Translations under genes and position numbers: made by a program | The notes under the pieces: model-generated | What the model saw: only the letters and a program-made list of their open reading frames with translations | Told to the model about the DNA's origin: nothing | Databases searched by the model: none | In this document: piece after piece, positions 1-64,000 of the stretch | Numbering within the stretch: position 1 is the stretch's first letter | How the letters are laid out: each line of letters opens with the position of its first letter | IMG/VR virus record: IMGVR_UViG_3300030372_004928 | Span: 16,497-80,496 of that record | Source: a virus | Lineage: Duplodnaviria > Caudoviricetes | Strand: one strand, 5' to 3' | Length of the DNA: 64,000 nt

Positions 1-2
1 GT

Positions 3-368
3 GATACAGCTAAAGCAAATAAACTATTAGTTACATATTATCAAGATAAAAAATTAAATGAAATTATTGATTTATTTGTTTTACTTGAAAAAGATATTTC
101 ATTATACTATGGTATCTTTGTAGATTTCTTTGCAAATCATGGAGTTATTATAGATGTAAATAAAAAAGGTTACAGTATTTACGTTAACAATGATAACAAA
201 GAATATCAATCAAAAGCTAAAGATTGGTTATTTGATTATGAAGATGGTTGTCCTTATATAGAAAAAAATTATGTAAATGATAATCAAATTAATGAAAATA
301 TAAGTCACCAAATTAAATTAAATATGAAAACAGCTATTTTGAAAGCTATGAAATGGCTAAATATATAA
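3..368 (+). CDS. Hypothetical protein, 5'-partial (C-terminal ~121 aa)
   Basis: Frame 3 is open from the window start (DTAKANKLLV...AMKWLNI) to TAA at 366-368, just before the helicase ATG at 371. Not in the supplied ORF track; translated by hand. Confidence 0.7.
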   Translation, partial: DTAKANKLLVTYYQDKKLNEIIDLFVLLEKDISLYYGIFVDFFANHGVIIDVNKKGYSIYVNNDNKEYQSKAKDWLFDYEDGCPYIEKNYVNDNQINENISHQIKLNMKTAILKAMKWLNI

Positions 369-1882
369 CTATGGAACAAGAACTTACAACATGCCAATAT
401 CATGCAACTAATGATATTGTTGCTTGGGCATACGATGATGAAAAACTTTTTATGACACTTGCAGGACCTGCAGGAACAGGAAAATCTTATTTAAGTAGGA
501 TTGTTCTTAAACACATTCCTCAATTTAATATTTGTGTTTCTGCACCTACACATAAAGCATTGAAAGTCATAAAAAATGAAAGTGAACAAACAGGAAGAAC
601 TTTACAATCTCTTCTTGGATTAGCAGTAGACCAGGACATAGAAGATTTTGACCCTGCAAATTTAAGATTTGATAAGAAGAATGAACCAAAGATTTCTAAT
701 TATGATTTTATTTTATTGGATGAAGCTTCAATGATTCAATCTTCTCTTCTTGAATATTTACAAGAAAAAGCAATACAAAACAGAACAAAAATCTTGTTTG
801 TAGGAGACCCTATACAATTGCCGCCTGTAGGAGAAACAGAATCTCCTGTATTTAATAGTAAATATATTGATGGGGGAATTGTACATTTATCTACACCTTG
901 TAGACAAAGTACAGGAAATCCAGCTTATTCATTACTATTGGCAGACCGACATGATATAGAAAGGAGTAATAATTCTTGGAATGTTTTAATAGATAATCTA
1001 AAAGAACAAGAAATTTTTACTACTGCTCTTGAAGTAGATTTAGTTAAAAATGTAGCTAATACTCACAAGATATTAAGGAAGCATTTAGGTAATGAAAGAA
1101 TAAATTCTAAAGGCGAAGGTTTTAAAATTTACAAAAGTATTCATAATTTTAACGATGTTATGGCTAAAACTTTTATAGATTATTACTCAAAAGAAGATTA
1201 TGAAGCAGTAAAAACTTTAGCTTGGAGAAATGATAAGGTCAATGAACACAACAAAACTATTAGAAAAAAATTATTTCCAAATACTTCAGATAATTTAACT
1301 GAAGGAGATTTGTTGATGTGTTATAGACCAATTACAAGATGGGATAGAAGTACAAGGTCTACATATACTTTAGTGCACAATTCTGATGAACTTTTAGTTA
1401 AGGAAGTAACAAAAGAATTAAGTTCAATTGGTATAAAAATTTACAGTACTCTTGCAGAAGTTTCTGAAGATCAACAAGAATTAATTGATTTTGTAAGAAA
1501 AGAAGATTATAATGAGTATGTAAATAATTACGAATATTATAAGAAAAGTGCAAAAACAAAAGGTTGGGCAAGTTTTTATGGATTTTATGACAATCATTTA
1601 TTATTAGAAAATCTATCAAAAATATATAATGATAGATATATGCCTAATAAAGCATTTGATTATGCATATGCAATAACTGTCCATAAAAGTCAAGGTTCAA
1701 CATACAATGAAGTATTTATAGATATAGCTGATATTTTTCAACATTACTTTGTAAATAAATATTTACTTGAAAAACAGGGTAAGTGGAATGATGAAGCAGA
1801 CAGAATATATCGTAAAATTACAAGGCAACTTAGATATGTTGCAGCAAGTAGAGCAAAGAAATTTACACACATTATTTTCTAA
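353..1882 (+). CDS. SF1 DNA helicase, Dda/RecD-like (likely start 371)
   Basis: Walker A GPAGTGKS, APTHKA, Walker B DEASM, GDPIQLPPV, motif V YAITVHKSQGSTY, motif VI YVAASRA. Confidence 0.92.
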   Translation: MAKYITMEQELTTCQYHATNDIVAWAYDDEKLFMTLAGPAGTGKSYLSRIVLKHIPQFNICVSAPTHKALKVIKNESEQTGRTLQSLLGLAVDQDIEDFDPANLRFDKKNEPKISNYDFILLDEASMIQSSLLEYLQEKAIQNRTKILFVGDPIQLPPVGETESPVFNSKYIDGGIVHLSTPCRQSTGNPAYSLLLADRHDIERSNNSWNVLIDNLKEQEIFTTALEVDLVKNVANTHKILRKHLGNERINSKGEGFKIYKSIHNFNDVMAKTFIDYYSKEDYEAVKTLAWRNDKVNEHNKTIRKKLFPNTSDNLTEGDLLMCYRPITRWDRSTRSTYTLVHNSDELLVKEVTKELSSIGIKIYSTLAEVSEDQQELIDFVRKEDYNEYVNNYEYYKKSAKTKGWASFYGFYDNHLLLENLSKIYNDRYMPNKAFDYAYAITVHKSQGSTYNEVFIDIADIFQHYFVNKYLLEKQGKWNDEADRIYRKITRQLRYVAASRAKKFTHIIF

Positions 1883-1894
1883 ACAAAAAAACAT

Positions 1895-4357
1895 ATGATA
1901 AAATTTATAACTAACTCAAAAAAACATAATTTTCAAGGTAAAATTTTATCTGAAAGAGAAGGAAGGAGAGAACTAGAGGATTTTTTAGCAGAAAATAATA
2001 GAATAGGAAAGCCAGTAGCAAAAGATTATGAAGCTACTGGTCTTGATGCTTATACATTAAAACCTTTATTATTAGGTTTAGGAAACAAACAAGTACAATA
2101 TTGTATTGATTTATGTTCAATAAATATTAAAAATTGGAAAATTCCTAGTGATTTAAAATACATAGGTCATAACATTAAATATGATATAAAATTAGAGATA
2201 ATTAATTTCAATTTTCATCATAAAAATGTTTATGACACTATGATTGCAGAACAAAAGATTTATCAAGGATGTCAATCTAATCCTAAATTTAAATTTAATT
2301 TATCTGCAGTAACTTTTAGACATTTAGGTATAGGCAGAAAACACGGAAAAGATACACGTTTAGATTTTATTAATGCTGACCCAAAAACATTTGTATTTGA
2401 GCATAATCATATAGAATATTTAGCTGAAGATTTAATTAATTTAGAAGCTATTAAAGACAGTCAATATGATTATTTAACTGAATATGATTTAAAAAATTGG
2501 ATGCATGGAATAGAATTCCCTTTAATTTATCATTTAGCACAATGCGAGTTAAATGGTTTTAGATTTGATACTGAAAAATGGCAAAGTAATATAGATGAAT
2601 CAACTAAAATACGGCATAAATTAGCTTGTAAATTAGATGATGAATTTAGGAAATTAAGAGATACTTTACCAAAAGTAGAAAAATCTAGAATTTCAGGTGG
2701 TATGTATGATAGAAATAGAAATTTCAAATTACAGCAATTATCTACAAATTTATTTGGAACTGTAAAAAAAGTAAAAACTACAAAAGGTATTAATAATATT
2801 AATTGGGGTTCAGACAAAGTAATATTATATATATTAGCTTGTTTAAAACAACCAGCTCCTTTACAAGGTTCGATAGCCAAAAAATATAATTATTTAATAC
2901 CTTGCTTAGACGACAATTTAAATAAGATTGTAGGTAATTGTGGATTTCTTAAAAGAAAAAAATTCTCTTTTAAACAAACAGCAGGAGAAGGATTTACTAC
3001 AGGTAAAAACGCTTTAACAAAATATTTAATAGATTTTCCTAAAACACCTTTAAGAGATTTCATATTAATTCTTAAACAATGGAGAGAAGTTAATCATGAA
3101 ATTACATCATTTGGAGAAAATTTCTTAGAAAAAATTAATCCAATAACAGGAAAATTACATACTATTTTTAGACAAGCAAATGCAGTAAATAGTAGATTTC
3201 AATCTGGTGGAGGATATTTAGAATCAGATAAATATAATGCTCAAAATATCCCTAGAAAGAAAAAGTTTAGACATTGTTTTAAAGGAGATTTAATTTTTGG
3301 AAAAGAATCTTCAATAGTTACTTGTGATTTATCTGGTGCAGAAGTTGCAATATTATGTGACAAAAGTGGAGATAAAAATTTATATAAATGGGCGATTGAA
3401 CAAGATGATACACATTCGCCAATGGTTCAAAATGTATGGAGAACTATTTATTTATATAGAGCAGGTAAATTAGAAGGAAAATGGAATAACCCAAAAGAAT
3501 TTGAAAAATTAATGGGGAAACCAAACGATTTAGATAAAAGCAAAAATGAAGAAGTACTTTATTGGTATAATTTATCTAAAACTTTTATTGTTTCTAAAAC
3601 TAAAAACAAAGCTTATAGACAAGCAGGCAAAAATGGAACATTTGGAGGTTTATATGGAATGAAAGCTAATAAAGCTGCTGAAACATTTAATGGTACTGAT
3701 TCTGAATTAATGAAAATAAATCCTAATTATATTCCTGTTAATGTAACAGAAGAAGAAGGACATATTATATTATTAGCTCAAAAATCAGTAATACCAGATG
3801 CTTATGCTTATGTTGAAAGTAATGTTAAAAAAGCTTTTTCACAAGGCTATTTACAATACGACAATAAAAGCAAATCAAGAATATGGTTTCCAGATGTTTT
3901 AAAATTATTTAAAGAGATCGAAGAACATCATGAAAAAGAATACAATATTTTAAATCCTCAAATTGTTTATTTAGGGAATGGTAAATATAAAGTTATTCAA
4001 ACTGAAGAAAGGTATGAATTATCTTATGTTTCTAAGAAAAACATAGATGGACAAGCAAGAAATGTTCCTATTAGTGGAACACAAGCTGATTGTATTAAAG
4101 AAGCTATTATAGAAATTTGTAATTATGCAGATATAAATAATTATAAAGATATAAAATGGTTATCTCAAGTACATGATGAACTTGTATTTTCAATGCCTAA
4201 AAGAATTGACGGTCAAAGTAAAGAATATAAATCATCTAAAAGAAAAATTAATTTTCCAGAATATGTTAGAAAAACAATGATAAATGCGGCTAATAGACAT
4301 ATGTCGCGTGTAAAAATGGGAGCAGATTATGATGTTCTCGATTCTTGGACAAAATAA
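1895..4357 (+). CDS. polA: DNA polymerase family A with N-terminal 3'-5' exonuclease
   Basis: ExoI DYEATG, ExoII GHNIKYD, YDTMIAE, ExoIII YLAED; polymerase motif A CDLSGAE, motif B RQAGKNGTFGGLYG, PISGTQAD, motif C QVHDEL. Confidence 0.95.
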   Translation: MIKFITNSKKHNFQGKILSEREGRRELEDFLAENNRIGKPVAKDYEATGLDAYTLKPLLLGLGNKQVQYCIDLCSINIKNWKIPSDLKYIGHNIKYDIKLEIINFNFHHKNVYDTMIAEQKIYQGCQSNPKFKFNLSAVTFRHLGIGRKHGKDTRLDFINADPKTFVFEHNHIEYLAEDLINLEAIKDSQYDYLTEYDLKNWMHGIEFPLIYHLAQCELNGFRFDTEKWQSNIDESTKIRHKLACKLDDEFRKLRDTLPKVEKSRISGGMYDRNRNFKLQQLSTNLFGTVKKVKTTKGINNINWGSDKVILYILACLKQPAPLQGSIAKKYNYLIPCLDDNLNKIVGNCGFLKRKKFSFKQTAGEGFTTGKNALTKYLIDFPKTPLRDFILILKQWREVNHEITSFGENFLEKINPITGKLHTIFRQANAVNSRFQSGGGYLESDKYNAQNIPRKKKFRHCFKGDLIFGKESSIVTCDLSGAEVAILCDKSGDKNLYKWAIEQDDTHSPMVQNVWRTIYLYRAGKLEGKWNNPKEFEKLMGKPNDLDKSKNEEVLYWYNLSKTFIVSKTKNKAYRQAGKNGTFGGLYGMKANKAAETFNGTDSELMKINPNYIPVNVTEEEGHIILLAQKSVIPDAYAYVESNVKKAFSQGYLQYDNKSKSRIWFPDVLKLFKEIEEHHEKEYNILNPQIVYLGNGKYKVIQTEERYELSYVSKKNIDGQARNVPISGTQADCIKEAIIEICNYADINNYKDIKWLSQVHDELVFSMPKRIDGQSKEYKSSKRKINFPEYVRKTMINAANRHMSRVKMGADYDVLDSWTK

Positions 4358-4365
4358 AAAAAATT

Positions 4366-5124
4366 ATGAAAGCCTTTATTATTTCGATTGTTACCTACAT
4401 AACAAGTTTATTTGGTTGTGAAAATATTGATATTTATGCAGGCAGATATGCTCAAGTTTTTAACCCTGTTTATAATGAAATAGGTGTGCCAGTAGATAGA
4501 GAATGGCTTACTTCAAATGAATGGAAAGGTTTACATATAAAAAATCCAATAAAAAGAAAGAAGTTTAAATTATGGAAAAGACATAAGATAAACGAATTTA
4601 TTGATTTTATGTGTATAGCTGCTATTGAAGAAGCAAAAGTATATCCTGATATACCTCCTGAAATTATAGTTGCACAAGCTATATTGGAAAGTAATTATGG
4701 ATTTAGTAAATTATGTCATCAAAGTAATAATTATTATGGACACAAATACTGGGGTAAAAACAAAAAAGCTTACGTCATTGCTCATGACGATAGTCCAACA
4801 GATAGGTTTAGAAAATTTAAATCTAAATGGTGGTCAATTCGGGCACATTCAAAACTTCTCACTAAAAAATACAGACACCGAATTAAAGGAAAACCAACAA
4901 TAAAAGCTTGGTGTGAAGCATTTTGTGGAGGTAATACTACAGCAAAATCTAAAGCATTTGTACAAGCTGGTGGGCAAGTATATGCTACCTCTTGTTATAA
5001 AGGAGTTTGTTATGGTAATAAAATAAAACATTTAATTAAAAGACTACGTTTAAAAAAACTTATTAAAAAGCATGGAAAGCAAAACAATAAGACAAAAAGA
5101 ATTCGCAGAAAAATGGCGAAATAG
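4366..5124 (+). CDS. GH73 (FlgJ-type) glucosaminidase/muramidase with N-terminal signal or lipoprotein-like segment
   Basis: AQAILESNYG (catalytic E), NNYYGHK, FRKF, YAT motifs. The supplied ORF begins at TTG 4345; ATG 4366 gives MKAFIISIVTYITSLFGC. Confidence 0.85.
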   Translation: MKAFIISIVTYITSLFGCENIDIYAGRYAQVFNPVYNEIGVPVDREWLTSNEWKGLHIKNPIKRKKFKLWKRHKINEFIDFMCIAAIEEAKVYPDIPPEIIVAQAILESNYGFSKLCHQSNNYYGHKYWGKNKKAYVIAHDDSPTDRFRKFKSKWWSIRAHSKLLTKKYRHRIKGKPTIKAWCEAFCGGNTTAKSKAFVQAGGQVYATSCYKGVCYGNKIKHLIKRLRLKKLIKKHGKQNNKTKRIRRKMAK

Positions 5125-6532
5125 TACTAAATATGGTTCAAATAAAAACGGTAGTGGAACATTTTGGGCTGTTACAGGTTTTGGAAAAACTTATGGTACT
5201 ATTCAAGAAATCATAAAACCATTTTTAAATAAAAGTGTAAGTAATTACATTACTATATTAGTTTCAAGAGAAGTCCATTATCATCATTGGATTCGTGAAT
5301 TGAATTCTCATATAAAAAGTTTAGATATAAGAAAAAGAGTAAAAGTTGTAACAGTACAATATCTTATAAAGAATGACTTACGCTTATCTACAAATCTACT
5401 TATAGTAGATGAATTACATAAATTTTATAGTGAAGAATATATTCGATATATAAATGGAGATTATATACAATTCACTTATAATTTAGGATTAACTGCAACA
5501 TTCCTTGACCCTAGAGGTAGACATAGACAGATTTTAGATTTATATTATCCTATAGATATTATCAGTCAAACAGAAGCTTTAGAGAAAGGTTGGATTTCGC
5601 AATTTATAGAATATAATCTTACTGTTAATTTACACCCACAAGAAAAAAAGGAATACATTGGGTATCAAGACCAAATTAACAAGCATCTTCCAAAATTTGG
5701 AGATCATGGTATTAGAGCAGCATTTCTTTGTCATCGAGGAGGAAAAGGAAGAAATGGTATATATAGAACTGCACAAGAATGGGCAGAACAATATGCCAGT
5801 CATATGGGATGGAAATCCAGTATGAGTTCTAGTCATCATATTTATAAATTATGGAATCCTTCAATTATTAGAGGATATGCAAGAAGAGTTGTTGAAAATT
5901 TAAAAAATATCAACGATTTTTTGTATAATAATGATAGTAAATACTGTGCAGCAATGGAAATATTAAAAAAATTCCATAATAAAAAGATTATGACATTTGG
6001 TCAATCTACAAAATTTGCTGACGAGTTAACAGATTGGTTCAACAAAGAGAAATTAGGTGTAGCAGTTTCATATCATACACAAATGAAAAGTAGACCTCTT
6101 ACAAATCAACATGGAGAGTTTATTAGATATAAAACAGGAAAAAGAGCAGGCGAAATAAAGAAGTTTGGTCTTACTACACTTAAAAAGTTAACAGTTGAAG
6201 CATTTATTAACGGAACAGCAAATGTTTTATGTACTGCATCAGCAATGGATGAAAATTTTGATTGCCCTGATATTGAAGTAGGATTAATTACAGCTCGTAC
6301 AAGTAATCCTAATAAACAATTACAAAGAGGGGGAAGAATTAAACGATTACTACCAAAAAACCCTAAAGCAGTAATGCTTATAATTAATTTGTACTGTCAA
6401 GGTACAAAAGATTATGATTGGCTTAGAATTAGTCAATCAAAAAATGAGCATTATGTAAAATGGGTTGAAAGCGTCGAAGATATAGATTTTACTATACATA
6501 ATAACGATGTATACGATATTTCTAGTATTTAA
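5072..6532 (+). CDS. SF2 DNA helicase (crAss-type)
   Basis: Motif I AVTGFGKT, II IVDELH, III LGLTAT, V AMDENFDCPD, VI QRGGRIKR. Confidence 0.9.
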   Translation: MESKTIRQKEFAEKWRNSTKYGSNKNGSGTFWAVTGFGKTYGTIQEIIKPFLNKSVSNYITILVSREVHYHHWIRELNSHIKSLDIRKRVKVVTVQYLIKNDLRLSTNLLIVDELHKFYSEEYIRYINGDYIQFTYNLGLTATFLDPRGRHRQILDLYYPIDIISQTEALEKGWISQFIEYNLTVNLHPQEKKEYIGYQDQINKHLPKFGDHGIRAAFLCHRGGKGRNGIYRTAQEWAEQYASHMGWKSSMSSSHHIYKLWNPSIIRGYARRVVENLKNINDFLYNNDSKYCAAMEILKKFHNKKIMTFGQSTKFADELTDWFNKEKLGVAVSYHTQMKSRPLTNQHGEFIRYKTGKRAGEIKKFGLTTLKKLTVEAFINGTANVLCTASAMDENFDCPDIEVGLITARTSNPNKQLQRGGRIKRLLPKNPKAVMLIINLYCQGTKDYDWLRISQSKNEHYVKWVESVEDIDFTIHNNDVYDISSI

Positions 6533-6555
6533 TCATTTTATTATTTATTAACACA

Positions 6556-7119
6556 ATGCGCAGTTATGACAGAATTATTGATTACTGTATTGAACACAAA
6601 ATTACTGTGGAGCAATACATGGTTTTGCATTTACTTTTCTGTAAAAAAGTCAGTACCATAAAATTATATGCAAATACTTTTCCTTACAAAAAAGGTAAAT
6701 TTCTATCTATAAAAGAAAGAGATGATTTAATTGATAGAGATTTCCTTATTAAAGAAACTGTAGGATACAGTATAGGCGAAAAATTTAAGGTTATTTATGC
6801 AGATAAATTTAATGCAGGAAATGAATTATGGTGTTTATATCCTGGTTTTGTTCGTAAAAAAGATGGAACGATGATACCACTCACATCAATGAGTAAACAA
6901 ATTTTTAGAGTAGCTTATTGGGATGCTATTAATGGAGATAGATTAGAACATGATGCTATTATGGAAGATGTTAAATATGGTATAAAACATAATTTATTAA
7001 ATTTTGGAATAAAAAAATTCCTAGAAGCAGAATATTGGACTAAATTGAGAGATTTAAGATTAAACAAAGTAAACAAATTAGATAATCTTACAACAATTCA
7101 AACAGATGACGACTTCTAA
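6556..7119 (+). CDS. Replication-associated protein upstream of DnaB (possible initiator/loader)
   Basis: 187-aa ORF overlapping the DnaB start. Function inferred only from position in crAss-type replication modules. Confidence 0.4.
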   Translation: MRSYDRIIDYCIEHKITVEQYMVLHLLFCKKVSTIKLYANTFPYKKGKFLSIKERDDLIDRDFLIKETVGYSIGEKFKVIYADKFNAGNELWCLYPGFVRKKDGTMIPLTSMSKQIFRVAYWDAINGDRLEHDAIMEDVKYGIKHNLLNFGIKKFLEAEYWTKLRDLRLNKVNKLDNLTTIQTDDDF

Positions 7120-8278
7120 TTTCGAAGATTACAAAGGTTTAATATTCACACCTACAGCTGATGCCATTAGTGAAGCAGCAGCACGTATAGATGAAGAAAG
7201 GTCAGGAGAACAACACGGACTTTATTGTAGATGGGATGCTTTAGATAGAGCTATGTTAAAATATTGGAGATTCAGACATGTTACCTTAATTGCAGGTATG
7301 TCTGGTTCGGGAAAATCTTATTTTCTAAATATGCTTAGACAAGATTTTCTTGATAATATCGATATTGTATATAGAAATATTGAAGCATTCACTTTAAATG
7401 AATATGAAGCAACAGGTGTTTATTATGACCCCGATACTAAAAAAGCAGGTTATCCTGATGAGGAAAACTTAGCTAATGCACTTTATTATCCAAGTGCATC
7501 TTTAATAAAATATGACAATCAGTTAATTCACAAAGCAATAAACAAAGGATGTATACATAAAGTTATTTGTGTACATTTTGGTTATGAAATGGATGCCGCT
7601 GATGAATTACTTAGAGGTGCAAGTAATAGATTAGGAAAATCTTATGGCTACTTAATGTCAAGTCAATGGGATAAAAAACTAAAAGATTATGTAAAACTTA
7701 CCGATGTAGAAACGAATAGTTGTAAAGAAGTTCTAGAGAGTTTCAGAAACCGTAAAGAATTCTATATAGCAACTACTGGTAACTTAAAGCAAGTTTATTG
7801 GACAGTAGAGAAAATACAAAATATGTACCCCGACCACAAACTTGTAGTATCTATAGACCATACTCTTCTCAGTAAAAAATTAGACGAGAGAAACGACATG
7901 GAATTACAATCTGCAACCGCTTTATTAGGTATAGATATACGCACTGATTTCAATGCTATGTTTATTCCTTTAGGGCAATTAAATCAAAATATTGAAGCAG
8001 AAGAAAGAATATTGAAAAATGCAATGCATTATCCCGGGAAAAAGGATATTCATTGCGGTAGTCAATTATGGTGGGCATGCGACAATGTACTAATTAATCA
8101 TAGACCTATAAATCTAAATATTCATGAATACGGAATTGATGGACTATCAACGAAGCACCTAATACATGGTGCAATGATAAAAAGCCGTAAAGGAAAGATT
8201 GGTAATTTATGGTTTAAAGAAGATTTCAATCACGGGCGAATATTAAGTGCTGTGAAAAGTGATTTTAGGGTTAATTAA
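7106..8278 (+). CDS. dnaB: DnaB-like replicative helicase (C-terminal ATPase type)
   Basis: Walker A AGMSGSGKS, FGYEM, SIDHTLL (Walker B-like), LGQLNQNIE, WACDNVLI, KSRKG. Confidence 0.85.
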   Translation: MTTSNFEDYKGLIFTPTADAISEAAARIDEERSGEQHGLYCRWDALDRAMLKYWRFRHVTLIAGMSGSGKSYFLNMLRQDFLDNIDIVYRNIEAFTLNEYEATGVYYDPDTKKAGYPDEENLANALYYPSASLIKYDNQLIHKAINKGCIHKVICVHFGYEMDAADELLRGASNRLGKSYGYLMSSQWDKKLKDYVKLTDVETNSCKEVLESFRNRKEFYIATTGNLKQVYWTVEKIQNMYPDHKLVVSIDHTLLSKKLDERNDMELQSATALLGIDIRTDFNAMFIPLGQLNQNIEAEERILKNAMHYPGKKDIHCGSQLWWACDNVLINHRPINLNIHEYGIDGLSTKHLIHGAMIKSRKGKIGNLWFKEDFNHGRILSAVKSDFRVN

Positions 8279-8326
8279 CTTAAATATTTTATTAAAAAAT
8301 TTTATAATCTCATTATCTTTATAAAC

Positions 8327-9160
8327 ATGAAAAAGAAAAAAAAAGAGATTGAAAATGAGTTAGTAGCAACAAGTTGGGTAAATGAAAGTTCATTTCCTCA
8401 AATGTTTGAACATGCTCAAAAATTAGTGACAAGTGCATTAGTACCATTTAAAAAACCAGAAGATTTAGTTTTAGTATGGCAATATGGAAAAGACATAGGA
8501 TTGTCATTTTCTCAAGCTATTAATGAATTATATCCAATACCTGGTTCTGGAGGTACAAGAGTGTGTGCAGGTGTACATGTTCACGAAGGAATTCTTTTAG
8601 CAGGAGATATACAGTATGAAATCATTGAAGATGCTATTGAAGTACAGCATTATAAAATCAAAGGTTTAGGTACTGTTATATTATCTATGAAAGAAGTTCA
8701 ACAAAAAATTGAAGAAGGTTACTATCAAATAGTAACTCCTGCAGATTTCGATAAAAATGGAAAATTAAATATTGAACAAACTGCTAAATTCTTCATTATG
8801 AGAATTGATTGTCCACATCTTCCTGAAGGTTATTCAAATAGAAGGACATCAATTAGATTTATTCGTAAATCTAAAAACATAGATCAAATTGTAGATTATT
8901 ATTTACACGAAGCTGCTCAAGCAGGTTTTCTTTCAAAAGGTAATTGGGTACAACATCAAAGAGCGATGCTATATGCTAGATGTTTTACTAAAGGAGCAAA
9001 AAGATATGGCTCTGACTTACTTAAAAATTTGGGAGAAACAAGTGAGGTAGCACAATATAGTGGTGTAGATTATACATTTGATGAAAAAGGAAATGCAACT
9101 ATAGATACATCTTTTGAAGAAGTAGAGGAAGATGTTGAAATTTCCGACAAATCCGAGTAA
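8327..9160 (+). CDS. RecT/Bet-like single-strand annealing protein
   Basis: GKDIGLSFSQAINELYPI and W..HQRAMLYARCF..GAKRYGSDLL resemble RecT/Bet conserved blocks; acidic C-terminal tail. Confidence 0.65.
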   Translation: MKKKKKEIENELVATSWVNESSFPQMFEHAQKLVTSALVPFKKPEDLVLVWQYGKDIGLSFSQAINELYPIPGSGGTRVCAGVHVHEGILLAGDIQYEIIEDAIEVQHYKIKGLGTVILSMKEVQQKIEEGYYQIVTPADFDKNGKLNIEQTAKFFIMRIDCPHLPEGYSNRRTSIRFIRKSKNIDQIVDYYLHEAAQAGFLSKGNWVQHQRAMLYARCFTKGAKRYGSDLLKNLGETSEVAQYSGVDYTFDEKGNATIDTSFEEVEEDVEISDKSE

Positions 9161-9203
9161 TTATTATCATTTATTTATTAATTTATTAAATTTTTTTTGT
9201 ATT

Positions 9204-9815
9204 ATGAAAAATACGTTTGATTTTACATCTTTTAGAAAAGATGTTACGTTTGAGACTTTAACAATTCAAGTATCTCAAGAAGAAGCTCCTTACATCAGTA
9301 CTACATCTAATAATGGAACAATTAAAATTAATACACTTGCCTGTAAGATTTTAAATATACCATACGGAGAAATAAATGTTGATAGAGGAAATGCAGGAGT
9401 TAGAATAGATTTTAGACGACAAAATTTTGGTGGAGAAGAAAGTATAGTTACATTTTTGCAGCCATTAGGTAGTAAAAATGGAGCAAAATTAGCTTCTCCT
9501 TCAAAACAAAATGGAGGAGTTTTACAATGTTCTACATCTAATGCATGGCATAATTTAGGTGGTAATCAAGAAAAACTTGTTTATTATACAATTAGCTCAA
9601 ACGATAACGCTGTTTTATTTAATGACCACGCTGTATGTACATTTGAACAAGCAGAAGAAGCAGGTTTAATTAAAGACAATATGTGGACTGCTTTAGCTGA
9701 AGAAAATGAAATAGCAAATGAAGGTAGCCCTGTTACAATCTATTACAGATTAACATACGCTAAAGAAGAACAAAAAAGAGCTTCTAAAGCGACTGGTAGA
9801 CCTAAAAAATCTTAG
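9204..9815 (+). CDS. Hypothetical protein (203 aa)
   Basis: The supplied ORF 9132..9815 overlaps the previous gene. ATG 9204 follows an A/T-rich leader. Ends in TAG followed by a terminator. Confidence 0.75.
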   Translation: MKNTFDFTSFRKDVTFETLTIQVSQEEAPYISTTSNNGTIKINTLACKILNIPYGEINVDRGNAGVRIDFRRQNFGGEESIVTFLQPLGSKNGAKLASPSKQNGGVLQCSTSNAWHNLGGNQEKLVYYTISSNDNAVLFNDHAVCTFEQAEEAGLIKDNMWTALAEENEIANEGSPVTIYYRLTYAKEEQKRASKATGRPKKS

Positions 9816-9830
9816 AATTAATATTTTTAA

Positions 9831-9861
9831 AAAACCCTGTTAATTAAATTAACGGGGTTTT
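9831..9861 (+). terminator. Intrinsic terminator
   Basis: aaaaccctgttaat-taa-attaacggggtttt: long stem with G-U pairs and a T-run, directly after a stop codon. Confidence 0.8.
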
Positions 9862-9895
9862 AAACCTATTTTTTAATTTATATAAATTTTATATT

Positions 9896-10594
9896 ATGGC
9901 AAAACGTAAAGCCGTTGGCACAGAAGTTACAGGAAAGAATAACGTGCCTTTTAAAGTATCTCCTGACAAACCATTTAATTTAGCAGCAATTGAATCCGTT
10001 GCAGTTTCGTGGAGAACAAATGATGATGATGAAAAAATTCCTTCATTAGTATTTGTTTTTCATAGTGAAAACAAAGAACGTACACACATTCATTATGAAA
10101 ACATGATTGAAGGCGATTTGGGTAAATTAACTGAAAGCAAAAGAATAAATGCTCAAGATGCACATCTTGCACATATGTTTAATTGTTTTATGGGAGATGG
10201 AGCACACACAACTGCAGGACCAGAAAATTCTCCATTAGGTACTGTTGTAGGTAAAGTTGATGGAAAAAAAGCTATTTTAGAAGATGCAGATTATGATAAA
10301 TTCTTCGAATCTGTTGCAGATAGTTTTAATAAAGGAAGAGGAGGAAAACCTGTCTTTAAAACTAAAGAAGGTAAAGCAATTCCATTTTGGTTGAAATTAA
10401 CTTATTCTCCAAAAGGACAATTACAAATTCCATTATTTAATAACTTTATGGATAGGTATAGAGAAGGACATGATTGTTTACTAACTATTAATCCTCAATA
10501 TGATAGAGTACAACAACCTTCTGCAAATGCAAATCCTTTAGCTGCAACTAATGTAGCTGCAACTGTAGTAAAACCTAAAGGATTCGAATTTTAA
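9896..10594 (+). CDS. Putative ssDNA-binding protein / conserved crAss-type replication protein
   Basis: Lies between the annealase and the primase in its own terminator-bounded unit. Beta-rich with a flexible tail ending in aromatic residues (KGFEF), but it lacks the usual acidic SSB tail. Confidence 0.4.
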   Translation: MAKRKAVGTEVTGKNNVPFKVSPDKPFNLAAIESVAVSWRTNDDDEKIPSLVFVFHSENKERTHIHYENMIEGDLGKLTESKRINAQDAHLAHMFNCFMGDGAHTTAGPENSPLGTVVGKVDGKKAILEDADYDKFFESVADSFNKGRGGKPVFKTKEGKAIPFWLKLTYSPKGQLQIPLFNNFMDRYREGHDCLLTINPQYDRVQQPSANANPLAATNVAATVVKPKGFEF

Positions 10595-10621
10595 GTTTAA
10601 ATAGGTTTTTGATTTATTATG

Positions 10622-10657
10622 AGGGGTGTAATAGAATTTTTCTATGCACCCCTTTTT
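10622..10657 (+). terminator. Intrinsic terminator
   Basis: aggggtgtaatagaa-tt-tttctatgcacccct followed by a T-run. Confidence 0.8.
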
Positions 10658-10668
10658 AAACCCATAAT

Positions 10669-11787
10669 ATGAAGAAGAGAATTACATTACCAAAATTGAC
10701 TATAAAATATATCCTAAGTAAAATTTCAGCTGAAGAAATATTTAGTTATTATTGGAATATTTCTTTACAAGATATTTCTTATTGTATAAATACAGGAAAA
10801 GCAATGTTTGCTCCTTATAGAAAAGATGTAAATAAACCAAGTTTAGGTTTCTATCTAAAAAATGAAAAACTTTATGCAAGAGATTTTGGGGGATATTTTT
10901 GGGGAGATTGTTTTGATGCAGTAGCTTTTATATTAAAATTAGGAAAATCTGGAAGTGAATTTGGAAAGTTATTAGATACTATTGCAAAAGATTTTGGAAT
11001 ACATAAATATAAAAGTAAAAGTAATAGTACTTACACTAGAAAAATCAAAACAAAATCTATAAAAAAATCTAAAATTGAAATTACAGTTAGTGCAAGAGAT
11101 TGGAATTCTTATGATGCTAATTATTGGAAAGAAAAATATAATATAGGTAGTAAATTATTGAAAGAATATTATGTATATCCTGTAGATACAGCATTTATCA
11201 ATGGATTATTATGTTATACTTACGATATTTATAATCCTTGTTATGCTTATTTTTTTGGATTAGATGATGATGGAATTCAAAATTGGAAACTATATTATCC
11301 TTTTGCCAATAGTAAGAAAGGACAATCTAAATTTATGCAAAATAGTTCTTGTATAGAAGGTGCTTTACAAATTAGAAAAGCAAAATATGGAATTATCACA
11401 AAAAGTTATAAAGATGTAATTGCTTTAGAAAATGTGATTAGAAAAACCTCTTTACCTATACTGGCTTTAGCTACTCCTTCTGAAAGTACTTTATTATCTG
11501 AAAATCAATATAAAACTATTATGACATATGTTGATGTTTTATATACTTTATCAGATTATGACAGAACAGGGTTAAAATTTGCTTCTAAAATGAGGAAAAA
11601 ATATAATACTATTCCTTTATTATTTACAAGAGGTTTATTTAATAAATATGATTTTAAAGCTAAAGATTTTAGTGATAATATAGAAAAACATGGATTTAAC
11701 AATCTATGCAAATTAACAAACAATATTTATAAACATGGTCATAAAGACTTTTTAAAGAAATTTACAAATGAACAAATCTTTAGATAA
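10669..11787 (+). CDS. dnaG: DNA primase (DnaG/TOPRIM, crAss type)
   Basis: N-terminal APYRKD..PSLGF...DFGG.FWGDCF (CHC2-like fold lacking Zn ligands); TOPRIM-like ITKSYKDV, PSES, SDYDRTG, KDFSD. Confidence 0.85.
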   Translation: MKKRITLPKLTIKYILSKISAEEIFSYYWNISLQDISYCINTGKAMFAPYRKDVNKPSLGFYLKNEKLYARDFGGYFWGDCFDAVAFILKLGKSGSEFGKLLDTIAKDFGIHKYKSKSNSTYTRKIKTKSIKKSKIEITVSARDWNSYDANYWKEKYNIGSKLLKEYYVYPVDTAFINGLLCYTYDIYNPCYAYFFGLDDDGIQNWKLYYPFANSKKGQSKFMQNSSCIEGALQIRKAKYGIITKSYKDVIALENVIRKTSLPILALATPSESTLLSENQYKTIMTYVDVLYTLSDYDRTGLKFASKMRKKYNTIPLLFTRGLFNKYDFKAKDFSDNIEKHGFNNLCKLTNNIYKHGHKDFLKKFTNEQIFR

Positions 11788-12295
11788 AAGACAAACTCCT
11801 TATCCAAAATATGTATTACATAAGCGAGTTAAATTTTTAACTTTAAATGAGCAGGAATCTAAAAATCATTTAATTAAAACAAGAGTAACATCTTTAAATG
11901 AAAATCAATATGAAGCTATTACATTTTTAATTAATAATAAAGATGAATTGAATTCTTGGGAAAAAACTAAATTAAAAGATTTATATAAAAGTCTTAATGC
12001 TAATAAATTAAGATATGATCTTAGGTCAAAAACTGTTAGTATTGGAAAAACAAAAATAAAACTTGACGATATTTTAATAATAGATAAATCTGAAAAATGT
12101 ACTCTTAATATATCTAAACATTTAAAGTACAAAATTATTAGAGAAAATAAATATTGGTATAATTACGGAGGAGAATTTTATGATTATTTTGGTACAGGAT
12201 TACAAGAAGTAAGTGCTGCTTGGAAAACTATATTACAAATAATCTCTTGCGATGATTATTGTTTAATATTTAAAGTTAGTAAAAAATTATTATAA
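11768..12295 (+). CDS. Hypothetical protein
   Basis: 175-aa ORF overlapping the primase end; co-oriented. Confidence 0.65.
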   Translation: MNKSLDKRQTPYPKYVLHKRVKFLTLNEQESKNHLIKTRVTSLNENQYEAITFLINNKDELNSWEKTKLKDLYKSLNANKLRYDLRSKTVSIGKTKIKLDDILIIDKSEKCTLNISKHLKYKIIRENKYWYNYGGEFYDYFGTGLQEVSAAWKTILQIISCDDYCLIFKVSKKLL

Positions 12296-12318
12296 AAAAA
12301 TTTAAAATTTTATAAAAA

Positions 12319-12813
12319 ATGAGTGACGACCTTATTAAATTTGGAAATAATGTAGAAGTTTCAGAAGTTTCTAATCAAATTATTGATAATATAATAGATG
12401 GAAATTTAGACCCTCTACATGTAGCAATTTCATTTAAACGTATACAAAAAGTTATAGATTCTGTTAAAAATAATACAGAAATTAAAGAAGCTATTAATAG
12501 AGAAACTTTAAAATATACTACAGGAAATGAAAAAAGACCTGCATTTGGAGCAATGGTAGAATATGCCCCTACATATACAAAATATGATTATAAAGCTTGT
12601 AATCATCCAGAATTAGAAGAATATAATAAAATATTAATTATATGTAAAGCACGTATAAAAGAATTAGAAAAAGAACTACAAAGTGCTCCTTCTGGTGGAG
12701 TAGATATTATTGTAGAAACAGAACCAAAATTAGATATTGTAAGTAGTGGAGAGGTAGTTAAAGTATATCCTCCTACTAAAAAACAAACCTTTGGCACAAA
12801 AATATTTGTTTAA
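12319..12813 (+). CDS. Hypothetical phage protein
   Basis: 164-aa ORF with helical/coiled-coil N-terminus; followed by a hairpin. Confidence 0.75.
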   Translation: MSDDLIKFGNNVEVSEVSNQIIDNIIDGNLDPLHVAISFKRIQKVIDSVKNNTEIKEAINRETLKYTTGNEKRPAFGAMVEYAPTYTKYDYKACNHPELEEYNKILIICKARIKELEKELQSAPSGGVDIIVETEPKLDIVSSGEVVKVYPPTKKQTFGTKIFV

Positions 12814-12817
12814 ATAA

Positions 12818-12860
12818 ATACTCATAGATTCTTTTATAAGTTTCTATGAGTATAATTTTT
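12818..12860 (+). terminator. Hairpin, probable terminator or RNA processing site
   Basis: Perfect 11-bp stem atactcataga...tctatgagtat followed by aattttttt. Confidence 0.6.
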
Positions 12861-12865
12861 TTCTT

Positions 12866-13018
12866 ATGAAGATAATTTATAATAAGATATATGTTGAAAA
12901 TGAACATGTAGCGACTATTAGTTTTGGTCAATTAATTGTTAAAACTGATGATAAGGATATAATCAAAAAATTAAAAATACAAGCTTTTAAATTAAATTTA
13001 GAATTAATTACTTATTAA
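12866..13018 (+). CDS. Small hypothetical protein (50 aa)
   Basis: Translated by hand: MKIIYNKIYVENEHVATISFGQLIVKTDDKDIIKKLKIQAFKLNLELITY. Fills the gap before the ORF at 13031. Confidence 0.6.
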   Translation: MKIIYNKIYVENEHVATISFGQLIVKTDDKDIIKKLKIQAFKLNLELITY

Positions 13019-13030
13019 AAACAATCAACT

Positions 13031-13273
13031 ATGTCTGACATAATAATTGAATACTGGGATAATAAAAAATTAGTACATACTTTCAATAAATCTGGTGATG
13101 AAGAAAAAATTTTTAGAGATGTATATAACAAAAATCGTGAATTAAGATATTGCGATAGAAGTTATTTTAAATTAAAAAATAAAGAAGATGAGCAAAGATA
13201 TTTTGAATGGATAAATAAACTAAGTCGTCAAACCAGATTTGATATGTATTATGGAAATGATGAAGTTGAATAA
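13031..13273 (+). CDS. Small hypothetical phage protein
   Basis: 80-aa ORF, tightly packed with its neighbours; LRYC...YF and FDMYYGN motifs. Confidence 0.7.
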   Translation: MSDIIIEYWDNKKLVHTFNKSGDEEKIFRDVYNKNRELRYCDRSYFKLKNKEDEQRYFEWINKLSRQTRFDMYYGNDEVE

Positions 13274-13287
13274 AAATTATTAAAAAT

Positions 13288-13485
13288 ATGACTGATAAAC
13301 CTATTGATGAAGAAACTTTAACTAAAGAAGTATTTCTTTTTCTAGATATATTAAAGGAAAGTGGAGTTACTAATATGTTAGGTAGTGTACCATACATAAT
13401 GGCTGAATTTAATATAAATAAAATAAAATCGAGAAAATTACTTATTTCATGGATAAAAAATATTGAAAATGAAAACACCGTTTAA
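13288..13485 (+). CDS. Small phage protein of the 'L.ESG.TNM.G..PY' type (DUF5049-like)
   Basis: FLDILKESGVTNMLGSVPYIMAEF resembles a recurrent small phage protein family; recognised from memory only. Confidence 0.45.
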   Translation: MTDKPIDEETLTKEVFLFLDILKESGVTNMLGSVPYIMAEFNINKIKSRKLLISWIKNIENENTV

Positions 13486-13663
13486 TGGATTTGAAAATTA
13501 TTTACTTACTAAAGGATTAGAACTTAAAGTTGAAAGTATAAAAGAAGAAATTAGAGAAGCTAAAGCAAAAAATAAAAATCATCTAATGACTGAAGATTAT
13601 ATTGAAATAGTTGGAAAAGAATTACTTAGAAAAGTACATAATTTTACTAAAAAAGACTTATAA
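13463..13663 (+). CDS. Small hypothetical protein
   Basis: 66-aa ORF overlapping the previous gene. Confidence 0.65.
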   Translation: MKMKTPFNGFENYLLTKGLELKVESIKEEIREAKAKNKNHLMTEDYIEIVGKELLRKVHNFTKKDL

Positions 13664-13664
13664 A

Positions 13665-13871
13665 ATGAATAAAAAGCAATTTACAACCCGAATGGAACTT
13701 TTAAGACATAGTCTTAATATTACCCTAGAATCTATGAAAGAAACTGTAAAATCTTATGTTTCTGATTCAAATAATAAAAATATAAATTTATATGAAACAG
13801 ACACTATTTTACAAGAAATAGATTTCAAATCTTATTTATTATCTGATAAAATTAAAAAAATAGAGAAATGA
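13665..13871 (+). CDS. Small hypothetical protein
   Basis: Supplied ORF is 13611..13871. The internal ATG (MNKKQFTTRM) just after the previous stop is the more likely start. The stop overlaps the next ATG (ATGA). Confidence 0.6.
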   Translation: MNKKQFTTRMELLRHSLNITLESMKETVKSYVSDSNNKNINLYETDTILQEIDFKSYLLSDKIKKIEK

Positions 13872-14107
13872 GCGATTTACAAAAAAAACTTCAAAAAATA
13901 GTAGATGAAAATGCTAAAAGAGTAGAAGATACAGGTAGAGCACATATAGATACATGTGACGCTAGTTATTATGGATGGGATTCTGATGTTTGGGATCATC
14001 GTCACACTATTATGAATGCCTTTAGAAATAGGGGTTATCAAGTAAGTGCAACAACAAATCACGGTGTACTAGACATCGTTATTACTAAACCTATAGAACT
14101 CAATTAA
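13868..14107 (+). CDS. Small hypothetical protein
   Basis: 79-aa ORF, ATGA-coupled to the previous gene. Confidence 0.7.
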   Translation: MSDLQKKLQKIVDENAKRVEDTGRAHIDTCDASYYGWDSDVWDHRHTIMNAFRNRGYQVSATTNHGVLDIVITKPIELN

Positions 14108-14109
14108 TT

Positions 14110-14445
14110 ATGGAAGAATCAAAATATAGTATAATAGAAGAAAATAAAATGATTGCTCATTTTATGGGTTTAGAAATAATTACAGACGGAATAAATCATT
14201 TTGATACAAAATTTAATCGTTTAAAAGATTATCATAAAGATTGGAATGCTTTAATGCCTGTAATTTATAAAATTATATGGTTAGAAGGTTATGATGACCC
14301 TGAATCATATGATGAAATATATGGAGGATTAACTAATGCATTGATAGGTCAAACTTATAATGCAGTAATTTTATTTTTAGAAAACAATATTTATAATAAG
14401 ATTGATTTAAAAAAATCAAAATTTAAATACTATGAAAAACAATGA
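14110..14445 (+). CDS. Small phage protein, paralog A of a tandem pair
   Basis: EENKMIAHFMG and YHKDWNALMPVIYKI motifs are shared with the next ORF. Confidence 0.7.
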   Translation: MEESKYSIIEENKMIAHFMGLEIITDGINHFDTKFNRLKDYHKDWNALMPVIYKIIWLEGYDDPESYDEIYGGLTNALIGQTYNAVILFLENNIYNKIDLKKSKFKYYEKQ

Positions 14446-14704
14446 AAACAAACTAATAGTAGAATTTATGGAAATTGACTATGTAGATGTTGATACTTGG
14501 TTAGAAAATAATTCAGAATTAAAATACCAAGAATCGTGGGATTGGTTAATTCCTGTAGTAAAAAAGTGTTTGCAAACAGGAAATAATACTGATGAGTGGG
14601 ATGAGATTTCTAATTCTTTAAATACAATGGATAAAGAAGTAGTTTACAATCAAATAATTGAATTTATTAAACAATATAATATAGATAAAGATGGAACAAG
14701 ATAA
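14432..14704 (+). CDS. Small phage protein, paralog B of a tandem pair
   Basis: ENKLIVEFME and YQESWDWLIPVVKKC motifs are shared with the previous ORF. Confidence 0.7.
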   Translation: MKNNENKLIVEFMEIDYVDVDTWLENNSELKYQESWDWLIPVVKKCLQTGNNTDEWDEISNSLNTMDKEVVYNQIIEFIKQYNIDKDGTR

Positions 14705-14807
14705 ATTTTATCCAGGCGATACTATCACTTGGATAGTAAAAACTAAAAAAACTAAAAAATCTATTAAAGTAAAAACTAAAGTATCTAAAAAAAAGTCTTA
14801 TGAATGA
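14691..14807 (+). CDS. Lys-rich 38-aa peptide
   Basis: Translated by hand: MEQDKFYPGDTITWIVKTKKTKKSIKVKTKVSKKKSYE. Overlaps both neighbouring ORFs in typical coupling. Confidence 0.5.
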   Translation: MEQDKFYPGDTITWIVKTKKTKKSIKVKTKVSKKKSYE

Positions 14808-15153
14808 CATTATAGAAGAATTAAAACAAACTCCAATGGAAACTTTTGGTTTTGATGCAAGAATCTTTGATGCTGTTAAGGCAGGTAATTATTACCTGTC
14901 TTGCCAAGGGAGTGGAGGACATTATTGTTACCCAAGAACTTTATTACCTATTGATAAATATTCTTCTTTAGAAGTTGCCGTTTATAATAATAAAAGAAAA
15001 ATGATTAATATCTCTAGAAGTAGTGTATTAAGAAAATTCCCTCATTACTCAAAATTACTTGAATGTAGTGATGGAAGTATACTGTCATGGGTAGATATTA
15101 ATTTATTAAATGATTTATACAAATACCTAAAAGATTATGAGCCAAGAAAATGA
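14800..15153 (+). CDS. Hypothetical protein
   Basis: 117-aa ORF with a LSCQGSGGHYCYPR motif. Confidence 0.7.
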   Translation: MNDIIEELKQTPMETFGFDARIFDAVKAGNYYLSCQGSGGHYCYPRTLLPIDKYSSLEVAVYNNKRKMINISRSSVLRKFPHYSKLLECSDGSILSWVDINLLNDLYKYLKDYEPRK

Positions 15154-15511
15154 AGATTATATAAATAAAAGATTAATATATTGTTCTTTACTATTACAAG
15201 AATATGGTTATAGAGAGTTAATTAATTCGCCATTAGTGAAAGGGGAGAACAAATATATGTGTAAATCTAAACTTAAATATATAAAAAACAATCTATTACA
15301 ATTTGCAAGAAATGCAGGAGCAACAAGACAAATGGTACAAAAAAGTGAAGATATTGCTATAAATAATGTAGGATTAATGGCTAGTGTGATGGGAACATTA
15401 GCTCTTGTTCCTGAATGTCAAATTGATTTTATAGAAACAGAATTTGCTAAAATTTGTCTAGAATCAATGAATAGATTTAATAAAACTAAAAAACTTAAAA
15501 AAGATGAATGA
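15137..15511 (+). CDS. Hypothetical helical protein
   Basis: 124-aa ORF coupled to both neighbours. Confidence 0.7.
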   Translation: MSQENEDYINKRLIYCSLLLQEYGYRELINSPLVKGENKYMCKSKLKYIKNNLLQFARNAGATRQMVQKSEDIAINNVGLMASVMGTLALVPECQIDFIETEFAKICLESMNRFNKTKKLKKDE

Positions 15512-16010
15512 AGAAACTATGATTGAATATAAATCTAAAAAAAAAGTTAAATCTGAAGTAAATATATGTCAAGAGTTTATATTAGAAACAAAAGTAAATT
15601 ATAAACAAGGAAATATAGTTATAACAGGAAGTCATATTTCTAATGAAGAATTACATAAAATTTGGAATAATAAATTTAAAGATATAAGATTACGAGAAAG
15701 ATTTGTTACTTTATATTTAAATCGAAATAATTATATATTAGGTTATTATTTAGCAGGTATGGGTTCAACTTGTGGTATAACAATAGATATGAAACATATA
15801 ATTCAAACAGGTTTACAATGTAATGCACAAGCAATTATTCTTTGTCATAATCATCCTTCTGGAAATATTAATCCATCAAGAGCTGATTTAGATTTGACAA
15901 AAAAAATTAAAGAAGCTGCAAAATTTTTTGATATTAGTGTACTAGATCATATAATTATTACACCTGATGAAGATAAATATTATTCTTTTTCTGATGAATC
16001 TAAAATTTAA
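15504..16010 (+). CDS. radC: RadC-family JAB/MPN domain protein
   Basis: RERFVTLYLN, AIILCHNHPSGNINPSRAD and VLDHIII match the RadC/UPF0758 E...HxHxSG...SxxD signature. Confidence 0.9.
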   Translation: MNEETMIEYKSKKKVKSEVNICQEFILETKVNYKQGNIVITGSHISNEELHKIWNNKFKDIRLRERFVTLYLNRNNYILGYYLAGMGSTCGITIDMKHIIQTGLQCNAQAIILCHNHPSGNINPSRADLDLTKKIKEAAKFFDISVLDHIIITPDEDKYYSFSDESKI

Positions 16011-16087
16011 TTAACCTAAATAATTTTTTTATTTTAAAAATTTTATTCTTATTTTGGATGTCAATTCGAATAAGGCTTGATGATTTC

Positions 16088-16121
16088 GAAAAGGTTTCCA
16101 TGTTGGAGACCTTTTCTTTTT
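16088..16121 (+). terminator. Intrinsic terminator (copy 1 of a duplicated hairpin)
   Basis: gaaaaggtttcca-tgt-tggagaccttttc followed by ttttt. Confidence 0.8.
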
Positions 16122-16149
16122 GTTTTTTATTAAGTTTTTATTATATTTG
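16119..16149 (+). promoter_or_regulatory. Bacteroidota primary-sigma promoter (-33/-7)
   Basis: TTTG (16119-16122), a 19-nt spacer, then TATATTTG (16142-16149): an exact fit to the TTTG-N19-21-TAnnTTTG consensus. Confidence 0.6.
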
Positions 16150-16220
16150 AAATGCGAAATAATAAGGCTAAACTTTTGTACTTTAAGTTAAGGTTTCCAA
16201 TTTTGGAAACCTTTTCTTTT
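16150..16220 (+). ncRNA. Putative small RNA (~65 nt) between a consensus promoter and a terminator
   Basis: Promoter and terminator are only ~40 nt apart with no credible ORF. A similar unit lies directly upstream (about 16057-16121). Confidence 0.35.
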
Positions 16221-16223
16221 TTT
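16190..16223 (+). terminator. Intrinsic terminator (copy 2 of a duplicated hairpin)
   Basis: aaggtttccaa-tt-ttggaaacctt followed by ttcttttttt. Confidence 0.8.
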
Positions 16224-16242
16224 GAAAAATTTTAATCGGCAA

Positions 16243-17379
16243 TCAATCTACGTGTTTAGTAAATCTTGCAATTTGTCCATTATGTGGACAGTGTAAAAAT
16301 CCTTCAATAGCAGGTGTAGCTTTATATCCTTTTGAATTATGCCAAGCATCCGTTCCAGATATAGATTTTATATATTCAACAGAAATAGAATTTTTAATAA
16401 TATTTGAGCTATCTTTTATTATTGTAACATCGTTATATTCTTTAGAGATAGTTTTATTAAAATTCTTTCTTATATGATGGTGTAAATGTCCTAAATACCA
16501 ATAGCCGTATTTACATTTTGACCAAGATGCTTTTGCTTCAACTTTCATTAAATTTACAAGTTCTACATCTTTAGCAGTATCTCCATGAGAAAAACCGAGT
16601 AGATTTATTCCATAATGTACATATTTTCTAGCATTTACATTTGTATCAAAACTTATATTTTTACATTTATAATAATAAGCTTCCAAGCATTTAGATAAAT
16701 AATACCCACTTAAATAATCGTGATTACTCATACAATGTATATAATGTATATCTGCTACTTGTAATAAAATATCTATAACTTTAATATATGTTTGAAAAGC
16801 TGCATTATAAGTTTCGTAAAATTTATTACTTACATCTTGTGGTGTTCCTTTAGTAGTAGTATTTAATATACTATCTGTATGTAATATATCATTACCACCA
16901 ACTAATATTATTTTTTCTATATTGAAATTAGTTATATATTCTAATAATCCATTAACTCCATTTAACATTCTTTCAGTAGCGATTTCAAGATTATATTTGT
17001 TTCCTGTTTCCTCTACTGTGGCTAACTTTCCAAAATGAACATCTGAAGGACTAATACAAAACAAGATAGGATTATCATAAGTTTTTCTATTTATTTTTTT
17101 AAATGTAGGAGAGTTATCTTGTATTTCTTTAACAAGAAAATTTGTAGTTTTTATTAAATCAACTTCTTTTGTTTTGGCAAATATTGAATATTTTTTAGAT
17201 TTATACCAATAATGTTTTATATCTTCTTTGGGAATTCCAGCTTCTAATGCTTCTGTTAATAGTCCTTCTTTTTTTGTACGAAATTGTTTAAATTCTTGTT
17301 CTGTAAAATGGTTTCTGAAAAAGTCTGCATCATATTTTGAAAACCATTGAGGCATTCTAGGTCTATTAGGTTTTTTCAT
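16243..17379 (-). CDS. Calcineurin-like metallophosphoesterase
   Basis: SDVHFGK, GGNDILH, SNHD, FSHGD, GHLHH: all five metallophosphoesterase motifs. Confidence 0.88.
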   Translation of the reverse strand: MKKPNRPRMPQWFSKYDADFFRNHFTEQEFKQFRTKKEGLLTEALEAGIPKEDIKHYWYKSKKYSIFAKTKEVDLIKTTNFLVKEIQDNSPTFKKINRKTYDNPILFCISPSDVHFGKLATVEETGNKYNLEIATERMLNGVNGLLEYITNFNIEKIILVGGNDILHTDSILNTTTKGTPQDVSNKFYETYNAAFQTYIKVIDILLQVADIHYIHCMSNHDYLSGYYLSKCLEAYYYKCKNISFDTNVNARKYVHYGINLLGFSHGDTAKDVELVNLMKVEAKASWSKCKYGYWYLGHLHHHIRKNFNKTISKEYNDVTIIKDSSNIIKNSISVEYIKSISGTDAWHNSKGYKATPAIEGFLHCPHNGQIARFTKHVD

Positions 17380-17461
17380 ATATTTTTTAATATGTGAATA
17401 TTAATATTTACAAAAACTTTTAAAAAAGATAGCCAATAGAAGGGAAAAACTATTAGGTGTT

Positions 17462-17498
17462 ACAGCTGTGACAGCTGTGTAAGTTGTGCTAGTTGTGT
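17462..17498. repeat. Short degenerate tandem repeats with palindromic ACAGCTGT units
   Basis: acagctgtg-acagctgtg-taagttgtg-ctagttgtg in an otherwise A/T-rich intergenic gap. Confidence 0.6.
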
Positions 17499-17503
17499 AT
17501 ATA

Positions 17504-20500
17504 TTAATATAATTTATAAAATTTATAATTTTTATGCATAAAATCAGTTTTAACTTTTTGACTCCAAACAGGAACTAATTTTTGAGCATGAATAGATAAT
17601 TTATTTTCCCCATAATATACCCCACCTTGATATTCTAAATCTTCTGGAGCAGTTATTGGATAAGCTATAACTTCTTTAGATAATCTTAAAATATCTTCCA
17701 TTGTTTTAAATGCTGCTAAAGGATTTTTGATAAGTTTTTTACTTTCATTAATCCATCCACCTCCCATAAATACACCTTCTTCATTAAATCCAACTGCAAT
17801 AGGCATATAAGTTGTTAATTCTGTTACGGTTCTATCTAATTGATAAAGTGTAAGTACTAAAGCAAATGGTGGTTCATCATCATCTCCTTTCAGATATTTA
17901 GCTAAACTTAATAAACCTAATGCCATTGCAAAAGCACCATATTCTGCTACTGTTCTTTTAACATTTGCTTTTTGAGTTTCATTTAATGTATGCCAATGAA
18001 GTTTAGCACTTCCGATAAATTTAGTATAATCTCCAATTATATTTCCTATTGCTTTTAAAGCAGTAATTTGCATTTCTCCTTCTTGTTTATTTTCTTGACT
18101 TTCTTTATAAAGTGCTATATTTTCTTGTATTGGTCTTGTTAAGAAATTCCATGTAGTAACGTACATACCTTCATCATAATGAGAACGTCTTTCATTCCAT
18201 TCAGTTTTACCGAAAGTAGAACCGAATCTTTTAGTCCAACCAGGTCTCATCCATTTACGGAATTGCATAGCTAATCTTCCTAATGCATATTTCTGTAATG
18301 CACCTGCATCTTCTTTATTATATATACCATGAAGATATTGATTAACTCCTAATACTCTCATTTGAAATTCTGCAATTTCATCTTTCTTTAATTTTGTTCC
18401 TTTTTTTAATTTTAATTTACCATCTGTAAATTCATAACTATCATATAAAGTATCAAACTTTTCAAATTCTGCTTTTAATTCTTTTCGTTTCTTTTTATTT
18501 TCAGCAATTACTTTCTTTACATTTTCAGGGTCAGCATTAATCATTTCTTTAGTTATCTTTGTTAATTTATCTTGAACAAATTCATTAAATTTCATTATTC
18601 TTCCATTAACTACTCTATGACTATAAGCCATTGCTAATAAAGTACGATTTTGTAAATTATGTTCTGACATATGTTCAAACATAAATGCTTTATTTGTAAT
18701 AATACCCATTTTATTAAGCATTACATTCCCTAATGCATCGCTTTGATTTTCATTTCCAGCTAATTCTTTAAAATCCATTAAAATAGGAATATGATGCATA
18801 AATGCACTCTGTTTAGAGCTAAAATTAAATGAAGCTTCATCATCAGCAAAATAACTAATTATACCTGTTGTATAAGTTCCTGCAGCTTTTCTCCAATCTT
18901 TACTACTAAAAAATTCACTAGAAACTGCTTCAATTTTACTCATAAGTTCCCCATACACTTGATTATTTAAACTACTATAAGGATTAAAAGCCATACTTTT
19001 AAGAGAAGTATAATTTTGAAGTACTCCTAAAGCTTTTTGCATAGTTCCTTCATCATTCTCAAATTCTTCATAGAAAATCATTCTTAACCAATCATTATAT
19101 CTATCTAAAATTCTACTTCCTTTTGTTCCACTTTTAACTAAATGATCTTCATATCCTGCAGCCCATTTAGCTTTATCTTTTATTGGTGCATTATTTTTTA
19201 AGGTTAATATTTGATGATTTTCAATAAAAGACCTTTTTACTCTAAGCAACTCAAATTCCATTGCTTTTTTATGTTTATGATTTAATGCAGTTTTAATAAA
19301 AATTGGCATTGTCTTAGATAAATCTAATTCTATTGCAGCAGCGTGTGCTTCTTTATTCTCTTTTCTTATTTCTTCATTTAATTTATGATATTTTCTTTTA
19401 TCTTCTATAGACATTTCATCATGAATTTCATGTAATTCTTTTTGATTTAATAAATTATTAAACATAAAAGGAATGAAATGTACTATTTCATTATTTACAT
19501 CTGTAGCTACACCTTTTGTTTGGTCATAATCTCCTGTTTTTCTCCAACCCATTTTAACTGCAAATTCTTCCATAAATCCTTTCATATTTTTAGGAACAGC
19601 AGGTAAATAACCTTTACTAACCATACTAGATTTTGTATGTTCTGTTAAATAAGCAAGTACTGAAGTTAAATATTTATGAAATTCTAATTCACTTGCTGTA
19701 AGATTATTATAATCTTCATTACCGTATACACTTTCTTTAGGTTTATACATTACACTACTTTTCTTAAAAATTCTATTTCCTTTTGGGTCAAAGTAAATTA
19801 ATGTATTAAGCCATTTATCATACGCTCTTGTATCATCACTATTAAGAGGATTTTCTAATTCTTTCCTCTTTTCATCCATTATTATTTGTCGTTCCTCATC
19901 ACTACGTTCTTCTACATTGTTATCGTAGAAATCATTAAGAGTATCTCTGTAAGCTTTTGTACCTGTTTTATATTTTGCAGCATCTTTAAAAGCTTTATCT
20001 CTTTCTGCTTTAAATCTATCATAATCTAAATCAGTAATAACTTTCCCAGTTGATTTATCAATAAATTTATCTAATGATGAACCTGAAGCTTCTAATTCTT
20101 TTAATTTTTCTAACCATTGTTCTGTCATAGCTTTAGTTTCATCATCCATTTCTCTTTTCTTATAAGCATATGCTCTCATTACATTTGCAAAATATCTATT
20201 ATGAGTATCTGCTAATGAATCCATGTTATGTTGCATTAAAGATAAATCTCTTTGAGCTTCAAAAAAATCAATATTAGTATTTAAAACACCTCTACCACCA
20301 CTTAAAGGATTTGATGATATTTCTTGGTATCTTAAATCTAATTGTTGATTTAACATTTTTAATCTCCATTTTAAATTAGAAATATGGTCTAAATTTCTTT
20401 TTAAATCTTGAAAGACAGGATTAATTCTCGTACCATCGCCATAAATAGAAGGTAATTTATCAATTTGAATAACTTGTGACATAAACATATCTACATTGAC

Positions 20501-22723
20501 CATAAAAGCCATAAAGTCTATAAAACCTTTAGGATTTTTTTCTTCTAACTCTTTAATATCTTGCCATTTATAATTTGAATATCCTTTAGTTTTTTGAATT
20601 TCTATTTCATTTGTTTCTTCATTTTTAACCTCTACTACACCAGGATTAAATTTATTTGTTATATTTAAAAGACCTCTTGTAATAAATTTATTATAAGCTA
20701 TAATTGCTAAATTTTCATCGGCAACACTCATTTGTTCTATTAATTTTTCTACAGTCTTTTTATATTTTGCAGCTCTTTCTCCAATTCCTGAAGCTTTTGC
20801 TACTGTTACTGATTTTTGTAAATTAATTATAGCTTCTTCTAACCATTTTTGAACTTCAGTATCTCTATCTATTTGTACTTTTAAATCATTTTGAGTTTTA
20901 ATACTTTCATTTAATTGAGCTGATGCTTTTTCTAAATCTTCTCCTTGCATATAAGCTTGCAACATTTTTTCCATCATTGATTCTAATGGCAAAACTCCAT
21001 CTTTATTTAATCCTTGAACTTCTTCACTTGCAATTGCTACATCAGCGTATCTTGTTTCTCCTTTTTCATTTTTTTGTGCAATACCTTCTAAAGGGATAAT
21101 TGCTAAAGCATGTTCTCCTGTTTGTTTATTATCTTTTACAAATTCAAAACCTTGTCTTTCTAAAATTAATTGGTAAGTAGATAATTGTAAAGAATAACTT
21201 CTAGCTGAAGTATATTCCATATCTTCTATAAAACCTTTAAACATTTTTTTAGAACCGTCTTTCTTATATTTATATTGATAAAAATCGTCAAACTTTCCAT
21301 ATTCTTTAGTTTTCCAATCATATATCATATATTTTCCATCGGGTCTACGAATAAGAAGGTCAATTGTACCTCCTACTCCCATTTCTTCATCAAATACTTT
21401 TACTTCTGGAAATAATTCATAATCTTTTTCTATTAAAGATTCAATAAAATCTGCTATATTATTTATATAACCTTTAACAAGTTTTTGGTCCATTCCCGAA
21501 TAAAATCTAATCCCATCTGCATCTAACCCTCCTTCGGGTTTATATAAATTACTTAATGCAGCATTTATAGAATCTTCTCTAGATTTACCTGCAGTTCTTG
21601 CTTTGATATAATCTTCTGTAATATTATGAATACCTGTACCTTCTTCTCTTTTATCTGCCCAAAAAGTTTCTAAATCTTCTTTACTAACAAAGTTTGCCCA
21701 TTCGCCTTTTCTATTTTTTAATAAAGATTCTATTACTGAATCTTTATCAAATATCCCTCTTAGTTCATCTATAGCAGTTGTTACCCTGTTAATAACTACA
21801 TCTTCTTTACCATCTTTTGTTAATTCTTTAGGAATAATATAGGAACTTTCATCTTCTGTTTTTCCTAATTTTTCCCCTCTTTTAATTAAATCTGATATAT
21901 CTGTTTTTTGTTTTTGTACTTTACTAGATAATTTTCCTGTAAGAACAAATCTTTTTTTACTGCCAGTAAGGGCATAAGCTAACTTCAAGGTTGTATCATC
22001 ATTAATACCTAAATTAACTCCTATCATTCTTATAGCATTACTAAACCATGCTGCCCATCCTTTAATTTTATCTAATATAGTTCCTTTTTTTAGATTTCTA
22101 ATTTTAACTCTTTCATCATAAAGCTTTTGTGCTTCTATACCAATAGCTGTAGTTAAAACTTCTTTACCTAATTGTTCATCATTTAATTCTTTATATAATG
22201 CAGCAACTTGTTTCCACAATTCACTTCCTCTAAGATTCTCAATTCCTTTTTTAAGCACTCTATCATTCTGTAATAAATCAACAAATAAGTGACTAAATTC
22301 ATGAAATACACTATCCTTTCTAGCATTTTTACTATTAAATTTTACTGTAGTTTTTCCATTTATAGTAAATACTTGACCTGCATCAAGTATATTTGTATCA
22401 AATTTTACATCAATATCTAAACCTAAATCTTCAAATATTGTTGTTAAAGTTTCTATTTGTTCAATAGCTGCACTATTACTAAAACCACCAGTATCATTAA
22501 ATATTTCTAAATTTTTTGTTTCTCCATCTAAATTCAAGAAATATAAATTATCTGTTACTATAGCTTCTCCATTGCTATCAAGTTTTCCTGTATACCAATC
22601 TTTAAAAGTAGGAGTCTGTGAAGTTGCCCAAGCTTTTAATGCAGTTTTATGCCCATGTACTTTATAAACTGAATCATACAATTTAGATTTATTACCATTA
22701 GGTGCAGTATATTTACAAGCCAT
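17504..22723 (-). CDS. Large ejected virion protein (crAss RNAP-cluster partner) with zincin-like HExxH and a PD-(D/E)XK nuclease-like domain
   Basis: FHEFSH at 22289-22303; GTGIH...E...GGTIDLL...IYDWKT...LQLSTY at about 21150-21650; adjacent to the RNAP polyprotein as in crAss-like phages. Confidence 0.75.
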   Translation of the reverse strand: MACKYTAPNGNKSKLYDSVYKVHGHKTALKAWATSQTPTFKDWYTGKLDSNGEAIVTDNLYFLNLDGETKNLEIFNDTGGFSNSAAIEQIETLTTIFEDLGLDIDVKFDTNILDAGQVFTINGKTTVKFNSKNARKDSVFHEFSHLFVDLLQNDRVLKKGIENLRGSELWKQVAALYKELNDEQLGKEVLTTAIGIEAQKLYDERVKIRNLKKGTILDKIKGWAAWFSNAIRMIGVNLGINDDTTLKLAYALTGSKKRFVLTGKLSSKVQKQKTDISDLIKRGEKLGKTEDESSYIIPKELTKDGKEDVVINRVTTAIDELRGIFDKDSVIESLLKNRKGEWANFVSKEDLETFWADKREEGTGIHNITEDYIKARTAGKSREDSINAALSNLYKPEGGLDADGIRFYSGMDQKLVKGYINNIADFIESLIEKDYELFPEVKVFDEEMGVGGTIDLLIRRPDGKYMIYDWKTKEYGKFDDFYQYKYKKDGSKKMFKGFIEDMEYTSARSYSLQLSTYQLILERQGFEFVKDNKQTGEHALAIIPLEGIAQKNEKGETRYADVAIASEEVQGLNKDGVLPLESMMEKMLQAYMQGEDLEKASAQLNESIKTQNDLKVQIDRDTEVQKWLEEAIINLQKSVTVAKASGIGERAAKYKKTVEKLIEQMSVADENLAIIAYNKFITRGLLNITNKFNPGVVEVKNEETNEIEIQKTKGYSNYKWQDIKELEEKNPKGFIDFMAFMVNVDMFMSQVIQIDKLPSIYGDGTRINPVFQDLKRNLDHISNLKWRLKMLNQQLDLRYQEISSNPLSGGRGVLNTNIDFFEAQRDLSLMQHNMDSLADTHNRYFANVMRAYAYKKREMDDETKAMTEQWLEKLKELEASGSSLDKFIDKSTGKVITDLDYDRFKAERDKAFKDAAKYKTGTKAYRDTLNDFYDNNVEERSDEERQIIMDEKRKELENPLNSDDTRAYDKWLNTLIYFDPKGNRIFKKSSVMYKPKESVYGNEDYNNLTASELEFHKYLTSVLAYLTEHTKSSMVSKGYLPAVPKNMKGFMEEFAVKMGWRKTGDYDQTKGVATDVNNEIVHFIPFMFNNLLNQKELHEIHDEMSIEDKRKYHKLNEEIRKENKEAHAAAIELDLSKTMPIFIKTALNHKHKKAMEFELLRVKRSFIENHQILTLKNNAPIKDKAKWAAGYEDHLVKSGTKGSRILDRYNDWLRMIFYEEFENDEGTMQKALGVLQNYTSLKSMAFNPYSSLNNQVYGELMSKIEAVSSEFFSSKDWRKAAGTYTTGIISYFADDEASFNFSSKQSAFMHHIPILMDFKELAGNENQSDALGNVMLNKMGIITNKAFMFEHMSEHNLQNRTLLAMAYSHRVVNGRIMKFNEFVQDKLTKITKEMINADPENVKKVIAENKKKRKELKAEFEKFDTLYDSYEFTDGKLKLKKGTKLKKDEIAEFQMRVLGVNQYLHGIYNKEDAGALQKYALGRLAMQFRKWMRPGWTKRFGSTFGKTEWNERRSHYDEGMYVTTWNFLTRPIQENIALYKESQENKQEGEMQITALKAIGNIIGDYTKFIGSAKLHWHTLNETQKANVKRTVAEYGAFAMALGLLSLAKYLKGDDDEPPFALVLTLYQLDRTVTELTTYMPIAVGFNEEGVFMGGGWINESKKLIKNPLAAFKTMEDILRLSKEVIAYPITAPEDLEYQGGVYYGENKLSIHAQKLVPVWSQKVKTDFMHKNYKFYKLY

Positions 22724-22763
22724 TTTTATAAATTTTATTTCAGTATTACGCTACTGGTTATTA

Positions 22764-25700
22764 TTAACAATTTTTACCTTTTCTATTTATTAATGGTTTT
22801 GTTGCTTTATTTTCTTCATTAGTTAATATATCACTATTAAAAGGTTTTTTACTAAAATAATGAATACCATTTTCAATTTTTTCATATAATCCTGTATTTC
22901 CTCCTTTATTTACTTTTAAATAAGTTTGTAAATTTTGTAAAGCTTTTACTGTTGCTATATTTCCCGAACCAAAAGTAGGAGAAGTAGTTCCATCTTCATT
23001 TTTTTGTGCTTTTATCATAACTACTCCATTAGCTCGTAATACAGAATATATTTTTCCATAAACACTAGTATTTTTAAATTTACCTTCTTCATTAAAAATA
23101 GAATCATCTACAGTTTTAGCAGTAGTGTAACCCATTATAGTTGGAAATGTAACCATTATTTTATCATTATCAGTAAATTCTGACTTATTAGCTAATTCTC
23201 CAAAAGATTTAGTTAAAAGTTTTAAATCTGTACTTACTATTTCTTCAGTAGCATTTTTTCCTATTTCACTGCCTATAAAACCTGTAGCAGTAGTATACAT
23301 AATTTTATCTGGAGCATTTATATTTTCTAATTCAAGATTATTGTAAGTCATAAAGTTAGCATTAAGATCATTTAAACCAAATTCATTATTTCCTTGAATT
23401 GCAATTTCAAAATCATTTTGACTTCTACTAACTTGATTTTCTTTAATAAAAGATTTTTCACTAGATTCAGTTATATTAATACTACCTAGTTTATCTACAG
23501 GATAAAAATAAGTAGAACCATCTTTTTCTATATATTTTTTATATAAAATATCTTCTTGTTTTATAGATTCATTATTTATTAATAGTGTTTTAGTTCCTAC
23601 TATATAATCAGATTGAACTACTCTTAAATCTTCATTTTGATATTCAGATGTAGTTACTTCTATAAATTCTTTAGTTGCACCCATAATAATGGTTTTCCAA
23701 TCAGGTGTACCATTTATTGTACCTTTTTCACCTAATTCTCTTTTTGTATATACTCTAGGTACAATATCAGTATTAAACCAATTACTTCTTATAAATTTAT
23801 CTTTAATATCTTCATATCTATCTAACAAGAAATTATCCATTTTAGATTTTTCTTTAAGATCATATAAGAATTTATCTAAACCTATTTCTTTAAATACTTC
23901 TGTAGGAATTAATTTACTAAAACTATTTTTATTCATAGTTAAGCCAGTAGTAAAGAAAGAATATTTTACTAAATCTTGAGCTAATGATTTTTCAAATTCA
24001 TCATTAGAATTCCACATTTCAAGAAAAGAATCAATAATAGTATCATCTAATAAAGAATCTGTTTTTGTATTTTGGAATTCTATAAAATGCATAGAATTTT
24101 TCTTTACATCTTTTTCTCCTAATTTGTGAGTTAAATAGTTTAAAATATGAGTATCATTTTGAAGTTTATCTTTAAGTTTATTCTGCATTATTTGTAGTTT
24201 ATTTGCAGTACTTAATTTATTAAAATCTTCAATACTTATATTTATATCTGTTTTAACTTCCAAATTTTCTGCACCTAAAATTCTTTGTTTTGTATTATTA
24301 TTCTCATAATTTTCAGAAAAGAATTCAAATTCATTTTGTAAATAAGTTAAAATATATTGAGATAATTTATCTGCATTTTTTGGATTAAAATGTATACCTG
24401 TATCATTAGTAAAAACTTGTATAAATTTTCTAAACGCTACTGAATGTTGTATAAATAATGGAGATAATATTTCTGTTGCTGCATCAAAAGCTTCTTCTTT
24501 ATAAGCTTTAAGTACAGGATATTTACTATCTTCTCCATAAACTGCTATAGTTGCAGGTACAGTTTCACCATTTACTTTTGCAAAAACTCTAGCATCACTT
24601 TCAACTCTTATAACTGTATCTTCTCTAATTGTTCTTTTTTCTTCTGCAGTTGTTTCTTCTGCTCTTTTTCTTCTTAATAATTCATTAGCAGTCATTATTT
24701 CTCCATTAAACTCTACTCTTGTTTCTCCATCAACTTTTAAATTTCTTAATTGACTAAATTTCATATAGTAAGTAGCTTTCTGTATACTTTTATTAAGCAT
24801 TTCTGGTCTTGTCAACGAAGGTCCAACATCTGTTCTATCTGATGCTGTAGCTTTTATCATATCATCATAACCTTCTCCTGCTTTTTTATATCTTTTAAAC
24901 ATTTCAAGAATTTTAATTTGGTCTTGAAGATACCTAGCTTTTTCTATAGGAGTTAAATTATTATAATTACTAGATACACTATTTTTTATATGATTTTTAA
25001 GTGTATCTACATCAAAAGCAAAAGATTCAGAAGTATCTATATTAAATAAATCTTTTAATTCTGTTGTATCAGGATTTATATCTTCTCCATTACTTATTTG
25101 AGAATCAAATGGTTCAATTACAGCAAATTCTTTTCCGTCTATAGTTAATATTTTTACATAATCTTTTACATTTCTAAGAAAATTATTTTTTGGGTTTCTT
25201 GCAATTTTATATAATTCAGTAATATATCTATTTTTTATTGCTTCAATTTCTTTACCTAAATTTTCATCTTCAGTAAATCCTTGTGTTTCAAAAAATAATT
25301 CACTTAAATCATTTAATATAGGTTGACGAATAAACATACTTGTATATCTAATATCCATACCTGTATTCAACATTGTAATAAATGTATTAAATGTGTATGT
25401 ATTTACATTAGGTGGAAGTCCTTCTTTTACTATATCTAATGTCATTGCTAAAACTTGACTAGCATGAATCATTGTATTGTCTCCATTTACATTTGTAAAT
25501 GTACCATCATTATTCCATCCTAAATTTTTATGTTTAACGGTAACATAATCTTTTTGAGGTTTAGGTTTAGGTTTAGCAGGTTTTGCCATTTTAGGCATAG
25601 AAGGTAAACCTGTGTCTTTAATAGGTTTAACTCTTCTCATAGTTATAGATATTCTATAACTACCTTTAGGATAAGTTTTGCCGTCTATTTCAGTAGTTAT

Positions 25701-28700
25701 TTCAGGTAAAAAGCCATCTACTTTATTTGGTGCAGTTCTATGCCATACTTTTCTATTTTTTCCTTTAATACCAAAAACATAACCATCTCCTGCATTTAAT
25801 TCTGTAACACCTTTACCGACTCTTTCTATTGAAAAATTACCACTACCACCTATATTAACTACTAAAACAGGATAACCTATAGTATCACTTGCTTCACTAA
25901 CATCTTGATGGGAATGTATAAAATGATTTTCACTATATAAATTAATAATAGCACCGTCATAATCACTAGCATCAACTCCTGTAGCTTTTGTCATTAATTC
26001 TTTTAATCTATCATTTACTGGTTCTAATGGCTCGCCATTTATAGATTTATCAAAATAACCAAATTTTGATCTAGTTCCATCCATACCTCTGTCAAGAATA
26101 GTACCTAAATCTATTGGTTCTTTATTTGGATTATTATCTTTATAATCCCATCTTAAACCTAAACCAATCATTACATTAGCATCTTTTCCTTTATTTGTTA
26201 CAGCTCCTTGTCTTTCTAAAATAGGTTTAAGCATTTCAAATAATTCAATTTGTTCTGCTTCTGTAAGTGCATTCCTTTTTACTTCAACTCCATCAATTAT
26301 TTTTTCAGTTTTAATTTTTGAAGGTTGTTTAATTTCATCAGTAACTTGTTCAGCAACTTGTTCAGATTTTGACCATACACCAAGAACATTACCATCTACA
26401 GTTATTTCAGAATAATTATAACCTTTAGCTTCTAGATTTTTATAAAGCCTTTTTTCTCCTTCATTATAATCACTATCATCTATATAATCTTTATTATCAG
26501 CAATAATAGTAGCACCTGCTTCCAAAGCTTTAATAGCTTCTCTTATAGTTTTATCTTGTTGGGTTTTTCTTAAATCAGCTGCACCTCTTTTACCCCCTAT
26601 AGAAACAAATATTACATCATTATCTCCATAATTACCAGTGTTAGCGTATTCTCCTGCTTCTTCTGCATAATGTGCTGTACTGCTATCTTTAATACCTTCA
26701 GCAAAACCTATATATTGTGTAGCAATTTTAGCTTTTGCTTTAGCTTTTTTATCAGCTTTTTTTATAGGAGTGACAGTAAACACATTTTTAGCAGAATCTA
26801 TTTTAGCAACTTCTTCAGTAATTACATCTCCTAATTCTGCTTCTTTCCTCCATAAACCAAATGTTTGTCCATCAATTACTGTTTCTGTATATACTGCACC
26901 TTCTGAATCTAAAAAGTCTCTTAAAGCTTTTTTTGGAGTATAACTTCCTGCTGAATTTAATGTACCTATATTATCAGTAATAATAGCTGCACCAGATTGT
27001 AAAACCTTTTTCAATTCAGCTTTTGTCTTTTTTAATCCTTCTCGAAAATTTCTACTATAAGAAACAAGTACAACATCGTCTTTAGTATAATTTCCACTAT
27101 TTACAACAGATTTATCTTTTATTTGGTCTTGATAAAATCTTGTATTATTATTTCCTGCAGAACCAAATCCTACAAATTTTGTAGATACTGTAGCCATTAA
27201 TGGAGTTTTAGTATCTCTTTTATCTTTACTTACAAATGGTTCTAAAGTAAATACAGTTTGTTTATCTAAATCTTCTGTAGTTTCTGCTTGTATATTTCTT
27301 ACACCAGGTCTAGATTTTTTATTTAAAGTTTCAACATTTTCTTCTCCATATTTTTCTTTTAATTCTTTTTCAGAATAAACTTTAGTTACCCTATTTAACT
27401 TTCCTTCTTTCATTAACTTTTCATTTTCTTTTATCTCTTCTTTAGTTAATGGGGTAGTTCTATAATTTGTATGAAAAGCTAATTCATCTGCTAAAAACAT
27501 TTCAACAACTTGTGCTACACTTAAAAAAGTATTACTATTTGCAGCCATACCTTTTAATGCAATACCAGAAATATTTTGTTTTCTATATTCTAATTGAGCA
27601 TAAGCTGTTGCAGGATTTAAGTGTTCAACTTCTTTTCCTAATAAAGTATTTATTTCATCAATAACATCTGCAGCATCTTCAAAAGATTGAGAAGTTACAA
27701 CTCCACTAAAGTGATCGGGATGTAATAATTTAGCTTTGAAAATATCTAAAATACGATTATCTCTTGCTTTTCTTGTATTAGCTTGTGCTTCAGATAATTT
27801 ATCGTATTCTTTTCTTAATGTTTCTAAATTTTTTGCACCTAATAATGCTTGATATTTTTTACGATTATTTAATGCTTGTTTCTCTTTCTTTTTAACTTCT
27901 TCTACATAAGTATTATATTCTTTAACATCTTTTAAACGTGATATAATAAAGTTTTTAGTTTCTTTAACACTTTTTTCTAATGCAAATGCATTTGCTTGAA
28001 TACTTCTTAATCGTAAATCTTCTTTAGTATTTCTACCCCAATGTTGTAAACCGTATTGATTTTGAACATATTCAATTGTAGCTTTTGCTCTTTCTTTTTG
28101 TACTTCTAGATAATTAAATAATTCATCAATTTCAGTAAAGTTTGTTTGAGCCCCTTCATTAAAAACATCAAATATAGCTTGTAATTGTCTTGTTGTATCT
28201 TCTGCAGTTTCTTGCTTTACTTCATGTAAATTCTGTTGAGTAGTATTAAATCTTTTTACTTGTGTATTTAACTTTTTAGCTTCTTGGTCTGGATTATCTT
28301 TTAAATTTTCAAGTAATTTTTTTGCTGCTCTAGATTCTAACCAAGCAGTAAATCCTTCTTCTCCTTTTTCATAATAATCATTTTTTTGATAAGTTCTTTT
28401 ACCATCTATATCTGTAGTAGTAAAACTATGATACATAATATATTCCTTATCAACATCAAAGTCAAATCCTTTAGCAGTAACATATTCTTGAGGTAGAACA
28501 ATTGTACTTCCACTTTCTACAGGCAGAAATCCTACAACTTTAAATACAGTAAACATATAATCTTGTTCTGAAGGAATTCTATAAGAAATCATAGTTCTTA
28601 ATTCTTCAGGTATATTGTTTATATCATCAAGTACATATTCTCCTTTTTCATTTTTAACATAAAACTGTTTACTCCATGCAGGTAAAAGTGCTTCAGCAGT

Positions 28701-31700
28701 AACAACTTTACCATCTTTAGAAGTAGACATTTGTAGTTTAGAATTTTTTCTTTTCTTAACATCATCGTGCCATATAATTCCTCCATCATCTTTAAAATCC
28801 TCATCTCCTTTTACTTCAGCATTTAAAAATACACTACTTAAAAGTACTCCACTTCCACCAGGTACTTTTTGATTTACAACTCTATCTGTAAATAAACTTG
28901 TTAAAATAGCTTGCCATTTTTTAGTCATATTACTCATAAATAAAGGAAGATTAAAATTACCTTCTGCATCTAATTCAATTGCTTCAAGATAATTTTCAGC
29001 TAACAACTTTCTATTTACTTCATTTATTAATATATCACTAAGTTTACTATAATCAGTTATTACAAATTCATTATTTTCATCTATTTCTACTCCAATATCT
29101 TCTCTTAATGTTGCACCATCTTCAACAATATTTTGAATCATAACATCCATATAATGTTTAATATATTCATCTCTTGTATATTCAGTTCCAGCTACATTAT
29201 AAACATTTCCTTTAGGGAGGTTTCCAATAATAATTTTAGCTATTTGTGTACCTAACTTATTTTTACTATCCATCATATGGTCAGGTACATCTAATTGTAA
29301 TTTCCAATTACTTTGTTTGTATTCTTTAAATACATATCCTTTTTCAAGTGTAAATTGGTTTAATTTATCTTCTACAAGGTTGCCATTAGCGTCAGTAACA
29401 TCCATGGCATATTCTTTTCCTGTTTTTTCTGCAGATTCAAATTGTACCTCATCTATTTCATTTTTTTCCATCCAATTAGAAATAGTTTCTAATTGAGTAT
29501 TTTTTATTAATTGAGGTATAAGAACAATAGTACTATATTTTACTTGTGTACTTACATGTCTTTTAAGATTAGGATTAAATTCTCTACCATAATAAAATCC
29601 TTTAAAAGGTTGAATAAATAACTCTAATTCATTTCTTTTTAAAGGTTGACCTTTTTTTACTTTATCAAATAATCTTTCATATGTAGAATTCCATCTACCG
29701 TAATCTTTGAGAATATTTTCTGCTCTTGCAATAGTTATATACCCTTGACCATCTGCAACATTTGTTTCTAAATAACCTTTTGTTATTTTATGAACAGCTA
29801 TCTCAAGAGCATTCATTTTAGTATAATTAGGTTTAGTCTTATTAACTTTATTTATATCTACAGTTTGATTTCCGTATTTATTAGGTTGACTTTTTTGTAA
29901 TGATTTAGCTACATTTTCTACAATATTTTCATAATTTTCAGATTTAAGTTCTATGTCTTTTAATGTTGCAGCTGTATAAAACTCTCCTGTATAGTTATTA
30001 GCACCTGCATTACCTGGTGAATGCGGTCCTTTTGCTCTTTTATTTACATTTTTAGAAGGATATAATTCTTCTTTTTTTGTTCCAAATTCAGCTTGATTTC
30101 CTACTATATAATTAAATTGTTCGACATTACTAATGTAATTATTTAACATAAATTCTGCTATAAAATTATCAAAACCATTATCATCTTTTGTAGCATAATC
30201 GTTAAATCTTACAGATTGAGTATATACTTTTTCAGTATGTCCATAAACTTCTTTACCTCTTTGAATTTGTTGTGCAATAAATTCATTTATTTTTTCATAA
30301 ACAGAATTATTTATTTGTTGTATTGCATTTTGACTTTTATATACATCTGCAAAATACATCCCATCTATAAAAAGTTTATCTATTTGATTTATAGAAGGAA
30401 TATTTTGGAATTTAAACACATCTCCTGTCGGTTCTCCTTTTTCATTAAGTAATTTAGGTAATAAAATTCCTGCTTCTTTTGAATATTCAAGCTCTTTCCA
30501 ATAATAGTTTTCTTCTAATTTTGTATAATCTAAATGTATATCTCCATCAAATTCAGGGTCTCCACGAAATTTATGTTCTTTTGGTTTAAAAGTTCCTTTC
30601 TTTTTATCTACAATAAATAATAAATCTCTTGCTGCTTTCATTCTCTGCATTTCTTGAGAAACAGTATTTTTTATAGCTATAAATAAAGGATTTTCTATTA
30701 CTTGATCATGTTCATTTTTTATATATCTAGGTACTGTACCGTTTTGTACTCCTTCAAAAATAGGACTATTTATAAAATGAATATTACCAGAATCAGAAGG
30801 AATAGGCATTGATATTTTTGAGAAACCATTTTTATATCCTTCCAAATACATTAATACTTGGGTCATTTGCCATGCTTTATCAGGCATATCTCTATACTGA
30901 TAACCTTCTTTAGTTTGTGTGTTTTTAACACCCCCTTGTCTTGAATATCTCCAATTTTTTAGAAATTCATCAATTAATTCTGTAGTCTTGAATTGATTAT
31001 CTATTGGAAATAACCAATTACTATATTGCATTGCAGGGTCTTGTGCATATTGTTGTAATAATTGTAATAATTGTTCTTTAGCTTTACTAGAAGTATGATA
31101 CATAGGATTAGATGCTGCTTCTACTAATCCAAAAAATTCACTTAAAAAACTTGGATTTACTGTTCCATAAACATTATTACCATTTACATCAAAATAACTA
31201 GATTCAATTAAATCGTATTGAAAAACATTTACTTGTTCAGCTACATCATTTAATCTATTAATTGATTGTTCTTCAATTAAAATTTCCTCAATTTTTTCTT
31301 TCCTTTCTAAATAATCTTTTTCAGTTAATTTTTCTTTTTGTGCTTCTAAAGTATTTAATTCTATATTTTTATTTTTAAGTTGACTTAAAATAGGTCTAAT
31401 TATAAACTCTAAATTACTTTTGAAAACATTATTATAGAAATCTACTTTAGATTTATTATTCCTTAATCCAACAGGATTTGATAAAACTTTTTCTATCATT
31501 TCTTTTGTTAAAGGAATTCCTAATGCATTAAATGCTTTTTCTGTAGCTTCAACTACTTTATCATTATTTCTCCATGATTTAGAATTATATAAACCATTTT
31601 TTTTACTTTGTATAATTTTTATATAATCATATAGTATTTTTTCTAATTTATCTAAAGTTAATTCTCCAGAATTTAATTTTGAATTAATATTAGATTGCCA

Positions 31701-34700
31701 TTTTTCTGCAAGAATATAATGACTAATATTTTTATTTGCACTATCTAATTTAATTCCATCAGTGCTATATAATATTACATCAACATTAGGTCTAGCTTTT
31801 TTAAATTGTGAAACCCAAGCAGATTTAAATAAAGGATCAGTTTGTAATTTATTTAATAACTCTTGAAAAGCAGGATTATGTTTTCTCATTAATTCCAATC
31901 TTGCACTCATTTCATTGAAATCTAATGAACCTACCATATTCCTTTGAATGTAAGGATAAACTTTATTAAAATCTAGAAAAACAGGTAGACCTAAAAATGT
32001 ATCTTTAGAATCAAAGCTTTCAGTAGTCATTATTTCTCCTTTCACAAAATTACTTACAGTATCTTTTTGTGAAGTTCCAAATATTAAAGAATCATCCCAT
32101 TCTTTTTTTAATTCAGTAGATTTCTCTAAATTAACTAATTCTTTATTTACTTCAATTCCAAATTGTCTATTGACATAGTTTACAGTTTTATCATACAATT
32201 CATTATAAATTGCATAATTATTTCTTTGGTCAAGTACTTTTTCTATATTTTGTCTTTTTTGAGATTTTCCTTCAGCTCTTTTTTCTGATTCATACTGACG
32301 TAATTTCTTTTTAATAAATTCTCTAGGAGATTTACTAGGATTATTTGCTATATCTTCTAATGTTAAATTAGGATTTTGTTTTCTATAAGTTATTAATTCT
32401 CTAGCTAATAAATTTATAACTTCACTTTGTTCCCCTCTTGTCAGACCACCTACTGGTTTTTTATACCTAGTTAATTTCTTAGCAAATTCAACCATTTGTT
32501 CATCTGGTTTGAAATTGAATTTACCCGAATCAATATCTTCAAATAATTTATCTAATTTAGAAACATCTTTTTTAGTAAAGAAATTAACAATCAAATCTCT
32601 CAATTTAGCAAAGAATCCTTTTACTTTTTTAGATACTTTTTTAGTTGCACCTTTTTTCAGCATATAATCCATGAAATCATCAGCCATTAATTCTTCTAAA
32701 GAAAGATTAGTTCTATTGCCGTATTTTTTTCTTCCTTCTTGATATAGTTCTTTTCTTTGTTCTTCAGTTGTATATAACCAAAAAACAACGTGAAAAGCTT
32801 CATGATATGCTGTACCTTTTGGAGCATCAATACTTAAACGAACCATTGCTTCACTAAATAAACCCCAAGCATCTGGCCCTTTAGTTTTTATTAAGCCTAC
32901 TATATTAGTGTCTAATTCTATATTATCTCCAAAAACTTTTTTCCACCATTTTTTAACTTCTTCTATATTTTCTTTTTCTTTTACTTCTTCAACTGTTTCT
33001 GTTGCTATTTTTTTTCTTCTAAAACTAGAAGTTATACTCATTTCTACTTTACCTTCTTGATTAGTAGTTTTAACAACATCACCCCAATATCTTTCTTCAA
33101 GAAATCTGTCTAATTCTGTAGCAATATCCCAGTTATCTACAACAACTTTTTGATTAGCAAGAAGATTATCTGCTAATCTTTGAATATCTGCATCTACTTC
33201 TGTATCATCTGCATCTGTTTCTTCTGTATCAACTTCTTCTTCTGTATCATCTTTAGTGTCTGTTTCTGTTTTTTCTTCAAATAAAGGTTTACCTTCTTGA
33301 CCATGAAAATATAAATCATCACTAATACTTATAATTAAATGACTATTTTTTCTTTTACCTGCATTTTTATTAGTTACAGAAGGCAAAGGATAACCATTTT
33401 TATCAGTAACAATTTCTCCTTTTTCATTTTCTTTAGTAGGAGGTTTTCTTAAATATCTTAAATCAGTTAATAACATATCAGAACTTAATAAATAATTAAA
33501 ATAATTATTGTAGTCCATTTCGCCATCGTTATAAACTTCGTTATGTTTTTCTAAAGCTTTAAGATTAATATTATGCTTTTTTTGTTGTAATGCTTTTTTT
33601 ATAACATCTTCAATGATTTCTTTTCTACCTTCTAATTCTTCAGATTCTTTATTATATAAAGATAAAGTATTAGGTTTTTTCGAAACAGATTCAAAAGGTA
33701 CGATATTTCCATCTTTATCTGTAACTTGAATATTTAAAACTTTTTTAGTTGAATCAGTTGTTTTAGGTGCTGTTATATAAATAGTTAATGTATCTCCATC
33801 ACCATAACTGAACTGCATTTTATTATCAAATATCTTAAAACTATTATCTCCTATATTATCAACTTTTGCATCTAAATTTACATTTAAAATTGTACCAAGA
33901 GTTTCTTTTAATTTTATAAAATCTTTATCCTTTTTTAAGGTACTCCATTCTGTTCCTTGAAATTCTCTTAATTTATCTGCTAATTCAAAAATTAAATTTG
34001 TAGCTCTTTGTGATATAGCTTCAGATAGTGTATTTATATCTAATGGTACAGGAATATATGTATTTAATTCTCCTGGTATTGAATTTGCACCTTTAACAAG
34101 TATATATAATTTACCAAAATCATATTTTTCATCATGATTAAAAAATGCTCCTGTATCTGCATTTCTTGTAAATTTTTGTCCATCGTAATTAACTAATTGA
34201 GTTTCAGATGCACTTTTTGGGTCTAAATAAAATATATTATTAAGATTAATTTGAGCATTAGGAGGTAATCCTTCATTTAATTGTTCATTTAAAGATTCAA
34301 ATTCTCCTACTTGAAGTAAATTACCACTTGTTTTTCTTGTGACTCTAGTACGTAAATCACTTATAACAGCTGGAGAATAATTGTGTTGTTTAAATACATT
34401 TGTTATTTTCTTTACAGTTTGTAATTGTTTTTCTAATAAGTAAATATGTGAAATAAAAGGTTTATTTATTTCATTACCTTCTAATTCATCTATTCTCCAT
34501 TGAATTAGTTTTCTTTGTGCTTCAGTTACTTTAGGTTCTTCAAGTCCTTTGTTTAATCTATCAATGTCTGTTATTTCATTAATTTGTTTTGCAAAATTTA
34601 AATCCTTTTGTATAGATTTAACAGAATTTAAAGAACCTAAAACAACCTCTTCTCTAACACCAGAACCTTGTGGACTTATATACTTAATCATTATTCTATA

Positions 34701-37700
34701 ATCTCCACCTTTTATTTCATAAACAAAAAACCTTAATTCTGTATCAACTCCAATGTCAGGACTTAATAACCACTTTAATTGTTTTTCTAATTTGTCTTGA
34801 GTCATTTTTGGTGTAAAGCCGTATAATCTTTTCATTTCAGCTTTATAATGATTAACATCTATAACTCCATCGGGTGTAATACCTATTAAACTATTAATCC
34901 AAATATTATTAGAATTCAGTACATTTTCTCCACCATAAATACTATCAAAAAATTCTTCTGCAGTTTCTTCTCTATTTTCTGGTTTAAGGTTGTTATCCTT
35001 TATATATTTTTCAACATCTTTTACTAAGACATTACCATTTTTACCTGTAGGTGTAATTAAATTTTCATCTATATTATATCCTTGACCTTTTAATGTATCT
35101 ATTAAATTTTTGGCAGATTGTGTTGGAGTAAAGTTAGGTGCAGTATTTTTAACAGCTGCAGCTTGATTAGAGATAAACCAATCTTTTAATACATTTAATT
35201 TATTTTTAATAAGTAATTCTTTAATAGCATTAGCTACTTCATTTTGAGTAGTATAAATAGCATTAAAGAATATACTATCAGCCAGTAGATAGGAAATTAA
35301 CTCTTCGGGATAACCTGTAGGATTTTTAGATTCTTTTCTTAATAAATCTATAATAGATTGAACATGTGCTTTATTTTCTAAACTAGTATCAGCATCTTGT
35401 AATAATGCTATAATTTCTCTTAATTCTTTATTAAATTCTTCTCTACTTTCAGGTATAGTATCTCCTTCAAAATAAGGAATTGCTTTATGTAATTCTATAT
35501 GAATTAATTCATGTTCTAATAATTCAACTAAAGCAGCATAAGGTTTATTTTTAGTTAAATAAGAAGCTAAAATTACAATTTCTTTATTAACAGCATCAAA
35601 AGCAGCAGGATTCTTTTTTGATACAAGTTTAGAATCTTTAGCTAAAGTTATATTTAACTTATAACCCGATGAATGTAATAATCTTGCTAACTCTTTTGTT
35701 CTTTTATTTACTCCTGTAATAGTTACAAGAGCTTCCATTAAGCTTGTAACTTCCTTAATATCTGGAAATACATCTTTTATTTTTAAATCAGTATAGTGAG
35801 GAGATTCTTCAGTTATTTCAGTAATTCTGCCTAATTCTGCTGCTTCTTGAACTCTTTGAAAAGGTAAATATAAATTTACACCTGCTCGTTCAATTACAAC
35901 AAATTTATCCCCATTAGCATTTTCATATATTTCTATTATTTCAACAACCTCATTATTTGAATCTTTATATTTTGCTCCTACTTTAATATAACCTAATTCT
36001 GTATAGGTTTGAGTAGTAATAAGATTATTTAATAGAAAAATTTTATTATTTAATAACTGTACTGTATTAGGGTATTCTTTTTGTGCTTCTTTTAATTTTT
36101 GTAATTGTGCAATTTTTTCTTCAATATCAAGTTTTGTATTCTTTAAAATTTTATTTATTCTATTTATAAAATTTCTAAAAACATTTTTTTGTTCTTTAGC
36201 TATAGCAAGTTCAGCATCTTTCGTTAAAGCTACTTGTTCTAATAATTCTGCAGGAGTTTTAGAAGAATCTTCTATAGTTTTATTATAAGATACAGTATCA
36301 TCTTCTGGATCACTATCATCATCTTGTTCATCCTCTTCAAGCAATTCTTTTGTTTCTATACTTTTTTTAATTGCTTCAATTTGATTTTCTAAATACTTGT
36401 ATGTTTTAGAATCTTTTTCTTTAGTTTCTAATTCTGATTCTAAATAAGCTAACGCTCCTTGTAAATCATTCTTTTTAACAAGTTTATCTACTTCAGCTTT
36501 TACCTCAGTTTCATAAGCATTTAATTCTATAAGTTCTTCAGCTTCTTTTACTAAATTATTAAATTTAGTTCTAGTATCATGTAATTTTTGTGCTCCTTTA
36601 TCTGTTAAGAATTCTTCAGATTGTGCTTTTATTTGATATAAATCAACTTCACTTTCAACCATTTTATCAAAATGTTCCTCAAGTGTTTTAACTAAAGTAT
36701 CATCTTTTGACGCTTTAGTTAATTTTTTCGCAATAGCTTTATTTGATTTAGATTGTTCTGAATTTGAATCTTTAAATTCAGGATATAATGCATCTATTTC
36801 TTCTACTTTCTCTAAAGCAAAATCTAACCCTCTTTGTGCATTTTCTTCTTTATATTTATTGTTTCCTTTTTTTGCTTGTTCTTTTATTTTTTTTAATCTT
36901 TCAATCATACTTAAATATGCATTTCTTTCCCAAAAACTTTTAAGAGAAGGATTTGCTGCAAGTACTTTATCTACAAAAACATTATTACTTAAATCTGCCC
37001 AATTTAATTCTCCCTTAGCAATATCATCTAAAATTTTAGTTATTGAACCGTCATTACTTACAAGTTCTTTTAAAATTGTTGCTTTTGTATCTTCAGAGTT
37101 ATCTCCATCAATATCTAAATTCATTACTCTTCCGTAATGTTTATTAAAAGATTTTTCTGCAGCTAATACTTCTTCTTTTGTTTTAGCAATAGCTTTATCA
37201 ATGCTGCCCATCCCTTGTTCCTTAATTTCTTCAGTAGTCATACTATTGAGAATATCTTGCTTAAATTGCCCATTCTCTAATTGCTCTAAAAGAACATTTG
37301 TAGAACGATTAGCTGCTGCAAAAAATCCCATACTTGTACCCATTTGATTTTTCTTAGCATTAATTAAAATTTCTCCTTCTTCTTTAGTCATCTCTCCATC
37401 AGCTATTTTAGTTTGTACATCTTTTAGAAATTTAACATATTTAGTTGTTTCTTTTTCTCTATAAGCAATAGTCTCTAATTGTGCTTTTGCTGTATCTTTA
37501 GCATCACTTCCTGTAAAAGCAGTATTAATTCCTTCAAATGCAATACCTCCTAATGCTCCCCAAAAAGCTACTTCACTTAAATGAGGGTCTTGTAAATATT
37601 CTCCTAATCTTTGACTAAATGTACTATCATCTTCTCCTAATAATTGTTTAGCTAAAACATGACCTTCTTTTTCCCCAATAAAGTTTATCATCTCCTCTAA

Positions 37701-38867
37701 ACCTTCTGTACTTTGTCTTGCCAAAACACCTGCTGCATTTGATACTTTTGTAAATTTTGAATTAGCTATATCATCTAATTTCTGTTGTGCTTGTTTTTGT
37801 GCTTCAGCTGATAATCCTGTTTTTCTTTTATCTGCTAATTTTGATTTTACTTTTCCAGATTTTACTTTACTTCTTGTAATTCCTGTACCTTTTAATAAAG
37901 CACCTGCTTGAATAAAATCAAATATTATATTTGAAAAGTTAACATTATATGACCTCCATCCTGCTCTACTAGCTATATGTTCAGCAAGATTTTTTTTAGT
38001 TACTTCAAGACCTCTTTCTCTTAATTCATCTGCTGCTTCTGATTCTTGTGCTTCTGCCCACTTTTCTTCATCTTGAAATGTTTGTGATAATTCTTGATTA
38101 ACATCATTTACTACACCAAATGATTCTCTAGTATTTTCAGCATGTCGCATTACAAGAGCACTCACACCTGCTTTTGTAATATTCTTACCAATTTGCCCCA
38201 TATTAGCACCTGTTTGAAGAAAATTACCCAATTTCCCTCCTGTAGATTTACCTAATTTAGTAGAAATTTTATTTAACCAAGACATACCAGACATAGTTGC
38301 TTTAGCAGGTACTAACATACTTGCTGCACTTGCTACTGATACAGCATTTGAAGCCCACCAACCAAAATCTCCTACATCCCAAGCTTGATTTGGATTTTCT
38401 CTATAAATAGGAGTAGCATCTCTTGTCCATTCTATTAAATCATTTCCTAAAGAAATAACTCCATTATTGAAATCACTTGTTTCTCCTGCAGCTTTTTCGT
38501 AAATAAGAGTAGGAATTTCAAATATAGAACCTATAGCACTTATTGTACCTCCTACTACTTCCCCTAAAAGAGCTTGATTAGCAAATGCACCTACTTGTTC
38601 TTGCCACGATTGATTTACTGCTCTAGCTTTTCTTAACTTTTCTTCTCCTTGTTCAAGTCTAACTTGATTCATATAATCTCCATACTCACTGACATTAATA
38701 TCTGAAACAATAGTCTCTGCTAATTGTAATTTAGGTTGTTTATCAGGGTCTTTTATTTTATCCCAATTTTTTAATCCACCTGTATCTTCTTGTTTTTCTT
38801 CTACAGGATTAGTATTATTTTTTGATTTTTCTAATTCTTCAGGAGAAACTAAATCGTGATGTGACAT
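22764..38867 (-). CDS. Giant virion-associated RNA polymerase polyprotein (crAss-type two-barrel RNAP), 5367 aa
   Basis: Catalytic DFDVD loop (28449-28463) preceded by YRIP; two zincin-like motifs HELIH (35499-35513) and HEAFH (32790-32804); position within the cargo gene cluster. Confidence 0.9.
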   Translation of the reverse strand: MSHHDLVSPEELEKSKNNTNPVEEKQEDTGGLKNWDKIKDPDKQPKLQLAETIVSDINVSEYGDYMNQVRLEQGEEKLRKARAVNQSWQEQVGAFANQALLGEVVGGTISAIGSIFEIPTLIYEKAAGETSDFNNGVISLGNDLIEWTRDATPIYRENPNQAWDVGDFGWWASNAVSVASAASMLVPAKATMSGMSWLNKISTKLGKSTGGKLGNFLQTGANMGQIGKNITKAGVSALVMRHAENTRESFGVVNDVNQELSQTFQDEEKWAEAQESEAADELRERGLEVTKKNLAEHIASRAGWRSYNVNFSNIIFDFIQAGALLKGTGITRSKVKSGKVKSKLADKRKTGLSAEAQKQAQQKLDDIANSKFTKVSNAAGVLARQSTEGLEEMINFIGEKEGHVLAKQLLGEDDSTFSQRLGEYLQDPHLSEVAFWGALGGIAFEGINTAFTGSDAKDTAKAQLETIAYREKETTKYVKFLKDVQTKIADGEMTKEEGEILINAKKNQMGTSMGFFAAANRSTNVLLEQLENGQFKQDILNSMTTEEIKEQGMGSIDKAIAKTKEEVLAAEKSFNKHYGRVMNLDIDGDNSEDTKATILKELVSNDGSITKILDDIAKGELNWADLSNNVFVDKVLAANPSLKSFWERNAYLSMIERLKKIKEQAKKGNNKYKEENAQRGLDFALEKVEEIDALYPEFKDSNSEQSKSNKAIAKKLTKASKDDTLVKTLEEHFDKMVESEVDLYQIKAQSEEFLTDKGAQKLHDTRTKFNNLVKEAEELIELNAYETEVKAEVDKLVKKNDLQGALAYLESELETKEKDSKTYKYLENQIEAIKKSIETKELLEEDEQDDDSDPEDDTVSYNKTIEDSSKTPAELLEQVALTKDAELAIAKEQKNVFRNFINRINKILKNTKLDIEEKIAQLQKLKEAQKEYPNTVQLLNNKIFLLNNLITTQTYTELGYIKVGAKYKDSNNEVVEIIEIYENANGDKFVVIERAGVNLYLPFQRVQEAAELGRITEITEESPHYTDLKIKDVFPDIKEVTSLMEALVTITGVNKRTKELARLLHSSGYKLNITLAKDSKLVSKKNPAAFDAVNKEIVILASYLTKNKPYAALVELLEHELIHIELHKAIPYFEGDTIPESREEFNKELREIIALLQDADTSLENKAHVQSIIDLLRKESKNPTGYPEELISYLLADSIFFNAIYTTQNEVANAIKELLIKNKLNVLKDWFISNQAAAVKNTAPNFTPTQSAKNLIDTLKGQGYNIDENLITPTGKNGNVLVKDVEKYIKDNNLKPENREETAEEFFDSIYGGENVLNSNNIWINSLIGITPDGVIDVNHYKAEMKRLYGFTPKMTQDKLEKQLKWLLSPDIGVDTELRFFVYEIKGGDYRIMIKYISPQGSGVREEVVLGSLNSVKSIQKDLNFAKQINEITDIDRLNKGLEEPKVTEAQRKLIQWRIDELEGNEINKPFISHIYLLEKQLQTVKKITNVFKQHNYSPAVISDLRTRVTRKTSGNLLQVGEFESLNEQLNEGLPPNAQINLNNIFYLDPKSASETQLVNYDGQKFTRNADTGAFFNHDEKYDFGKLYILVKGANSIPGELNTYIPVPLDINTLSEAISQRATNLIFELADKLREFQGTEWSTLKKDKDFIKLKETLGTILNVNLDAKVDNIGDNSFKIFDNKMQFSYGDGDTLTIYITAPKTTDSTKKVLNIQVTDKDGNIVPFESVSKKPNTLSLYNKESEELEGRKEIIEDVIKKALQQKKHNINLKALEKHNEVYNDGEMDYNNYFNYLLSSDMLLTDLRYLRKPPTKENEKGEIVTDKNGYPLPSVTNKNAGKRKNSHLIISISDDLYFHGQEGKPLFEEKTETDTKDDTEEEVDTEETDADDTEVDADIQRLADNLLANQKVVVDNWDIATELDRFLEERYWGDVVKTTNQEGKVEMSITSSFRRKKIATETVEEVKEKENIEEVKKWWKKVFGDNIELDTNIVGLIKTKGPDAWGLFSEAMVRLSIDAPKGTAYHEAFHVVFWLYTTEEQRKELYQEGRKKYGNRTNLSLEELMADDFMDYMLKKGATKKVSKKVKGFFAKLRDLIVNFFTKKDVSKLDKLFEDIDSGKFNFKPDEQMVEFAKKLTRYKKPVGGLTRGEQSEVINLLARELITYRKQNPNLTLEDIANNPSKSPREFIKKKLRQYESEKRAEGKSQKRQNIEKVLDQRNNYAIYNELYDKTVNYVNRQFGIEVNKELVNLEKSTELKKEWDDSLIFGTSQKDTVSNFVKGEIMTTESFDSKDTFLGLPVFLDFNKVYPYIQRNMVGSLDFNEMSARLELMRKHNPAFQELLNKLQTDPLFKSAWVSQFKKARPNVDVILYSTDGIKLDSANKNISHYILAEKWQSNINSKLNSGELTLDKLEKILYDYIKIIQSKKNGLYNSKSWRNNDKVVEATEKAFNALGIPLTKEMIEKVLSNPVGLRNNKSKVDFYNNVFKSNLEFIIRPILSQLKNKNIELNTLEAQKEKLTEKDYLERKEKIEEILIEEQSINRLNDVAEQVNVFQYDLIESSYFDVNGNNVYGTVNPSFLSEFFGLVEAASNPMYHTSSKAKEQLLQLLQQYAQDPAMQYSNWLFPIDNQFKTTELIDEFLKNWRYSRQGGVKNTQTKEGYQYRDMPDKAWQMTQVLMYLEGYKNGFSKISMPIPSDSGNIHFINSPIFEGVQNGTVPRYIKNEHDQVIENPLFIAIKNTVSQEMQRMKAARDLLFIVDKKKGTFKPKEHKFRGDPEFDGDIHLDYTKLEENYYWKELEYSKEAGILLPKLLNEKGEPTGDVFKFQNIPSINQIDKLFIDGMYFADVYKSQNAIQQINNSVYEKINEFIAQQIQRGKEVYGHTEKVYTQSVRFNDYATKDDNGFDNFIAEFMLNNYISNVEQFNYIVGNQAEFGTKKEELYPSKNVNKRAKGPHSPGNAGANNYTGEFYTAATLKDIELKSENYENIVENVAKSLQKSQPNKYGNQTVDINKVNKTKPNYTKMNALEIAVHKITKGYLETNVADGQGYITIARAENILKDYGRWNSTYERLFDKVKKGQPLKRNELELFIQPFKGFYYGREFNPNLKRHVSTQVKYSTIVLIPQLIKNTQLETISNWMEKNEIDEVQFESAEKTGKEYAMDVTDANGNLVEDKLNQFTLEKGYVFKEYKQSNWKLQLDVPDHMMDSKNKLGTQIAKIIIGNLPKGNVYNVAGTEYTRDEYIKHYMDVMIQNIVEDGATLREDIGVEIDENNEFVITDYSKLSDILINEVNRKLLAENYLEAIELDAEGNFNLPLFMSNMTKKWQAILTSLFTDRVVNQKVPGGSGVLLSSVFLNAEVKGDEDFKDDGGIIWHDDVKKRKNSKLQMSTSKDGKVVTAEALLPAWSKQFYVKNEKGEYVLDDINNIPEELRTMISYRIPSEQDYMFTVFKVVGFLPVESGSTIVLPQEYVTAKGFDFDVDKEYIMYHSFTTTDIDGKRTYQKNDYYEKGEEGFTAWLESRAAKKLLENLKDNPDQEAKKLNTQVKRFNTTQQNLHEVKQETAEDTTRQLQAIFDVFNEGAQTNFTEIDELFNYLEVQKERAKATIEYVQNQYGLQHWGRNTKEDLRLRSIQANAFALEKSVKETKNFIISRLKDVKEYNTYVEEVKKKEKQALNNRKKYQALLGAKNLETLRKEYDKLSEAQANTRKARDNRILDIFKAKLLHPDHFSGVVTSQSFEDAADVIDEINTLLGKEVEHLNPATAYAQLEYRKQNISGIALKGMAANSNTFLSVAQVVEMFLADELAFHTNYRTTPLTKEEIKENEKLMKEGKLNRVTKVYSEKELKEKYGEENVETLNKKSRPGVRNIQAETTEDLDKQTVFTLEPFVSKDKRDTKTPLMATVSTKFVGFGSAGNNNTRFYQDQIKDKSVVNSGNYTKDDVVLVSYSRNFREGLKKTKAELKKVLQSGAAIITDNIGTLNSAGSYTPKKALRDFLDSEGAVYTETVIDGQTFGLWRKEAELGDVITEEVAKIDSAKNVFTVTPIKKADKKAKAKAKIATQYIGFAEGIKDSSTAHYAEEAGEYANTGNYGDNDVIFVSIGGKRGAADLRKTQQDKTIREAIKALEAGATIIADNKDYIDDSDYNEGEKRLYKNLEAKGYNYSEITVDGNVLGVWSKSEQVAEQVTDEIKQPSKIKTEKIIDGVEVKRNALTEAEQIELFEMLKPILERQGAVTNKGKDANVMIGLGLRWDYKDNNPNKEPIDLGTILDRGMDGTRSKFGYFDKSINGEPLEPVNDRLKELMTKATGVDASDYDGAIINLYSENHFIHSHQDVSEASDTIGYPVLVVNIGGSGNFSIERVGKGVTELNAGDGYVFGIKGKNRKVWHRTAPNKVDGFLPEITTEIDGKTYPKGSYRISITMRRVKPIKDTGLPSMPKMAKPAKPKPKPQKDYVTVKHKNLGWNNDGTFTNVNGDNTMIHASQVLAMTLDIVKEGLPPNVNTYTFNTFITMLNTGMDIRYTSMFIRQPILNDLSELFFETQGFTEDENLGKEIEAIKNRYITELYKIARNPKNNFLRNVKDYVKILTIDGKEFAVIEPFDSQISNGEDINPDTTELKDLFNIDTSESFAFDVDTLKNHIKNSVSSNYNNLTPIEKARYLQDQIKILEMFKRYKKAGEGYDDMIKATASDRTDVGPSLTRPEMLNKSIQKATYYMKFSQLRNLKVDGETRVEFNGEIMTANELLRRKRAEETTAEEKRTIREDTVIRVESDARVFAKVNGETVPATIAVYGEDSKYPVLKAYKEEAFDAATEILSPLFIQHSVAFRKFIQVFTNDTGIHFNPKNADKLSQYILTYLQNEFEFFSENYENNNTKQRILGAENLEVKTDINISIEDFNKLSTANKLQIMQNKLKDKLQNDTHILNYLTHKLGEKDVKKNSMHFIEFQNTKTDSLLDDTIIDSFLEMWNSNDEFEKSLAQDLVKYSFFTTGLTMNKNSFSKLIPTEVFKEIGLDKFLYDLKEKSKMDNFLLDRYEDIKDKFIRSNWFNTDIVPRVYTKRELGEKGTINGTPDWKTIIMGATKEFIEVTTSEYQNEDLRVVQSDYIVGTKTLLINNESIKQEDILYKKYIEKDGSTYFYPVDKLGSINITESSEKSFIKENQVSRSQNDFEIAIQGNNEFGLNDLNANFMTYNNLELENINAPDKIMYTTATGFIGSEIGKNATEEIVSTDLKLLTKSFGELANKSEFTDNDKIMVTFPTIMGYTTAKTVDDSIFNEEGKFKNTSVYGKIYSVLRANGVVMIKAQKNEDGTTSPTFGSGNIATVKALQNLQTYLKVNKGGNTGLYEKIENGIHYFSKKPFNSDILTNEENKATKPLINRKGKNC

Positions 38868-38904
38868 AAATGTATATTTTAAAAATTATTTTTTAATTAG
38901 ATTA

Positions 38905-41900
38905 TTACAAATTCTCCATAAATTTTAAATCAATATGCATACCTGTTTTAACATTATGGTTCCACCACTTTAAATTATATCCTTTAATTTTTTTATAATT
39001 TTTACTTCCTTGAATATCTTCACTATTAGCTTCTAACCATTTTAATACTTCTGTTCCTACAGTATTTGTACTATTTATATCTGCCCCCATACCTTTTAAA
39101 TGACCGCTATCTCTAGCACCACCTATACTAGCATTATAACCTATACTTCTTGTTAAAGAAGTAATAAGCATTTCTCCTGCACCATTTGTCATTTGTTTTC
39201 CATTAGTTTTAAGTAATCTTTGAAATTCATTTTTAAATTTTGAATCAAGATAAGCTGCACTACCTATTTCCGTTCCATTTTTAGTTTTAATTGTTGCAAA
39301 AGGTAATTCATTATCTGTTACATGTTTTAATGAACCTAAAGGAACAGAGTAATTATTACTAACTCCTGCAAATTTTTCTAAAATACTTTCAACATCGTAT
39401 AAATCTTTATAACCTTTTTGATAACTTGAATTCCATACAGGTTTACCTTTATTACCAGATTCTTGATCGTATTCATATACTTTTATATCATAAGTTGTAC
39501 TGCCATTAGGTTGTACATTTCTTGTAACTGTTGCTTTTCTATCTGCAGTTAAACTAATAGGTAAATCAAGTTTTTTAATAGTTCCATTTTTTACATCAGG
39601 TGTAGGAGGGAAATTTTGAAACCAAGACAACCTTTGTTCTACATGTGTATGTATTCTTTTAGCTGCATAATCATTTAATTGGTCATAACCTTTATTACCT
39701 GTACCTTCAATTTTAAATACTCCCCCACCTACATCTTTTTGTAATTGCCCTTGTTTTAAATAATCTAAAGTTAAATTAGAAAGAACAGTAGTACCGTCTT
39801 GTTCAAAAAGAATTACTTCTCTACGTTCTGCACCTTTAGATTTATCTTTCGGGTCATTCCAAGTTGTTTCTATAGCTTTATACCCATATCCTACTCCAAA
39901 AATATAATCCATAGTTGGTCCAATTACTGTTAAATTATCAGCATTAATATTTAAACCGCCTGATATTTTACCATTTTTACCTGTTGCCCAATCTTGTTTT
40001 TCTCCTGTCATAGCATCATATACCCCTAAACCCATTAAATTAGATTTTACAAGAGCCGTAGCACGGGAAGAATAATTAGATGTAGCATCTCCTGCTTTAT
40101 CTATAGTACTCATATCTAAAACTGGTACTGCAATACTTTTTTGTTCCCAAATTTCATTAAGATTTTTAGATATTGTTTTCATATCAGAAGTGCCTGTAGA
40201 TGCAATATTTTCTGCTTCTTTAAAATATTCTTTATATTTTGATTTATATTTTGAATTATGTCTTGAACCTTTTAATGCATCATCTTGAAATCTTGTTTCA
40301 TATTCTGTTAATTCATTATATAACTCTAATTGTTTTTTTTGTTGAGCAGTATAATTTTCTCCAAATATAGCACCCATATATGTACCTGGAGGTTTTAAAC
40401 CTAAATTATAAGCTACATTTGCAAAAGAAGAATTTGGAATACCTAAACCAGTACTAAAACCTCTAGAAACTTTTTCCCATACATTCTCAAAATCATCCTT
40501 ACCTATTACTGATCTATATAAACTCTCAAGTTTATTTTTATAAGATTTTATATCATCTAATATAATTGGGTCAGTATCTTTATCTAATTTTCTAAAACCA
40601 CCTTCTGTATCAATTTTTCTACCTAGTTCTTTTTCTGATGCAGCTACTGCTTCTGCATATATTTTTTCGTACATAGCTACATCATCTAAAGCTTTGTCTC
40701 TTAACATAGTTGTATTACTTAATTCAGTTTTATACCCAGAAACATCTCCTCCTTTTGCTTCTTCAGCGAGTATATTTTTATTAATATTTTTTATTGTTTG
40801 TTCATGTACTGCTACATTAGTTACTAAACCTTTTACAATATTATCATAATTAGTTACTGAATTAGGTCTATCTGATAATTTCATACCTCCAGTTAAAGTA
40901 CCTAATGCTATTTGATTAGATAAAAATACTTGTTCATCTCCTCCGTCATTCTTTACTTGGTTTTTCTTTAACCAAGTTGCGTAACTATCTCTAAGATCAG
41001 TTAACATTTCTTTTGTGTAAGAAGCTTTCATTGTAGCTCCTTGTATATCATCTTGTATTCTTACATTTTTAAAATGAAGTTCAGTTAATTCATCATCACT
41101 CATGGCAAAAACTTTATTTTCATCATAACCTAATATATTAACTAAATCTATTTGCATTTTTGTTTTTGCATCTTGAAAACTTTCTCCTCTACTTTCAGCA
41201 TAAATTGTGGGATTAAGTCCATCTCTTTTATATTCAAAAGCAAGTCTCCTATTAATTTTAGGGTCTTGTAACATTTGTTTATGTGCAGCTATAGCAACTT
41301 CTTCAATATCCACTGCTTCTTCTTTCAAAACAAAATTAAGACCTGCTTCCCCTGCTATAAAATCTCTTTCTGCTTTATGCCAAGTTTCTACACCTGTTGT
41401 TGGGTCTACTTTTTTAACGTAACCTTGTCCACCTCCAAGTCCTAAAAATGTGTCTGCTTTATAATTTGCAAGAAAATCATTTGCGGCAGCTCCAATATTT
41501 TGCACTTCAGGTATATTCATTTGTTTCCATTTATTTTCCCATGCTCCTGTTTTTTCATTATAAGTAACTCCACCTCTTTCACTATCTAAACGGTCTGCTT
41601 CTCCTTGAGCGTATATAACATCTTCTTCTTCATATTTTCCTGTAAGAATTCCTGTTTTATTTAATGCTATTTGTGCTTCTCTATCTTTTGCACTTTCTAA
41701 TGCTTTAAGTAACCCACTATTTGTAGCTATATTTTTAGCAGCCATTGATACAGCAGTATTAGCATCTTCATAATTACCTGATATTTTATATGATTCTAAT
41801 TCTTTTTGAAATCCTGCTAAAGCATTTGTTCTTTTACTTTCATCAGACGAATTTAATTTCATTTGAGCCAACATTGTTTCAGCAGTATTCATATTAGAAA

Positions 41901-42051
41901 TAGCTGTGTTGTATTTATCTTGCAATACATCAGCAGTTTCTTTCATTCTATCTATTGGCAAACCAACATAAGTAGGTACATATGCACTATGTGTTAAACT
42001 GCCGAAAGGATTACGAGGTTGTGTATAAGTTGGATATTGTTGTTTAGCCAT
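38905..42051 (-). CDS. Ejected virion protein with C-terminal M15-type (LAS) peptidoglycan peptidase
   Basis: ITSLTRS...SGHLKGMGADI...MHID fits the M15A pattern SxHxxGxAxD...HxD; gene lies next to the RNAP gene. Confidence 0.72.
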   Translation of the reverse strand: MAKQQYPTYTQPRNPFGSLTHSAYVPTYVGLPIDRMKETADVLQDKYNTAISNMNTAETMLAQMKLNSSDESKRTNALAGFQKELESYKISGNYEDANTAVSMAAKNIATNSGLLKALESAKDREAQIALNKTGILTGKYEEEDVIYAQGEADRLDSERGGVTYNEKTGAWENKWKQMNIPEVQNIGAAANDFLANYKADTFLGLGGGQGYVKKVDPTTGVETWHKAERDFIAGEAGLNFVLKEEAVDIEEVAIAAHKQMLQDPKINRRLAFEYKRDGLNPTIYAESRGESFQDAKTKMQIDLVNILGYDENKVFAMSDDELTELHFKNVRIQDDIQGATMKASYTKEMLTDLRDSYATWLKKNQVKNDGGDEQVFLSNQIALGTLTGGMKLSDRPNSVTNYDNIVKGLVTNVAVHEQTIKNINKNILAEEAKGGDVSGYKTELSNTTMLRDKALDDVAMYEKIYAEAVAASEKELGRKIDTEGGFRKLDKDTDPIILDDIKSYKNKLESLYRSVIGKDDFENVWEKVSRGFSTGLGIPNSSFANVAYNLGLKPPGTYMGAIFGENYTAQQKKQLELYNELTEYETRFQDDALKGSRHNSKYKSKYKEYFKEAENIASTGTSDMKTISKNLNEIWEQKSIAVPVLDMSTIDKAGDATSNYSSRATALVKSNLMGLGVYDAMTGEKQDWATGKNGKISGGLNINADNLTVIGPTMDYIFGVGYGYKAIETTWNDPKDKSKGAERREVILFEQDGTTVLSNLTLDYLKQGQLQKDVGGGVFKIEGTGNKGYDQLNDYAAKRIHTHVEQRLSWFQNFPPTPDVKNGTIKKLDLPISLTADRKATVTRNVQPNGSTTYDIKVYEYDQESGNKGKPVWNSSYQKGYKDLYDVESILEKFAGVSNNYSVPLGSLKHVTDNELPFATIKTKNGTEIGSAAYLDSKFKNEFQRLLKTNGKQMTNGAGEMLITSLTRSIGYNASIGGARDSGHLKGMGADINSTNTVGTEVLKWLEANSEDIQGSKNYKKIKGYNLKWWNHNVKTGMHIDLKFMENL

Positions 42052-42075
42052 GATTGATTTTTTATATAAATAGAA

Positions 42076-42108
42076 TATCCCTACTTAATTATACGTTAAG
42101 TAGGGTAT
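42076..42108 (-). terminator. Hairpin between cargo genes, probable terminator or attenuator
   Basis: Perfect 10-bp stem ccctacttaa-ttatacg-ttaagtaggg (42079-42105) with A/T-rich flanks. Confidence 0.55.
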
Positions 42109-42146
42109 TAAATGTTTTTTAATTTTTAAAATTCATAATTTAAGGA

Positions 42147-44669
42147 TTAATTTATTGTTGTATTAGCAAGTCCTGTATTAAGTGCTTCTCTATTAATAAT
42201 ACCTTTTCTATAATCAGAAAATAATTTTTGAATATTTCTATCCCAAACACCATTATCTTTATATTGTTTTTCAAGAAGTTGTACTTCAAACAGGTCTTTA
42301 TTCATTTGATTTCTTTCAGCCATACCCATATTTATTTTTCCAGTTGCACTATTAAGTATTGCTGAAAGTTCACTTCTTTTAGTACCTTCTCTCATAAGGT
42401 CTTGTTGTTTATATGCAGCTTGTGCTTGTGTGTTCATCATAGAAACTTGCTGTTGATTTAATCTATTAGCAGTTTTCAATTTATTTTCTTGATTAATTCT
42501 ATCTTGATGAACCTTATTAAGTTGTGCTTGACCCATAGCTGTAGTTTGTGCCATATTAGCTTTAGCACTTTGTGCACTCGCTGTATTTTGTAAATGCAGT
42601 TTATTCGCATCTCTTGCTGCTTTTTTCATATCATATTCTGTTGCAGCAGTACTAACAGTAGTAGGTAATGGCATTGCATAATAAGTTTCGGGTGTAGGAG
42701 TTTCAGCCATACCTTGAGTAAGTAATAAATTACCTACATCCCCTAGTAAATTTGTACCCATTCCGATTGCTTGACTTGCACCTTGACTCATTCCACCTCC
42801 ACCAGTTTTATTATTTCCTGTAAAATTGTAATTACCACTACCATCTCCAATAGTAGTATATTGAGAAAAATTTGGATCATAATCATAATCTATAGGAGGA
42901 TGATACCCTCCGTGATAATAATTTAATTTACCGCCAGTAGCCATAGAAAATGGTCTAATAGGTTGTGTAACTGTATTATCTCCTTGCATCGCAGGAATAT
43001 TTTGAGCTGCATTTAACATATTTTGTGCACTATTAAATTTTCCTACTCTTTTTTCCATCAAACTTGCATCAGTAATTGGGTTAACTTTTGCTACAGTTGA
43101 AGGAAAATATTGTTTAAGACGATTAAATGTATCCATATTGTGGTCAACGTAATCAATTGATGTTGCATAACCACCTTTTTTTACAGCTTCAAAATATTTT
43201 TGTGGATTTCCTACACTATTTGTAGTACCATGTTTTGCATATCTATCTCTAGCTACTAATTCCACTTGTTTTGCAATTCCTTCTTCTTTTGTTTTAAAAT
43301 GACTAAAAGGAGTTTTTACTAAATAATGAAGTTTTTTATCTTTACCTTTTCCTTTAGTTTTATCTGATGCAAGACCGATAATTGTATTTCCTTCTTTTTT
43401 AGCCCATTCTTTTGCGTAATCTTCTGTAAAATATTCTTTTGTTTGTAAAGGGGGAGTTTGAGGTAGTCCTTCTATTGCTTTATAACCTCCAAAATTATTA
43501 TATTTAGTCGCTAATCCACTTAATCCTTTACCACGTCTACTTTCATGATATAATTGTGATGTTAAAGCTCTAGCATCTATAAATAATCCTAGTTTTTCAA
43601 TTTCTTTTTTAACTATTGGATAATATTCTTTAACAAATGCTTCTTCTTGATTTATTTCAGAAGGAGGAGTTTTACCACCATTTTCATATACATATTTTCC
43701 TCCCATTTTAAATTGGGTTTGTTGACCCATTTGTTGAGCCATTTGTTGTTCTACGCCTTGCTCCATACCTTGTTGTGGCATACCTTGTTGTTGCATCATT
43801 GCTTGTTGCTCCATTGCAGCTTGTTCTTCAGGACTAGGAATACCCATAACTTGTTTCATTTGCTCTTGTGTAGCAAATAATCTTTGTAATTCTCCTTCTA
43901 TTTTATCTATTTGCCTTCTTGCTGAACCTTTAGCATAAATACTACCACTATTCATTTTTTCTTCAAACTTACTTTTCTTTTTACCTAACTCTGCAGCTTT
44001 ATCTGCAAAGGTTACTCCTTTAGAAAATTCAAGTCTATCTGAAAATATATTTTTAGAACCATCCATTTGATTGGATACCACTTCTCCACCTTCTACTTCA
44101 GCATTTCTAGAAAGAGGTACACCACCTTGTTCATGTGATGCACCTTGAACTTCTTGTACATTTGAAGCAAGTTGTTGAAATCCACCTTGTGGACTTTGAC
44201 CTGCCATAGTCATTTGTCCTCCTTGTTGATAATATAATCTTTTTTTCATATTATTTGGTTTTATATTTCCACCATAAGCGACATTATAACTAGCACCTTC
44301 AATGCCTTGTGAAGGAAAATCTTCTAAAAGTTTAGTTTCTATTTCTGATCTTCTATCTTTTCTTTGCTGTTGTGCTTGAGCAAACATTTCTTCTTGCTTT
44401 TCAGCATTATCATCTCCCATAACAGCACCTGAAATAGCACCTGCAATTGTACCTACTGTACCTCCAATAGCTGCTCCCCAAGGTCCACCTACAGTTGCAC
44501 CCAAAGCTGCTCCCGATGCAGTACCTGCAGCTGTTGCACCCCAAAAAGTTTCATTCCATCTTGCTTGATAATCGTAATTATCTGTTAAATCTTTTTCAAC
44601 ACCTCCCCAAGCATACACACTTCTTTGAAGTCGTTTAGCTAATTTTTTTCTAGGTTTTCTTATTTTCAT
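42147..44669 (-). CDS. Cargo/ejection protein with Gly-zipper membrane segment and internal GH73 glucosaminidase domain
   Basis: GATAAGTASGAALGATVGGPWGAAIGG (Gly zipper); HEQGGVPL..AEVEGGE; QLYHESRRG...NNFGGYK...RYAK...GGYATSIDY (GH73) at about 43105-43650. Confidence 0.75.
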   Translation of the reverse strand: MKIRKPRKKLAKRLQRSVYAWGGVEKDLTDNYDYQARWNETFWGATAAGTASGAALGATVGGPWGAAIGGTVGTIAGAISGAVMGDDNAEKQEEMFAQAQQQRKDRRSEIETKLLEDFPSQGIEGASYNVAYGGNIKPNNMKKRLYYQQGGQMTMAGQSPQGGFQQLASNVQEVQGASHEQGGVPLSRNAEVEGGEVVSNQMDGSKNIFSDRLEFSKGVTFADKAAELGKKKSKFEEKMNSGSIYAKGSARRQIDKIEGELQRLFATQEQMKQVMGIPSPEEQAAMEQQAMMQQQGMPQQGMEQGVEQQMAQQMGQQTQFKMGGKYVYENGGKTPPSEINQEEAFVKEYYPIVKKEIEKLGLFIDARALTSQLYHESRRGKGLSGLATKYNNFGGYKAIEGLPQTPPLQTKEYFTEDYAKEWAKKEGNTIIGLASDKTKGKGKDKKLHYLVKTPFSHFKTKEEGIAKQVELVARDRYAKHGTTNSVGNPQKYFEAVKKGGYATSIDYVDHNMDTFNRLKQYFPSTVAKVNPITDASLMEKRVGKFNSAQNMLNAAQNIPAMQGDNTVTQPIRPFSMATGGKLNYYHGGYHPPIDYDYDPNFSQYTTIGDGSGNYNFTGNNKTGGGGMSQGASQAIGMGTNLLGDVGNLLLTQGMAETPTPETYYAMPLPTTVSTAATEYDMKKAARDANKLHLQNTASAQSAKANMAQTTAMGQAQLNKVHQDRINQENKLKTANRLNQQQVSMMNTQAQAAYKQQDLMREGTKRSELSAILNSATGKINMGMAERNQMNKDLFEVQLLEKQYKDNGVWDRNIQKLFSDYRKGIINREALNTGLANTTIN

Positions 44670-44671
44670 AA

Positions 44672-47600
44672 TTATCTATCTGTTTTTGTTCCAGTTATGC
44701 TTAAATCTTTTATATCAATTCCTTTTTGATTAATATTATCATACTGTAACCTAACTACTATAAAATTATTAATAAATTTAGATTTCTTAAAGAATAAACT
44801 ATTATTATTTAAATTACTCAAATTTAATGTACCATCTTCATTTATAATAACAACGTCTTTATTTATAACAATATCTCTAATATCATTAAACATCCAAGTA
44901 TTTAAAGCTTTTCTAATATTATCTGTAGTTATATTTTTATTATTTTTTAGGTCAATAAGTCCTGTACATCTATAATTATCATAGCACATTATTTGTGTTA
45001 TAGTTTCATCAAAAAATCTATCAGTTGCACTAGAATTAATATCATAAATTTCTGATTTCCATAAGACATTTATAAATTTAACAAGAGGTTCAGTAACTAA
45101 AATAACATCTATATATGAAACAAATATTGTTGAATCGACAAAATATTTTCCATATTTATTTTCTTTATTCATTTTGTAAATAGTAGGATAAGTTATTCCT
45201 GCCCCAAGAGCACCAGTATTTCTTAAACAAAAATTTCCTAATCTATTATCATAGTAGCCATTAGGGATATAATCATGATTGCAAACCCATTTATTTATAT
45301 TAAAACTATAACTAAGAGTAAAACTTCCTGTATCATCTAATTTAGTAAATAAAGCTCTATTTTCTTTTTCATCAAATCCTATACAAAGTCCACTATCTAT
45401 AAATGGATTATCTACTTCCTTATTTATTAATTGCCCATATTTTTCTAAATAAAATTTAAGTCCTTCAGATGAAATTTCTTTTAATTCTCCTTTAAAAATA
45501 AATATTCTACAACCTAACATATCCCAAAAGATATATCCATGTTTTGTATTTTTACCTGCCCATAAACTTTGACATCCTGCATAAGAATTTGAACTACTAG
45601 AGATTAATAATTCTTTAGGAGGTCTATCAAAAATATCTCCTGAACCTATATATAATTCAGCATCTTGTGTATTAATAGTATCTTTAGAAGAAGCATAAAA
45701 AGTACTATATTTTTGATGTATTATTAAGCTATTTCCATATTTAGAAATTAAAATAATATGTCCTTTATCTTTAGAGAATAAATCATAATAATCATTTGTT
45801 TTAAAAGTCCTCCAAGAAGCTGTACCATCTTCATTTGAAGAAATTAAACTTCTAGAAATTCTAAATGGAAATGTATCTACAAAAGTAAGACAATCAGTAT
45901 TACAAAGAAAAATAATTTCTTCTGTAAGGTCATTAACACTTGTATAATCCTTATTATAAAGATGCCAAGTAGGTATTCTATATTGAACACTCTTCATATT
46001 AAAATAAACCAATCTAGTTGGTAAAATTGCATTAGCAGCAGCACTCCAACCACCAGGAACTTTTTCAACAAAAGGCTCAACATTTACAAAAGGGTCTAAT
46101 CTTCTAGGAGCGTATACATAATCTTCATTATCGTAACGCATTTCACTATTAGTTACATGTTCTGTAACATAATGTTTTAATATAGTCCAAAAATGTTGTT
46201 CATTAGTACTTCCTCCTGCTGCACTTAATTGTAAACCATGTAATAAACTTATAAAATTAATATGTACATCTCCATTATAAAGAGTATGAGAATCAGATAT
46301 ACCTTTATGTCCTATAGTAACTACTTTTTGAGATGGATAATTAAAGTATAAATCTTTTCTGTGCATAAATAAAGAAACCAATGTACCAAAGCCAGTAAAA
46401 GGAGAAGATGCTTCTAATGGTTCTGGAGCAGAAGCATCATAAAAATAATCAGTTTCAGTATGAACACTAAATTCATTACTTTCTCTAACTTCTCCTCCTT
46501 CTAAATATTCTATTAATAATTCATAATTACTTTTTTCTACTGATTTAAAAGTTTCAAGATAAACTTGAGGTTCATATAATAAATTAAGACCAAATGTTTG
46601 ATTAGCAGTAAGATAATTACCTTGACCTGCAGGTTCAGCGTAATATAAAATAGACTTTAAATAATTAACTTGTAATCTAGGTTTATTTGCTCCTAAATCA
46701 AAATTTCTAACTCTCCATTGTTTTTTTGGAAGTTCAGCTGTAATATCTTTATCTAATAATGTAGTAGCTACTTTAAGATTATTGGTTAAATCTCTTTGTA
46801 AATATCCAAAATATTGACATGTTACTTGGTCAGCAATTTCTGTAGGTACATGAATATCTTCAAATTTGACTCCCATTGCTTTTGTTGTAGTTTTAGCAGT
46901 CTCAAATTCATTTAATTGAATATTTATATTATTATGATCATCAGCAAAAGCAGGATAATCTAAATTACTTTTTCTACTCCATTCAGCTCTTATTTTAAAT
47001 CCTGGGTATAATGTATATTGAAATGTTTTAAATATTTCTCCATCATCATAAACAGTTGCACCTCCATCTAATTTTATTTCTTCATATTCTAAATTACTTC
47101 CTGCATTATTTTTTATTTCAAAATAAAATAAACTTTTAGAATGTGACCATATTTTAATATCAACATCAATTATTACATCACATTGTTGTAAACATACCCA
47201 CTCTAAATTTCCATATGAACCACTAGTTGTAAGAGATAAATAAGCATTACTTGGTGATAAAGAACCAACAAGTGTATCATTAAAATTATACATTCCAAAA
47301 TCAAATCCAGCAGCATCAATCCAAGGCTCAAAATATTCAGGAGGAGAACCTCCAGTTCCTATTTTTCCAAAAAAGTAACCTATAACTTCACTACCTTGAG
47401 CACCTGTTAATTGAGTATAAAATGGACTACTAGGAGTAAATGAATTAAGTTGTACATAACTAGGAAATTTATGATGTCTTACTTTTAAACCTCTAAGATT
47501 ACCTATTACAGTACCTGTATCATCTTTAATATCAGAACAATCTGCATCTGCATATGTTTCAGTTTCATTTTCCCAAAAACCCATTTCTCCTGTACTTTTA

Positions 47601-48928
47601 GCACTATTAAAGAAATGAAAATATTTAGCAGTACCATCTACTAATAATGCTTCAGTAAAATTAGGACTTGTATAACTAGCATCTGCATTTATAGTTGAAA
47701 TTAAAGTTGTATCAGTATATGCACCTAGTCCAATAGTATTTTCTGCTCTACCGGGAATATGATACCATTGACTAATTCTTCCATCTTTTAATCCAAATGC
47801 AGTAACAAAACCATAAACTTCATCAGCAGCAAAACCTTTTTTATCAAACAAAATTACAGGGTCTTTATAAGAACCTGTATATTCTCCTATTTTTATTTCT
47901 TGATCTCTAACCCATTTTACTTTTATATTATTTGCATAAGGTTGATAATCAAAATTTTCTGTTGTTTTTAAATTAGCTAATGTTAAACGATTACTTAAAA
48001 ATAAACCTGTTTGAACTCTTTCAAAAGAAGTATTCGGTACAATAATATCTGCTAATGAAACATCAGTAATATCTTCAGTTTTTGATAATGTTACTGTTAA
48101 AGATGAACCTGTTATATCTAAATCTGGAAAAGTAAATGCTGTTACTATACCGTCTATTCTTGAAACACAAGCAATTCTTACTTTTTTATAATTTTGAGTA
48201 AGACGATTTAAAGTTAATGTTATACTTTTTGAAGTTAAAGTATCTGCTTTTCCTCCATCAATTTGTGCATAAAGATTACTTGTTAAATCTCTAATAATAA
48301 ATACTGGATTTGATAAAGGGGAATAATTTGATATACTATTATCTGGAAGTACATAAGCTTTAGTAAAATAATATGCACCAGTTGTCCATACACCACCTCC
48401 ATCTTCAACAGCATCAAGTACAATATCATTAGGACCAATATCAGGAAATAATTTTAATAATATTAAATCATTTGCATCTAAAGGTCTTTTAGTAGAAGAG
48501 TTTATAGGAAAAGGTAAACAATCTATATTTAAAATTCTAGGTGGATTAGCAGTTGAAGCTAATCCATCCCAAAAAACAATTGTAACTTGTTCTTTAAAAT
48601 TATAAATATAATCTCCTCTTATAGGATTAGCTGTAGTAAAATTTAAATCGGGAGAAGCTAAAATTACAGTATAGCCAGTAGAGTTAAGTAAACCAATTCT
48701 ACTTTCAGTACCATCTATTGTAAATATAACAGCACTTTCACTTAAAGGAATACATCCTATAATTACACCTGATAAATCAGTATCATCAGTAATAGCTTCA
48801 AATCCTTCTTCATTTGATACACTACGTAATTGACGACCAACAACAATATTTCTAGCATGTACCCAAGAACCTGGTGGATTTTTAGAAATATTAGTTTGTT
48901 TATATAAACCTTTTATTAAATCTAGCAT
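44672..48928 (-). CDS. Tail stabilisation / muzzle protein (P22 gp10-like, crAss type)
   Basis: 1418 aa, beta-rich; N-terminal ARNI..., VSNEEGF and C-terminal IGFDEKENRALFT...W...HDY blocks; lies between the ring and cargo genes. Confidence 0.75.
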   Translation of the reverse strand: MLDLIKGLYKQTNISKNPPGSWVHARNIVVGRQLRSVSNEEGFEAITDDTDLSGVIIGCIPLSESAVIFTIDGTESRIGLLNSTGYTVILASPDLNFTTANPIRGDYIYNFKEQVTIVFWDGLASTANPPRILNIDCLPFPINSSTKRPLDANDLILLKLFPDIGPNDIVLDAVEDGGGVWTTGAYYFTKAYVLPDNSISNYSPLSNPVFIIRDLTSNLYAQIDGGKADTLTSKSITLTLNRLTQNYKKVRIACVSRIDGIVTAFTFPDLDITGSSLTVTLSKTEDITDVSLADIIVPNTSFERVQTGLFLSNRLTLANLKTTENFDYQPYANNIKVKWVRDQEIKIGEYTGSYKDPVILFDKKGFAADEVYGFVTAFGLKDGRISQWYHIPGRAENTIGLGAYTDTTLISTINADASYTSPNFTEALLVDGTAKYFHFFNSAKSTGEMGFWENETETYADADCSDIKDDTGTVIGNLRGLKVRHHKFPSYVQLNSFTPSSPFYTQLTGAQGSEVIGYFFGKIGTGGSPPEYFEPWIDAAGFDFGMYNFNDTLVGSLSPSNAYLSLTTSGSYGNLEWVCLQQCDVIIDVDIKIWSHSKSLFYFEIKNNAGSNLEYEEIKLDGGATVYDDGEIFKTFQYTLYPGFKIRAEWSRKSNLDYPAFADDHNNINIQLNEFETAKTTTKAMGVKFEDIHVPTEIADQVTCQYFGYLQRDLTNNLKVATTLLDKDITAELPKKQWRVRNFDLGANKPRLQVNYLKSILYYAEPAGQGNYLTANQTFGLNLLYEPQVYLETFKSVEKSNYELLIEYLEGGEVRESNEFSVHTETDYFYDASAPEPLEASSPFTGFGTLVSLFMHRKDLYFNYPSQKVVTIGHKGISDSHTLYNGDVHINFISLLHGLQLSAAGGSTNEQHFWTILKHYVTEHVTNSEMRYDNEDYVYAPRRLDPFVNVEPFVEKVPGGWSAAANAILPTRLVYFNMKSVQYRIPTWHLYNKDYTSVNDLTEEIIFLCNTDCLTFVDTFPFRISRSLISSNEDGTASWRTFKTNDYYDLFSKDKGHIILISKYGNSLIIHQKYSTFYASSKDTINTQDAELYIGSGDIFDRPPKELLISSSSNSYAGCQSLWAGKNTKHGYIFWDMLGCRIFIFKGELKEISSEGLKFYLEKYGQLINKEVDNPFIDSGLCIGFDEKENRALFTKLDDTGSFTLSYSFNINKWVCNHDYIPNGYYDNRLGNFCLRNTGALGAGITYPTIYKMNKENKYGKYFVDSTIFVSYIDVILVTEPLVKFINVLWKSEIYDINSSATDRFFDETITQIMCYDNYRCTGLIDLKNNKNITTDNIRKALNTWMFNDIRDIVINKDVVIINEDGTLNLSNLNNNSLFFKKSKFINNFIVVRLQYDNINQKGIDIKDLSITGTKTDR

Positions 48929-48937
48929 AATTAAAAT

Positions 48938-49684
48938 TTATTTTTCTATAGCAGGAGAAGTAAATGCACTTATATCAAAATCAGTATTAGCTGTATTAAA
49001 ATAATATTGTTGTTCTGTAAAAAAATCTTCATGTCTATTTATTCTTGGCAATAATTGAATCCAATTTCTTGCAACTTTCGCCATCTTTTCTGGAGTAATA
49101 TGTTTAATACTATTTTGTGCTCTAGGATAATCTCTAAACCAATATTTTTCAGCAGTAAAATAATCAAATACAGGATGTTTATTTCCTCTAGCTAACCATT
49201 TCATTAATATATACCATGTAATTGCATTTGTTACTTTAGTATCATCAGGCACTAAAGGATAACCACATTCGTCTACAGGCATACCGTAATAATATATATA
49301 TCCTTTACCTTTTTCAAATTTAAAATGTAAGAAATTTCCTTTCTTTTGATACCAAGGAAACTTAGAACTTTCTATAGTATTATGAATACTTTCAATACCT
49401 TGAACTCCATTATATAATTCATAATGTACTCCATTTGTATCAGTATCATCTATATTATTAATTAATATACCTGCGATTTCAAGTACATCGCAAGGTATTT
49501 TAACTCTATTGCAAGTTATAGTTAATTTAGCTGTTTTGTTAATATAACAGGGAGCTAATTTCATTATATCTAAAGCTTCTGCAACCCACTCTATTGCATC
49601 TACTTCAAATGCAGTATTTTGAGGTTTAAAATCTCTTATAAATTTTCCTATTATAGCGTTAGCAGAAATATATTGTGTTGCCAT
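48938..49684 (-). CDS. Tail ring / tubular protein (P22 gp4-like)
   Basis: IEWVAEAL, KIPCD, YYYGMPVDECGYPLVPD; position directly upstream of the muzzle gene. Confidence 0.65.
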   Translation of the reverse strand: MATQYISANAIIGKFIRDFKPQNTAFEVDAIEWVAEALDIMKLAPCYINKTAKLTITCNRVKIPCDVLEIAGILINNIDDTDTNGVHYELYNGVQGIESIHNTIESSKFPWYQKKGNFLHFKFEKGKGYIYYYGMPVDECGYPLVPDDTKVTNAITWYILMKWLARGNKHPVFDYFTAEKYWFRDYPRAQNSIKHITPEKMAKVARNWIQLLPRINRHEDFFTEQQYYFNTANTDFDISAFTSPAIEK

Positions 49685-50577
49685 TAATATTTATATTTTA
49701 TAGTGTGATTAGGATTTTCATTTATAAATTTATACAAACTACATATCATACCTTTCTTACCGCCTGTTGGTTTAAATGTATAATAAAAACTGTTTTTTAC
49801 GTTAATAGATTTTTTAGACCAATACCATACATATTTATATCTTTCTGTTCTATAAACTTTCCATCGTTCACCGTTAGGTGCAGTTTTCTTATTATAAGGT
49901 ATTTTACCTTCAGAAATTATTTTCTTTCTTTTTTGATATGAAGCTGGATTATTAATTTCAGGATTATTTCTAATTCTTTTTTGAATTCTTATATAATCTA
50001 ATCCATGCCCTAAATGAAATTCATATCCTTCTTGTATTATTAAATCAACAATTCTTTTATTAAATTTTTTTATAATTTTTATCCAATGTTTAAATGGAAG
50101 TAATCGTTTATTTAATATTTCAATTTTATTTTTAACTTTAAAATACTGTCTATTAATAGGTATAAATAATTTCCAATTAAATTTAAAATTATCTATATCT
50201 TTAAATTTACTATCAACTTTTAAAAAAGAAAGTCTATTAAGACTTTTAGTTTTTACAATGCTTTCAAAATCTATATTTGAATATTTCTTTAAATCTGATT
50301 TATAATATAATAATTTATCATAAATATACTTTCTACTTTTTACTATAGTTTCTAATTCTTTAGTATATATATCTATTTCTTTTTTTATTTTATTATTATA
50401 ATTTGCCCAGACTTCTCTAGGCTTTATAGTTAGACTTTTTTCAATTTCTTTTATTCTTTTTTTATGTAATTTTCTTTCATTATTGTAGTTATCTGTATAA
50501 ACCTTATTTAGTTTATTACAATTTTTATCTACAATAAAAGGACTGTATGTATTATATATTTTATCTTGGTTCTGCAT
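49684..50577 (-). CDS. Basic protein with C-terminal IHF/HU-like domain (crAss tail-region 'IHF')
   Basis: IIKKFNKRIVDLIIQEGYEFHLGHGLDYIRIQK...WYWSK...YTFKPT; position between ring genes. Confidence 0.55.
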   Translation of the reverse strand: MQNQDKIYNTYSPFIVDKNCNKLNKVYTDNYNNERKLHKKRIKEIEKSLTIKPREVWANYNNKIKKEIDIYTKELETIVKSRKYIYDKLLYYKSDLKKYSNIDFESIVKTKSLNRLSFLKVDSKFKDIDNFKFNWKLFIPINRQYFKVKNKIEILNKRLLPFKHWIKIIKKFNKRIVDLIIQEGYEFHLGHGLDYIRIQKRIRNNPEINNPASYQKRKKIISEGKIPYNKKTAPNGERWKVYRTERYKYVWYWSKKSINVKNSFYYTFKPTGGKKGMICSLYKFINENPNHTIKYKY

Positions 50578-51202
50578 CTACATTAACTTCTTTTTCTGGC
50601 ACTTGTAAAGATAACTCAGAATTTTTCATTCCCATTAAAATTCTAGCTAAATAATCTGGTGCAATTGGAAATTCGTCATCGTCAGATACACAAGCAGTAG
50701 AATTAACACATTTATCATTCCATTCTTTAGGGTCTAATCCAATACCAGTTATACTAATATATTTAAATTTCTTTTTAGAAATAATATAAATGTAATCATT
50801 GATATAATACCAAAAAGTTTCTTTACTTGTAAACTTATTATATTTTTGGTATTTTAATTCGCCTAAATCTACTTCTTTCCAAGAAGGATTATATAATCGT
50901 ACTGTACCTACTCTATAGAATAAACTACCTTTTAATCGTACAGGTTTAGGTACTTTATTTTTAGTTCTTAATACTTTACACCCTGCTGTTACACAAACTG
51001 AATCAAGTTCATCAACTTTAATTAGTTCATCTACATATCTTTGTAAAAGGTCACGACTTAAAGGATTTTTCTCAAAATCTTGACGAATAAATAATGCTCT
51101 ATAATATTTAATTGCAAATTTAATGCGTCTAATTAAAGCAATATCATCACTTTTACCGATACTTTCAGCATAAGAATAAGCTATTTCATTAAGACTAGCC
51201 AT
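50561..51202 (-). CDS. Tail ring protein
   Basis: IKFAIKYYRALFIRQ, KVPKP, DDEFPIAPDY; crAss ring-gene synteny. Confidence 0.65.
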   Translation of the reverse strand: MASLNEIAYSYAESIGKSDDIALIRRIKFAIKYYRALFIRQDFEKNPLSRDLLQRYVDELIKVDELDSVCVTAGCKVLRTKNKVPKPVRLKGSLFYRVGTVRLYNPSWKEVDLGELKYQKYNKFTSKETFWYYINDYIYIISKKKFKYISITGIGLDPKEWNDKCVNSTACVSDDDEFPIAPDYLARILMGMKNSELSLQVPEKEVNVDAEPR

Positions 51203-51207
51203 AATAA

Positions 51208-51351
51208 TTATTGTTTTTTATTTTCTTCTTGAGATTTTTTATTACAATTACATTTATCACGTAATTTTTTAATTCTTTCTTCTTGCTTTTTTAAAAATAA
51301 TTGAAGTTTTTTATTTTCTTCTTCGTAGTTTAATTCGCCATTTAAAATCAT
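51208..51351 (-). CDS. Small hypothetical protein (47 aa)
   Basis: Translated by hand: MILNGELNYEEENKKLQLFLKKQEERIKKLRDKCNCNKKSQEENKKQ. Fills the gap exactly. Confidence 0.55.
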   Translation of the reverse strand: MILNGELNYEEENKKLQLFLKKQEERIKKLRDKCNCNKKSQEENKKQ

Positions 51352-51366
51352 AGTATTAAATTTTTA

Positions 51367-51660
51367 TCAAAGTAATCTAAGTTTATCATTAAGCATCATT
51401 TGAATAGTTCCAACTGCTGCAGTTACTTCTTGTAATGCAGTAAGATTTTCTTGGTCTCGCTCTCTGATATATGTATTTAATTCTTTTAAATGGAGAGCAT
51501 GATGTTCTTTTACTTCTTTCAATTCTTGTCTAGAGGCTTCTCTTTCTGTAGTCATTTCTATTTTTGTTTCTTTTTTATCTTTCCATAATGCATAAATACC
51601 AATACCTAATGCAATAATAACAGGGGTTTGTTCTAATAATGTAAACAGCAATTGATCCAT
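51367..51660 (-). CDS. Single-TM holin/antiholin-like protein
   Basis: N-terminal TM segment (VIIALGIGIYALW) followed by a coiled coil; next to a holin. Confidence 0.5.
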   Translation of the reverse strand: MDQLLFTLLEQTPVIIALGIGIYALWKDKKETKIEMTTEREASRQELKEVKEHHALHLKELNTYIRERDQENLTALQEVTAAVGTIQMMLNDKLRLL

Positions 51661-51730
51661 GAGGGTTTTGTTTATATACGTTATCTATTAATTTATGTTT
51701 TTTACAATACAATTAGTCTAGAATCAAAAC

Positions 51731-51976
51731 CTACTCTTTATCATTAATTTTTTTATTTAAATCAGAATCTTTTAATTTTTCAAATGACCTTCCTCCAAAA
51801 TACGCACCTATAACTGTAATTAAAACTAATTCTAATAAACTAATCCAATTATCAGCTACATTAAATTTTGCAAAAATTCCATCAACAAAAATTAAAATTA
51901 CTGTCATTAATACTAAGAATAATAAAACTGTAGGTCTTACATTTTTTGATAACCAATTGTCTTTATTAAATTCCAT
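51731..51976 (-). CDS. Holin (GTA 3TM-holin-like family)
   Basis: WLSKNVRPTVLLFL...VIGAYFGGRSFEK is characteristic of this family; two hydrophobic helices. Confidence 0.75.
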   Translation of the reverse strand: MEFNKDNWLSKNVRPTVLLFLVLMTVILIFVDGIFAKFNVADNWISLLELVLITVIGAYFGGRSFEKLKDSDLNKKINDKE

Positions 51977-51997
51977 GAGTTTATTTTTAAATTATTT

Positions 51998-52213
51998 TTA
52001 ATTTTCTTTAGTAATAATTGTATCTAAAATAATTGCACAACTATCCATATAAGTAGTATCTATTTTTGTACCATCTCGTAAAATTTGTAATTGGTCAAAT
52101 CTATCAATTTCAAGTAAATCAATTTCATTATTTCCTCCAAAACAAGATTGTAATATTAAAAAAAAGATTAGTATACATTTAAATTTAATTAGTTTAAGTA
52201 AAAAATTTTTCAT
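51998..52213 (-). CDS. Small lipoprotein-like protein (possible spanin component)
   Basis: Basic N-terminus, hydrophobic stretch and LQSC lipobox-like site; adjacent to the holins. Confidence 0.4.
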   Translation of the reverse strand: MKNFLLKLIKFKCILIFFLILQSCFGGNNEIDLLEIDRFDQLQILRDGTKIDTTYMDSCAIILDTIITKEN

Positions 52214-52256
52214 TAGTTTTATGGGTTTCTTAAATAGTAAAAATTAGGGTTTAGTT

Positions 52257-54197
52257 TTAAGGTACATCAGAGATATAATTTGCTACACTTCCGCCAGATA
52301 CAGTAAGGTCACAACCACTACTATTCATATCATTAAGTGTAGGAAATGAAGCTATATCTCCATTATCTCCATTTCTCCACCAATTACTGTATGTTGGAGT
52401 AAATAAAGCTAAATCTAAGGGAGTACCTGAATTATATAAAGTTGTTGCATCAGTAGAACTTAATTCACTATTCCAACAAGATACTTCATCTACAGGGTCA
52501 GTATCTGCATTTTTAACTGTTCCAGTTACAGAACAAAGACCTCCAACAGACATATCAACTGCATGTGCATTTCCAGATTTAGCTATACCTCCAGTATACC
52601 CATTTGTACCAGTTACTTGAGTTGCTGTTAAAGTCATCGCTACTCCATCTATATACATATTAAATTGAGCAGCTGCATTAGCTAAAGATGTTCCTGTACT
52701 TGCTCCACTATAAGTAATTAAACAACAATGCCAATCATCATATCCATGAGGTTTTGTACATTCAAGAGTAAATAATGCAGTTCCATGTTCTCCATAATAA
52801 ATTTTTAAAGTATTATATCTGTGTTGAAATGCTACTCCTCCTGTTCCTGTTCCTCCATACACATAGCCGAATCCCCAAGGATAATTAAAACTATATTTAT
52901 TTGCTGTTTTCATCTTATACCAACACATAACACTCCATGCATCACTTGCTCCAGTTCCATCTGCTGCTCTATACATAGGAACACTATTGATTGTACCACC
53001 ATTATAAGCAGCAACACCACTACCTGCTTCGAAGCTATATGTATTTGCAAACGATGCTGAAACAATTAAACTTAGTGTTTGAGATGTAGAACCAAAATAA
53101 TTATAAGCTGTTACAATAATACTATATGTACCTGCAGCTAAACTACTACCACCTATTATTTTTCTACGTTCAAAATCTGTTTGTGTTATATTACCTGCAG
53201 GTACTGTTCCTGTAGTACTTATATCAAAATCTACAGAAACTATATTAGTACCTGTTACAGTATGGTTTATATTATTTCCAGCAGTTAATAAAATTGTGCT
53301 TGTACTTGTTATAACGGGTAAATTACCTACTAAACCTCCTGCATTTGCAAAATATGTATTTAATTCTGTTACTGCTGTAGCGACAGGAGTTGTAACAAGA
53401 ACACCGTCAATATAAGTAGTAGTTATATCTAAAGCATTAATTATTACAGTATCTCCTCCTTTTTCTTGAATTTTTATAGCTGAACCATTAACAACTGCTT
53501 CTACAGTATTTATAGGGTCTGTTCTTAATATATTAGTTGTTGTAACGTCTTTAAACGCTATATTAGTTAGTGTAGAATCTTTTACTACATTTATTGCAGT
53601 ATATCTTAATATAGAAGGTTTACCGTAATCAATAAGACCAAATGAAACAACTTCAGTAATATTATTTAATAATAAATAAATAACATCTGTACCTGTAGTT
53701 CCAGAATAAACTAATCCAATATATATATCTTGTGGATTTTCTACAAGAGATGCAGCTACACGTAATTTAATTTTATCAACTATTATACAAGTATGTTCTT
53801 GCATCAGTCCACTTGCATCAAGTAATGTACCTCCTGTTACTGCATCATATGCACGACCTTTTATTGTAGCACCTACTAATCCATTTTCTAATGAAACTAA
53901 AGGGGCTTTTTTTGGAAATTCTTTAATATTTGTTATATAACAAGCAGGTATATAAACAACAGTTGTTAAAATTAAATTTGTTTCAGTTAATGTAGTATAA
54001 GTTGTTATAGTAGGATCAACTTCAAGAGTTAAATAAACATCAGTTGCAAAAGCATCTCCTTCTAAAAGCATGTTAGTTTTATCAATTACATAACAAATTT
54101 TAGTATTACTTAAAGCACCTGTTGTTGGAGTATATACATTACCCTCAATAACAGAACCTATTAAGTTTGTATTTCTATAATTAAATAAATCGGACAT
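52257..54197 (-). CDS. Tail fibre/receptor-binding protein with Ig-like and LamG/concanavalin-like domains
   Basis: GTYSIIVTAYNYFGS (Ig-like); WSVMCWYK...DDWHCCLITYSG...FNMYIDGV...DEVSCWNSELS...LYNSG...WWRNGD (LamG-like). Confidence 0.7.
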   Translation of the reverse strand: MSDLFNYRNTNLIGSVIEGNVYTPTTGALSNTKICYVIDKTNMLLEGDAFATDVYLTLEVDPTITTYTTLTETNLILTTVVYIPACYITNIKEFPKKAPLVSLENGLVGATIKGRAYDAVTGGTLLDASGLMQEHTCIIVDKIKLRVAASLVENPQDIYIGLVYSGTTGTDVIYLLLNNITEVVSFGLIDYGKPSILRYTAINVVKDSTLTNIAFKDVTTTNILRTDPINTVEAVVNGSAIKIQEKGGDTVIINALDITTTYIDGVLVTTPVATAVTELNTYFANAGGLVGNLPVITSTSTILLTAGNNINHTVTGTNIVSVDFDISTTGTVPAGNITQTDFERRKIIGGSSLAAGTYSIIVTAYNYFGSTSQTLSLIVSASFANTYSFEAGSGVAAYNGGTINSVPMYRAADGTGASDAWSVMCWYKMKTANKYSFNYPWGFGYVYGGTGTGGVAFQHRYNTLKIYYGEHGTALFTLECTKPHGYDDWHCCLITYSGASTGTSLANAAAQFNMYIDGVAMTLTATQVTGTNGYTGGIAKSGNAHAVDMSVGGLCSVTGTVKNADTDPVDEVSCWNSELSSTDATTLYNSGTPLDLALFTPTYSNWWRNGDNGDIASFPTLNDMNSSGCDLTVSGGSVANYISDVP

Positions 54198-54217
54198 TTA
54201 AATTAATTAATTTAAAA

Positions 54218-54925
54218 TTATGCAATTACAACTCTTATTTCTAAAGCTGTTCCTGTATCTATTTTAACATCTCCATTAACTTCAACTGTAACACTTGTCA
54301 TAGTTGAACCTAAGATTAATTGAACACCTGTTGAATGATTAAAAGCTTGAACAGAAGGATAAAGACCTCTTCCGTGTGTTGCTGCTGTTACTGTTAAAAC
54401 ACTTCCTGAAAAAGAAGATGTACCTGCAGTAGCTGTATATTTAGTACTAGCATTTACTTTGTATTTTACATAGTAAATATCCGTTGTTCCTGCAGGAACA
54501 GAACCTACTACAGAGCCGTCAGATGCTTTAATAATTTCTGTTGTTATAGTAGTATTATCTCCTGCTGCAACTACTGGTAAAGCTGAAGGAACAACTACAG
54601 TAGTAAATGTTTCTCCACTTGCAGTAACTGAATCTGCTCTACCTATAACTTCCGTTCCTGTTACAATTTTTACTAAACCTTGTGTAGCTACTGAAGCAGT
54701 ATCTTCAGGATTTAATTTAAAAGTTAATGAATTAAATAATTTTTCAAAAACATCTTGACTAGGAAAATGGTCTTTTAAAAATCTATTAAAAGCCATTATT
54801 TTATCGCCGTTTACATCTGTAACTTGGTATTCTATTATATAATTTGTTTCTTTATCAGCTTTAGTACCTGCAGGTACTTGTGTCGCTCTAAGAAAAAATT
54901 CTCTATATTCTTTTATTGTTGACAT
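54218..54925 (-). CDS. Tail-associated structural protein
   Basis: Thr/Val-rich beta-type composition, QGLVKI motif; lies within the tail gene cluster. Confidence 0.55.
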   Translation of the reverse strand: MSTIKEYREFFLRATQVPAGTKADKETNYIIEYQVTDVNGDKIMAFNRFLKDHFPSQDVFEKLFNSLTFKLNPEDTASVATQGLVKIVTGTEVIGRADSVTASGETFTTVVVPSALPVVAAGDNTTITTEIIKASDGSVVGSVPAGTTDIYYVKYKVNASTKYTATAGTSSFSGSVLTVTAATHGRGLYPSVQAFNHSTGVQLILGSTMTSVTVEVNGDVKIDTGTALEIRVVIA

Positions 54926-54926
54926 C

Positions 54927-55409
54927 TTATGTAATTAAAATAGTAGAAGAATAATTTTTAGCAATTAATTGAGTAAGGTCTACTTTTGTGCCAGTAGAGG
55001 TAGAAGCTGTAGGAGATATAGCATTTTCTATTTTAAATGTTGTTTCAAAAGATATTGAATTAATACCTTCATTTTTACCAACACGAGTAGATGCTAAATC
55101 AATTCCTATTGTAGTAAAAAGTAATTGTAAATCTATACCTACACACCTAAAGCATTCCCTTAATTCACTTATTTTATAAAAAGTTAATAAATAACTAAAC
55201 GTATATTTTTGACTTGAAAAATCCTTATAGAATAAAGTGACTAATAGTATAGCCATTTGATATTGACTTAATCCAGCAAGTAAATTACTTTCTCCTTCAA
55301 TATCTTCATCATTAAATTGTTGTGTAAGTAATGAAGCTATTTTAGTAGAATAAACTGAATATAATTTTGAATGTACTGTATTTAAATCTTTACAATACAG
55401 TAATGGTAT
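54927..55409 (-). CDS. Tail-associated (hub-type) protein, start uncertain
   Basis: The supplied ORF from 55571 overlaps the upstream gene by 161 nt. An in-frame ATA at 55409 lies 1 nt after the upstream stop; the next ATG is about 50 codons further on. Confidence 0.5.
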   Translation of the reverse strand: MPLLYCKDLNTVHSKLYSVYSTKIASLLTQQFNDEDIEGESNLLAGLSQYQMAILLVTLFYKDFSSQKYTFSYLLTFYKISELRECFRCVGIDLQLLFTTIGIDLASTRVGKNEGINSISFETTFKIENAISPTASTSTGTKVDLTQLIAKNYSSTILIT

Positions 55410-55410
55410 A

Positions 55411-57330
55411 TTAAGAGCAGCCACAAGTTCCTGTATTTGTATCAACAGTAGTAGTACTACAAGTACCACAATATTCTTCAATTCTGTCGAGATATTGTTT
55501 AATAGTATATAATTTATCAGTATCGCTAGTTGTAAAGACTGTATATACAAAGTTTTTAATATATAAATCATTTAATAAAGCAAAATAATTATATGTTAAA
55601 ACAGAAAATGCATTAAAGTCATAAACATCTGTAGGCGTTATATTACATAAGCCACTACAATTTCCACCACAAGAACAATCTGCTTTAGGGTTACAAACTC
55701 TTTCTTTTGTAAAATCTACAAAACAAGCTTTCATACCACAATCTTGAATTATAACTTTATATTCTGTTGTAGCACCTACAGTTGTAGTAACTCTATAAAC
55801 TCCATCATTTGGTGTTAATATATCGTATGTAGAACAAGGCTTAACTGTTTTAGTAGTTATAAATGATGCCCAATTTTTATCTTTATCTAAAGATTCAACT
55901 ACTAAAGTTAATTCAGAAGAAGATAAATTTGTTAGTGTATGTTTACCACATTCACTTTCAACTATTTTATAAAAAGAGCATCCTGTAAATGTTTTTGTAT
56001 AAGTGCAACTGTAAGCACCTGTACTTATTTCTCCTACAACAGCATAATCTCCTTCACAAGGAAAATCAAGAAGTACTTGACTACCTGATAATGCAGGTAA
56101 AGGGTTTATTGAAATTGATGATGATTTTTCATTTATATAATTACCACAACCATCATATAAAGTAGCTTTTAAAGTAACTGTTTCAGTACTAACAATACTC
56201 ACATCATCGTATTTTAATACACTAATTGTAGATGTATCAAGAATAAATTGAACTGTATTTGTTTCTATTTTAACTAAACAATCATTTGTTGTACAACAAT
56301 TAACGCAACTAATTCCACAACTAAAAGTAGGAATAAGTACTAAATTAATAAATGTTAAAGGTCCGTGAGTACAAGTATCTAAAACTGCAGGAGGGCATGA
56401 AGTTTTATCATACATAGTAGATACTAAATTTATAGCACTACCTCCATAGCAAGGTAAAATAGAAGAATGAGAAGTAGATAAAACAACAGGAGTAGAACTA
56501 GTATCTTTATATTCAACACTATCGTTTATTTCAGAATAATTTGCATTTAAATATAAATCATTTGTAAAAGGTTTTCTCCATCCTACAAAATTTGAATAAG
56601 CTAATTTTCCACTAATTACTGCTTCTGTACCTCCAGTTAAAGTAAATGTTTCTCCAACACCAGGTTTATACCCTGTTCCATTTGTTTCAGTAAGAGTTAC
56701 TGTATTACCAGGATTTATTGAATTCCAGTTTGAAACTAAAGTAGCTAAAGTAGTCGCTCCATCTCCTGCAGTTAAAGATATTGAATTACCTGTAACTCCA
56801 TCTTTAACTGCTTCTAATTTAATAGTTTCTCCAGAACCTGTAGTAGTTGTCCAAGTCCCTGTAAGAGAAGAATTCGGTATAGTACCTGTAGTTGCTTTTG
56901 CAGTTCCATAATTATTTGGAATCATTACAAGATAAAATTCAGGATTAACATTAGTTGCAGCTATACTCGGATTTTTACCTATATCATATCCAAAAACAGT
57001 AAATTTTCTTTCTATTGTTTTATAGTTAGTTTTATTTAAAGTTATACTTACTTCTACCGCATCCCAAAGATTTGCTATAGTCATTGTCATAGCAACATAT
57101 TGGTAATTTTCTAGACTAATGGCAGTAACGGTAGCATTTCCTGCAGTAACAGGAAGTGGGGTAGGATAAGTAAATGTACCACTTGATAAGTCACTAAAAG
57201 TAATAACTTCAACTCCATTAACAGATATACTTCCATTCATACCTGTATAATCACTAGTTGTTGTTGCTTGACAAAAAGATGGTGTACCTGAATCATAGAC
57301 AGCATCTTGCACATTAAATCTTAGTTTCAC
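55411..57330 (-). CDS. Cys-rich tail hub/collar structural protein
   Basis: GTG start; many Cys with C-terminal GTCGCS; position after the auxiliary capsid gene, as in crAss-like phages. Confidence 0.6.
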   Translation of the reverse strand: MKLRFNVQDAVYDSGTPSFCQATTTSDYTGMNGSISVNGVEVITFSDLSSGTFTYPTPLPVTAGNATVTAISLENYQYVAMTMTIANLWDAVEVSITLNKTNYKTIERKFTVFGYDIGKNPSIAATNVNPEFYLVMIPNNYGTAKATTGTIPNSSLTGTWTTTTGSGETIKLEAVKDGVTGNSISLTAGDGATTLATLVSNWNSINPGNTVTLTETNGTGYKPGVGETFTLTGGTEAVISGKLAYSNFVGWRKPFTNDLYLNANYSEINDSVEYKDTSSTPVVLSTSHSSILPCYGGSAINLVSTMYDKTSCPPAVLDTCTHGPLTFINLVLIPTFSCGISCVNCCTTNDCLVKIETNTVQFILDTSTISVLKYDDVSIVSTETVTLKATLYDGCGNYINEKSSSISINPLPALSGSQVLLDFPCEGDYAVVGEISTGAYSCTYTKTFTGCSFYKIVESECGKHTLTNLSSSELTLVVESLDKDKNWASFITTKTVKPCSTYDILTPNDGVYRVTTTVGATTEYKVIIQDCGMKACFVDFTKERVCNPKADCSCGGNCSGLCNITPTDVYDFNAFSVLTYNYFALLNDLYIKNFVYTVFTTSDTDKLYTIKQYLDRIEEYCGTCSTTTVDTNTGTCGCS

Positions 57331-57353
57331 GCTATTAAAATTTAAAAGTTATA

Positions 57354-57386
57354 AAAAAGACTGCTACCGTTTGTAACAGCCTTTTT
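57354..57386 (-). terminator. Intrinsic terminator of the capsid operon
   Basis: On the - strand: aaaaaggctgttac-aaacg-gtagcagtcttttt, immediately downstream of the auxiliary capsid gene. Confidence 0.75.
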
Positions 57387-57404
57387 AAAAAAACATGGAA
57401 AAGA

Positions 57405-58346
57405 TTATAGAGTACCAAAAGCAGCTTGACCGCTACCAGTACTTGGTACTTGTGTAACAAGAACTCCTAAAATAGTGTCCATTGCAGTAACAATATCTGT
57501 GCCAGTAGGTAGGAGCATAGTCGTTCCTAAAACAGCAGAATTTTGGCTATTTAATGATCTACTTTCTTGTTCCCAATTTAATTGGTACTGAATGTAATTA
57601 GTGGCAGCAACGATTTCTTTTGCTTGTGTCCACAATTTATCAGTATACCAAATTGGACTTGTAGAACCATCATAAATTTGACCTTGAGATTCAAGACCAA
57701 CTAAATCTGCTCCTTGACCTTCAGAAAATACTGCAGGAGTACTAACAGTAGCAACTGCATTTTCAATTACAGGTCCATTAAATCCTACATCAAAAGTTGT
57801 ATTCTTGCTTTTTGCTGTTAGAGTAAAAGTAACACCTGCTGAAGTTACAGCTGCAGTTACATATTTACTATTAGCATTAATTTTGTCTACAATCTTTTGA
57901 ACGCATGTAGTATTTGTTTCTGCACTTACTACACTAATGCTGTGTCTTTCTTTTAGCATTGCAGGTTCGATACCTGCATCCCATAACATAATAGAAACTT
58001 CAGCTTCTTCTCCTGCAACGTAAGTAGCAGGTAAATTAAGTGGAGTAACTGTTGTTACTTGTAGTGTGTGTGCTTGATATGCATTCTTAATTCTATGAAA
58101 TGAATCTCTATCAATTAATTGACTTACTTTCACATCATTTGTGCGACCTACAGCTATATAAAAAGATTTAACATCTTTTAAATTAGCTGCGGTAGTTGTT
58201 GTTTCCACCATTAAACCACTTTCTGCGAAAACGGCAATAGCGCCAGGAAGAAGTAAATCGACTTCGTGTATACCAGCGATTGTTCCTCCTGTTTTTGCTT
58301 TGTAGGCAACATCTTTACCTACAATTAAATCGAACATACTATCCAT
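57405..58346 (-). CDS. Auxiliary capsid / conserved crAss structural protein
   Basis: Ala/Thr/Val-rich; ends the highly expressed capsid operon at a terminator; synteny with crAss-like phages. Confidence 0.6.
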   Translation of the reverse strand: MDSMFDLIVGKDVAYKAKTGGTIAGIHEVDLLLPGAIAVFAESGLMVETTTTAANLKDVKSFYIAVGRTNDVKVSQLIDRDSFHRIKNAYQAHTLQVTTVTPLNLPATYVAGEEAEVSIMLWDAGIEPAMLKERHSISVVSAETNTTCVQKIVDKINANSKYVTAAVTSAGVTFTLTAKSKNTTFDVGFNGPVIENAVATVSTPAVFSEGQGADLVGLESQGQIYDGSTSPIWYTDKLWTQAKEIVAATNYIQYQLNWEQESRSLNSQNSAVLGTTMLLPTGTDIVTAMDTILGVLVTQVPSTGSGQAAFGTL

Positions 58347-58358
58347 TGTTATAATATT

Positions 58359-59435
58359 TTATTCGTTAGATTGATTAATAAAATTTGTTAATGTTTTTAC
58401 TTCTCTTGGATTACCAATAAAAGCACTAGCTGCTTCAACAGCTATATCAATTATTTTATCATGACGAGCCTCATGTAACTCACAAGAAACGTCTAGATAA
58501 TAATTTATTAGCTTAGGTTTTCTATAATAAACGATTTCTATATGATCAGTTGCAAATTTAGAATTATGATGTAATAGAATTCGATTATCAGTTAATTCAG
58601 TTATTGGACTATCCGAACCAGTTGATTGGAAAGGATTGGCAATAAATGATTGAACAAATTGTGTAGGTACTAATCTTGTTTCTTTTTTAGCTAATGTTCC
58701 TGTAATAGTAGAATAATAACTATAATTAAGACTTGCAAAACTAGTTTCAGCACTTAATGCTCCTTTAACGTTCATAACTATCTTATTTAAATTATCAGCA
58801 CTACTAACAAAAATAAAATTGTTAGGTTTATAAATGTCTCCGTATTTTTCCCAATAAACTTTAACATTATTGCTTTTTCGATTATTTTCATAAATAGCAA
58901 AATTGCTAATTAAGAATTTTTCATCATTTGCAGATAATGTAGGAAATTTTGGATAGTCACTTAATTGTGCTAAAATTAAACTAGAACCGTCATTATACGT
59001 TAAAGTCCATTTAAAATCTGAATACAAACTTGTTGTTGCAACATCATCAACGAAAGGTAAGTATGCTATATATAAATTTGCCGTACTACTTGTTGTTGTA
59101 ACACCATTACAATTCTCTTTTAGGCTTGTATTGGCAGTTATAAAATCAAAAAAATCATAGGGCAATACAGAAAACAAAACATTATCTTCTAAAATATACA
59201 TTTTCTGTGATTTTTTAGTTACTAATGTTTGCAAGTCATCATATCGTTTAGTAGCTTTTTGTGAACCTTCTACTTTCTTATTGTTTTCATTCGGCGGTAG
59301 AGTTACTCTAATAAATTTGTTTTGAGCATAATTTAAAAGAATATCTTTCTCTGCAGGATAAAAAATATCAAAAGCATTAGAATTCATTCGCTGCAAACGA
59401 GAATCAAATTGCACATGCATTTCTTGTACTAGCAT
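58359..59435 (-). CDS. Tail ring / head-tail connector protein
   Basis: EMHVQFD...AEKDILLNYAQ...KRYDDLQTLV...YYRKP...CEL...HDKIIDIAV; typical crAss ring-protein layout. Confidence 0.65.
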   Translation of the reverse strand: MLVQEMHVQFDSRLQRMNSNAFDIFYPAEKDILLNYAQNKFIRVTLPPNENNKKVEGSQKATKRYDDLQTLVTKKSQKMYILEDNVLFSVLPYDFFDFITANTSLKENCNGVTTTSSTANLYIAYLPFVDDVATTSLYSDFKWTLTYNDGSSLILAQLSDYPKFPTLSANDEKFLISNFAIYENNRKSNNVKVYWEKYGDIYKPNNFIFVSSADNLNKIVMNVKGALSAETSFASLNYSYYSTITGTLAKKETRLVPTQFVQSFIANPFQSTGSDSPITELTDNRILLHHNSKFATDHIEIVYYRKPKLINYYLDVSCELHEARHDKIIDIAVEAASAFIGNPREVKTLTNFINQSNE

Positions 59436-59442
59436 AATTACT

Positions 59443-60489
59443 TTACTTTTTTGCTGTTGTTAACCTAGCTTTTATTTGTTGTCTTGTTTCAAGATTCTGT
59501 TCTTCTTTCAAAAACATAACAGCTTCATTTACACTATTACCGATTTTAGTATTATCTCCATAATATATTGTATCTGTATTAGGTATTCGTCTAAGAATGT
59601 CAAAATTAACGCATTGTTCAACAAAAGATTTTAGAACAAGATTGTCATCATTTACAACTGAAAGAAATTTATTAGGATATGCACTAACAATTGCATCTAA
59701 TAAAATATCTTTTTCATCGTCTGTATTAACACTATATTCTTTTTTATTCATTTGTTGTACTCCACTAATTTCTTTTTTCATAACATCTATTACAAATCCA
59801 ACTTTATCTCTGTCTCCTAAAAGTTCACTAAATGCAAGTGTAGCATTTTTCTTTGCCATTAATTTTGCATGGTCAGCTTTAAGAGATGCTGAAGAATCTA
59901 AGATATAAAAACGTATTTTTGCAGAATTATCAATGTACTTTATATCTAAAGCAACTACTGAATAAACAAGGCAATAACGATATAAAATATATTCATTCAC
60001 GTTTATTGGTTTACCTACTTCTTGTCGTATAGAGAAATCTTCTTTAAATCTACGTATACCATTTGGTGTTTTTCCAATTAAACCTGTTTTCCATTTTTCA
60101 AATCGAATTGCTTCTTTATCTGCTTCTTTTTGACCTTTTTTAGCATCGGCTTGATTATCATATTCAAAGCCTACTTGCAATTTAAGACCACCTCCTTTTC
60201 CTTCTCTATTATGTGAAGGAACAGTTACGTTTATATTTAACCAATAATCTTCAACGTATTTTTCAAATAAAACATCTTTTTCAGAGATTCCAAGAATTCT
60301 AGGTAGAAACATACGTTCTTCAATTTTATTAAGACCTCTAAGTATAGCCCCATTTTTAGTGTATGCACTTCCTATTTTTTCTTTATTATGAATTACTTCT
60401 AAATCAATTCCTTGACCTATTCTCGCCATTTTTGCCGAGTTAGGTCTTAAGTGTATTTCAACTGTTTTACTATGTTGTATAACTTTCAT
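59443..60489 (-). CDS. Conserved crAss-like protein downstream of the major capsid gene
   Basis: Synteny; KPINVNEYILYRYCL, LKSFVEQCV blocks. Confidence 0.6.
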   Translation of the reverse strand: MKVIQHSKTVEIHLRPNSAKMARIGQGIDLEVIHNKEKIGSAYTKNGAILRGLNKIEERMFLPRILGISEKDVLFEKYVEDYWLNINVTVPSHNREGKGGGLKLQVGFEYDNQADAKKGQKEADKEAIRFEKWKTGLIGKTPNGIRRFKEDFSIRQEVGKPINVNEYILYRYCLVYSVVALDIKYIDNSAKIRFYILDSSASLKADHAKLMAKKNATLAFSELLGDRDKVGFVIDVMKKEISGVQQMNKKEYSVNTDDEKDILLDAIVSAYPNKFLSVVNDDNLVLKSFVEQCVNFDILRRIPNTDTIYYGDNTKIGNSVNEAVMFLKEEQNLETRQQIKARLTTAKK

Positions 60490-60552
60490 TGTATTCTGTT
60501 TATTTTCTGTTAATCATTTTGATTAATCTAATTTCTAGAATTATTATTTATT

Positions 60553-62022
60553 TTATGCTAAATCACATTTCAATGTAAAGCAATGAGTATTTCTACGAAT
60601 ACAAATTGATTTACTACACATAAAGTGGATGTGTGATGCATCTTGTTCAGTACCTAAAGAGATAACTCCTTTATTTCCAGAGAAAGAATATGGAGTATCA
60701 GCCATACCTTGAAGAATACCAGTTTTCATAGCACGACCTTCTTGGTGGTACATTTGTACGTTTTTCTTACCATCATAAACAGACATATCAATGAAATACA
60801 TTTCATATGAAGTCATAGGTAAACTTGTTTTAGGATGACGAGGAGCTTTATTAGCTCTTGAACCTAAATCAAGAAGTGGTAAATGTTGAACAGTAATTTT
60901 GTGTCCATCTTTGTGAATATATTGTGTAAAGTATCCACCTAATGATAGAGTTGAACCTGAACCTGTAACAAATTTGTCACCTGTATCTTGAATGAAACCC
61001 ATAGCTTTTGCTTCGTCTTTCATTGCATTGTCAAATTCTTCAGCACCACCTGTTCCTGTAAATAAACGTACATCCATATTTTCAGTATCACTTGCACCAA
61101 ACATTACATCTCTAACTACATCTTTAACTTTACGTGCTGTAAGTTTAGAATAAGTATCGTTGTTAGGAATTTGGTCAAGTACACCTGCGCCAATAGGAAT
61201 AACTAATCCAGTTTTAGGGTCTTTAGTAGGAATAGAACCATCTGCTTTTCTATTGTAACGAGAATACCATAGATGCTCTTCAATTGATTGTTTCCATTTA
61301 ATCATAAATTGCCATTGTTCGAAAGCAACCCATAGATTTGTTTGTTTACCACCAACGTTAAATTGACATTCAACAGTTCTGTTAGAAACATTACCTCCTA
61401 GTCTCCAAGACTTTCTTAGGAAAGATAATTGATTCTTCATTTTCCCTGGTGCAACGAAGTTTGATTCATTACCCATAGAAAGAGATTCAGAAACAGGCGC
61501 TCCACCAACCATAGCCCAAGGTGTACCTGGTGCTAATTCACTAAGTGGACAAGAAGCAAATCTTCCATCATACATTAATTGTAATTCATACTTATAGTAT
61601 AATCCAACTTGTACTGGTCTACTTACAACTCTAGCTTGAACATCATTTTGAGATTCAATAATGTGGTCAGTTTTTAACCAATTTGATTTAAATGTTACAA
61701 AGAAGTTTGTATTATTTAAACCAGGTTTATCTGTACCAGAATATTGTGATTCAATTACAACGTCTGCTTTATCTAATTTATTAATTACATCATAAGTATA
61801 CTGTACATCTTGTATACCTTTACTACCTTCATATCCTTCACTTAAGAAAGAAAGTGGGAATTGTTTGTCGTAACGACCCATTAAATGCGTAAGTACAGGG
61901 TCTAGTTGGTCAGGCTTCGTAAGAAGTGCATTAACTAAACTGTTTTGATCCGTGAACCCACGACCATCAAACGTATCGTGATATACGACCTTTGCCGTAT
62001 TTTCAATGTTTGTAAAAGCCAT
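60553..62022 (-). CDS. Major capsid protein (crAss-type HK97 fold)
   Basis: 489 aa; KMKNQLSFLRKS, IPIGAGVLDQI, LFTGTGGAEEF, FTQYIHKDGHKITVQHLPLLD; order portal-scaffold-MCP. Confidence 0.88.
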   Translation of the reverse strand: MAFTNIENTAKVVYHDTFDGRGFTDQNSLVNALLTKPDQLDPVLTHLMGRYDKQFPLSFLSEGYEGSKGIQDVQYTYDVINKLDKADVVIESQYSGTDKPGLNNTNFFVTFKSNWLKTDHIIESQNDVQARVVSRPVQVGLYYKYELQLMYDGRFASCPLSELAPGTPWAMVGGAPVSESLSMGNESNFVAPGKMKNQLSFLRKSWRLGGNVSNRTVECQFNVGGKQTNLWVAFEQWQFMIKWKQSIEEHLWYSRYNRKADGSIPTKDPKTGLVIPIGAGVLDQIPNNDTYSKLTARKVKDVVRDVMFGASDTENMDVRLFTGTGGAEEFDNAMKDEAKAMGFIQDTGDKFVTGSGSTLSLGGYFTQYIHKDGHKITVQHLPLLDLGSRANKAPRHPKTSLPMTSYEMYFIDMSVYDGKKNVQMYHQEGRAMKTGILQGMADTPYSFSGNKGVISLGTEQDASHIHFMCSKSICIRRNTHCFTLKCDLA

Positions 62023-62068
62023 TGTTTTCTAATTTAATTTAAGAGTTTAAAAATAATTAAAACTAGAA

Positions 62069-63349
62069 TTAATTTTTCTTCCTTCCATGAAGGTTGTTTA
62101 TATTAATTCCAGCTATATCGTTAGTAACTTTTGTTACAGGAAGGCTACCAGATAGTTTAATTCTTCTTTTAGAATTAAGGAGTTTTAACTCTTTTACTTT
62201 ATCTTGAGCAACTTCCATTTTAACAAGTTTATTAATATCAAATTTTAAATAACGTAATAAAGCTAATTGCATATTTAAAGTTATATTATCTTCTGTTGTT
62301 TGAGAAGCATCTATAAATTCTTGTGTATGACCATATTCATTAACTCCTTTACTTATATAATTATAAAAAGATTCCCTATCATTTGCAGGAATTTTAATAT
62401 TACCTAAAACACCTTTTGTAACAACAGCGTCTTTAATATTATTCCAATAAGCTTGTTCTTCTGCAGCTCTTTGTTCAATAACTTGCTTATTATGTGCATC
62501 ACGTTGTTGTGTTATTTGTTGTTCTTTTGCTGCTAATAGTTTTTGAGCCGTTATAGCTGTATCTCTATCTGTCCCTGCTTGTTGTTGATATGTAAACCAA
62601 GCATCTGCTTGTTTATCTACTTCAGCTTTCTGGTTAGTATCTAAACTATTGTAATTATATCTTTCTCTATATTCTGCTAATATAAGGTCACGATATAAAG
62701 ACTTTAAACTATTTGCATTTTGCTCTGTTTCTTCGGGTATAGAAATATTACTATAATCTGTAGGAACATCAAAAAACGAATTAGCGTCATAACCTGCTGA
62801 CAAATGATTTAAAAAAGCTTTAGCTTGTGGATATGCAGCAAAGGTTTCCGTTTCCATTTTCTTTGCTTTTAATTCACTAGCATCATTTATCATTTGTACT
62901 AGACCTTCATGACTATTCTCGTAAGTTAAATTTTCTCCATTTGAATCAACTAAGTCAAGACCGTAGTTATCTTTAATTAAATCTCTTAAGACAACAGTAT
63001 CTTCAGGAGCATTAACTTCAATTTCTTGAGTACCATCTTCATTTTGTACTACTTCAAAATCACCTTTTTTATAAACAACTTCACCTTCTTCATTAATTAA
63101 ATTACCTTCATCGTCAACATTAAACTGAGTTCCTTCTTCTTTAGATTCTTCTGCAGTTTCAGTAGTTTCAACAGCTTCTTCGCTTCCTTGATTTTCTGGT
63201 TGCTCGGTAACTTCTTCTTGATTTTTAGCTTGTTCTTTTTCTTCTTGTACTACTGGTTCTTCGCCAGTAGATGTAAGAAGTGCACTCTCAGGATTACTTA
63301 AATTTCCTAGAGTTATGTCATCAATGTTCAAATCATTTTCTTTTGACAT
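62069..63349 (-). CDS. Acidic scaffold-like protein between portal and major capsid
   Basis: Glu-rich low-complexity N-terminus and coiled coils; conserved position in crAss-like genomes. Confidence 0.6.
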   Translation of the reverse strand: MSKENDLNIDDITLGNLSNPESALLTSTGEEPVVQEEKEQAKNQEEVTEQPENQGSEEAVETTETAEESKEEGTQFNVDDEGNLINEEGEVVYKKGDFEVVQNEDGTQEIEVNAPEDTVVLRDLIKDNYGLDLVDSNGENLTYENSHEGLVQMINDASELKAKKMETETFAAYPQAKAFLNHLSAGYDANSFFDVPTDYSNISIPEETEQNANSLKSLYRDLILAEYRERYNYNSLDTNQKAEVDKQADAWFTYQQQAGTDRDTAITAQKLLAAKEQQITQQRDAHNKQVIEQRAAEEQAYWNNIKDAVVTKGVLGNIKIPANDRESFYNYISKGVNEYGHTQEFIDASQTTEDNITLNMQLALLRYLKFDINKLVKMEVAQDKVKELKLLNSKRRIKLSGSLPVTKVTNDIAGININNLHGRKKN

Positions 63350-63376
63350 AGTTATAAAATTTATTTAGTTAACAAT

Positions 63377-64000
63377 TTATTTATCATATTGATTTCTATT
63401 TTCTTTAGCTATTGCCATTTGATTCGCCATTTGCTCTCTTTTCAATTGATCATTTTTGTTTTGAGAAATGGTTTTCTGTCTTGTAGCATCTTTTTTAGCT
63501 AAAGCACTTTCTGTATTTGCTACTGCATTACTTTCAAGATTTACTGTATCTTCTACTAAATCTTCTACTCCTGCATCTTGCATACTATTCATTGATGCTT
63601 GTAGTTTAGCATTAGCTTGAATTTGAGCAACTTGAATATCTGTAGCATTTTTAGAATCTTGTTTTACTTTTTCTGCTTCAGATTGCATTTGTGCAGTCTG
63701 TGCTTGTTGTTGTTGCATTTGTTGTTGGAATTCTCGTTCTGCTGCTAATCCTTCTTTTACATAACGCTTCATTTTAGACATATTATTTGCATCTAAAACT
63801 TCAAGCATTGTATCTGGTGTCATACCATTTTGCCCCATAGTAAGAATAAGATTTTCTGCTTTATCTATTTTCTCTTGTTCAAAAATACTATTACGAGCAA
63901 AGACATTGAATTCACTTTCCATAAAGTCTACAACATCTAAATCTCCAACTTCAAACCAAGCTGTTCTTGCATCTGAATTTATATAAGCTGCTTTTTTACC
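63377..64000 (-). CDS. Portal protein, C-terminal part (continues beyond the window)
   Basis: The frame is open to the window end (GKKAAYINSDARTAWFEVG...); Gln-rich coiled-coil C-terminus; position upstream of scaffold and MCP. Confidence 0.75.
   Translation of the reverse strand, partial: GKKAAYINSDARTAWFEVGDLDVVDFMESEFNVFARNSIFEQEKIDKAENLILTMGQNGMTPDTMLEVLDANNMSKMKRYVKEGLAAEREFQQQMQQQQAQTAQMQSEAEKVKQDSKNATDIQVAQIQANAKLQASMNSMQDAGVEDLVEDTVNLESNAVANTESALAKKDATRQKTISQNKNDQLKREQMANQMAIAKENRNQYDK

Follow-up and report, generated by a model that had tools for sequence, protein, structure and literature searches.

A crAss-type virion RNA polymerase polyprotein

The window, i.e., the whole 64,000-nucleotide stretch of DNA that was analysed, derives from a marine crAss-like phage whose genome has 80,496 bp and a CheckV completeness of 100%. 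It contains a giant open reading frame (ORF) that, judged by its sequence, is a crAss-type two-barrel virion RNA polymerase (RNAP) of the phi14:2 gp66 type (Table 1). The ORF matches gp66 (PDB 6VR4) in phmmer with an E-value of 3.7e-33 over gp66 residues 964–1392, and a second stretch matches gp66 residues 1636–1784. In tblastn, it matches the RNAP catalytic subunits of crAss002, crAssphage, and others. Its catalytic motif follows the DFDxD pattern with Ile or Val at the fourth position, as in gp66-type RNAPs. The bridge helix of gp66 comprises residues 1529–1559, and its trigger loop residues 1598–1636 (10.1101/2020.03.07.982082). A bridge-helix HMM finds the bridge-helix block in 64 RNAPs, and the trigger-loop block was located by HMM as well.

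The window also contains a Crass_capsid gene (PF23898, E 2.6e-71), and the neighbours of the polymerase gene encode an M15 peptidase, a glucosaminidase, and PD-(D/E)XK proteins, making up a virion/ejection block. The phi14:2 gp66 is packaged and injected, and transcribes early genes (10.1101/2020.03.07.982082); by analogy, the window polymerase would be packaged and injected too. The ORF has two candidate zincin-type motifs, HELIH (residues 1119–1123) and HEAFH (residues 2022–2026); the Pfam search gave no metallopeptidase match in the 5367-residue protein. The sister protein P0042 has a weak SprT-like match (E 0.0012) that is below the cut-off.

Table 1. Features of the polymerase ORF and its insertion, with positions in the 64-kb window.
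Feature	ORF residues	Window position	Strand	Remarks
Giant ORF	5367 aa	22764..38867	(-)	Predicted crAss-type virion RNA polymerase polyprotein; ORF list, translation, phmmer, tblastn
Catalytic DFDVD motif	3469–3473	28449..28463	(-)	Aligned to gp66 1361-DFDID-1365
Bridge-helix block (GIALKGMAANS...)	3768–3786	27510..27566	(-)	Aligned with gp66 bridge-helix region
Native bridge-helix/trigger-loop linker	3787–3851	27315..27509	(-)	Common to relatives (BLAST)
Insertion (cassette), 589 aa	3852–4440	25548..27314	(-)	In frame; absent from reference RNAPs
N-side acidic linker, 17 aa	3852–3868	27264..27314	(-)	Before first conserved segment of repeat 1
Alpha/beta copy 1	3869–4010	26838..27263	(-)	HMM match 3869–4009; divergent, without YNxGE motif
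Alpha/beta copy 2	4027–4170	26358..26789	(-)	Canonical, highly conserved form
AlkB-family Fe(II)/2-oxoglutarate dioxygenase domain	4193–4416	25620..26291	(-)	Predicted from Pfam PF13532
C-side Pro/Lys-rich linker, 24 aa	4417–4440	25548..25619	(-)	Sequence
Trigger-loop block	about 4448–4486	25410..25526	(-)	ORF 4486 onward matches gp66 1636 onward (phmmer)

An in-frame insertion between bridge helix and trigger loop

The first-pass annotation had proposed that domains are inserted into the RNAP polyprotein, and the alignments with crAss002 gp33, crAssphage gp44, and gp66 bear this out. In BLAST, ORF residues 2551–3785 align with gp33 residues 575–1808, and ORF residues 4392–4998 with gp33 residues 1813–2355. 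ORF residues 3688–3851 and 4441–4678 align with gp44 residues 1534–1671 and 1672–1875, respectively; the halves flanking the insertion are contiguous in gp44 (1671/1672). Homology to P0042/P0043 runs to ORF residues 3854/3856. The 589-residue insert is missing from the aligned gp33, gp44, gp66, P0054, and P0058–P0061. It sits in the short linker leading from the bridge helix to the trigger loop, just ahead of the residue matching gp66 1598/1599, and the gap between these two elements is 682 residues in the window protein versus about 41 residues in gp66. Core homology restarts at residue 4441, with HKNLGW at residue 4446. Aligned in this way with crAss-type RNAPs, the region is an insertion and not ordinary conserved core of the homologues. 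The DFDVD loop, the conserved block at residues 3768–3786, and the resumed HKNLGW core described earlier are all in the sequence. The size given for the insert, about 640 residues, has to be reduced to 589, because the first ca. 65 residues (3787–3851) are native linker that is also present in relatives.

We then inspected the authenticity of the insert. Proteins from five further assemblies (Tara, ENA) in the same 90%-identity protein cluster as P0001, itself listed under JGI/IMG and ENA, carry the insert with both junctions. These five members have no substitution inside the insert versus 4–40 residue differences elsewhere, and their intact junctions rule out a chimeric assembly. The reading frame through the insert is uninterrupted, and its GC3 is 0.066 versus 0.080 for the whole ORF. 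Direct repeats flanking the insert were looked for and none was found. Within the insert, Pfam detects neither a Hint nor an endonuclease family. The first residue of the insert is R3852 and the first residue after it is D4441. An intein was rejected given the absence of a Hint match and of Cys, Ser, or Thr nucleophiles at these two positions.

Two alpha/beta repeats and an AlkB-like domain

The insert contains two tandem alpha/beta repeats, an AlkB-like dioxygenase, and a Pro/Lys-rich linker (Pro/Lys-rich stretch at residues 4422–4439), all of which the first-pass annotation had named. The two repeats are 29% identical to each other (E 5e-16). Copy 2 retains the family-invariant residues and has homologues in 480 representative clusters at E ≤ 1e-3, with identity up to 74%, whereas copy 1 has lost these residues and is about 30% identical to homologues. 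The AlphaFold2 model of copy 2 has a pLDDT of 93.7 and a three-layer alpha/beta fold, but the whole-insert model is poor overall, with low pLDDT in the N-side linker and pLDDT below 50 in the AlkB part. The best structural matches of the copy 2 model are weak and are to Rossmann-like methyltransferases (Z up to 5.1). No relative of the alpha/beta domain was found in Pfam, PHROG, NCBIfam, PADLOC, PDB, or BFVD. Probably, it is an enzyme or adaptor that binds a small ligand or a nucleotide and acts as a pseudo-dimer.

The AlkB-like domain scores 43.2 bits against PF13532 (cut-off 31.2; E 6.5e-11), and its homologue P0002 matches the full length of this profile at 50.4 bits. Aligned by hhalign to E. 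coli AlkB (probability 85%, E 6.6e-6), residues H4320, D4322, H4376, R4405, and R4411 correspond to AlkB H131, D133, H187, R204, and R210, respectively. Hence, the HxD...H iron triad and the RxxxxxR 2-oxoglutarate motif are complete, with all five catalytic residues in place. E. coli AlkB belongs to the same Pfam family; different from the window domain, it is a free protein, and its N-terminal substrate-lid region is unaligned. The AlkB equivalog model TIGR00568 gives 21.7 bits, far below its cut-off of 231, and orthology to bacterial AlkB was rejected on this score; we therefore call the domain AlkB-like. It has no direct sequence match in PDB. As the equivalog score is low, a PDB match is lacking, and the model is poor, the substrate of the domain may differ from classical alkylation damage. 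The label "nucleic-acid-processing", given earlier to the whole cassette, is warranted only for the AlkB domain. The enzyme roles assigned to the cassette domains are predicted functions.

The slot in related polymerases

Related phages have other domains at the same point of the polymerase. The slot between bridge helix and trigger loop is 33–86 residues long in 57 of the 64 related RNAPs and 194–682 residues long, holding a big insert, in five; these frequencies are biased, because the insert or its flanks served as queries when the survey set was assembled. On the RNAP-core tree, the insert-bearing rows require at least three changes, and the big inserts were gained independently at least three times. 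The window protein, P0042, and P0043 form a clade (SH-aLRT 100) in which slot content differs in each member; at one and the same junction, the two sister phages have different domains. In the distantly related P0091 and P0141, the slot is occupied by a single alpha/beta domain, and gp66 homology returns at residue 1599, directly after the insert; in P0091, only about five linker residues separate the insert from the trigger loop.

Most long matches of the alpha/beta domain are crAss-type RNAP polyproteins, and most related polyproteins hold the same modules outside the RNAP core. Elsewhere, the alpha/beta domain neighbours NADAR, ART-PolyVal, cpYpsA, PD-(D/E)XK, SF1 helicase, and Zeta/kinase (AAA_33) domains, and other phages have it as a stand-alone gene. 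These modules come from a shared pool and are shuffled between RNAP polyproteins of crAss type and further phage proteins of the polyvalent type. As they lie mostly outside the core, they can function without the trigger-loop position, which may simply be a loop that tolerates insertions.

Interpretation of the cassette

The window protein shares with gp66, gp33, and gp44 a two-barrel single-chain RNAP, the DFDxD motif, bridge helix, trigger loop, and a virion/ejection block. It is a larger fusion than these references, which have no enzyme domains in their core. A precedent for its domain content is given by the polyvalent proteins of phages and conjugative elements, among them N4-type virion RNAPs that carry ART, lysozyme, PBECR, and metallopeptidase domains as fusions (PMC5512222; Iyer et al. 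2017). As in these proteins, disparate enzymatic domains would be delivered with the virion on one polypeptide, since RNAP core, AlkB, and alpha/beta domains are all encoded in one ORF of the virion gene block, and the alpha/beta module co-occurs with the same kinds of domain (ART-PolyVal, NADAR, cpYpsA, Zeta/kinase, PD-(D/E)XK, and helicase). That work deals with terminal fusions on T7-type N4 RNAPs, whereas here the passengers lie inside a two-barrel catalytic core. PMC5512222 has no occurrence of AlkB and does not mention crAss two-barrel RNAPs, and none of the LPD families held by Pfam was detected in the alpha/beta domain, which matches no Pfam model.

We favour, at somewhat better than even confidence, a lineage-specific effector cassette of the polyvalent-protein kind that protrudes from the polymerase core as a loop and shares the delivery of the polymerase. 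The flexible linkers would allow the cassette to project from the surface of the enzyme, leaving bridge helix and trigger loop undisturbed, as is the case for SI3, a large lineage-specific insertion that bacterial beta-prime carries in its trigger loop. Because it is embedded in the core and not appended at a terminus, the cassette would stay with the active polymerase even after cleavage of the polyprotein, and hence would be packaged and ejected together with it and act in cis, its targets being the phage DNA as it enters and the earliest transcripts. On single-stranded template or on nascent RNA, the AlkB domain could clear lesions of the 1-methyladenine or 3-methylcytosine type; left in place, such lesions would block early transcription. 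AlkB domains are also embedded in the replicase polyproteins of plant RNA viruses (Flexiviridae), where they repair RNA and were proposed to repair methylation-damaged viral nucleic acid (PMC544882, PMC2553587). The two cases share an AlkB-family dioxygenase within a viral polymerase polyprotein. The RNA-dependent replicases of these eukaryotic viruses place AlkB between other domains, outside the catalytic core, whereas the predicted carrier here belongs to a DNA phage and is an RNAP that is DNA-dependent and travels in the virion. The earlier picture of the polymerase as a chassis is upheld in its structural part, i.e., an interrupted core, a slot that swaps domains, and shuffled modules, while a function delivered by injection is what we infer.

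The cassette could instead be cut out at both linkers by the zincin-type motifs of the polypeptide itself, leaving a freed alpha/beta-AlkB protein that acts in trans, e.g., on host defence or host nucleic acids, and a two-chain polymerase broken between bridge helix and trigger loop, a split that occurs naturally in the archaeal A'/A'' subunits. We regard this as possible but unlikely. Both ends of the insert, the acidic 17-mer and the Pro/Lys 24-mer, are linker-like in composition. HELIH and HEAFH, together with the weak SprT-like match of P0042, offer a candidate protease, the same modules are free-standing or terminal elsewhere, the metallopeptidase domains of polyvalent proteins are predicted to process the proteins that carry them (PMC5512222), and Drobysheva et al. 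expect fused polyproteins to be cleaved (10.1101/2020.03.07.982082). However, a cleavage-site consensus is not known, the short linker of the P0091 insert leaves little room for a protease, and any inter-protein junction of a 5000-residue polyprotein would serve for release, yet at least three separate placements are inside the core.

An insertion with a structural or regulatory role, whose bulk would tune trigger-loop movement, pausing, or self-inhibition before packaging while its chemistry is incidental or lost, appears quite improbable. Its model would be SI3, which reaches a very large size in cyanobacteria. SI3 and the window insert are alike in that a two-barrel RNAP tolerates a large insertion at its trigger loop; consistent with such a role are the location of the window insert at the base of this loop, the loss of family-invariant residues from repeat 1, and the unrelated domains that fill the slot of sister phages. 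SI3, however, consists of sandwich-barrel hybrid motifs, has no enzymatic activity, and is vertically inherited, while the window insert is made of swappable enzyme modules at the N-terminal base of the loop. The likeness looks like an analogy of position only, given the three-layer alpha/beta model of repeat 2 and the AlkB-like Pfam assignment of the third domain. Against a mainly structural role, the AlkB catalytic pentad is complete, and the modules are found at a distance from the core and as separate genes, too. Moreover, repeat 2 is 60–74% identical to its homologues, compared with an RNAP-core identity of only about 25% for the phages concerned, which points to constraint on the function of the domain itself. 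We give hardly any credence to an artefact of chimeric assembly or to a selfish element, whether intein or intron-encoded ORF, that is removed before the polymerase works. Some crAss-like phages are rich in inteins and introns (PMC7886860), and the precomputed Pfam matches of the related polyprotein P0053 include Hint and homing-endonuclease domains; the shared junctions, the open frame, the GC3 matching that of the gene, and the domain content and boundaries of the insert argue against it.

A more specific proposal, which we consider clearly doubtful, takes the linker between bridge helix and trigger loop of crAss-type virion RNAPs as a dedicated site for exchangeable cassettes; its built-in demethylase here would repair or de-modify the template strand or nascent RNA during transcription, and the alpha/beta domain would represent a new coupled enzyme or ligand-sensing family. 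If true, one polypeptide would perform transcription-coupled direct reversal.

Results

Borders and position of the insert

The giant ORF of the window has its catalytic DFDVD motif at residues 3469–3473 and aligns with the phi14:2 virion RNA polymerase gp66 (PDB 6VR4) at an E-value of 3.7e-33 across gp66 964–1392, with a further aligned stretch at gp66 1636–1784. A tblastn search with the ORF recovered annotated RNAP catalytic subunits in crAss002, crAssphage, and about 140 further crAss-like records, and PHROGs gave zero matches anywhere along it. The window also contains a crAss major capsid protein gene (PF23898, E 2.6e-71), and completeness is rated at 100% for the source genome, a virus record of 80,496 bp.

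BLAST against the crAss002 polymerase gp33 pairs ORF residues 2551–3785 with gp33 575–1808, and residues 4392–4998 with gp33 1813–2355. Against crAssphage gp44, ORF 3688–3851 corresponds to gp44 1534–1671 and ORF 4441–4678 to gp44 1672–1875, the gp44 side being unbroken. The closest metagenomic relatives found, the sister-phage polymerases P0042 and P0043, share 38–49% identity over the entire protein, and their alignment stops at ORF 3854/3856 and picks up again at 4441/4440. Because of these breaks, the insert is defined as residues 3852–4440 (589 aa; window 25548–27314). The region is absent from gp33 and gp44, and hence is no ordinary conserved core. The insertion reported by the first-pass annotation is thereby borne out, but its border is not, as the interval had included about 55 aa of native linker (aa 3796–3851).

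The bridge helix of gp66 comprises residues 1529–1559 and the trigger loop residues 1598–1636 (Drobysheva et al., 10.1101/2020.03.07.982082). The GIALKGMAANS block of the window protein pairs with the gp66 bridge-helix region, and ORF 4486 onward pairs with gp66 1636 onward. In P0091 and P0141, two metagenomic polymerases with an insert at the same place, gp66 homology returns exactly at residue 1599, having stopped at gp66 1583 in P0141. From the gp66 alignments and these breakpoints, the cassette is therefore located within the catalytic core, at the base of the trigger loop on its N-terminal side.

We then inspected whether the insert is genuine. The window protein, itself listed under JGI/IMG and ENA, has five other members in its 90%-identity cluster (Tara, ENA), one of them truncated N-terminally. 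They differ from it at 4–40 positions, none inside the insert, and every one keeps both junctions; a chimeric assembly was rejected on these grounds. The GC3 of the insert is 0.066 versus 0.080 for the whole ORF. Direct repeats flanking the insert were looked for and none were found, and an intein or intron was likewise rejected, the insert bearing no sign of either. In P0053, a 5698-aa metagenomic RNAP polyprotein, the precomputed Pfam annotation lists Hint, homing-endonuclease, and LAGLIDADG domains; this related giant protein thus seems to harbor a true intein, unlike the non-intein cassette of the window.

Cassette content

The cassette consists of two linkers, two tandem α/β domains, and an AlkB-like domain. 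The AlkB-like domain exceeds the Pfam PF13532 cut-off, and profile comparison to E. coli AlkB gave a probability of 85% (E 6.6e-6). Residues H4320, D4322, H4376, R4405, and R4411 coincide with H131, D133, H187, R204, and R210 of E. coli AlkB, respectively. NCBIfam returned only a weak alkb match, short of equivalog status. The AlkB part matched no PDB sequence in either direct or profile searches, and tblastn found no match for it among 50,697 deposited GenBank phage genomes. The AlphaFold model of the entire insert is poor except for repeat 2, with a mean pLDDT of 56.

Features of the polymerase polyprotein, its cassette, and neighboring genes
Feature	Position	Strand	Basis or remark
crAss-type virion RNA polymerase polyprotein (giant ORF), 5367 aa	22764–38867	-	ORF list, translation
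HExxH motif HELIH	35499–35513 (ORF aa 1119–1123)	-	Motif; N-terminal half of polyprotein
HExxH motif HEAFH	32790–32804 (ORF aa 2022–2026)	-	Motif; N-terminal half of polyprotein
N-side linker, 17 aa, acidic	ORF aa 3852–3868	-	First part of cassette
α/β copy 1, divergent	ORF aa 3869–4010	-	Second part of cassette
α/β copy 2, canonical form	ORF aa 4027–4170	-	Third part of cassette
AlkB-like domain, catalytic set complete	ORF aa 4193–4416	-	Fourth part of cassette
C-side linker, 24 aa, Pro/Lys-rich	ORF aa 4417–4440	-	Last part of cassette
Degenerate third α/β-like domain, weak	22878–23327 (ORF aa ~5181–5330)	-	C-terminus of polyprotein
1739-aa protein with PD-(D/E)XK nuclease domain, downstream of giant ORF	17504–22723	-	PF12705, E 4.6e-7
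Upstream large proteins with Peptidase_M15 and glucosaminidase domains	38905–42051, 42147–44669	-	Domain search

The α/β domain family

The two α/β copies share 29% identity (E 5e-16). Copy 2 is 60–74% identical to its homologues, whereas copy 1 reaches only about 30% and no longer has the YNxGE motif. Residues N4076, Y4080, S4089, and E4138 of copy 2 are invariant, and the two repeats may pair as a pseudo-dimer. AlphaFold models copy 2 with high confidence (pLDDT 93.7) as a small three-layer α/β fold. No convincing structural relative was found for it in the PDB by Foldseek (best E 0.014, TM ~0.3), in a wide VIA-align search (best Z 5.1), or in BFVD (best E 0.013). The domain has no family in Pfam, PHROGs, NCBIfam, or PADLOC. 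Pfam applied to all 38 members of the α/β alignment gave no consistent family, DUF6483 appearing in 6 of the 38 under its cut-off. For the α/β part, too, no PDB sequence was matched by direct or profile search, and there was no tblastn match (E ≤ 1e-3) among the 50,697 GenBank phage genomes.

The family amounts to 480 representative clusters (50% identity) at E ≤ 1e-3. The majority of long matches are RNAP polyproteins of crAss type, in which the domain is usually found N- or C-terminal of the core, often 500–700 aa past the trigger loop. AlkB adjoins it in several proteins, in either order; its other neighbors are NADAR, ART-PolyVal, cpYpsA, DUF7831, PD-(D/E)XK, SF1 helicase, and Zeta/kinase domains. 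In eight metagenomic proteins (P0026, P0028, P0030, P0044, P0050, P0051, P0056, and P0057), the α/β domain is itself interrupted by a domain of 70–290 aa, at the equivalent of ORF residues 4073/4075 directly ahead of the ANTGNY motif; the guest in P0026 is cpYpsA. These are nested, Russian-doll architectures. The window cassette also brings to light a very conserved phage domain without an assigned name.

The third α/β-like site at the polyprotein C-terminus went unreported in the genome profile search at E ≤ 0.01; with HMM filters off, it scored 8.3 bits in the window, while the homologous site scored 10 bits in P0042 and 23.3 bits in P0043. The site may have remained from a former module at the usual C-terminal position. 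Stand-alone α/β genes of 145–155 aa occur in unrelated, non-crAss phages, and P0150 and P0163 are stand-alone homologues. One such gene (L009:2252–2719) lies three genes upstream of a Tad2-like gene, on a contig that also encodes a T7-type RNA polymerase. Another (L012:6001–6438) lies amid PolA, ThyX, UDG, and SIR2 in a replication/nucleotide-metabolism region of a 136-kb contig.

Occupancy and turnover of the slot

Bridge-helix and trigger-loop HMMs placed both blocks in 64 crAss-type polymerases. The gap between them is 33–86 aa in 57 (41 in gp66) and 100–108 aa in two, counts that are not population frequencies because the queries used to collect the survey set were the insert or its flanks. 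It widens to 194 aa in P0091 and 201 aa in P0141, each holding a single α/β domain, to 232 aa in P0042, whose domain has a weak ASCH match (E 0.034), to 342 aa in P0043, and to 682 aa in the window polymerase. The P0043 domain has no name and looks SLOG-like by eye only. The survey of slot occupants that the first-pass annotation had proposed found different domains at one junction and inserts in five polymerases. An IMG/VR related-locus search with the trigger-loop flank as query found no relative.

On the polymerase-core tree, at least three changes are needed to explain the insert-bearing rows. The sister of P0091, inside the phi14:2 clade, lacks an insert, as does P0146, the sister of P0141. 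The window protein, P0042, and P0043 form a clade (SH-aLRT 100) with three different contents at one junction. Insertion at this point has therefore recurred, and cassettes have been replaced there. Further proteins of the set also contain the domains that fill the slot in P0042 and P0043.

Possible role of the cassette

Injected virion RNA polymerases are the earliest phage enzymes active in the cell. Polyvalent proteins have been described in which N4-type virion polymerases carry ART, lysozyme, and PBECR domains as fusions (PMC5512222). AlkB and two-barrel polymerases, both present in the window protein, are absent from that description, but the strategy is alike in that a protein delivered by the virion brings enzymes of unrelated activity into the host. 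The comparative picture of the cassette fits the polyvalent-protein strategy.

Only the anatomy and distribution of the cassette are demonstrated, and we infer the following working model. Flexible linkers would allow the cassette to loop out from the polymerase surface, and we propose that the bridge helix and trigger loop would therefore remain functional. The bacterial β′ subunit tolerates a large trigger-loop insertion (SI3), as is proposed here for the cassette. The main rival explanation, which is plausible, is that proteolysis releases the cassette and leaves the polymerase split between bridge helix and trigger loop; the linkers at both cassette ends and the HExxH motifs of the giant ORF speak for it. 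In our model, placement in the core would hold the cassette with the active polymerase even after polyprotein processing. AlkB could then gain access to the single-stranded template and nascent RNA, and might reverse 1-meA/3-meC-type lesions blocking the first transcription round. Plant-virus replicase polyproteins with AlkB domains provide a functional precedent (PMC2553587).

Multi-effector proteins that are injected are already known, as are crAss virion polymerases, whereas the recurrent cassette slot within the catalytic core and the uncharacterised, highly conserved domain family are new. Giant proteins of the transcription block have been described as multidomain, with the core-cassette arrangement unmentioned (Yutin et al. 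2021, PMC7886860). Full-text literature searches returned no paper tying crAss-like/Crassvirales polymerases to AlkB, and none on enzymatic inserts at their trigger loop. As this case shows, swappable enzyme modules can ride in the catalytic core itself as well as at the polyprotein ends. Insertion beside the trigger loop is tolerated and has been used repeatedly, and the polyvalent-protein idea widens to two-barrel polymerases. If AlkB acts in cis, the cassette would offer a compact model for lesion reversal coupled to transcription. The slot could also serve the engineering of passenger domains into single-chain RNA polymerases.

Surroundings of the cassette

The HExxH region of the giant ORF is a candidate processing protease together with a candidate peripheral-subunit-binding-like domain. 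The equivalent region of P0042 has a weak SprT-like match (E 0.0012) and an E3-binding match (PF02817, E 7.5e-5). GC at third codon positions is only about 8% throughout the polymerase gene, which is extremely AT-biased for a genome of 27% GC. The two upstream Peptidase_M15/glucosaminidase proteins are probably ejected wall-degrading proteins. A PD-(D/E)XK protein also comes after P0042 on its own contig, an arrangement as in the window.

What the first reader, a model, noticed from the sequence alone, without database searches (positions are those of the whole stretch)
25630..26290. Intact-looking AlkB-type 2OG-Fe(II) dioxygenase fused inside a phage RNAP
Seen: IINLY...HSHQD (HxD at 25902-25910), VVNIGGSGNF, LNAGDGYVFG, WHR (His at 25740-25742) and RISITMR, plus an upstream GYF...EPLEP segment. 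This is the order and spacing of AlkB-family motifs (N-x-Y, HxD, H, R-x5-R). Established: AlkB enzymes oxidatively demethylate damaged or modified DNA/RNA, and AlkB domains occur in replicase polyproteins of some plant RNA viruses. Inference: a transcription-coupled demethylase that repairs the incoming template or transcripts, or erases or installs a base modification relevant to host defence.
Basis: partly seen in the sequence, partly recalled or inferred. Interest (0 to 1): 0.78.

Follow-up and report, generated by a model that had tools for sequence, protein, structure and literature searches.

The report
AlkB demethylase cassette inside crAss-type polymerase
A marine crAss-like phage carries a complete AlkB-type DNA/RNA dealkylating enzyme inside the giant RNA polymerase that such phages inject with their DNA. 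It sits at a site where related phages hold other modules, so the phage probably delivers a base-repair or base-erasing activity at the first moment of infection.

Summary
Residues 4190-4412 of a 5,367-residue ORF (window 22764-38867, minus strand) are a genuine AlkB-family 2OG/Fe(II) dioxygenase.
- Pfam PF13532 scores 45 bits against a cut-off of 31.
- The AlphaFold model has pLDDT 95, and its best structural match is E. coli AlkB.
- Metal, 2-oxoglutarate and base-stacking residues are invariant across 207 relatives.

The ORF is a crAss-type virion RNA polymerase (phi14:2 gp66, E 9e-33, DFDVD motif).

The AlkB domain lies in a 586-residue cassette made of two copies of an unassigned alpha/beta domain followed by AlkB. 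The cassette is inserted at one point of the polymerase chain. At that point the closest relatives carry 5-245 residues of unrelated sequence, and crAss002 and crAssphage carry almost nothing.

None of the 119 other listed polymerase-core relatives has AlkB. Yet 151 more distant giant proteins carry an AlkB domain 28-67% identical to this one (most about 45-67%), and 140 of them have a crAss polymerase core. The module therefore appears to have moved horizontally.

Function is inferred, not shown. The likely role is oxidative dealkylation of single-stranded template DNA or early RNA after injection, as repair or as counter-defence.

I found no paper describing this fusion. This scan has met it on other DNA before (e1-5347233, e1-3285656). 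What is new here is the internal hot-spot insertion and the lineage-specific acquisition.

The parts
22764..38867 (-). Giant ORF of 5,367 aa: a crAss-type virion RNA polymerase polyprotein that hosts the cassette
   Evidence: Single open frame. Six 99.2-99.9% identical copies occur in Tara, ENA and JGI assemblies, all aligning end to end apart from one copy that lacks the first 392 residues.
27306..31217 (-). Conserved RNAP region on the N-terminal side of the insertion (aa 2551-3854), including the two-barrel core
   Evidence: phmmer against phi14:2 gp66 (6VR4) gives E 9.2e-33 over aa 3026-3486. BLASTP aligns it to crAss002 gp33 residues 575-1808. It is collinear with the nearest relatives up to aa 3854-3856.
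28449..28463 (-). Catalytic DFDVD motif (aa 3469-3473)
   Evidence: It aligns with DFDID of gp66. The motif is described in bioRxiv 10.1101/2020.03.07.982082.
25548..27305 (-). Inserted cassette (aa 3855-4440, 586 aa): linker, rep1, rep2, AlkB, K/P-rich linker
   Evidence: The flanks are adjacent in crAssphage gp44 and 5 aa apart in crAss002 gp33. The nearest relatives have 5-245 aa of unrelated sequence at this site.
26802..27275 (-). rep1: first copy of an unassigned alpha/beta domain (aa 3865-4022)
   Evidence: 29% identical to rep2, E 6e-16. No Pfam family matched.
26322..26792 (-). rep2: second copy of the unassigned alpha/beta domain (aa 4026-4182)
   Evidence: Homologues of about 67% identity exist. 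The AF2 model has pLDDT 87. No convincing solved-structure match was found: Foldseek E >= 3e-3, VIA best Z 5.5, profile search against PDB empty.
25632..26300 (-). AlkB-family 2OG/Fe(II) dioxygenase domain (aa 4190-4412)
   Evidence: PF13532 at 45.4 bits. A profile search of the PDB returns only AlkB/ALKBH chains. The AF2 model has pLDDT 95 and pTM 0.92. The Foldseek top hit is E. coli AlkB 3khc, E 1e-11, TM 0.77.
25902..25910 (-). H4320-Q-D4322, the first two metal ligands (HxD)
   Evidence: Invariant in 207 aligned domains. They align to AlkB H131 and D133.
25740..25742 (-). H4376, the distal metal ligand. R4372 lies four residues upstream, as in AlkB's SRLFYH
   Evidence: Invariant in 207 aligned domains. 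It aligns to AlkB H187.
25635..25655 (-). R4405-x5-R4411, the 2-oxoglutarate-binding arginines (RISITMR)
   Evidence: R4411 and T4409 are invariant and R4405 is present in 90%. The segment aligns to the LTFR end of OsALKBH1.
22767..25547 (-). Polymerase chain resuming after the cassette (aa 4441-5367)
   Evidence: BLASTP aligns a segment reported as aa 4392-4998 to crAss002 gp33 residues 1813-2355. tblastn matches crAssphage gp44 immediately adjacent to the pre-insertion match. It is collinear with P0283-P0289 from aa 4436-4441 onwards.

Best explanation
The stretch encodes a catalytically competent AlkB-family Fe(II)/2-oxoglutarate dioxygenase. It is the last module of a 586-residue cassette (two copies of an unassigned alpha/beta domain, then AlkB). 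The cassette was inserted horizontally into a variable site in the C-terminal half of a crAss-type virion RNA polymerase.

By homology with phi14:2 gp66 and the crAss001 RNAP cargo proteins, the giant protein is packed in the virion and ejected into the host partly unfolded. There it refolds and transcribes the early genes, probably from single-stranded template.

Inferred mechanism:
- Once refolded in an oxic host cytoplasm, the tethered AlkB domain binds Fe(II) and 2-oxoglutarate.
- It flips out an N-alkylated base (of the 1-methyladenine or 3-methylcytosine type) from single-stranded template DNA or nascent RNA.
- It hydroxylates the alkyl group, which leaves as an aldehyde.
- This removes polymerase-blocking lesions or adducts from the incoming genome or first transcripts before any phage gene is expressed.

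Shown here: family membership, fold, conserved active site, location of the insertion, the swap site, and horizontal acquisition. Inferred: virion delivery, enzymatic activity, substrate, and benefit.

The confidence of 0.55 is for the whole statement, including the repair-type mechanism. The identity and anatomy alone I put at about 0.9.
For: Identity
- PF13532 scores above the gathering cut-off.
- A profile of the clade hits only AlkB-family chains in the PDB: OsALKBH1 5e-14, E. coli AlkB 1.3e-8, ALKBH3/2 about 1e-3, ALKBH8 0.025.
- The AF2 model has pLDDT 95. Its top 24 Foldseek hits are E. coli AlkB apart from OsALKBH1 at rank 17, with TM up to 0.78, followed by ALKBH2 and ALKBH3.

Active site
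- N4309, Y4311, H4320, D4322, E4325, R4372, H4376, T4409 and R4411 are invariant in 207 domains sharing only about 30-67% identity.
- So are the lid and stacking residues M4233 and W4240.

Host protein
- gp66 homology includes the DFDVD motif.
- tblastn finds about 140 crAss-like RNAP genes.

Insertion
- crAss002 residues 1808 and 1813 flank it.
- In crAssphage gp44 the flanking matches abut.

Swap site and horizontal origin
- Six nearest relatives are collinear except at this point, where they hold 5-245 unrelated residues.
- None of the other 119 listed core relatives has PF13532.
- AlkB-bearing giants have cores at most 29% identical to this one, yet mostly AlkB domains 45-67% identical.

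Selection on the fusion
- 140 of 151 AlkB-bearing giants carry the crAss core.

Mechanistic fit
- gp66 transcribes ssDNA and denatured DNA but not dsDNA, and is a virion protein (bioRxiv 10.1101/2020.03.07.982082).
- crAss001 RNAP proteins are ejected cargo (PMC10172136).
- AlkB domains embedded in plant RNA-virus replicases repair m1A and m3C (PMC2553587).

Not an artefact
- Six near-identical copies come from independent assemblies.
Against: - No activity, substrate or virion proteomics exist for this phage.
- The domain is not an orthologue of E. coli AlkB: TIGR00568 scores 23.6 bits against a cut-off of 231.
- The residue aligned with AlkB D135, which reads the exocyclic amine of m1A and m3C, is Ser here and Thr in the clade consensus. 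Substrate preference may therefore differ.
- A sporadic, horizontally moving module at a swap site, often alongside NADAR, ART-PolyVal or helicase modules in other giants, looks more like arms-race equipment than housekeeping repair.
- The position of AlkB within the giant proteins varies: upstream of the core in 13 cases and downstream in 127. That argues against a fixed geometric coupling to the polymerase channels.
- I could not measure the metal-site geometry in the model.
Confidence: 0.55

Rival explanations
1. Counter-defence eraser. The AlkB module is one of a set of interchangeable anti-immunity payloads on the injected polymerase. Its job would be to strip a host-inflicted base adduct or methyl mark from phage DNA or RNA, or to strip protective marks from host nucleic acid. 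Environmental lesion repair would not be its role. It would parallel NADAR or Macro modules that reverse ADP-ribosylation of DNA bases.
For: - It sits at a hot spot where close relatives carry unrelated modules.
- It was acquired horizontally and is absent from the other 119 listed core relatives.
- In other giants the same AlkB clade co-occurs with PF08719 (YbiA/NADAR), PF18760 (ART-PolyVal), SF1 helicase and RNase H modules.
- A giant-virus NADAR protein also contains an AlkB-like fold (rank 24).
- A distant stand-alone relative lies beside Tpt1-type (PTS_2-RNA) and AAA_33 kinase genes.
- Iyer et al. argued that sporadic phage AlkB-like enzymes reset methyl marks rather than repair damage (PMC7824862).
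- Earlier scan reports reached the same reading on other DNA.
Against: - To my knowledge no bacterial defence is known that N-alkylates phage nucleic acid in a way AlkB would reverse.
- No DNA methyltransferase family (PF01555, PF02086, PF00145) is found in this phage, so it has no self-mark of its own to manage.
- Conservation of the AlkB-type lid and stacking residues fits classical lesion substrates equally well.
Confidence: 0.3
2. Host-takeover enzyme. The injected AlkB acts on host substrates, for example by demethylating host tRNA, rRNA or mRNA, or by hydroxylating a host protein. This would reprogramme the cell and would not protect phage nucleic acid.
For: - Some AlkB homologues act on tRNA or mRNA; ALKBH8 is among the profile hits.
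- Polyvalent injected proteins commonly carry host-modifying enzymes such as ARTs (PMC5512222).
- A weak E3-binding-like segment in the same protein hints at contact with host metabolism.
Against: - The closest structural and profile matches are nucleic-acid repair enzymes (E. coli AlkB, ALKBH2, ALKBH3), not ALKBH8.
- Nothing here points to a specific host target.
Confidence: 0.1
3. Decayed or purely structural passenger. The domain is an inactive remnant that merely pads the polymerase or serves as a nucleic-acid-binding handle.
For: - The variable position within the giant proteins shows that the polymerase tolerates arbitrary inserts.
- F4269 replaces the Tyr found in 97% of the clade.
Against: - All metal, 2OG and stacking residues are invariant over 207 divergent sequences.
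- The model is very confident.
- The cassette has the phage's own extreme codon bias, GC3 0.067 against 0.081 +/- 0.012 for the ORF, so it has been kept for a long time.
Confidence: 0.03

Closest known systems
E. coli AlkB and the ALKBH2/ALKBH3/OsALKBH1 group (PDB 3khc, 2fd8, 3s57, 2iuw, 5xeg)
   Same: - Double-stranded beta-helix fold with an N-terminal nucleotide-recognition lid.
- HxD...H triad, NxY, R-4-H and Rx5R with the same spacing.
- Equivalents of W69 and Y76/Y78.
- Best structural (TM 0.77) and profile matches.
   Different: - About 17% identity, and far below the TIGR00568 equivalog cut-off.
- The D135 equivalent is Ser/Thr.
- It is not a free 24-kDa enzyme. It is an internal module of a 5,367-aa virion protein.
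- The clade is very narrow: 207 clusters among 1.84 billion representatives.
AlkB domains embedded in replicase polyproteins of plant RNA viruses (Flexiviridae and others; PMC2553587, PMC544882)
   Same: - An AlkB module is inserted in-frame in a viral polymerase polyprotein.
- Its distribution is sporadic and suggests horizontal acquisition.
- The plant-virus domains were shown to remove m1A and m3C from RNA and ssDNA.
- They are structurally similar (ranks 25-48).
   Different: - Those are RNA viruses of eukaryotes with RdRp replicases made after entry.
- Here the carrier is a two-barrel DNA-dependent RNAP of a dsDNA phage that is pre-made and injected.
- No sequence-level relation beyond family membership was found.
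crAss-type virion RNA polymerase, Cellulophaga phage phi14:2 gp66 (PDB 6VR4) and crAss001/crAss002/crAssphage RNAP proteins
   Same: - Homologous two-barrel core with DFDxD (E 9e-33).
- Collinear with crAss002 gp33 on both sides of the cassette.
- The gene lies in the structural and cargo block next to the capsid genes.
   Different: - gp66 is 2,180 aa and carries no AlkB.
- No record in the 50,697-record GenBank phage set has this AlkB domain.
- This protein is 5,367 aa and has extra N-terminal regions with two HExxH motifs.
Polyvalent proteins of phages and conjugative elements (Iyer et al. 2017, PMC5512222)
   Same: - A giant, probably injected protein strings together several enzymatic modules.
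- Modules are shuffled between relatives at linkers.
   Different: - AlkB/2OGFeDO domains are not mentioned in that paper (0 occurrences).
- Here the scaffold is the crAss two-barrel RNAP, not MuF, Zn-peptidase or N4-type scaffolds.
Stand-alone AlkB-like 2OGFeDO of jumbo phages and giant viruses (PMC7824862; BFVD hits)
   Same: Viral AlkB-family enzymes with sporadic distribution, proposed to reset methyl marks or repair damage.
   Different: They are free proteins expressed after infection. They are not fused to a virion polymerase.

Membership tests
AlkB family (Pfam 2OG-FeII_Oxy_2, PF13532) | Family HMM score above the curated gathering cut-off | tested here: met
   45.4 bits against 31.2, E 1.4e-11. 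A six-frame genome search gave 43.7 bits.
AlkB family (Pfam 2OG-FeII_Oxy_2, PF13532) | HxD...H facial triad for Fe(II) | tested here: met
   H4320, D4322 and H4376 are present, are invariant in 207 relatives, and align to AlkB H131, D133 and H187. The 3D convergence of the three side chains was not measured.
AlkB family (Pfam 2OG-FeII_Oxy_2, PF13532) | 2-oxoglutarate-binding NxY and Rx5R motifs | tested here: met
   N4309 and Y4311 are invariant. R4405 is present in 90% and R4411 in 100% of relatives. T4409 is invariant.
AlkB family (Pfam 2OG-FeII_Oxy_2, PF13532) | Double-stranded beta-helix fold with a nucleotide-recognition lid, most similar to AlkB/ALKBH structures | tested here: met
   The AF2 model has pLDDT 95 and pTM 0.92. 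The Foldseek top hits are E. coli AlkB, E 1e-11, TM 0.73-0.78, then OsALKBH1, ALKBH2 and ALKBH3. The lid residues M4233, W4240 and Y4271 are conserved.
AlkB family (Pfam 2OG-FeII_Oxy_2, PF13532) | Fe(II)/2OG-dependent oxidative dealkylation of nucleic-acid bases | not testable with these tools
   This needs a biochemical assay.
E. coli-type AlkB orthologues (NCBIfam TIGR00568 equivalog) | Score above the equivalog cut-off | tested here: not met
   23.6 bits against a cut-off of 231. It is a distant, separate clade, not an AlkB orthologue.
crAss-type two-barrel virion RNA polymerase (phi14:2 gp66 family) | Sequence homology to the gp66 core, including the DFDxD catalytic motif | tested here: met
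   E 9.2e-33 to 6VR4, with DFDVD aligned to DFDID. About 140 crAss-like RNAP genes were hit by tblastn.
crAss-type two-barrel virion RNA polymerase (phi14:2 gp66 family) | Packaged in the virion and ejected into the host | not testable with these tools
   Inferred from gp66, from crAss001 proteomics, and from the gene's place in the structural block.
Polyvalent proteins (Iyer et al. 2017) | Several unrelated enzymatic or effector modules in one giant delivered protein, with module turnover between relatives | tested here: met
   RNAP plus AlkB plus two unassigned domains in one chain. The same site holds unrelated inserts in P0283, P0284 and P0285, and almost nothing in P0286, P0288 and P0289. 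Other AlkB-bearing giants add NADAR, helicase, RNase H and ART modules.
   No Pfam family matched and a profile search of the PDB found nothing. The fold search gave only generic Rossmann-like matches at Z <= 5.5, and the listed matches included no SLOG protein.

The most novel reading that the evidence does not exclude
The AlkB cassette is the antidote to a bacterial immune mechanism that has not been recognised yet. That mechanism would N-alkylate (methylate) incoming single-stranded phage DNA or early transcripts, by analogy with DarT ADP-ribosylation of ssDNA reversed by NADAR or Macro domains.

On this reading, crAss-type phages of oxic habitats inject the eraser pre-made on their polymerase. 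The unassigned alpha/beta domain that often sits next to AlkB would be its specificity or adduct-processing partner.
Probability: 0.15. Interest if true: 0.85.

Novelty: new variant of a known kind. Interest (0 to 1): 0.55.

Why it matters
If the domain is active, it would be a direct-reversal nucleic-acid repair or erasure enzyme that a dsDNA virus brings into the cell ready-made, tethered to the first enzyme that reads the genome.

That gives a testable answer to how phages cope with base lesions or adducts on DNA that has sat unrepaired in a particle, or that is attacked on entry.

It also extends the AlkB-in-polymerase-polyprotein arrangement, known from plant RNA viruses, to phages.

The mapped swap site in the polymerase is a natural place to look for further payloads. 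These include the conserved unassigned domain found beside AlkB.

At least 140 clusters of giant proteins carrying the fusion are in the public protein collections searched here, so it is a recurrent, unannotated feature of environmental crAss-like phages.

Tried and rejected
- phmmer of the single domain against PDB sequences found no AlkB. A profile of the clade was needed.
- tblastn of the domain against 50,697 GenBank phage records gave no match.
- A pattern scan of IMG/VR with the single sequence gave no confirmed locus.
- PHROGs found nothing for any part of the giant protein.
- NCBIfam gave only a sub-threshold TIGR00568 hit.
- The repeat domain stayed unassigned. Pfam gave noise only, alone and as an alignment. 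A profile search of the PDB was empty. Foldseek gave E >= 3e-3 with TM 0.25-0.35. VIA wide gave Z <= 5.5 to class-I methyltransferases and HAD phosphatases, which is within the range expected for generic folds. The SLOG reading is therefore neither supported nor excluded.
- The ESM Atlas look-ups and the atlas fold library were unavailable.
- By eye, the inserts of the nearest relatives looked ASCH-like (P0284) and SLOG/YpsA-like (P0285). Pfam and PDB sequence searches of P0284 gave nothing there, so these remain impressions only.
- The idea of a recent foreign origin visible in base composition is rejected. The cassette's GC3 lies within the ORF's range.
- Phage-encoded DNA methyltransferases as partners: none of PF01555, PF02086 or PF00145 is in the 80.5-kb genome.
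- Assembly chimera is rejected, given six independent near-identical copies.
- I could not read the model's coordinates, so I did not measure metal-site distances.

Full report
**What is in the sequence**

The flagged stretch lies on the minus strand inside one open reading frame, 22764..38867, of 5,367 codons. The DNA is 27% G+C with about 8% GC3.
- IINLY at aa 4307.
- H4320-Q-D4322 at nt 25902-25910.
- H4376 at nt 25740-25742.
- RISITMR at aa 4405-4411.

The window is 64 kb of an 80,496-bp IMG/VR virus record that CheckV rates complete. It is a distant crAss-like phage. Its major capsid protein matches PHROG 11589 (E 2e-97) and is about 36% identical to crAssphage capsid proteins.

**The domain is a real AlkB-family enzyme**

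- Pfam 2OG-FeII_Oxy_2 scores 45.4 bits against a cut-off of 31.2.
- A profile built from 31 relatives hits only AlkB-family chains among 177,635 distinct PDB sequences. These are OsALKBH1 (5e-14), E. coli AlkB (1.3e-8), ALKBH3 and ALKBH2 (about 1e-3) and ALKBH8 (0.025).
- In that alignment the HQDxxE segment and the R-x3-H segment line up with AlkB H131/D133/E136 and R183/H187.
- The AlphaFold2 model is very confident (pLDDT 95, pTM 0.92).
- Its best Foldseek matches in the PDB are E. coli AlkB structures (E 1e-11, target-normalised TM 0.73-0.78), then OsALKBH1, ALKBH2 and ALKBH3.
- In the viral structure library the matches are giant-virus AlkB proteins, a marine phage oxidoreductase, and the AlkB domains of plant RNA-virus replicases.

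I aligned 207 domains (the query plus 206 relatives at about 30-67% identity). The following are invariant:
- Metal ligands: H4320, D4322, H4376.
- 2-oxoglutarate residues: N4309, Y4311, R4411, T4409. R4405 is present in 90%.
- R4372 and E4325.
- Lid and base-stacking residues M4233 and W4240.

This pattern is what purifying selection on catalysis and on a flipped-base substrate would give.

The domain is not an orthologue of E. coli AlkB. TIGR00568 gives 23.6 bits against a cut-off of 231. The clade is also narrow: only 207 of 1.84 billion cluster representatives match at E <= 1e-3, and the longer, complete ones are mostly giant proteins. The residue aligned with AlkB D135 is Ser here, so substrate preference may differ from that of AlkB.

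**The carrier is a crAss-type virion RNA polymerase, and the domain is internal to it**

- Residues 3026-3486 match phi14:2 gp66 (PDB 6VR4) at E 9e-33, with DFDVD (aa 3469-3473) on the catalytic DFDID.
- tblastn finds about 140 annotated crAss-like RNAP genes.
- BLASTP against crAss002 gp33 aligns our 2551-3785 with its 575-1808, and a segment reported as our 4392-4998 with its 1813-2355.
- In crAssphage gp44 the two flanking matches abut.

So about 590-650 residues are inserted at a single point.

By distance from the catalytic motif, that point lies roughly 100 residues beyond the trigger loop of gp66. The gp66 numbering comes from bioRxiv 10.1101/2020.03.07.982082. This mapping is approximate and inferred.

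**The insertion is a three-module cassette at a swap site**

The inserted 586 residues (aa 3855-4440) are arranged as follows:
- A short linker.
- Two tandem copies of a domain of about 155 residues (29% identical to each other, E 6e-16).
- The AlkB domain.
- A Lys/Pro-rich linker.

The six nearest full-length relatives of the polymerase are P0283, P0284, P0285, P0286, P0288 and P0289, with cores 46-61% identical. They are collinear with it from end to end except at this point. There they carry 129, 133, 245, 25, 5 and 25 residues respectively. The three longer inserts are unrelated to ours and have no Pfam match.

The repeat domain has homologues at about 67% identity and a confident alpha/beta model (pLDDT 87). 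It has no Pfam family and no convincing solved-structure relative. It carries ten invariant columns, most of them polar.

In the giant proteins I collected, the repeat domain occurs in 22. Of those, 17 also carry AlkB, and in 12 it directly abuts AlkB, in either order. That sample is biased towards AlkB carriers, so this link is only suggestive.

**The module was acquired horizontally and recurs in many crAss-type polymerases**

- Searching giant proteins with the polymerase core found 351 relatives. Among the best 120 (cores 26-61% identical) only the window's own protein carries PF13532.
- Searching with the AlkB domain found 116 giant proteins. With the all-length search, I collected 151 giants carrying this AlkB clade.
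- Their AlkB domains are 28-67% identical to ours (most about 45-67%), but their polymerase cores are at most 29% identical.
- Of the 151, 140 contain a recognisable crAss core. AlkB lies downstream of it in 127 (median 1,011 residues after the core) and upstream in 13.
- Many also carry YbiA/NADAR, SF1 helicase, RNase H or ART-PolyVal modules.
- The cassette has the phage's own extreme codon bias, so the acquisition is not recent.
- Six copies at 99.2-99.9% identity come from Tara, ENA and JGI assemblies and all contain the cassette. This excludes an assembly chimera and points to a marine origin.

**How it most likely works**

Published knowledge:
- gp66 is a virion protein that transcribes single-stranded and denatured DNA efficiently but not duplex DNA.
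- The RNAP-associated proteins of crAss001 are capsid cargo, thought to be ejected partly unfolded and to refold in the cytoplasm (PMC10172136).
- AlkB enzymes remove N-alkyl lesions such as m1A and m3C. AlkB domains embedded in plant-virus replicases do so on RNA and ssDNA (PMC2553587).

Inference: after injection the refolded domain loads Fe(II) and 2-oxoglutarate. It then clears blocking N-alkyl bases from single-stranded template, or from the first transcripts, before any phage gene has been expressed.

The main rival is that it is a counter-defence eraser. That reading is favoured by its swap-site location, its horizontal mobility and its company in other giants. It is weakened because, to my knowledge, no host system is known that makes an AlkB-reversible adduct.

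The phage encodes no recognisable DNA methyltransferase, so management of its own marks is unlikely.

One ecological point from general knowledge: the enzyme needs O2. The domain is absent from the GenBank phage set, which holds the gut crAss-like phages of anaerobes, and present in ocean metagenomes. I could not tabulate habitats for most hits.

**Comparison with what is known, and novelty**

- Polyvalent injected proteins are known, but the founding survey does not mention AlkB or any dioxygenase (PMC5512222).
- Stand-alone AlkB-like genes are noted as sporadic in jumbo phages (PMC7824862).
- No paper in the searchable library links crAss-like phages with AlkB in any meaningful way.
- The closest analogue is the plant RNA-virus arrangement.

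Within this scan the fusion has been reported before on other DNA (e1-5347233, e1-3285656, and first-reader notes e1-5843371 and e1-5832584). There it was a C-terminal payload tail. Here it is an internal insertion at a mapped hot spot, and it is unique within this polymerase lineage.

I rate it a new variant of known kinds: an AlkB family member and a polyvalent virion polymerase. It is of moderate interest, and function has yet to be shown.

Noticed in passing
window 26322-27275 (-), aa 3865-4182: A domain of about 155 aa is tandemly duplicated immediately upstream of AlkB. It has ten invariant columns, most of them polar, and a YNEGEKRL motif. It has no Pfam family and no convincing solved-structure relative. 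In other giant polymerases it often abuts AlkB, in either order.
   Followed up: partly
window 35010-35078 (-), aa 1264-1286: A weak match to the E3-binding (peripheral-subunit-binding) domain, 13.8 bits, E 0.07. The same segment nearly reaches the cut-off in relative P0284 (23.3 against 23.7 bits) and is pre-annotated as PF02817 in several relatives. A PSBD-like element therefore seems conserved in this polymerase lineage.
   Followed up: partly
window 35499-35513 and 32790-32804 (-), aa 1119 and 2022: Two HExxH motifs (HELIH and HEAFH) lie in the N-terminal 2,500 residues. Relative P0284 gives a weak SprT-like zincin hit (E 0.0012) near the first. They may be metallopeptidase modules that could process the giant protein.
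   Followed up: no
P0283 aa 2296-2425; P0284 aa 3960-4093; P0285 aa 3983-4228: The nearest relatives hold different, unassigned modules at exactly the site where this phage holds the AlkB cassette. By eye they look ASCH-like (P0284) and SLOG/YpsA-like (P0285). The Pfam and PDB sequence searches run on P0283 and P0284 found nothing there.
   Followed up: partly
whole ORF 22764-38867: Third-position G+C is only about 8% across the 5,367 codons. This is an extreme AT bias and implies a very AT-rich host.
   Followed up: no
L006:2977-3777 and neighbours: A stand-alone 266-aa distant relative of this AlkB clade sits in a short contig beside a Tpt1-type RNA 2'-phosphotransferase (PTS_2-RNA), an AAA_33 kinase and a nucleoside deoxyribosyltransferase-like gene. 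This neighbourhood has the flavour of nucleic-acid repair. Another relative (L005) follows a sigma-70 gene.
   Followed up: no
window 22767-23330 (-), aa 5180-5367: The C-terminal domain resembles the repeat domain only faintly (pairwise E 0.006). It is conserved in the nearest relatives, so it is part of the lineage's own C-terminus and not of the cassette.
   Followed up: partly
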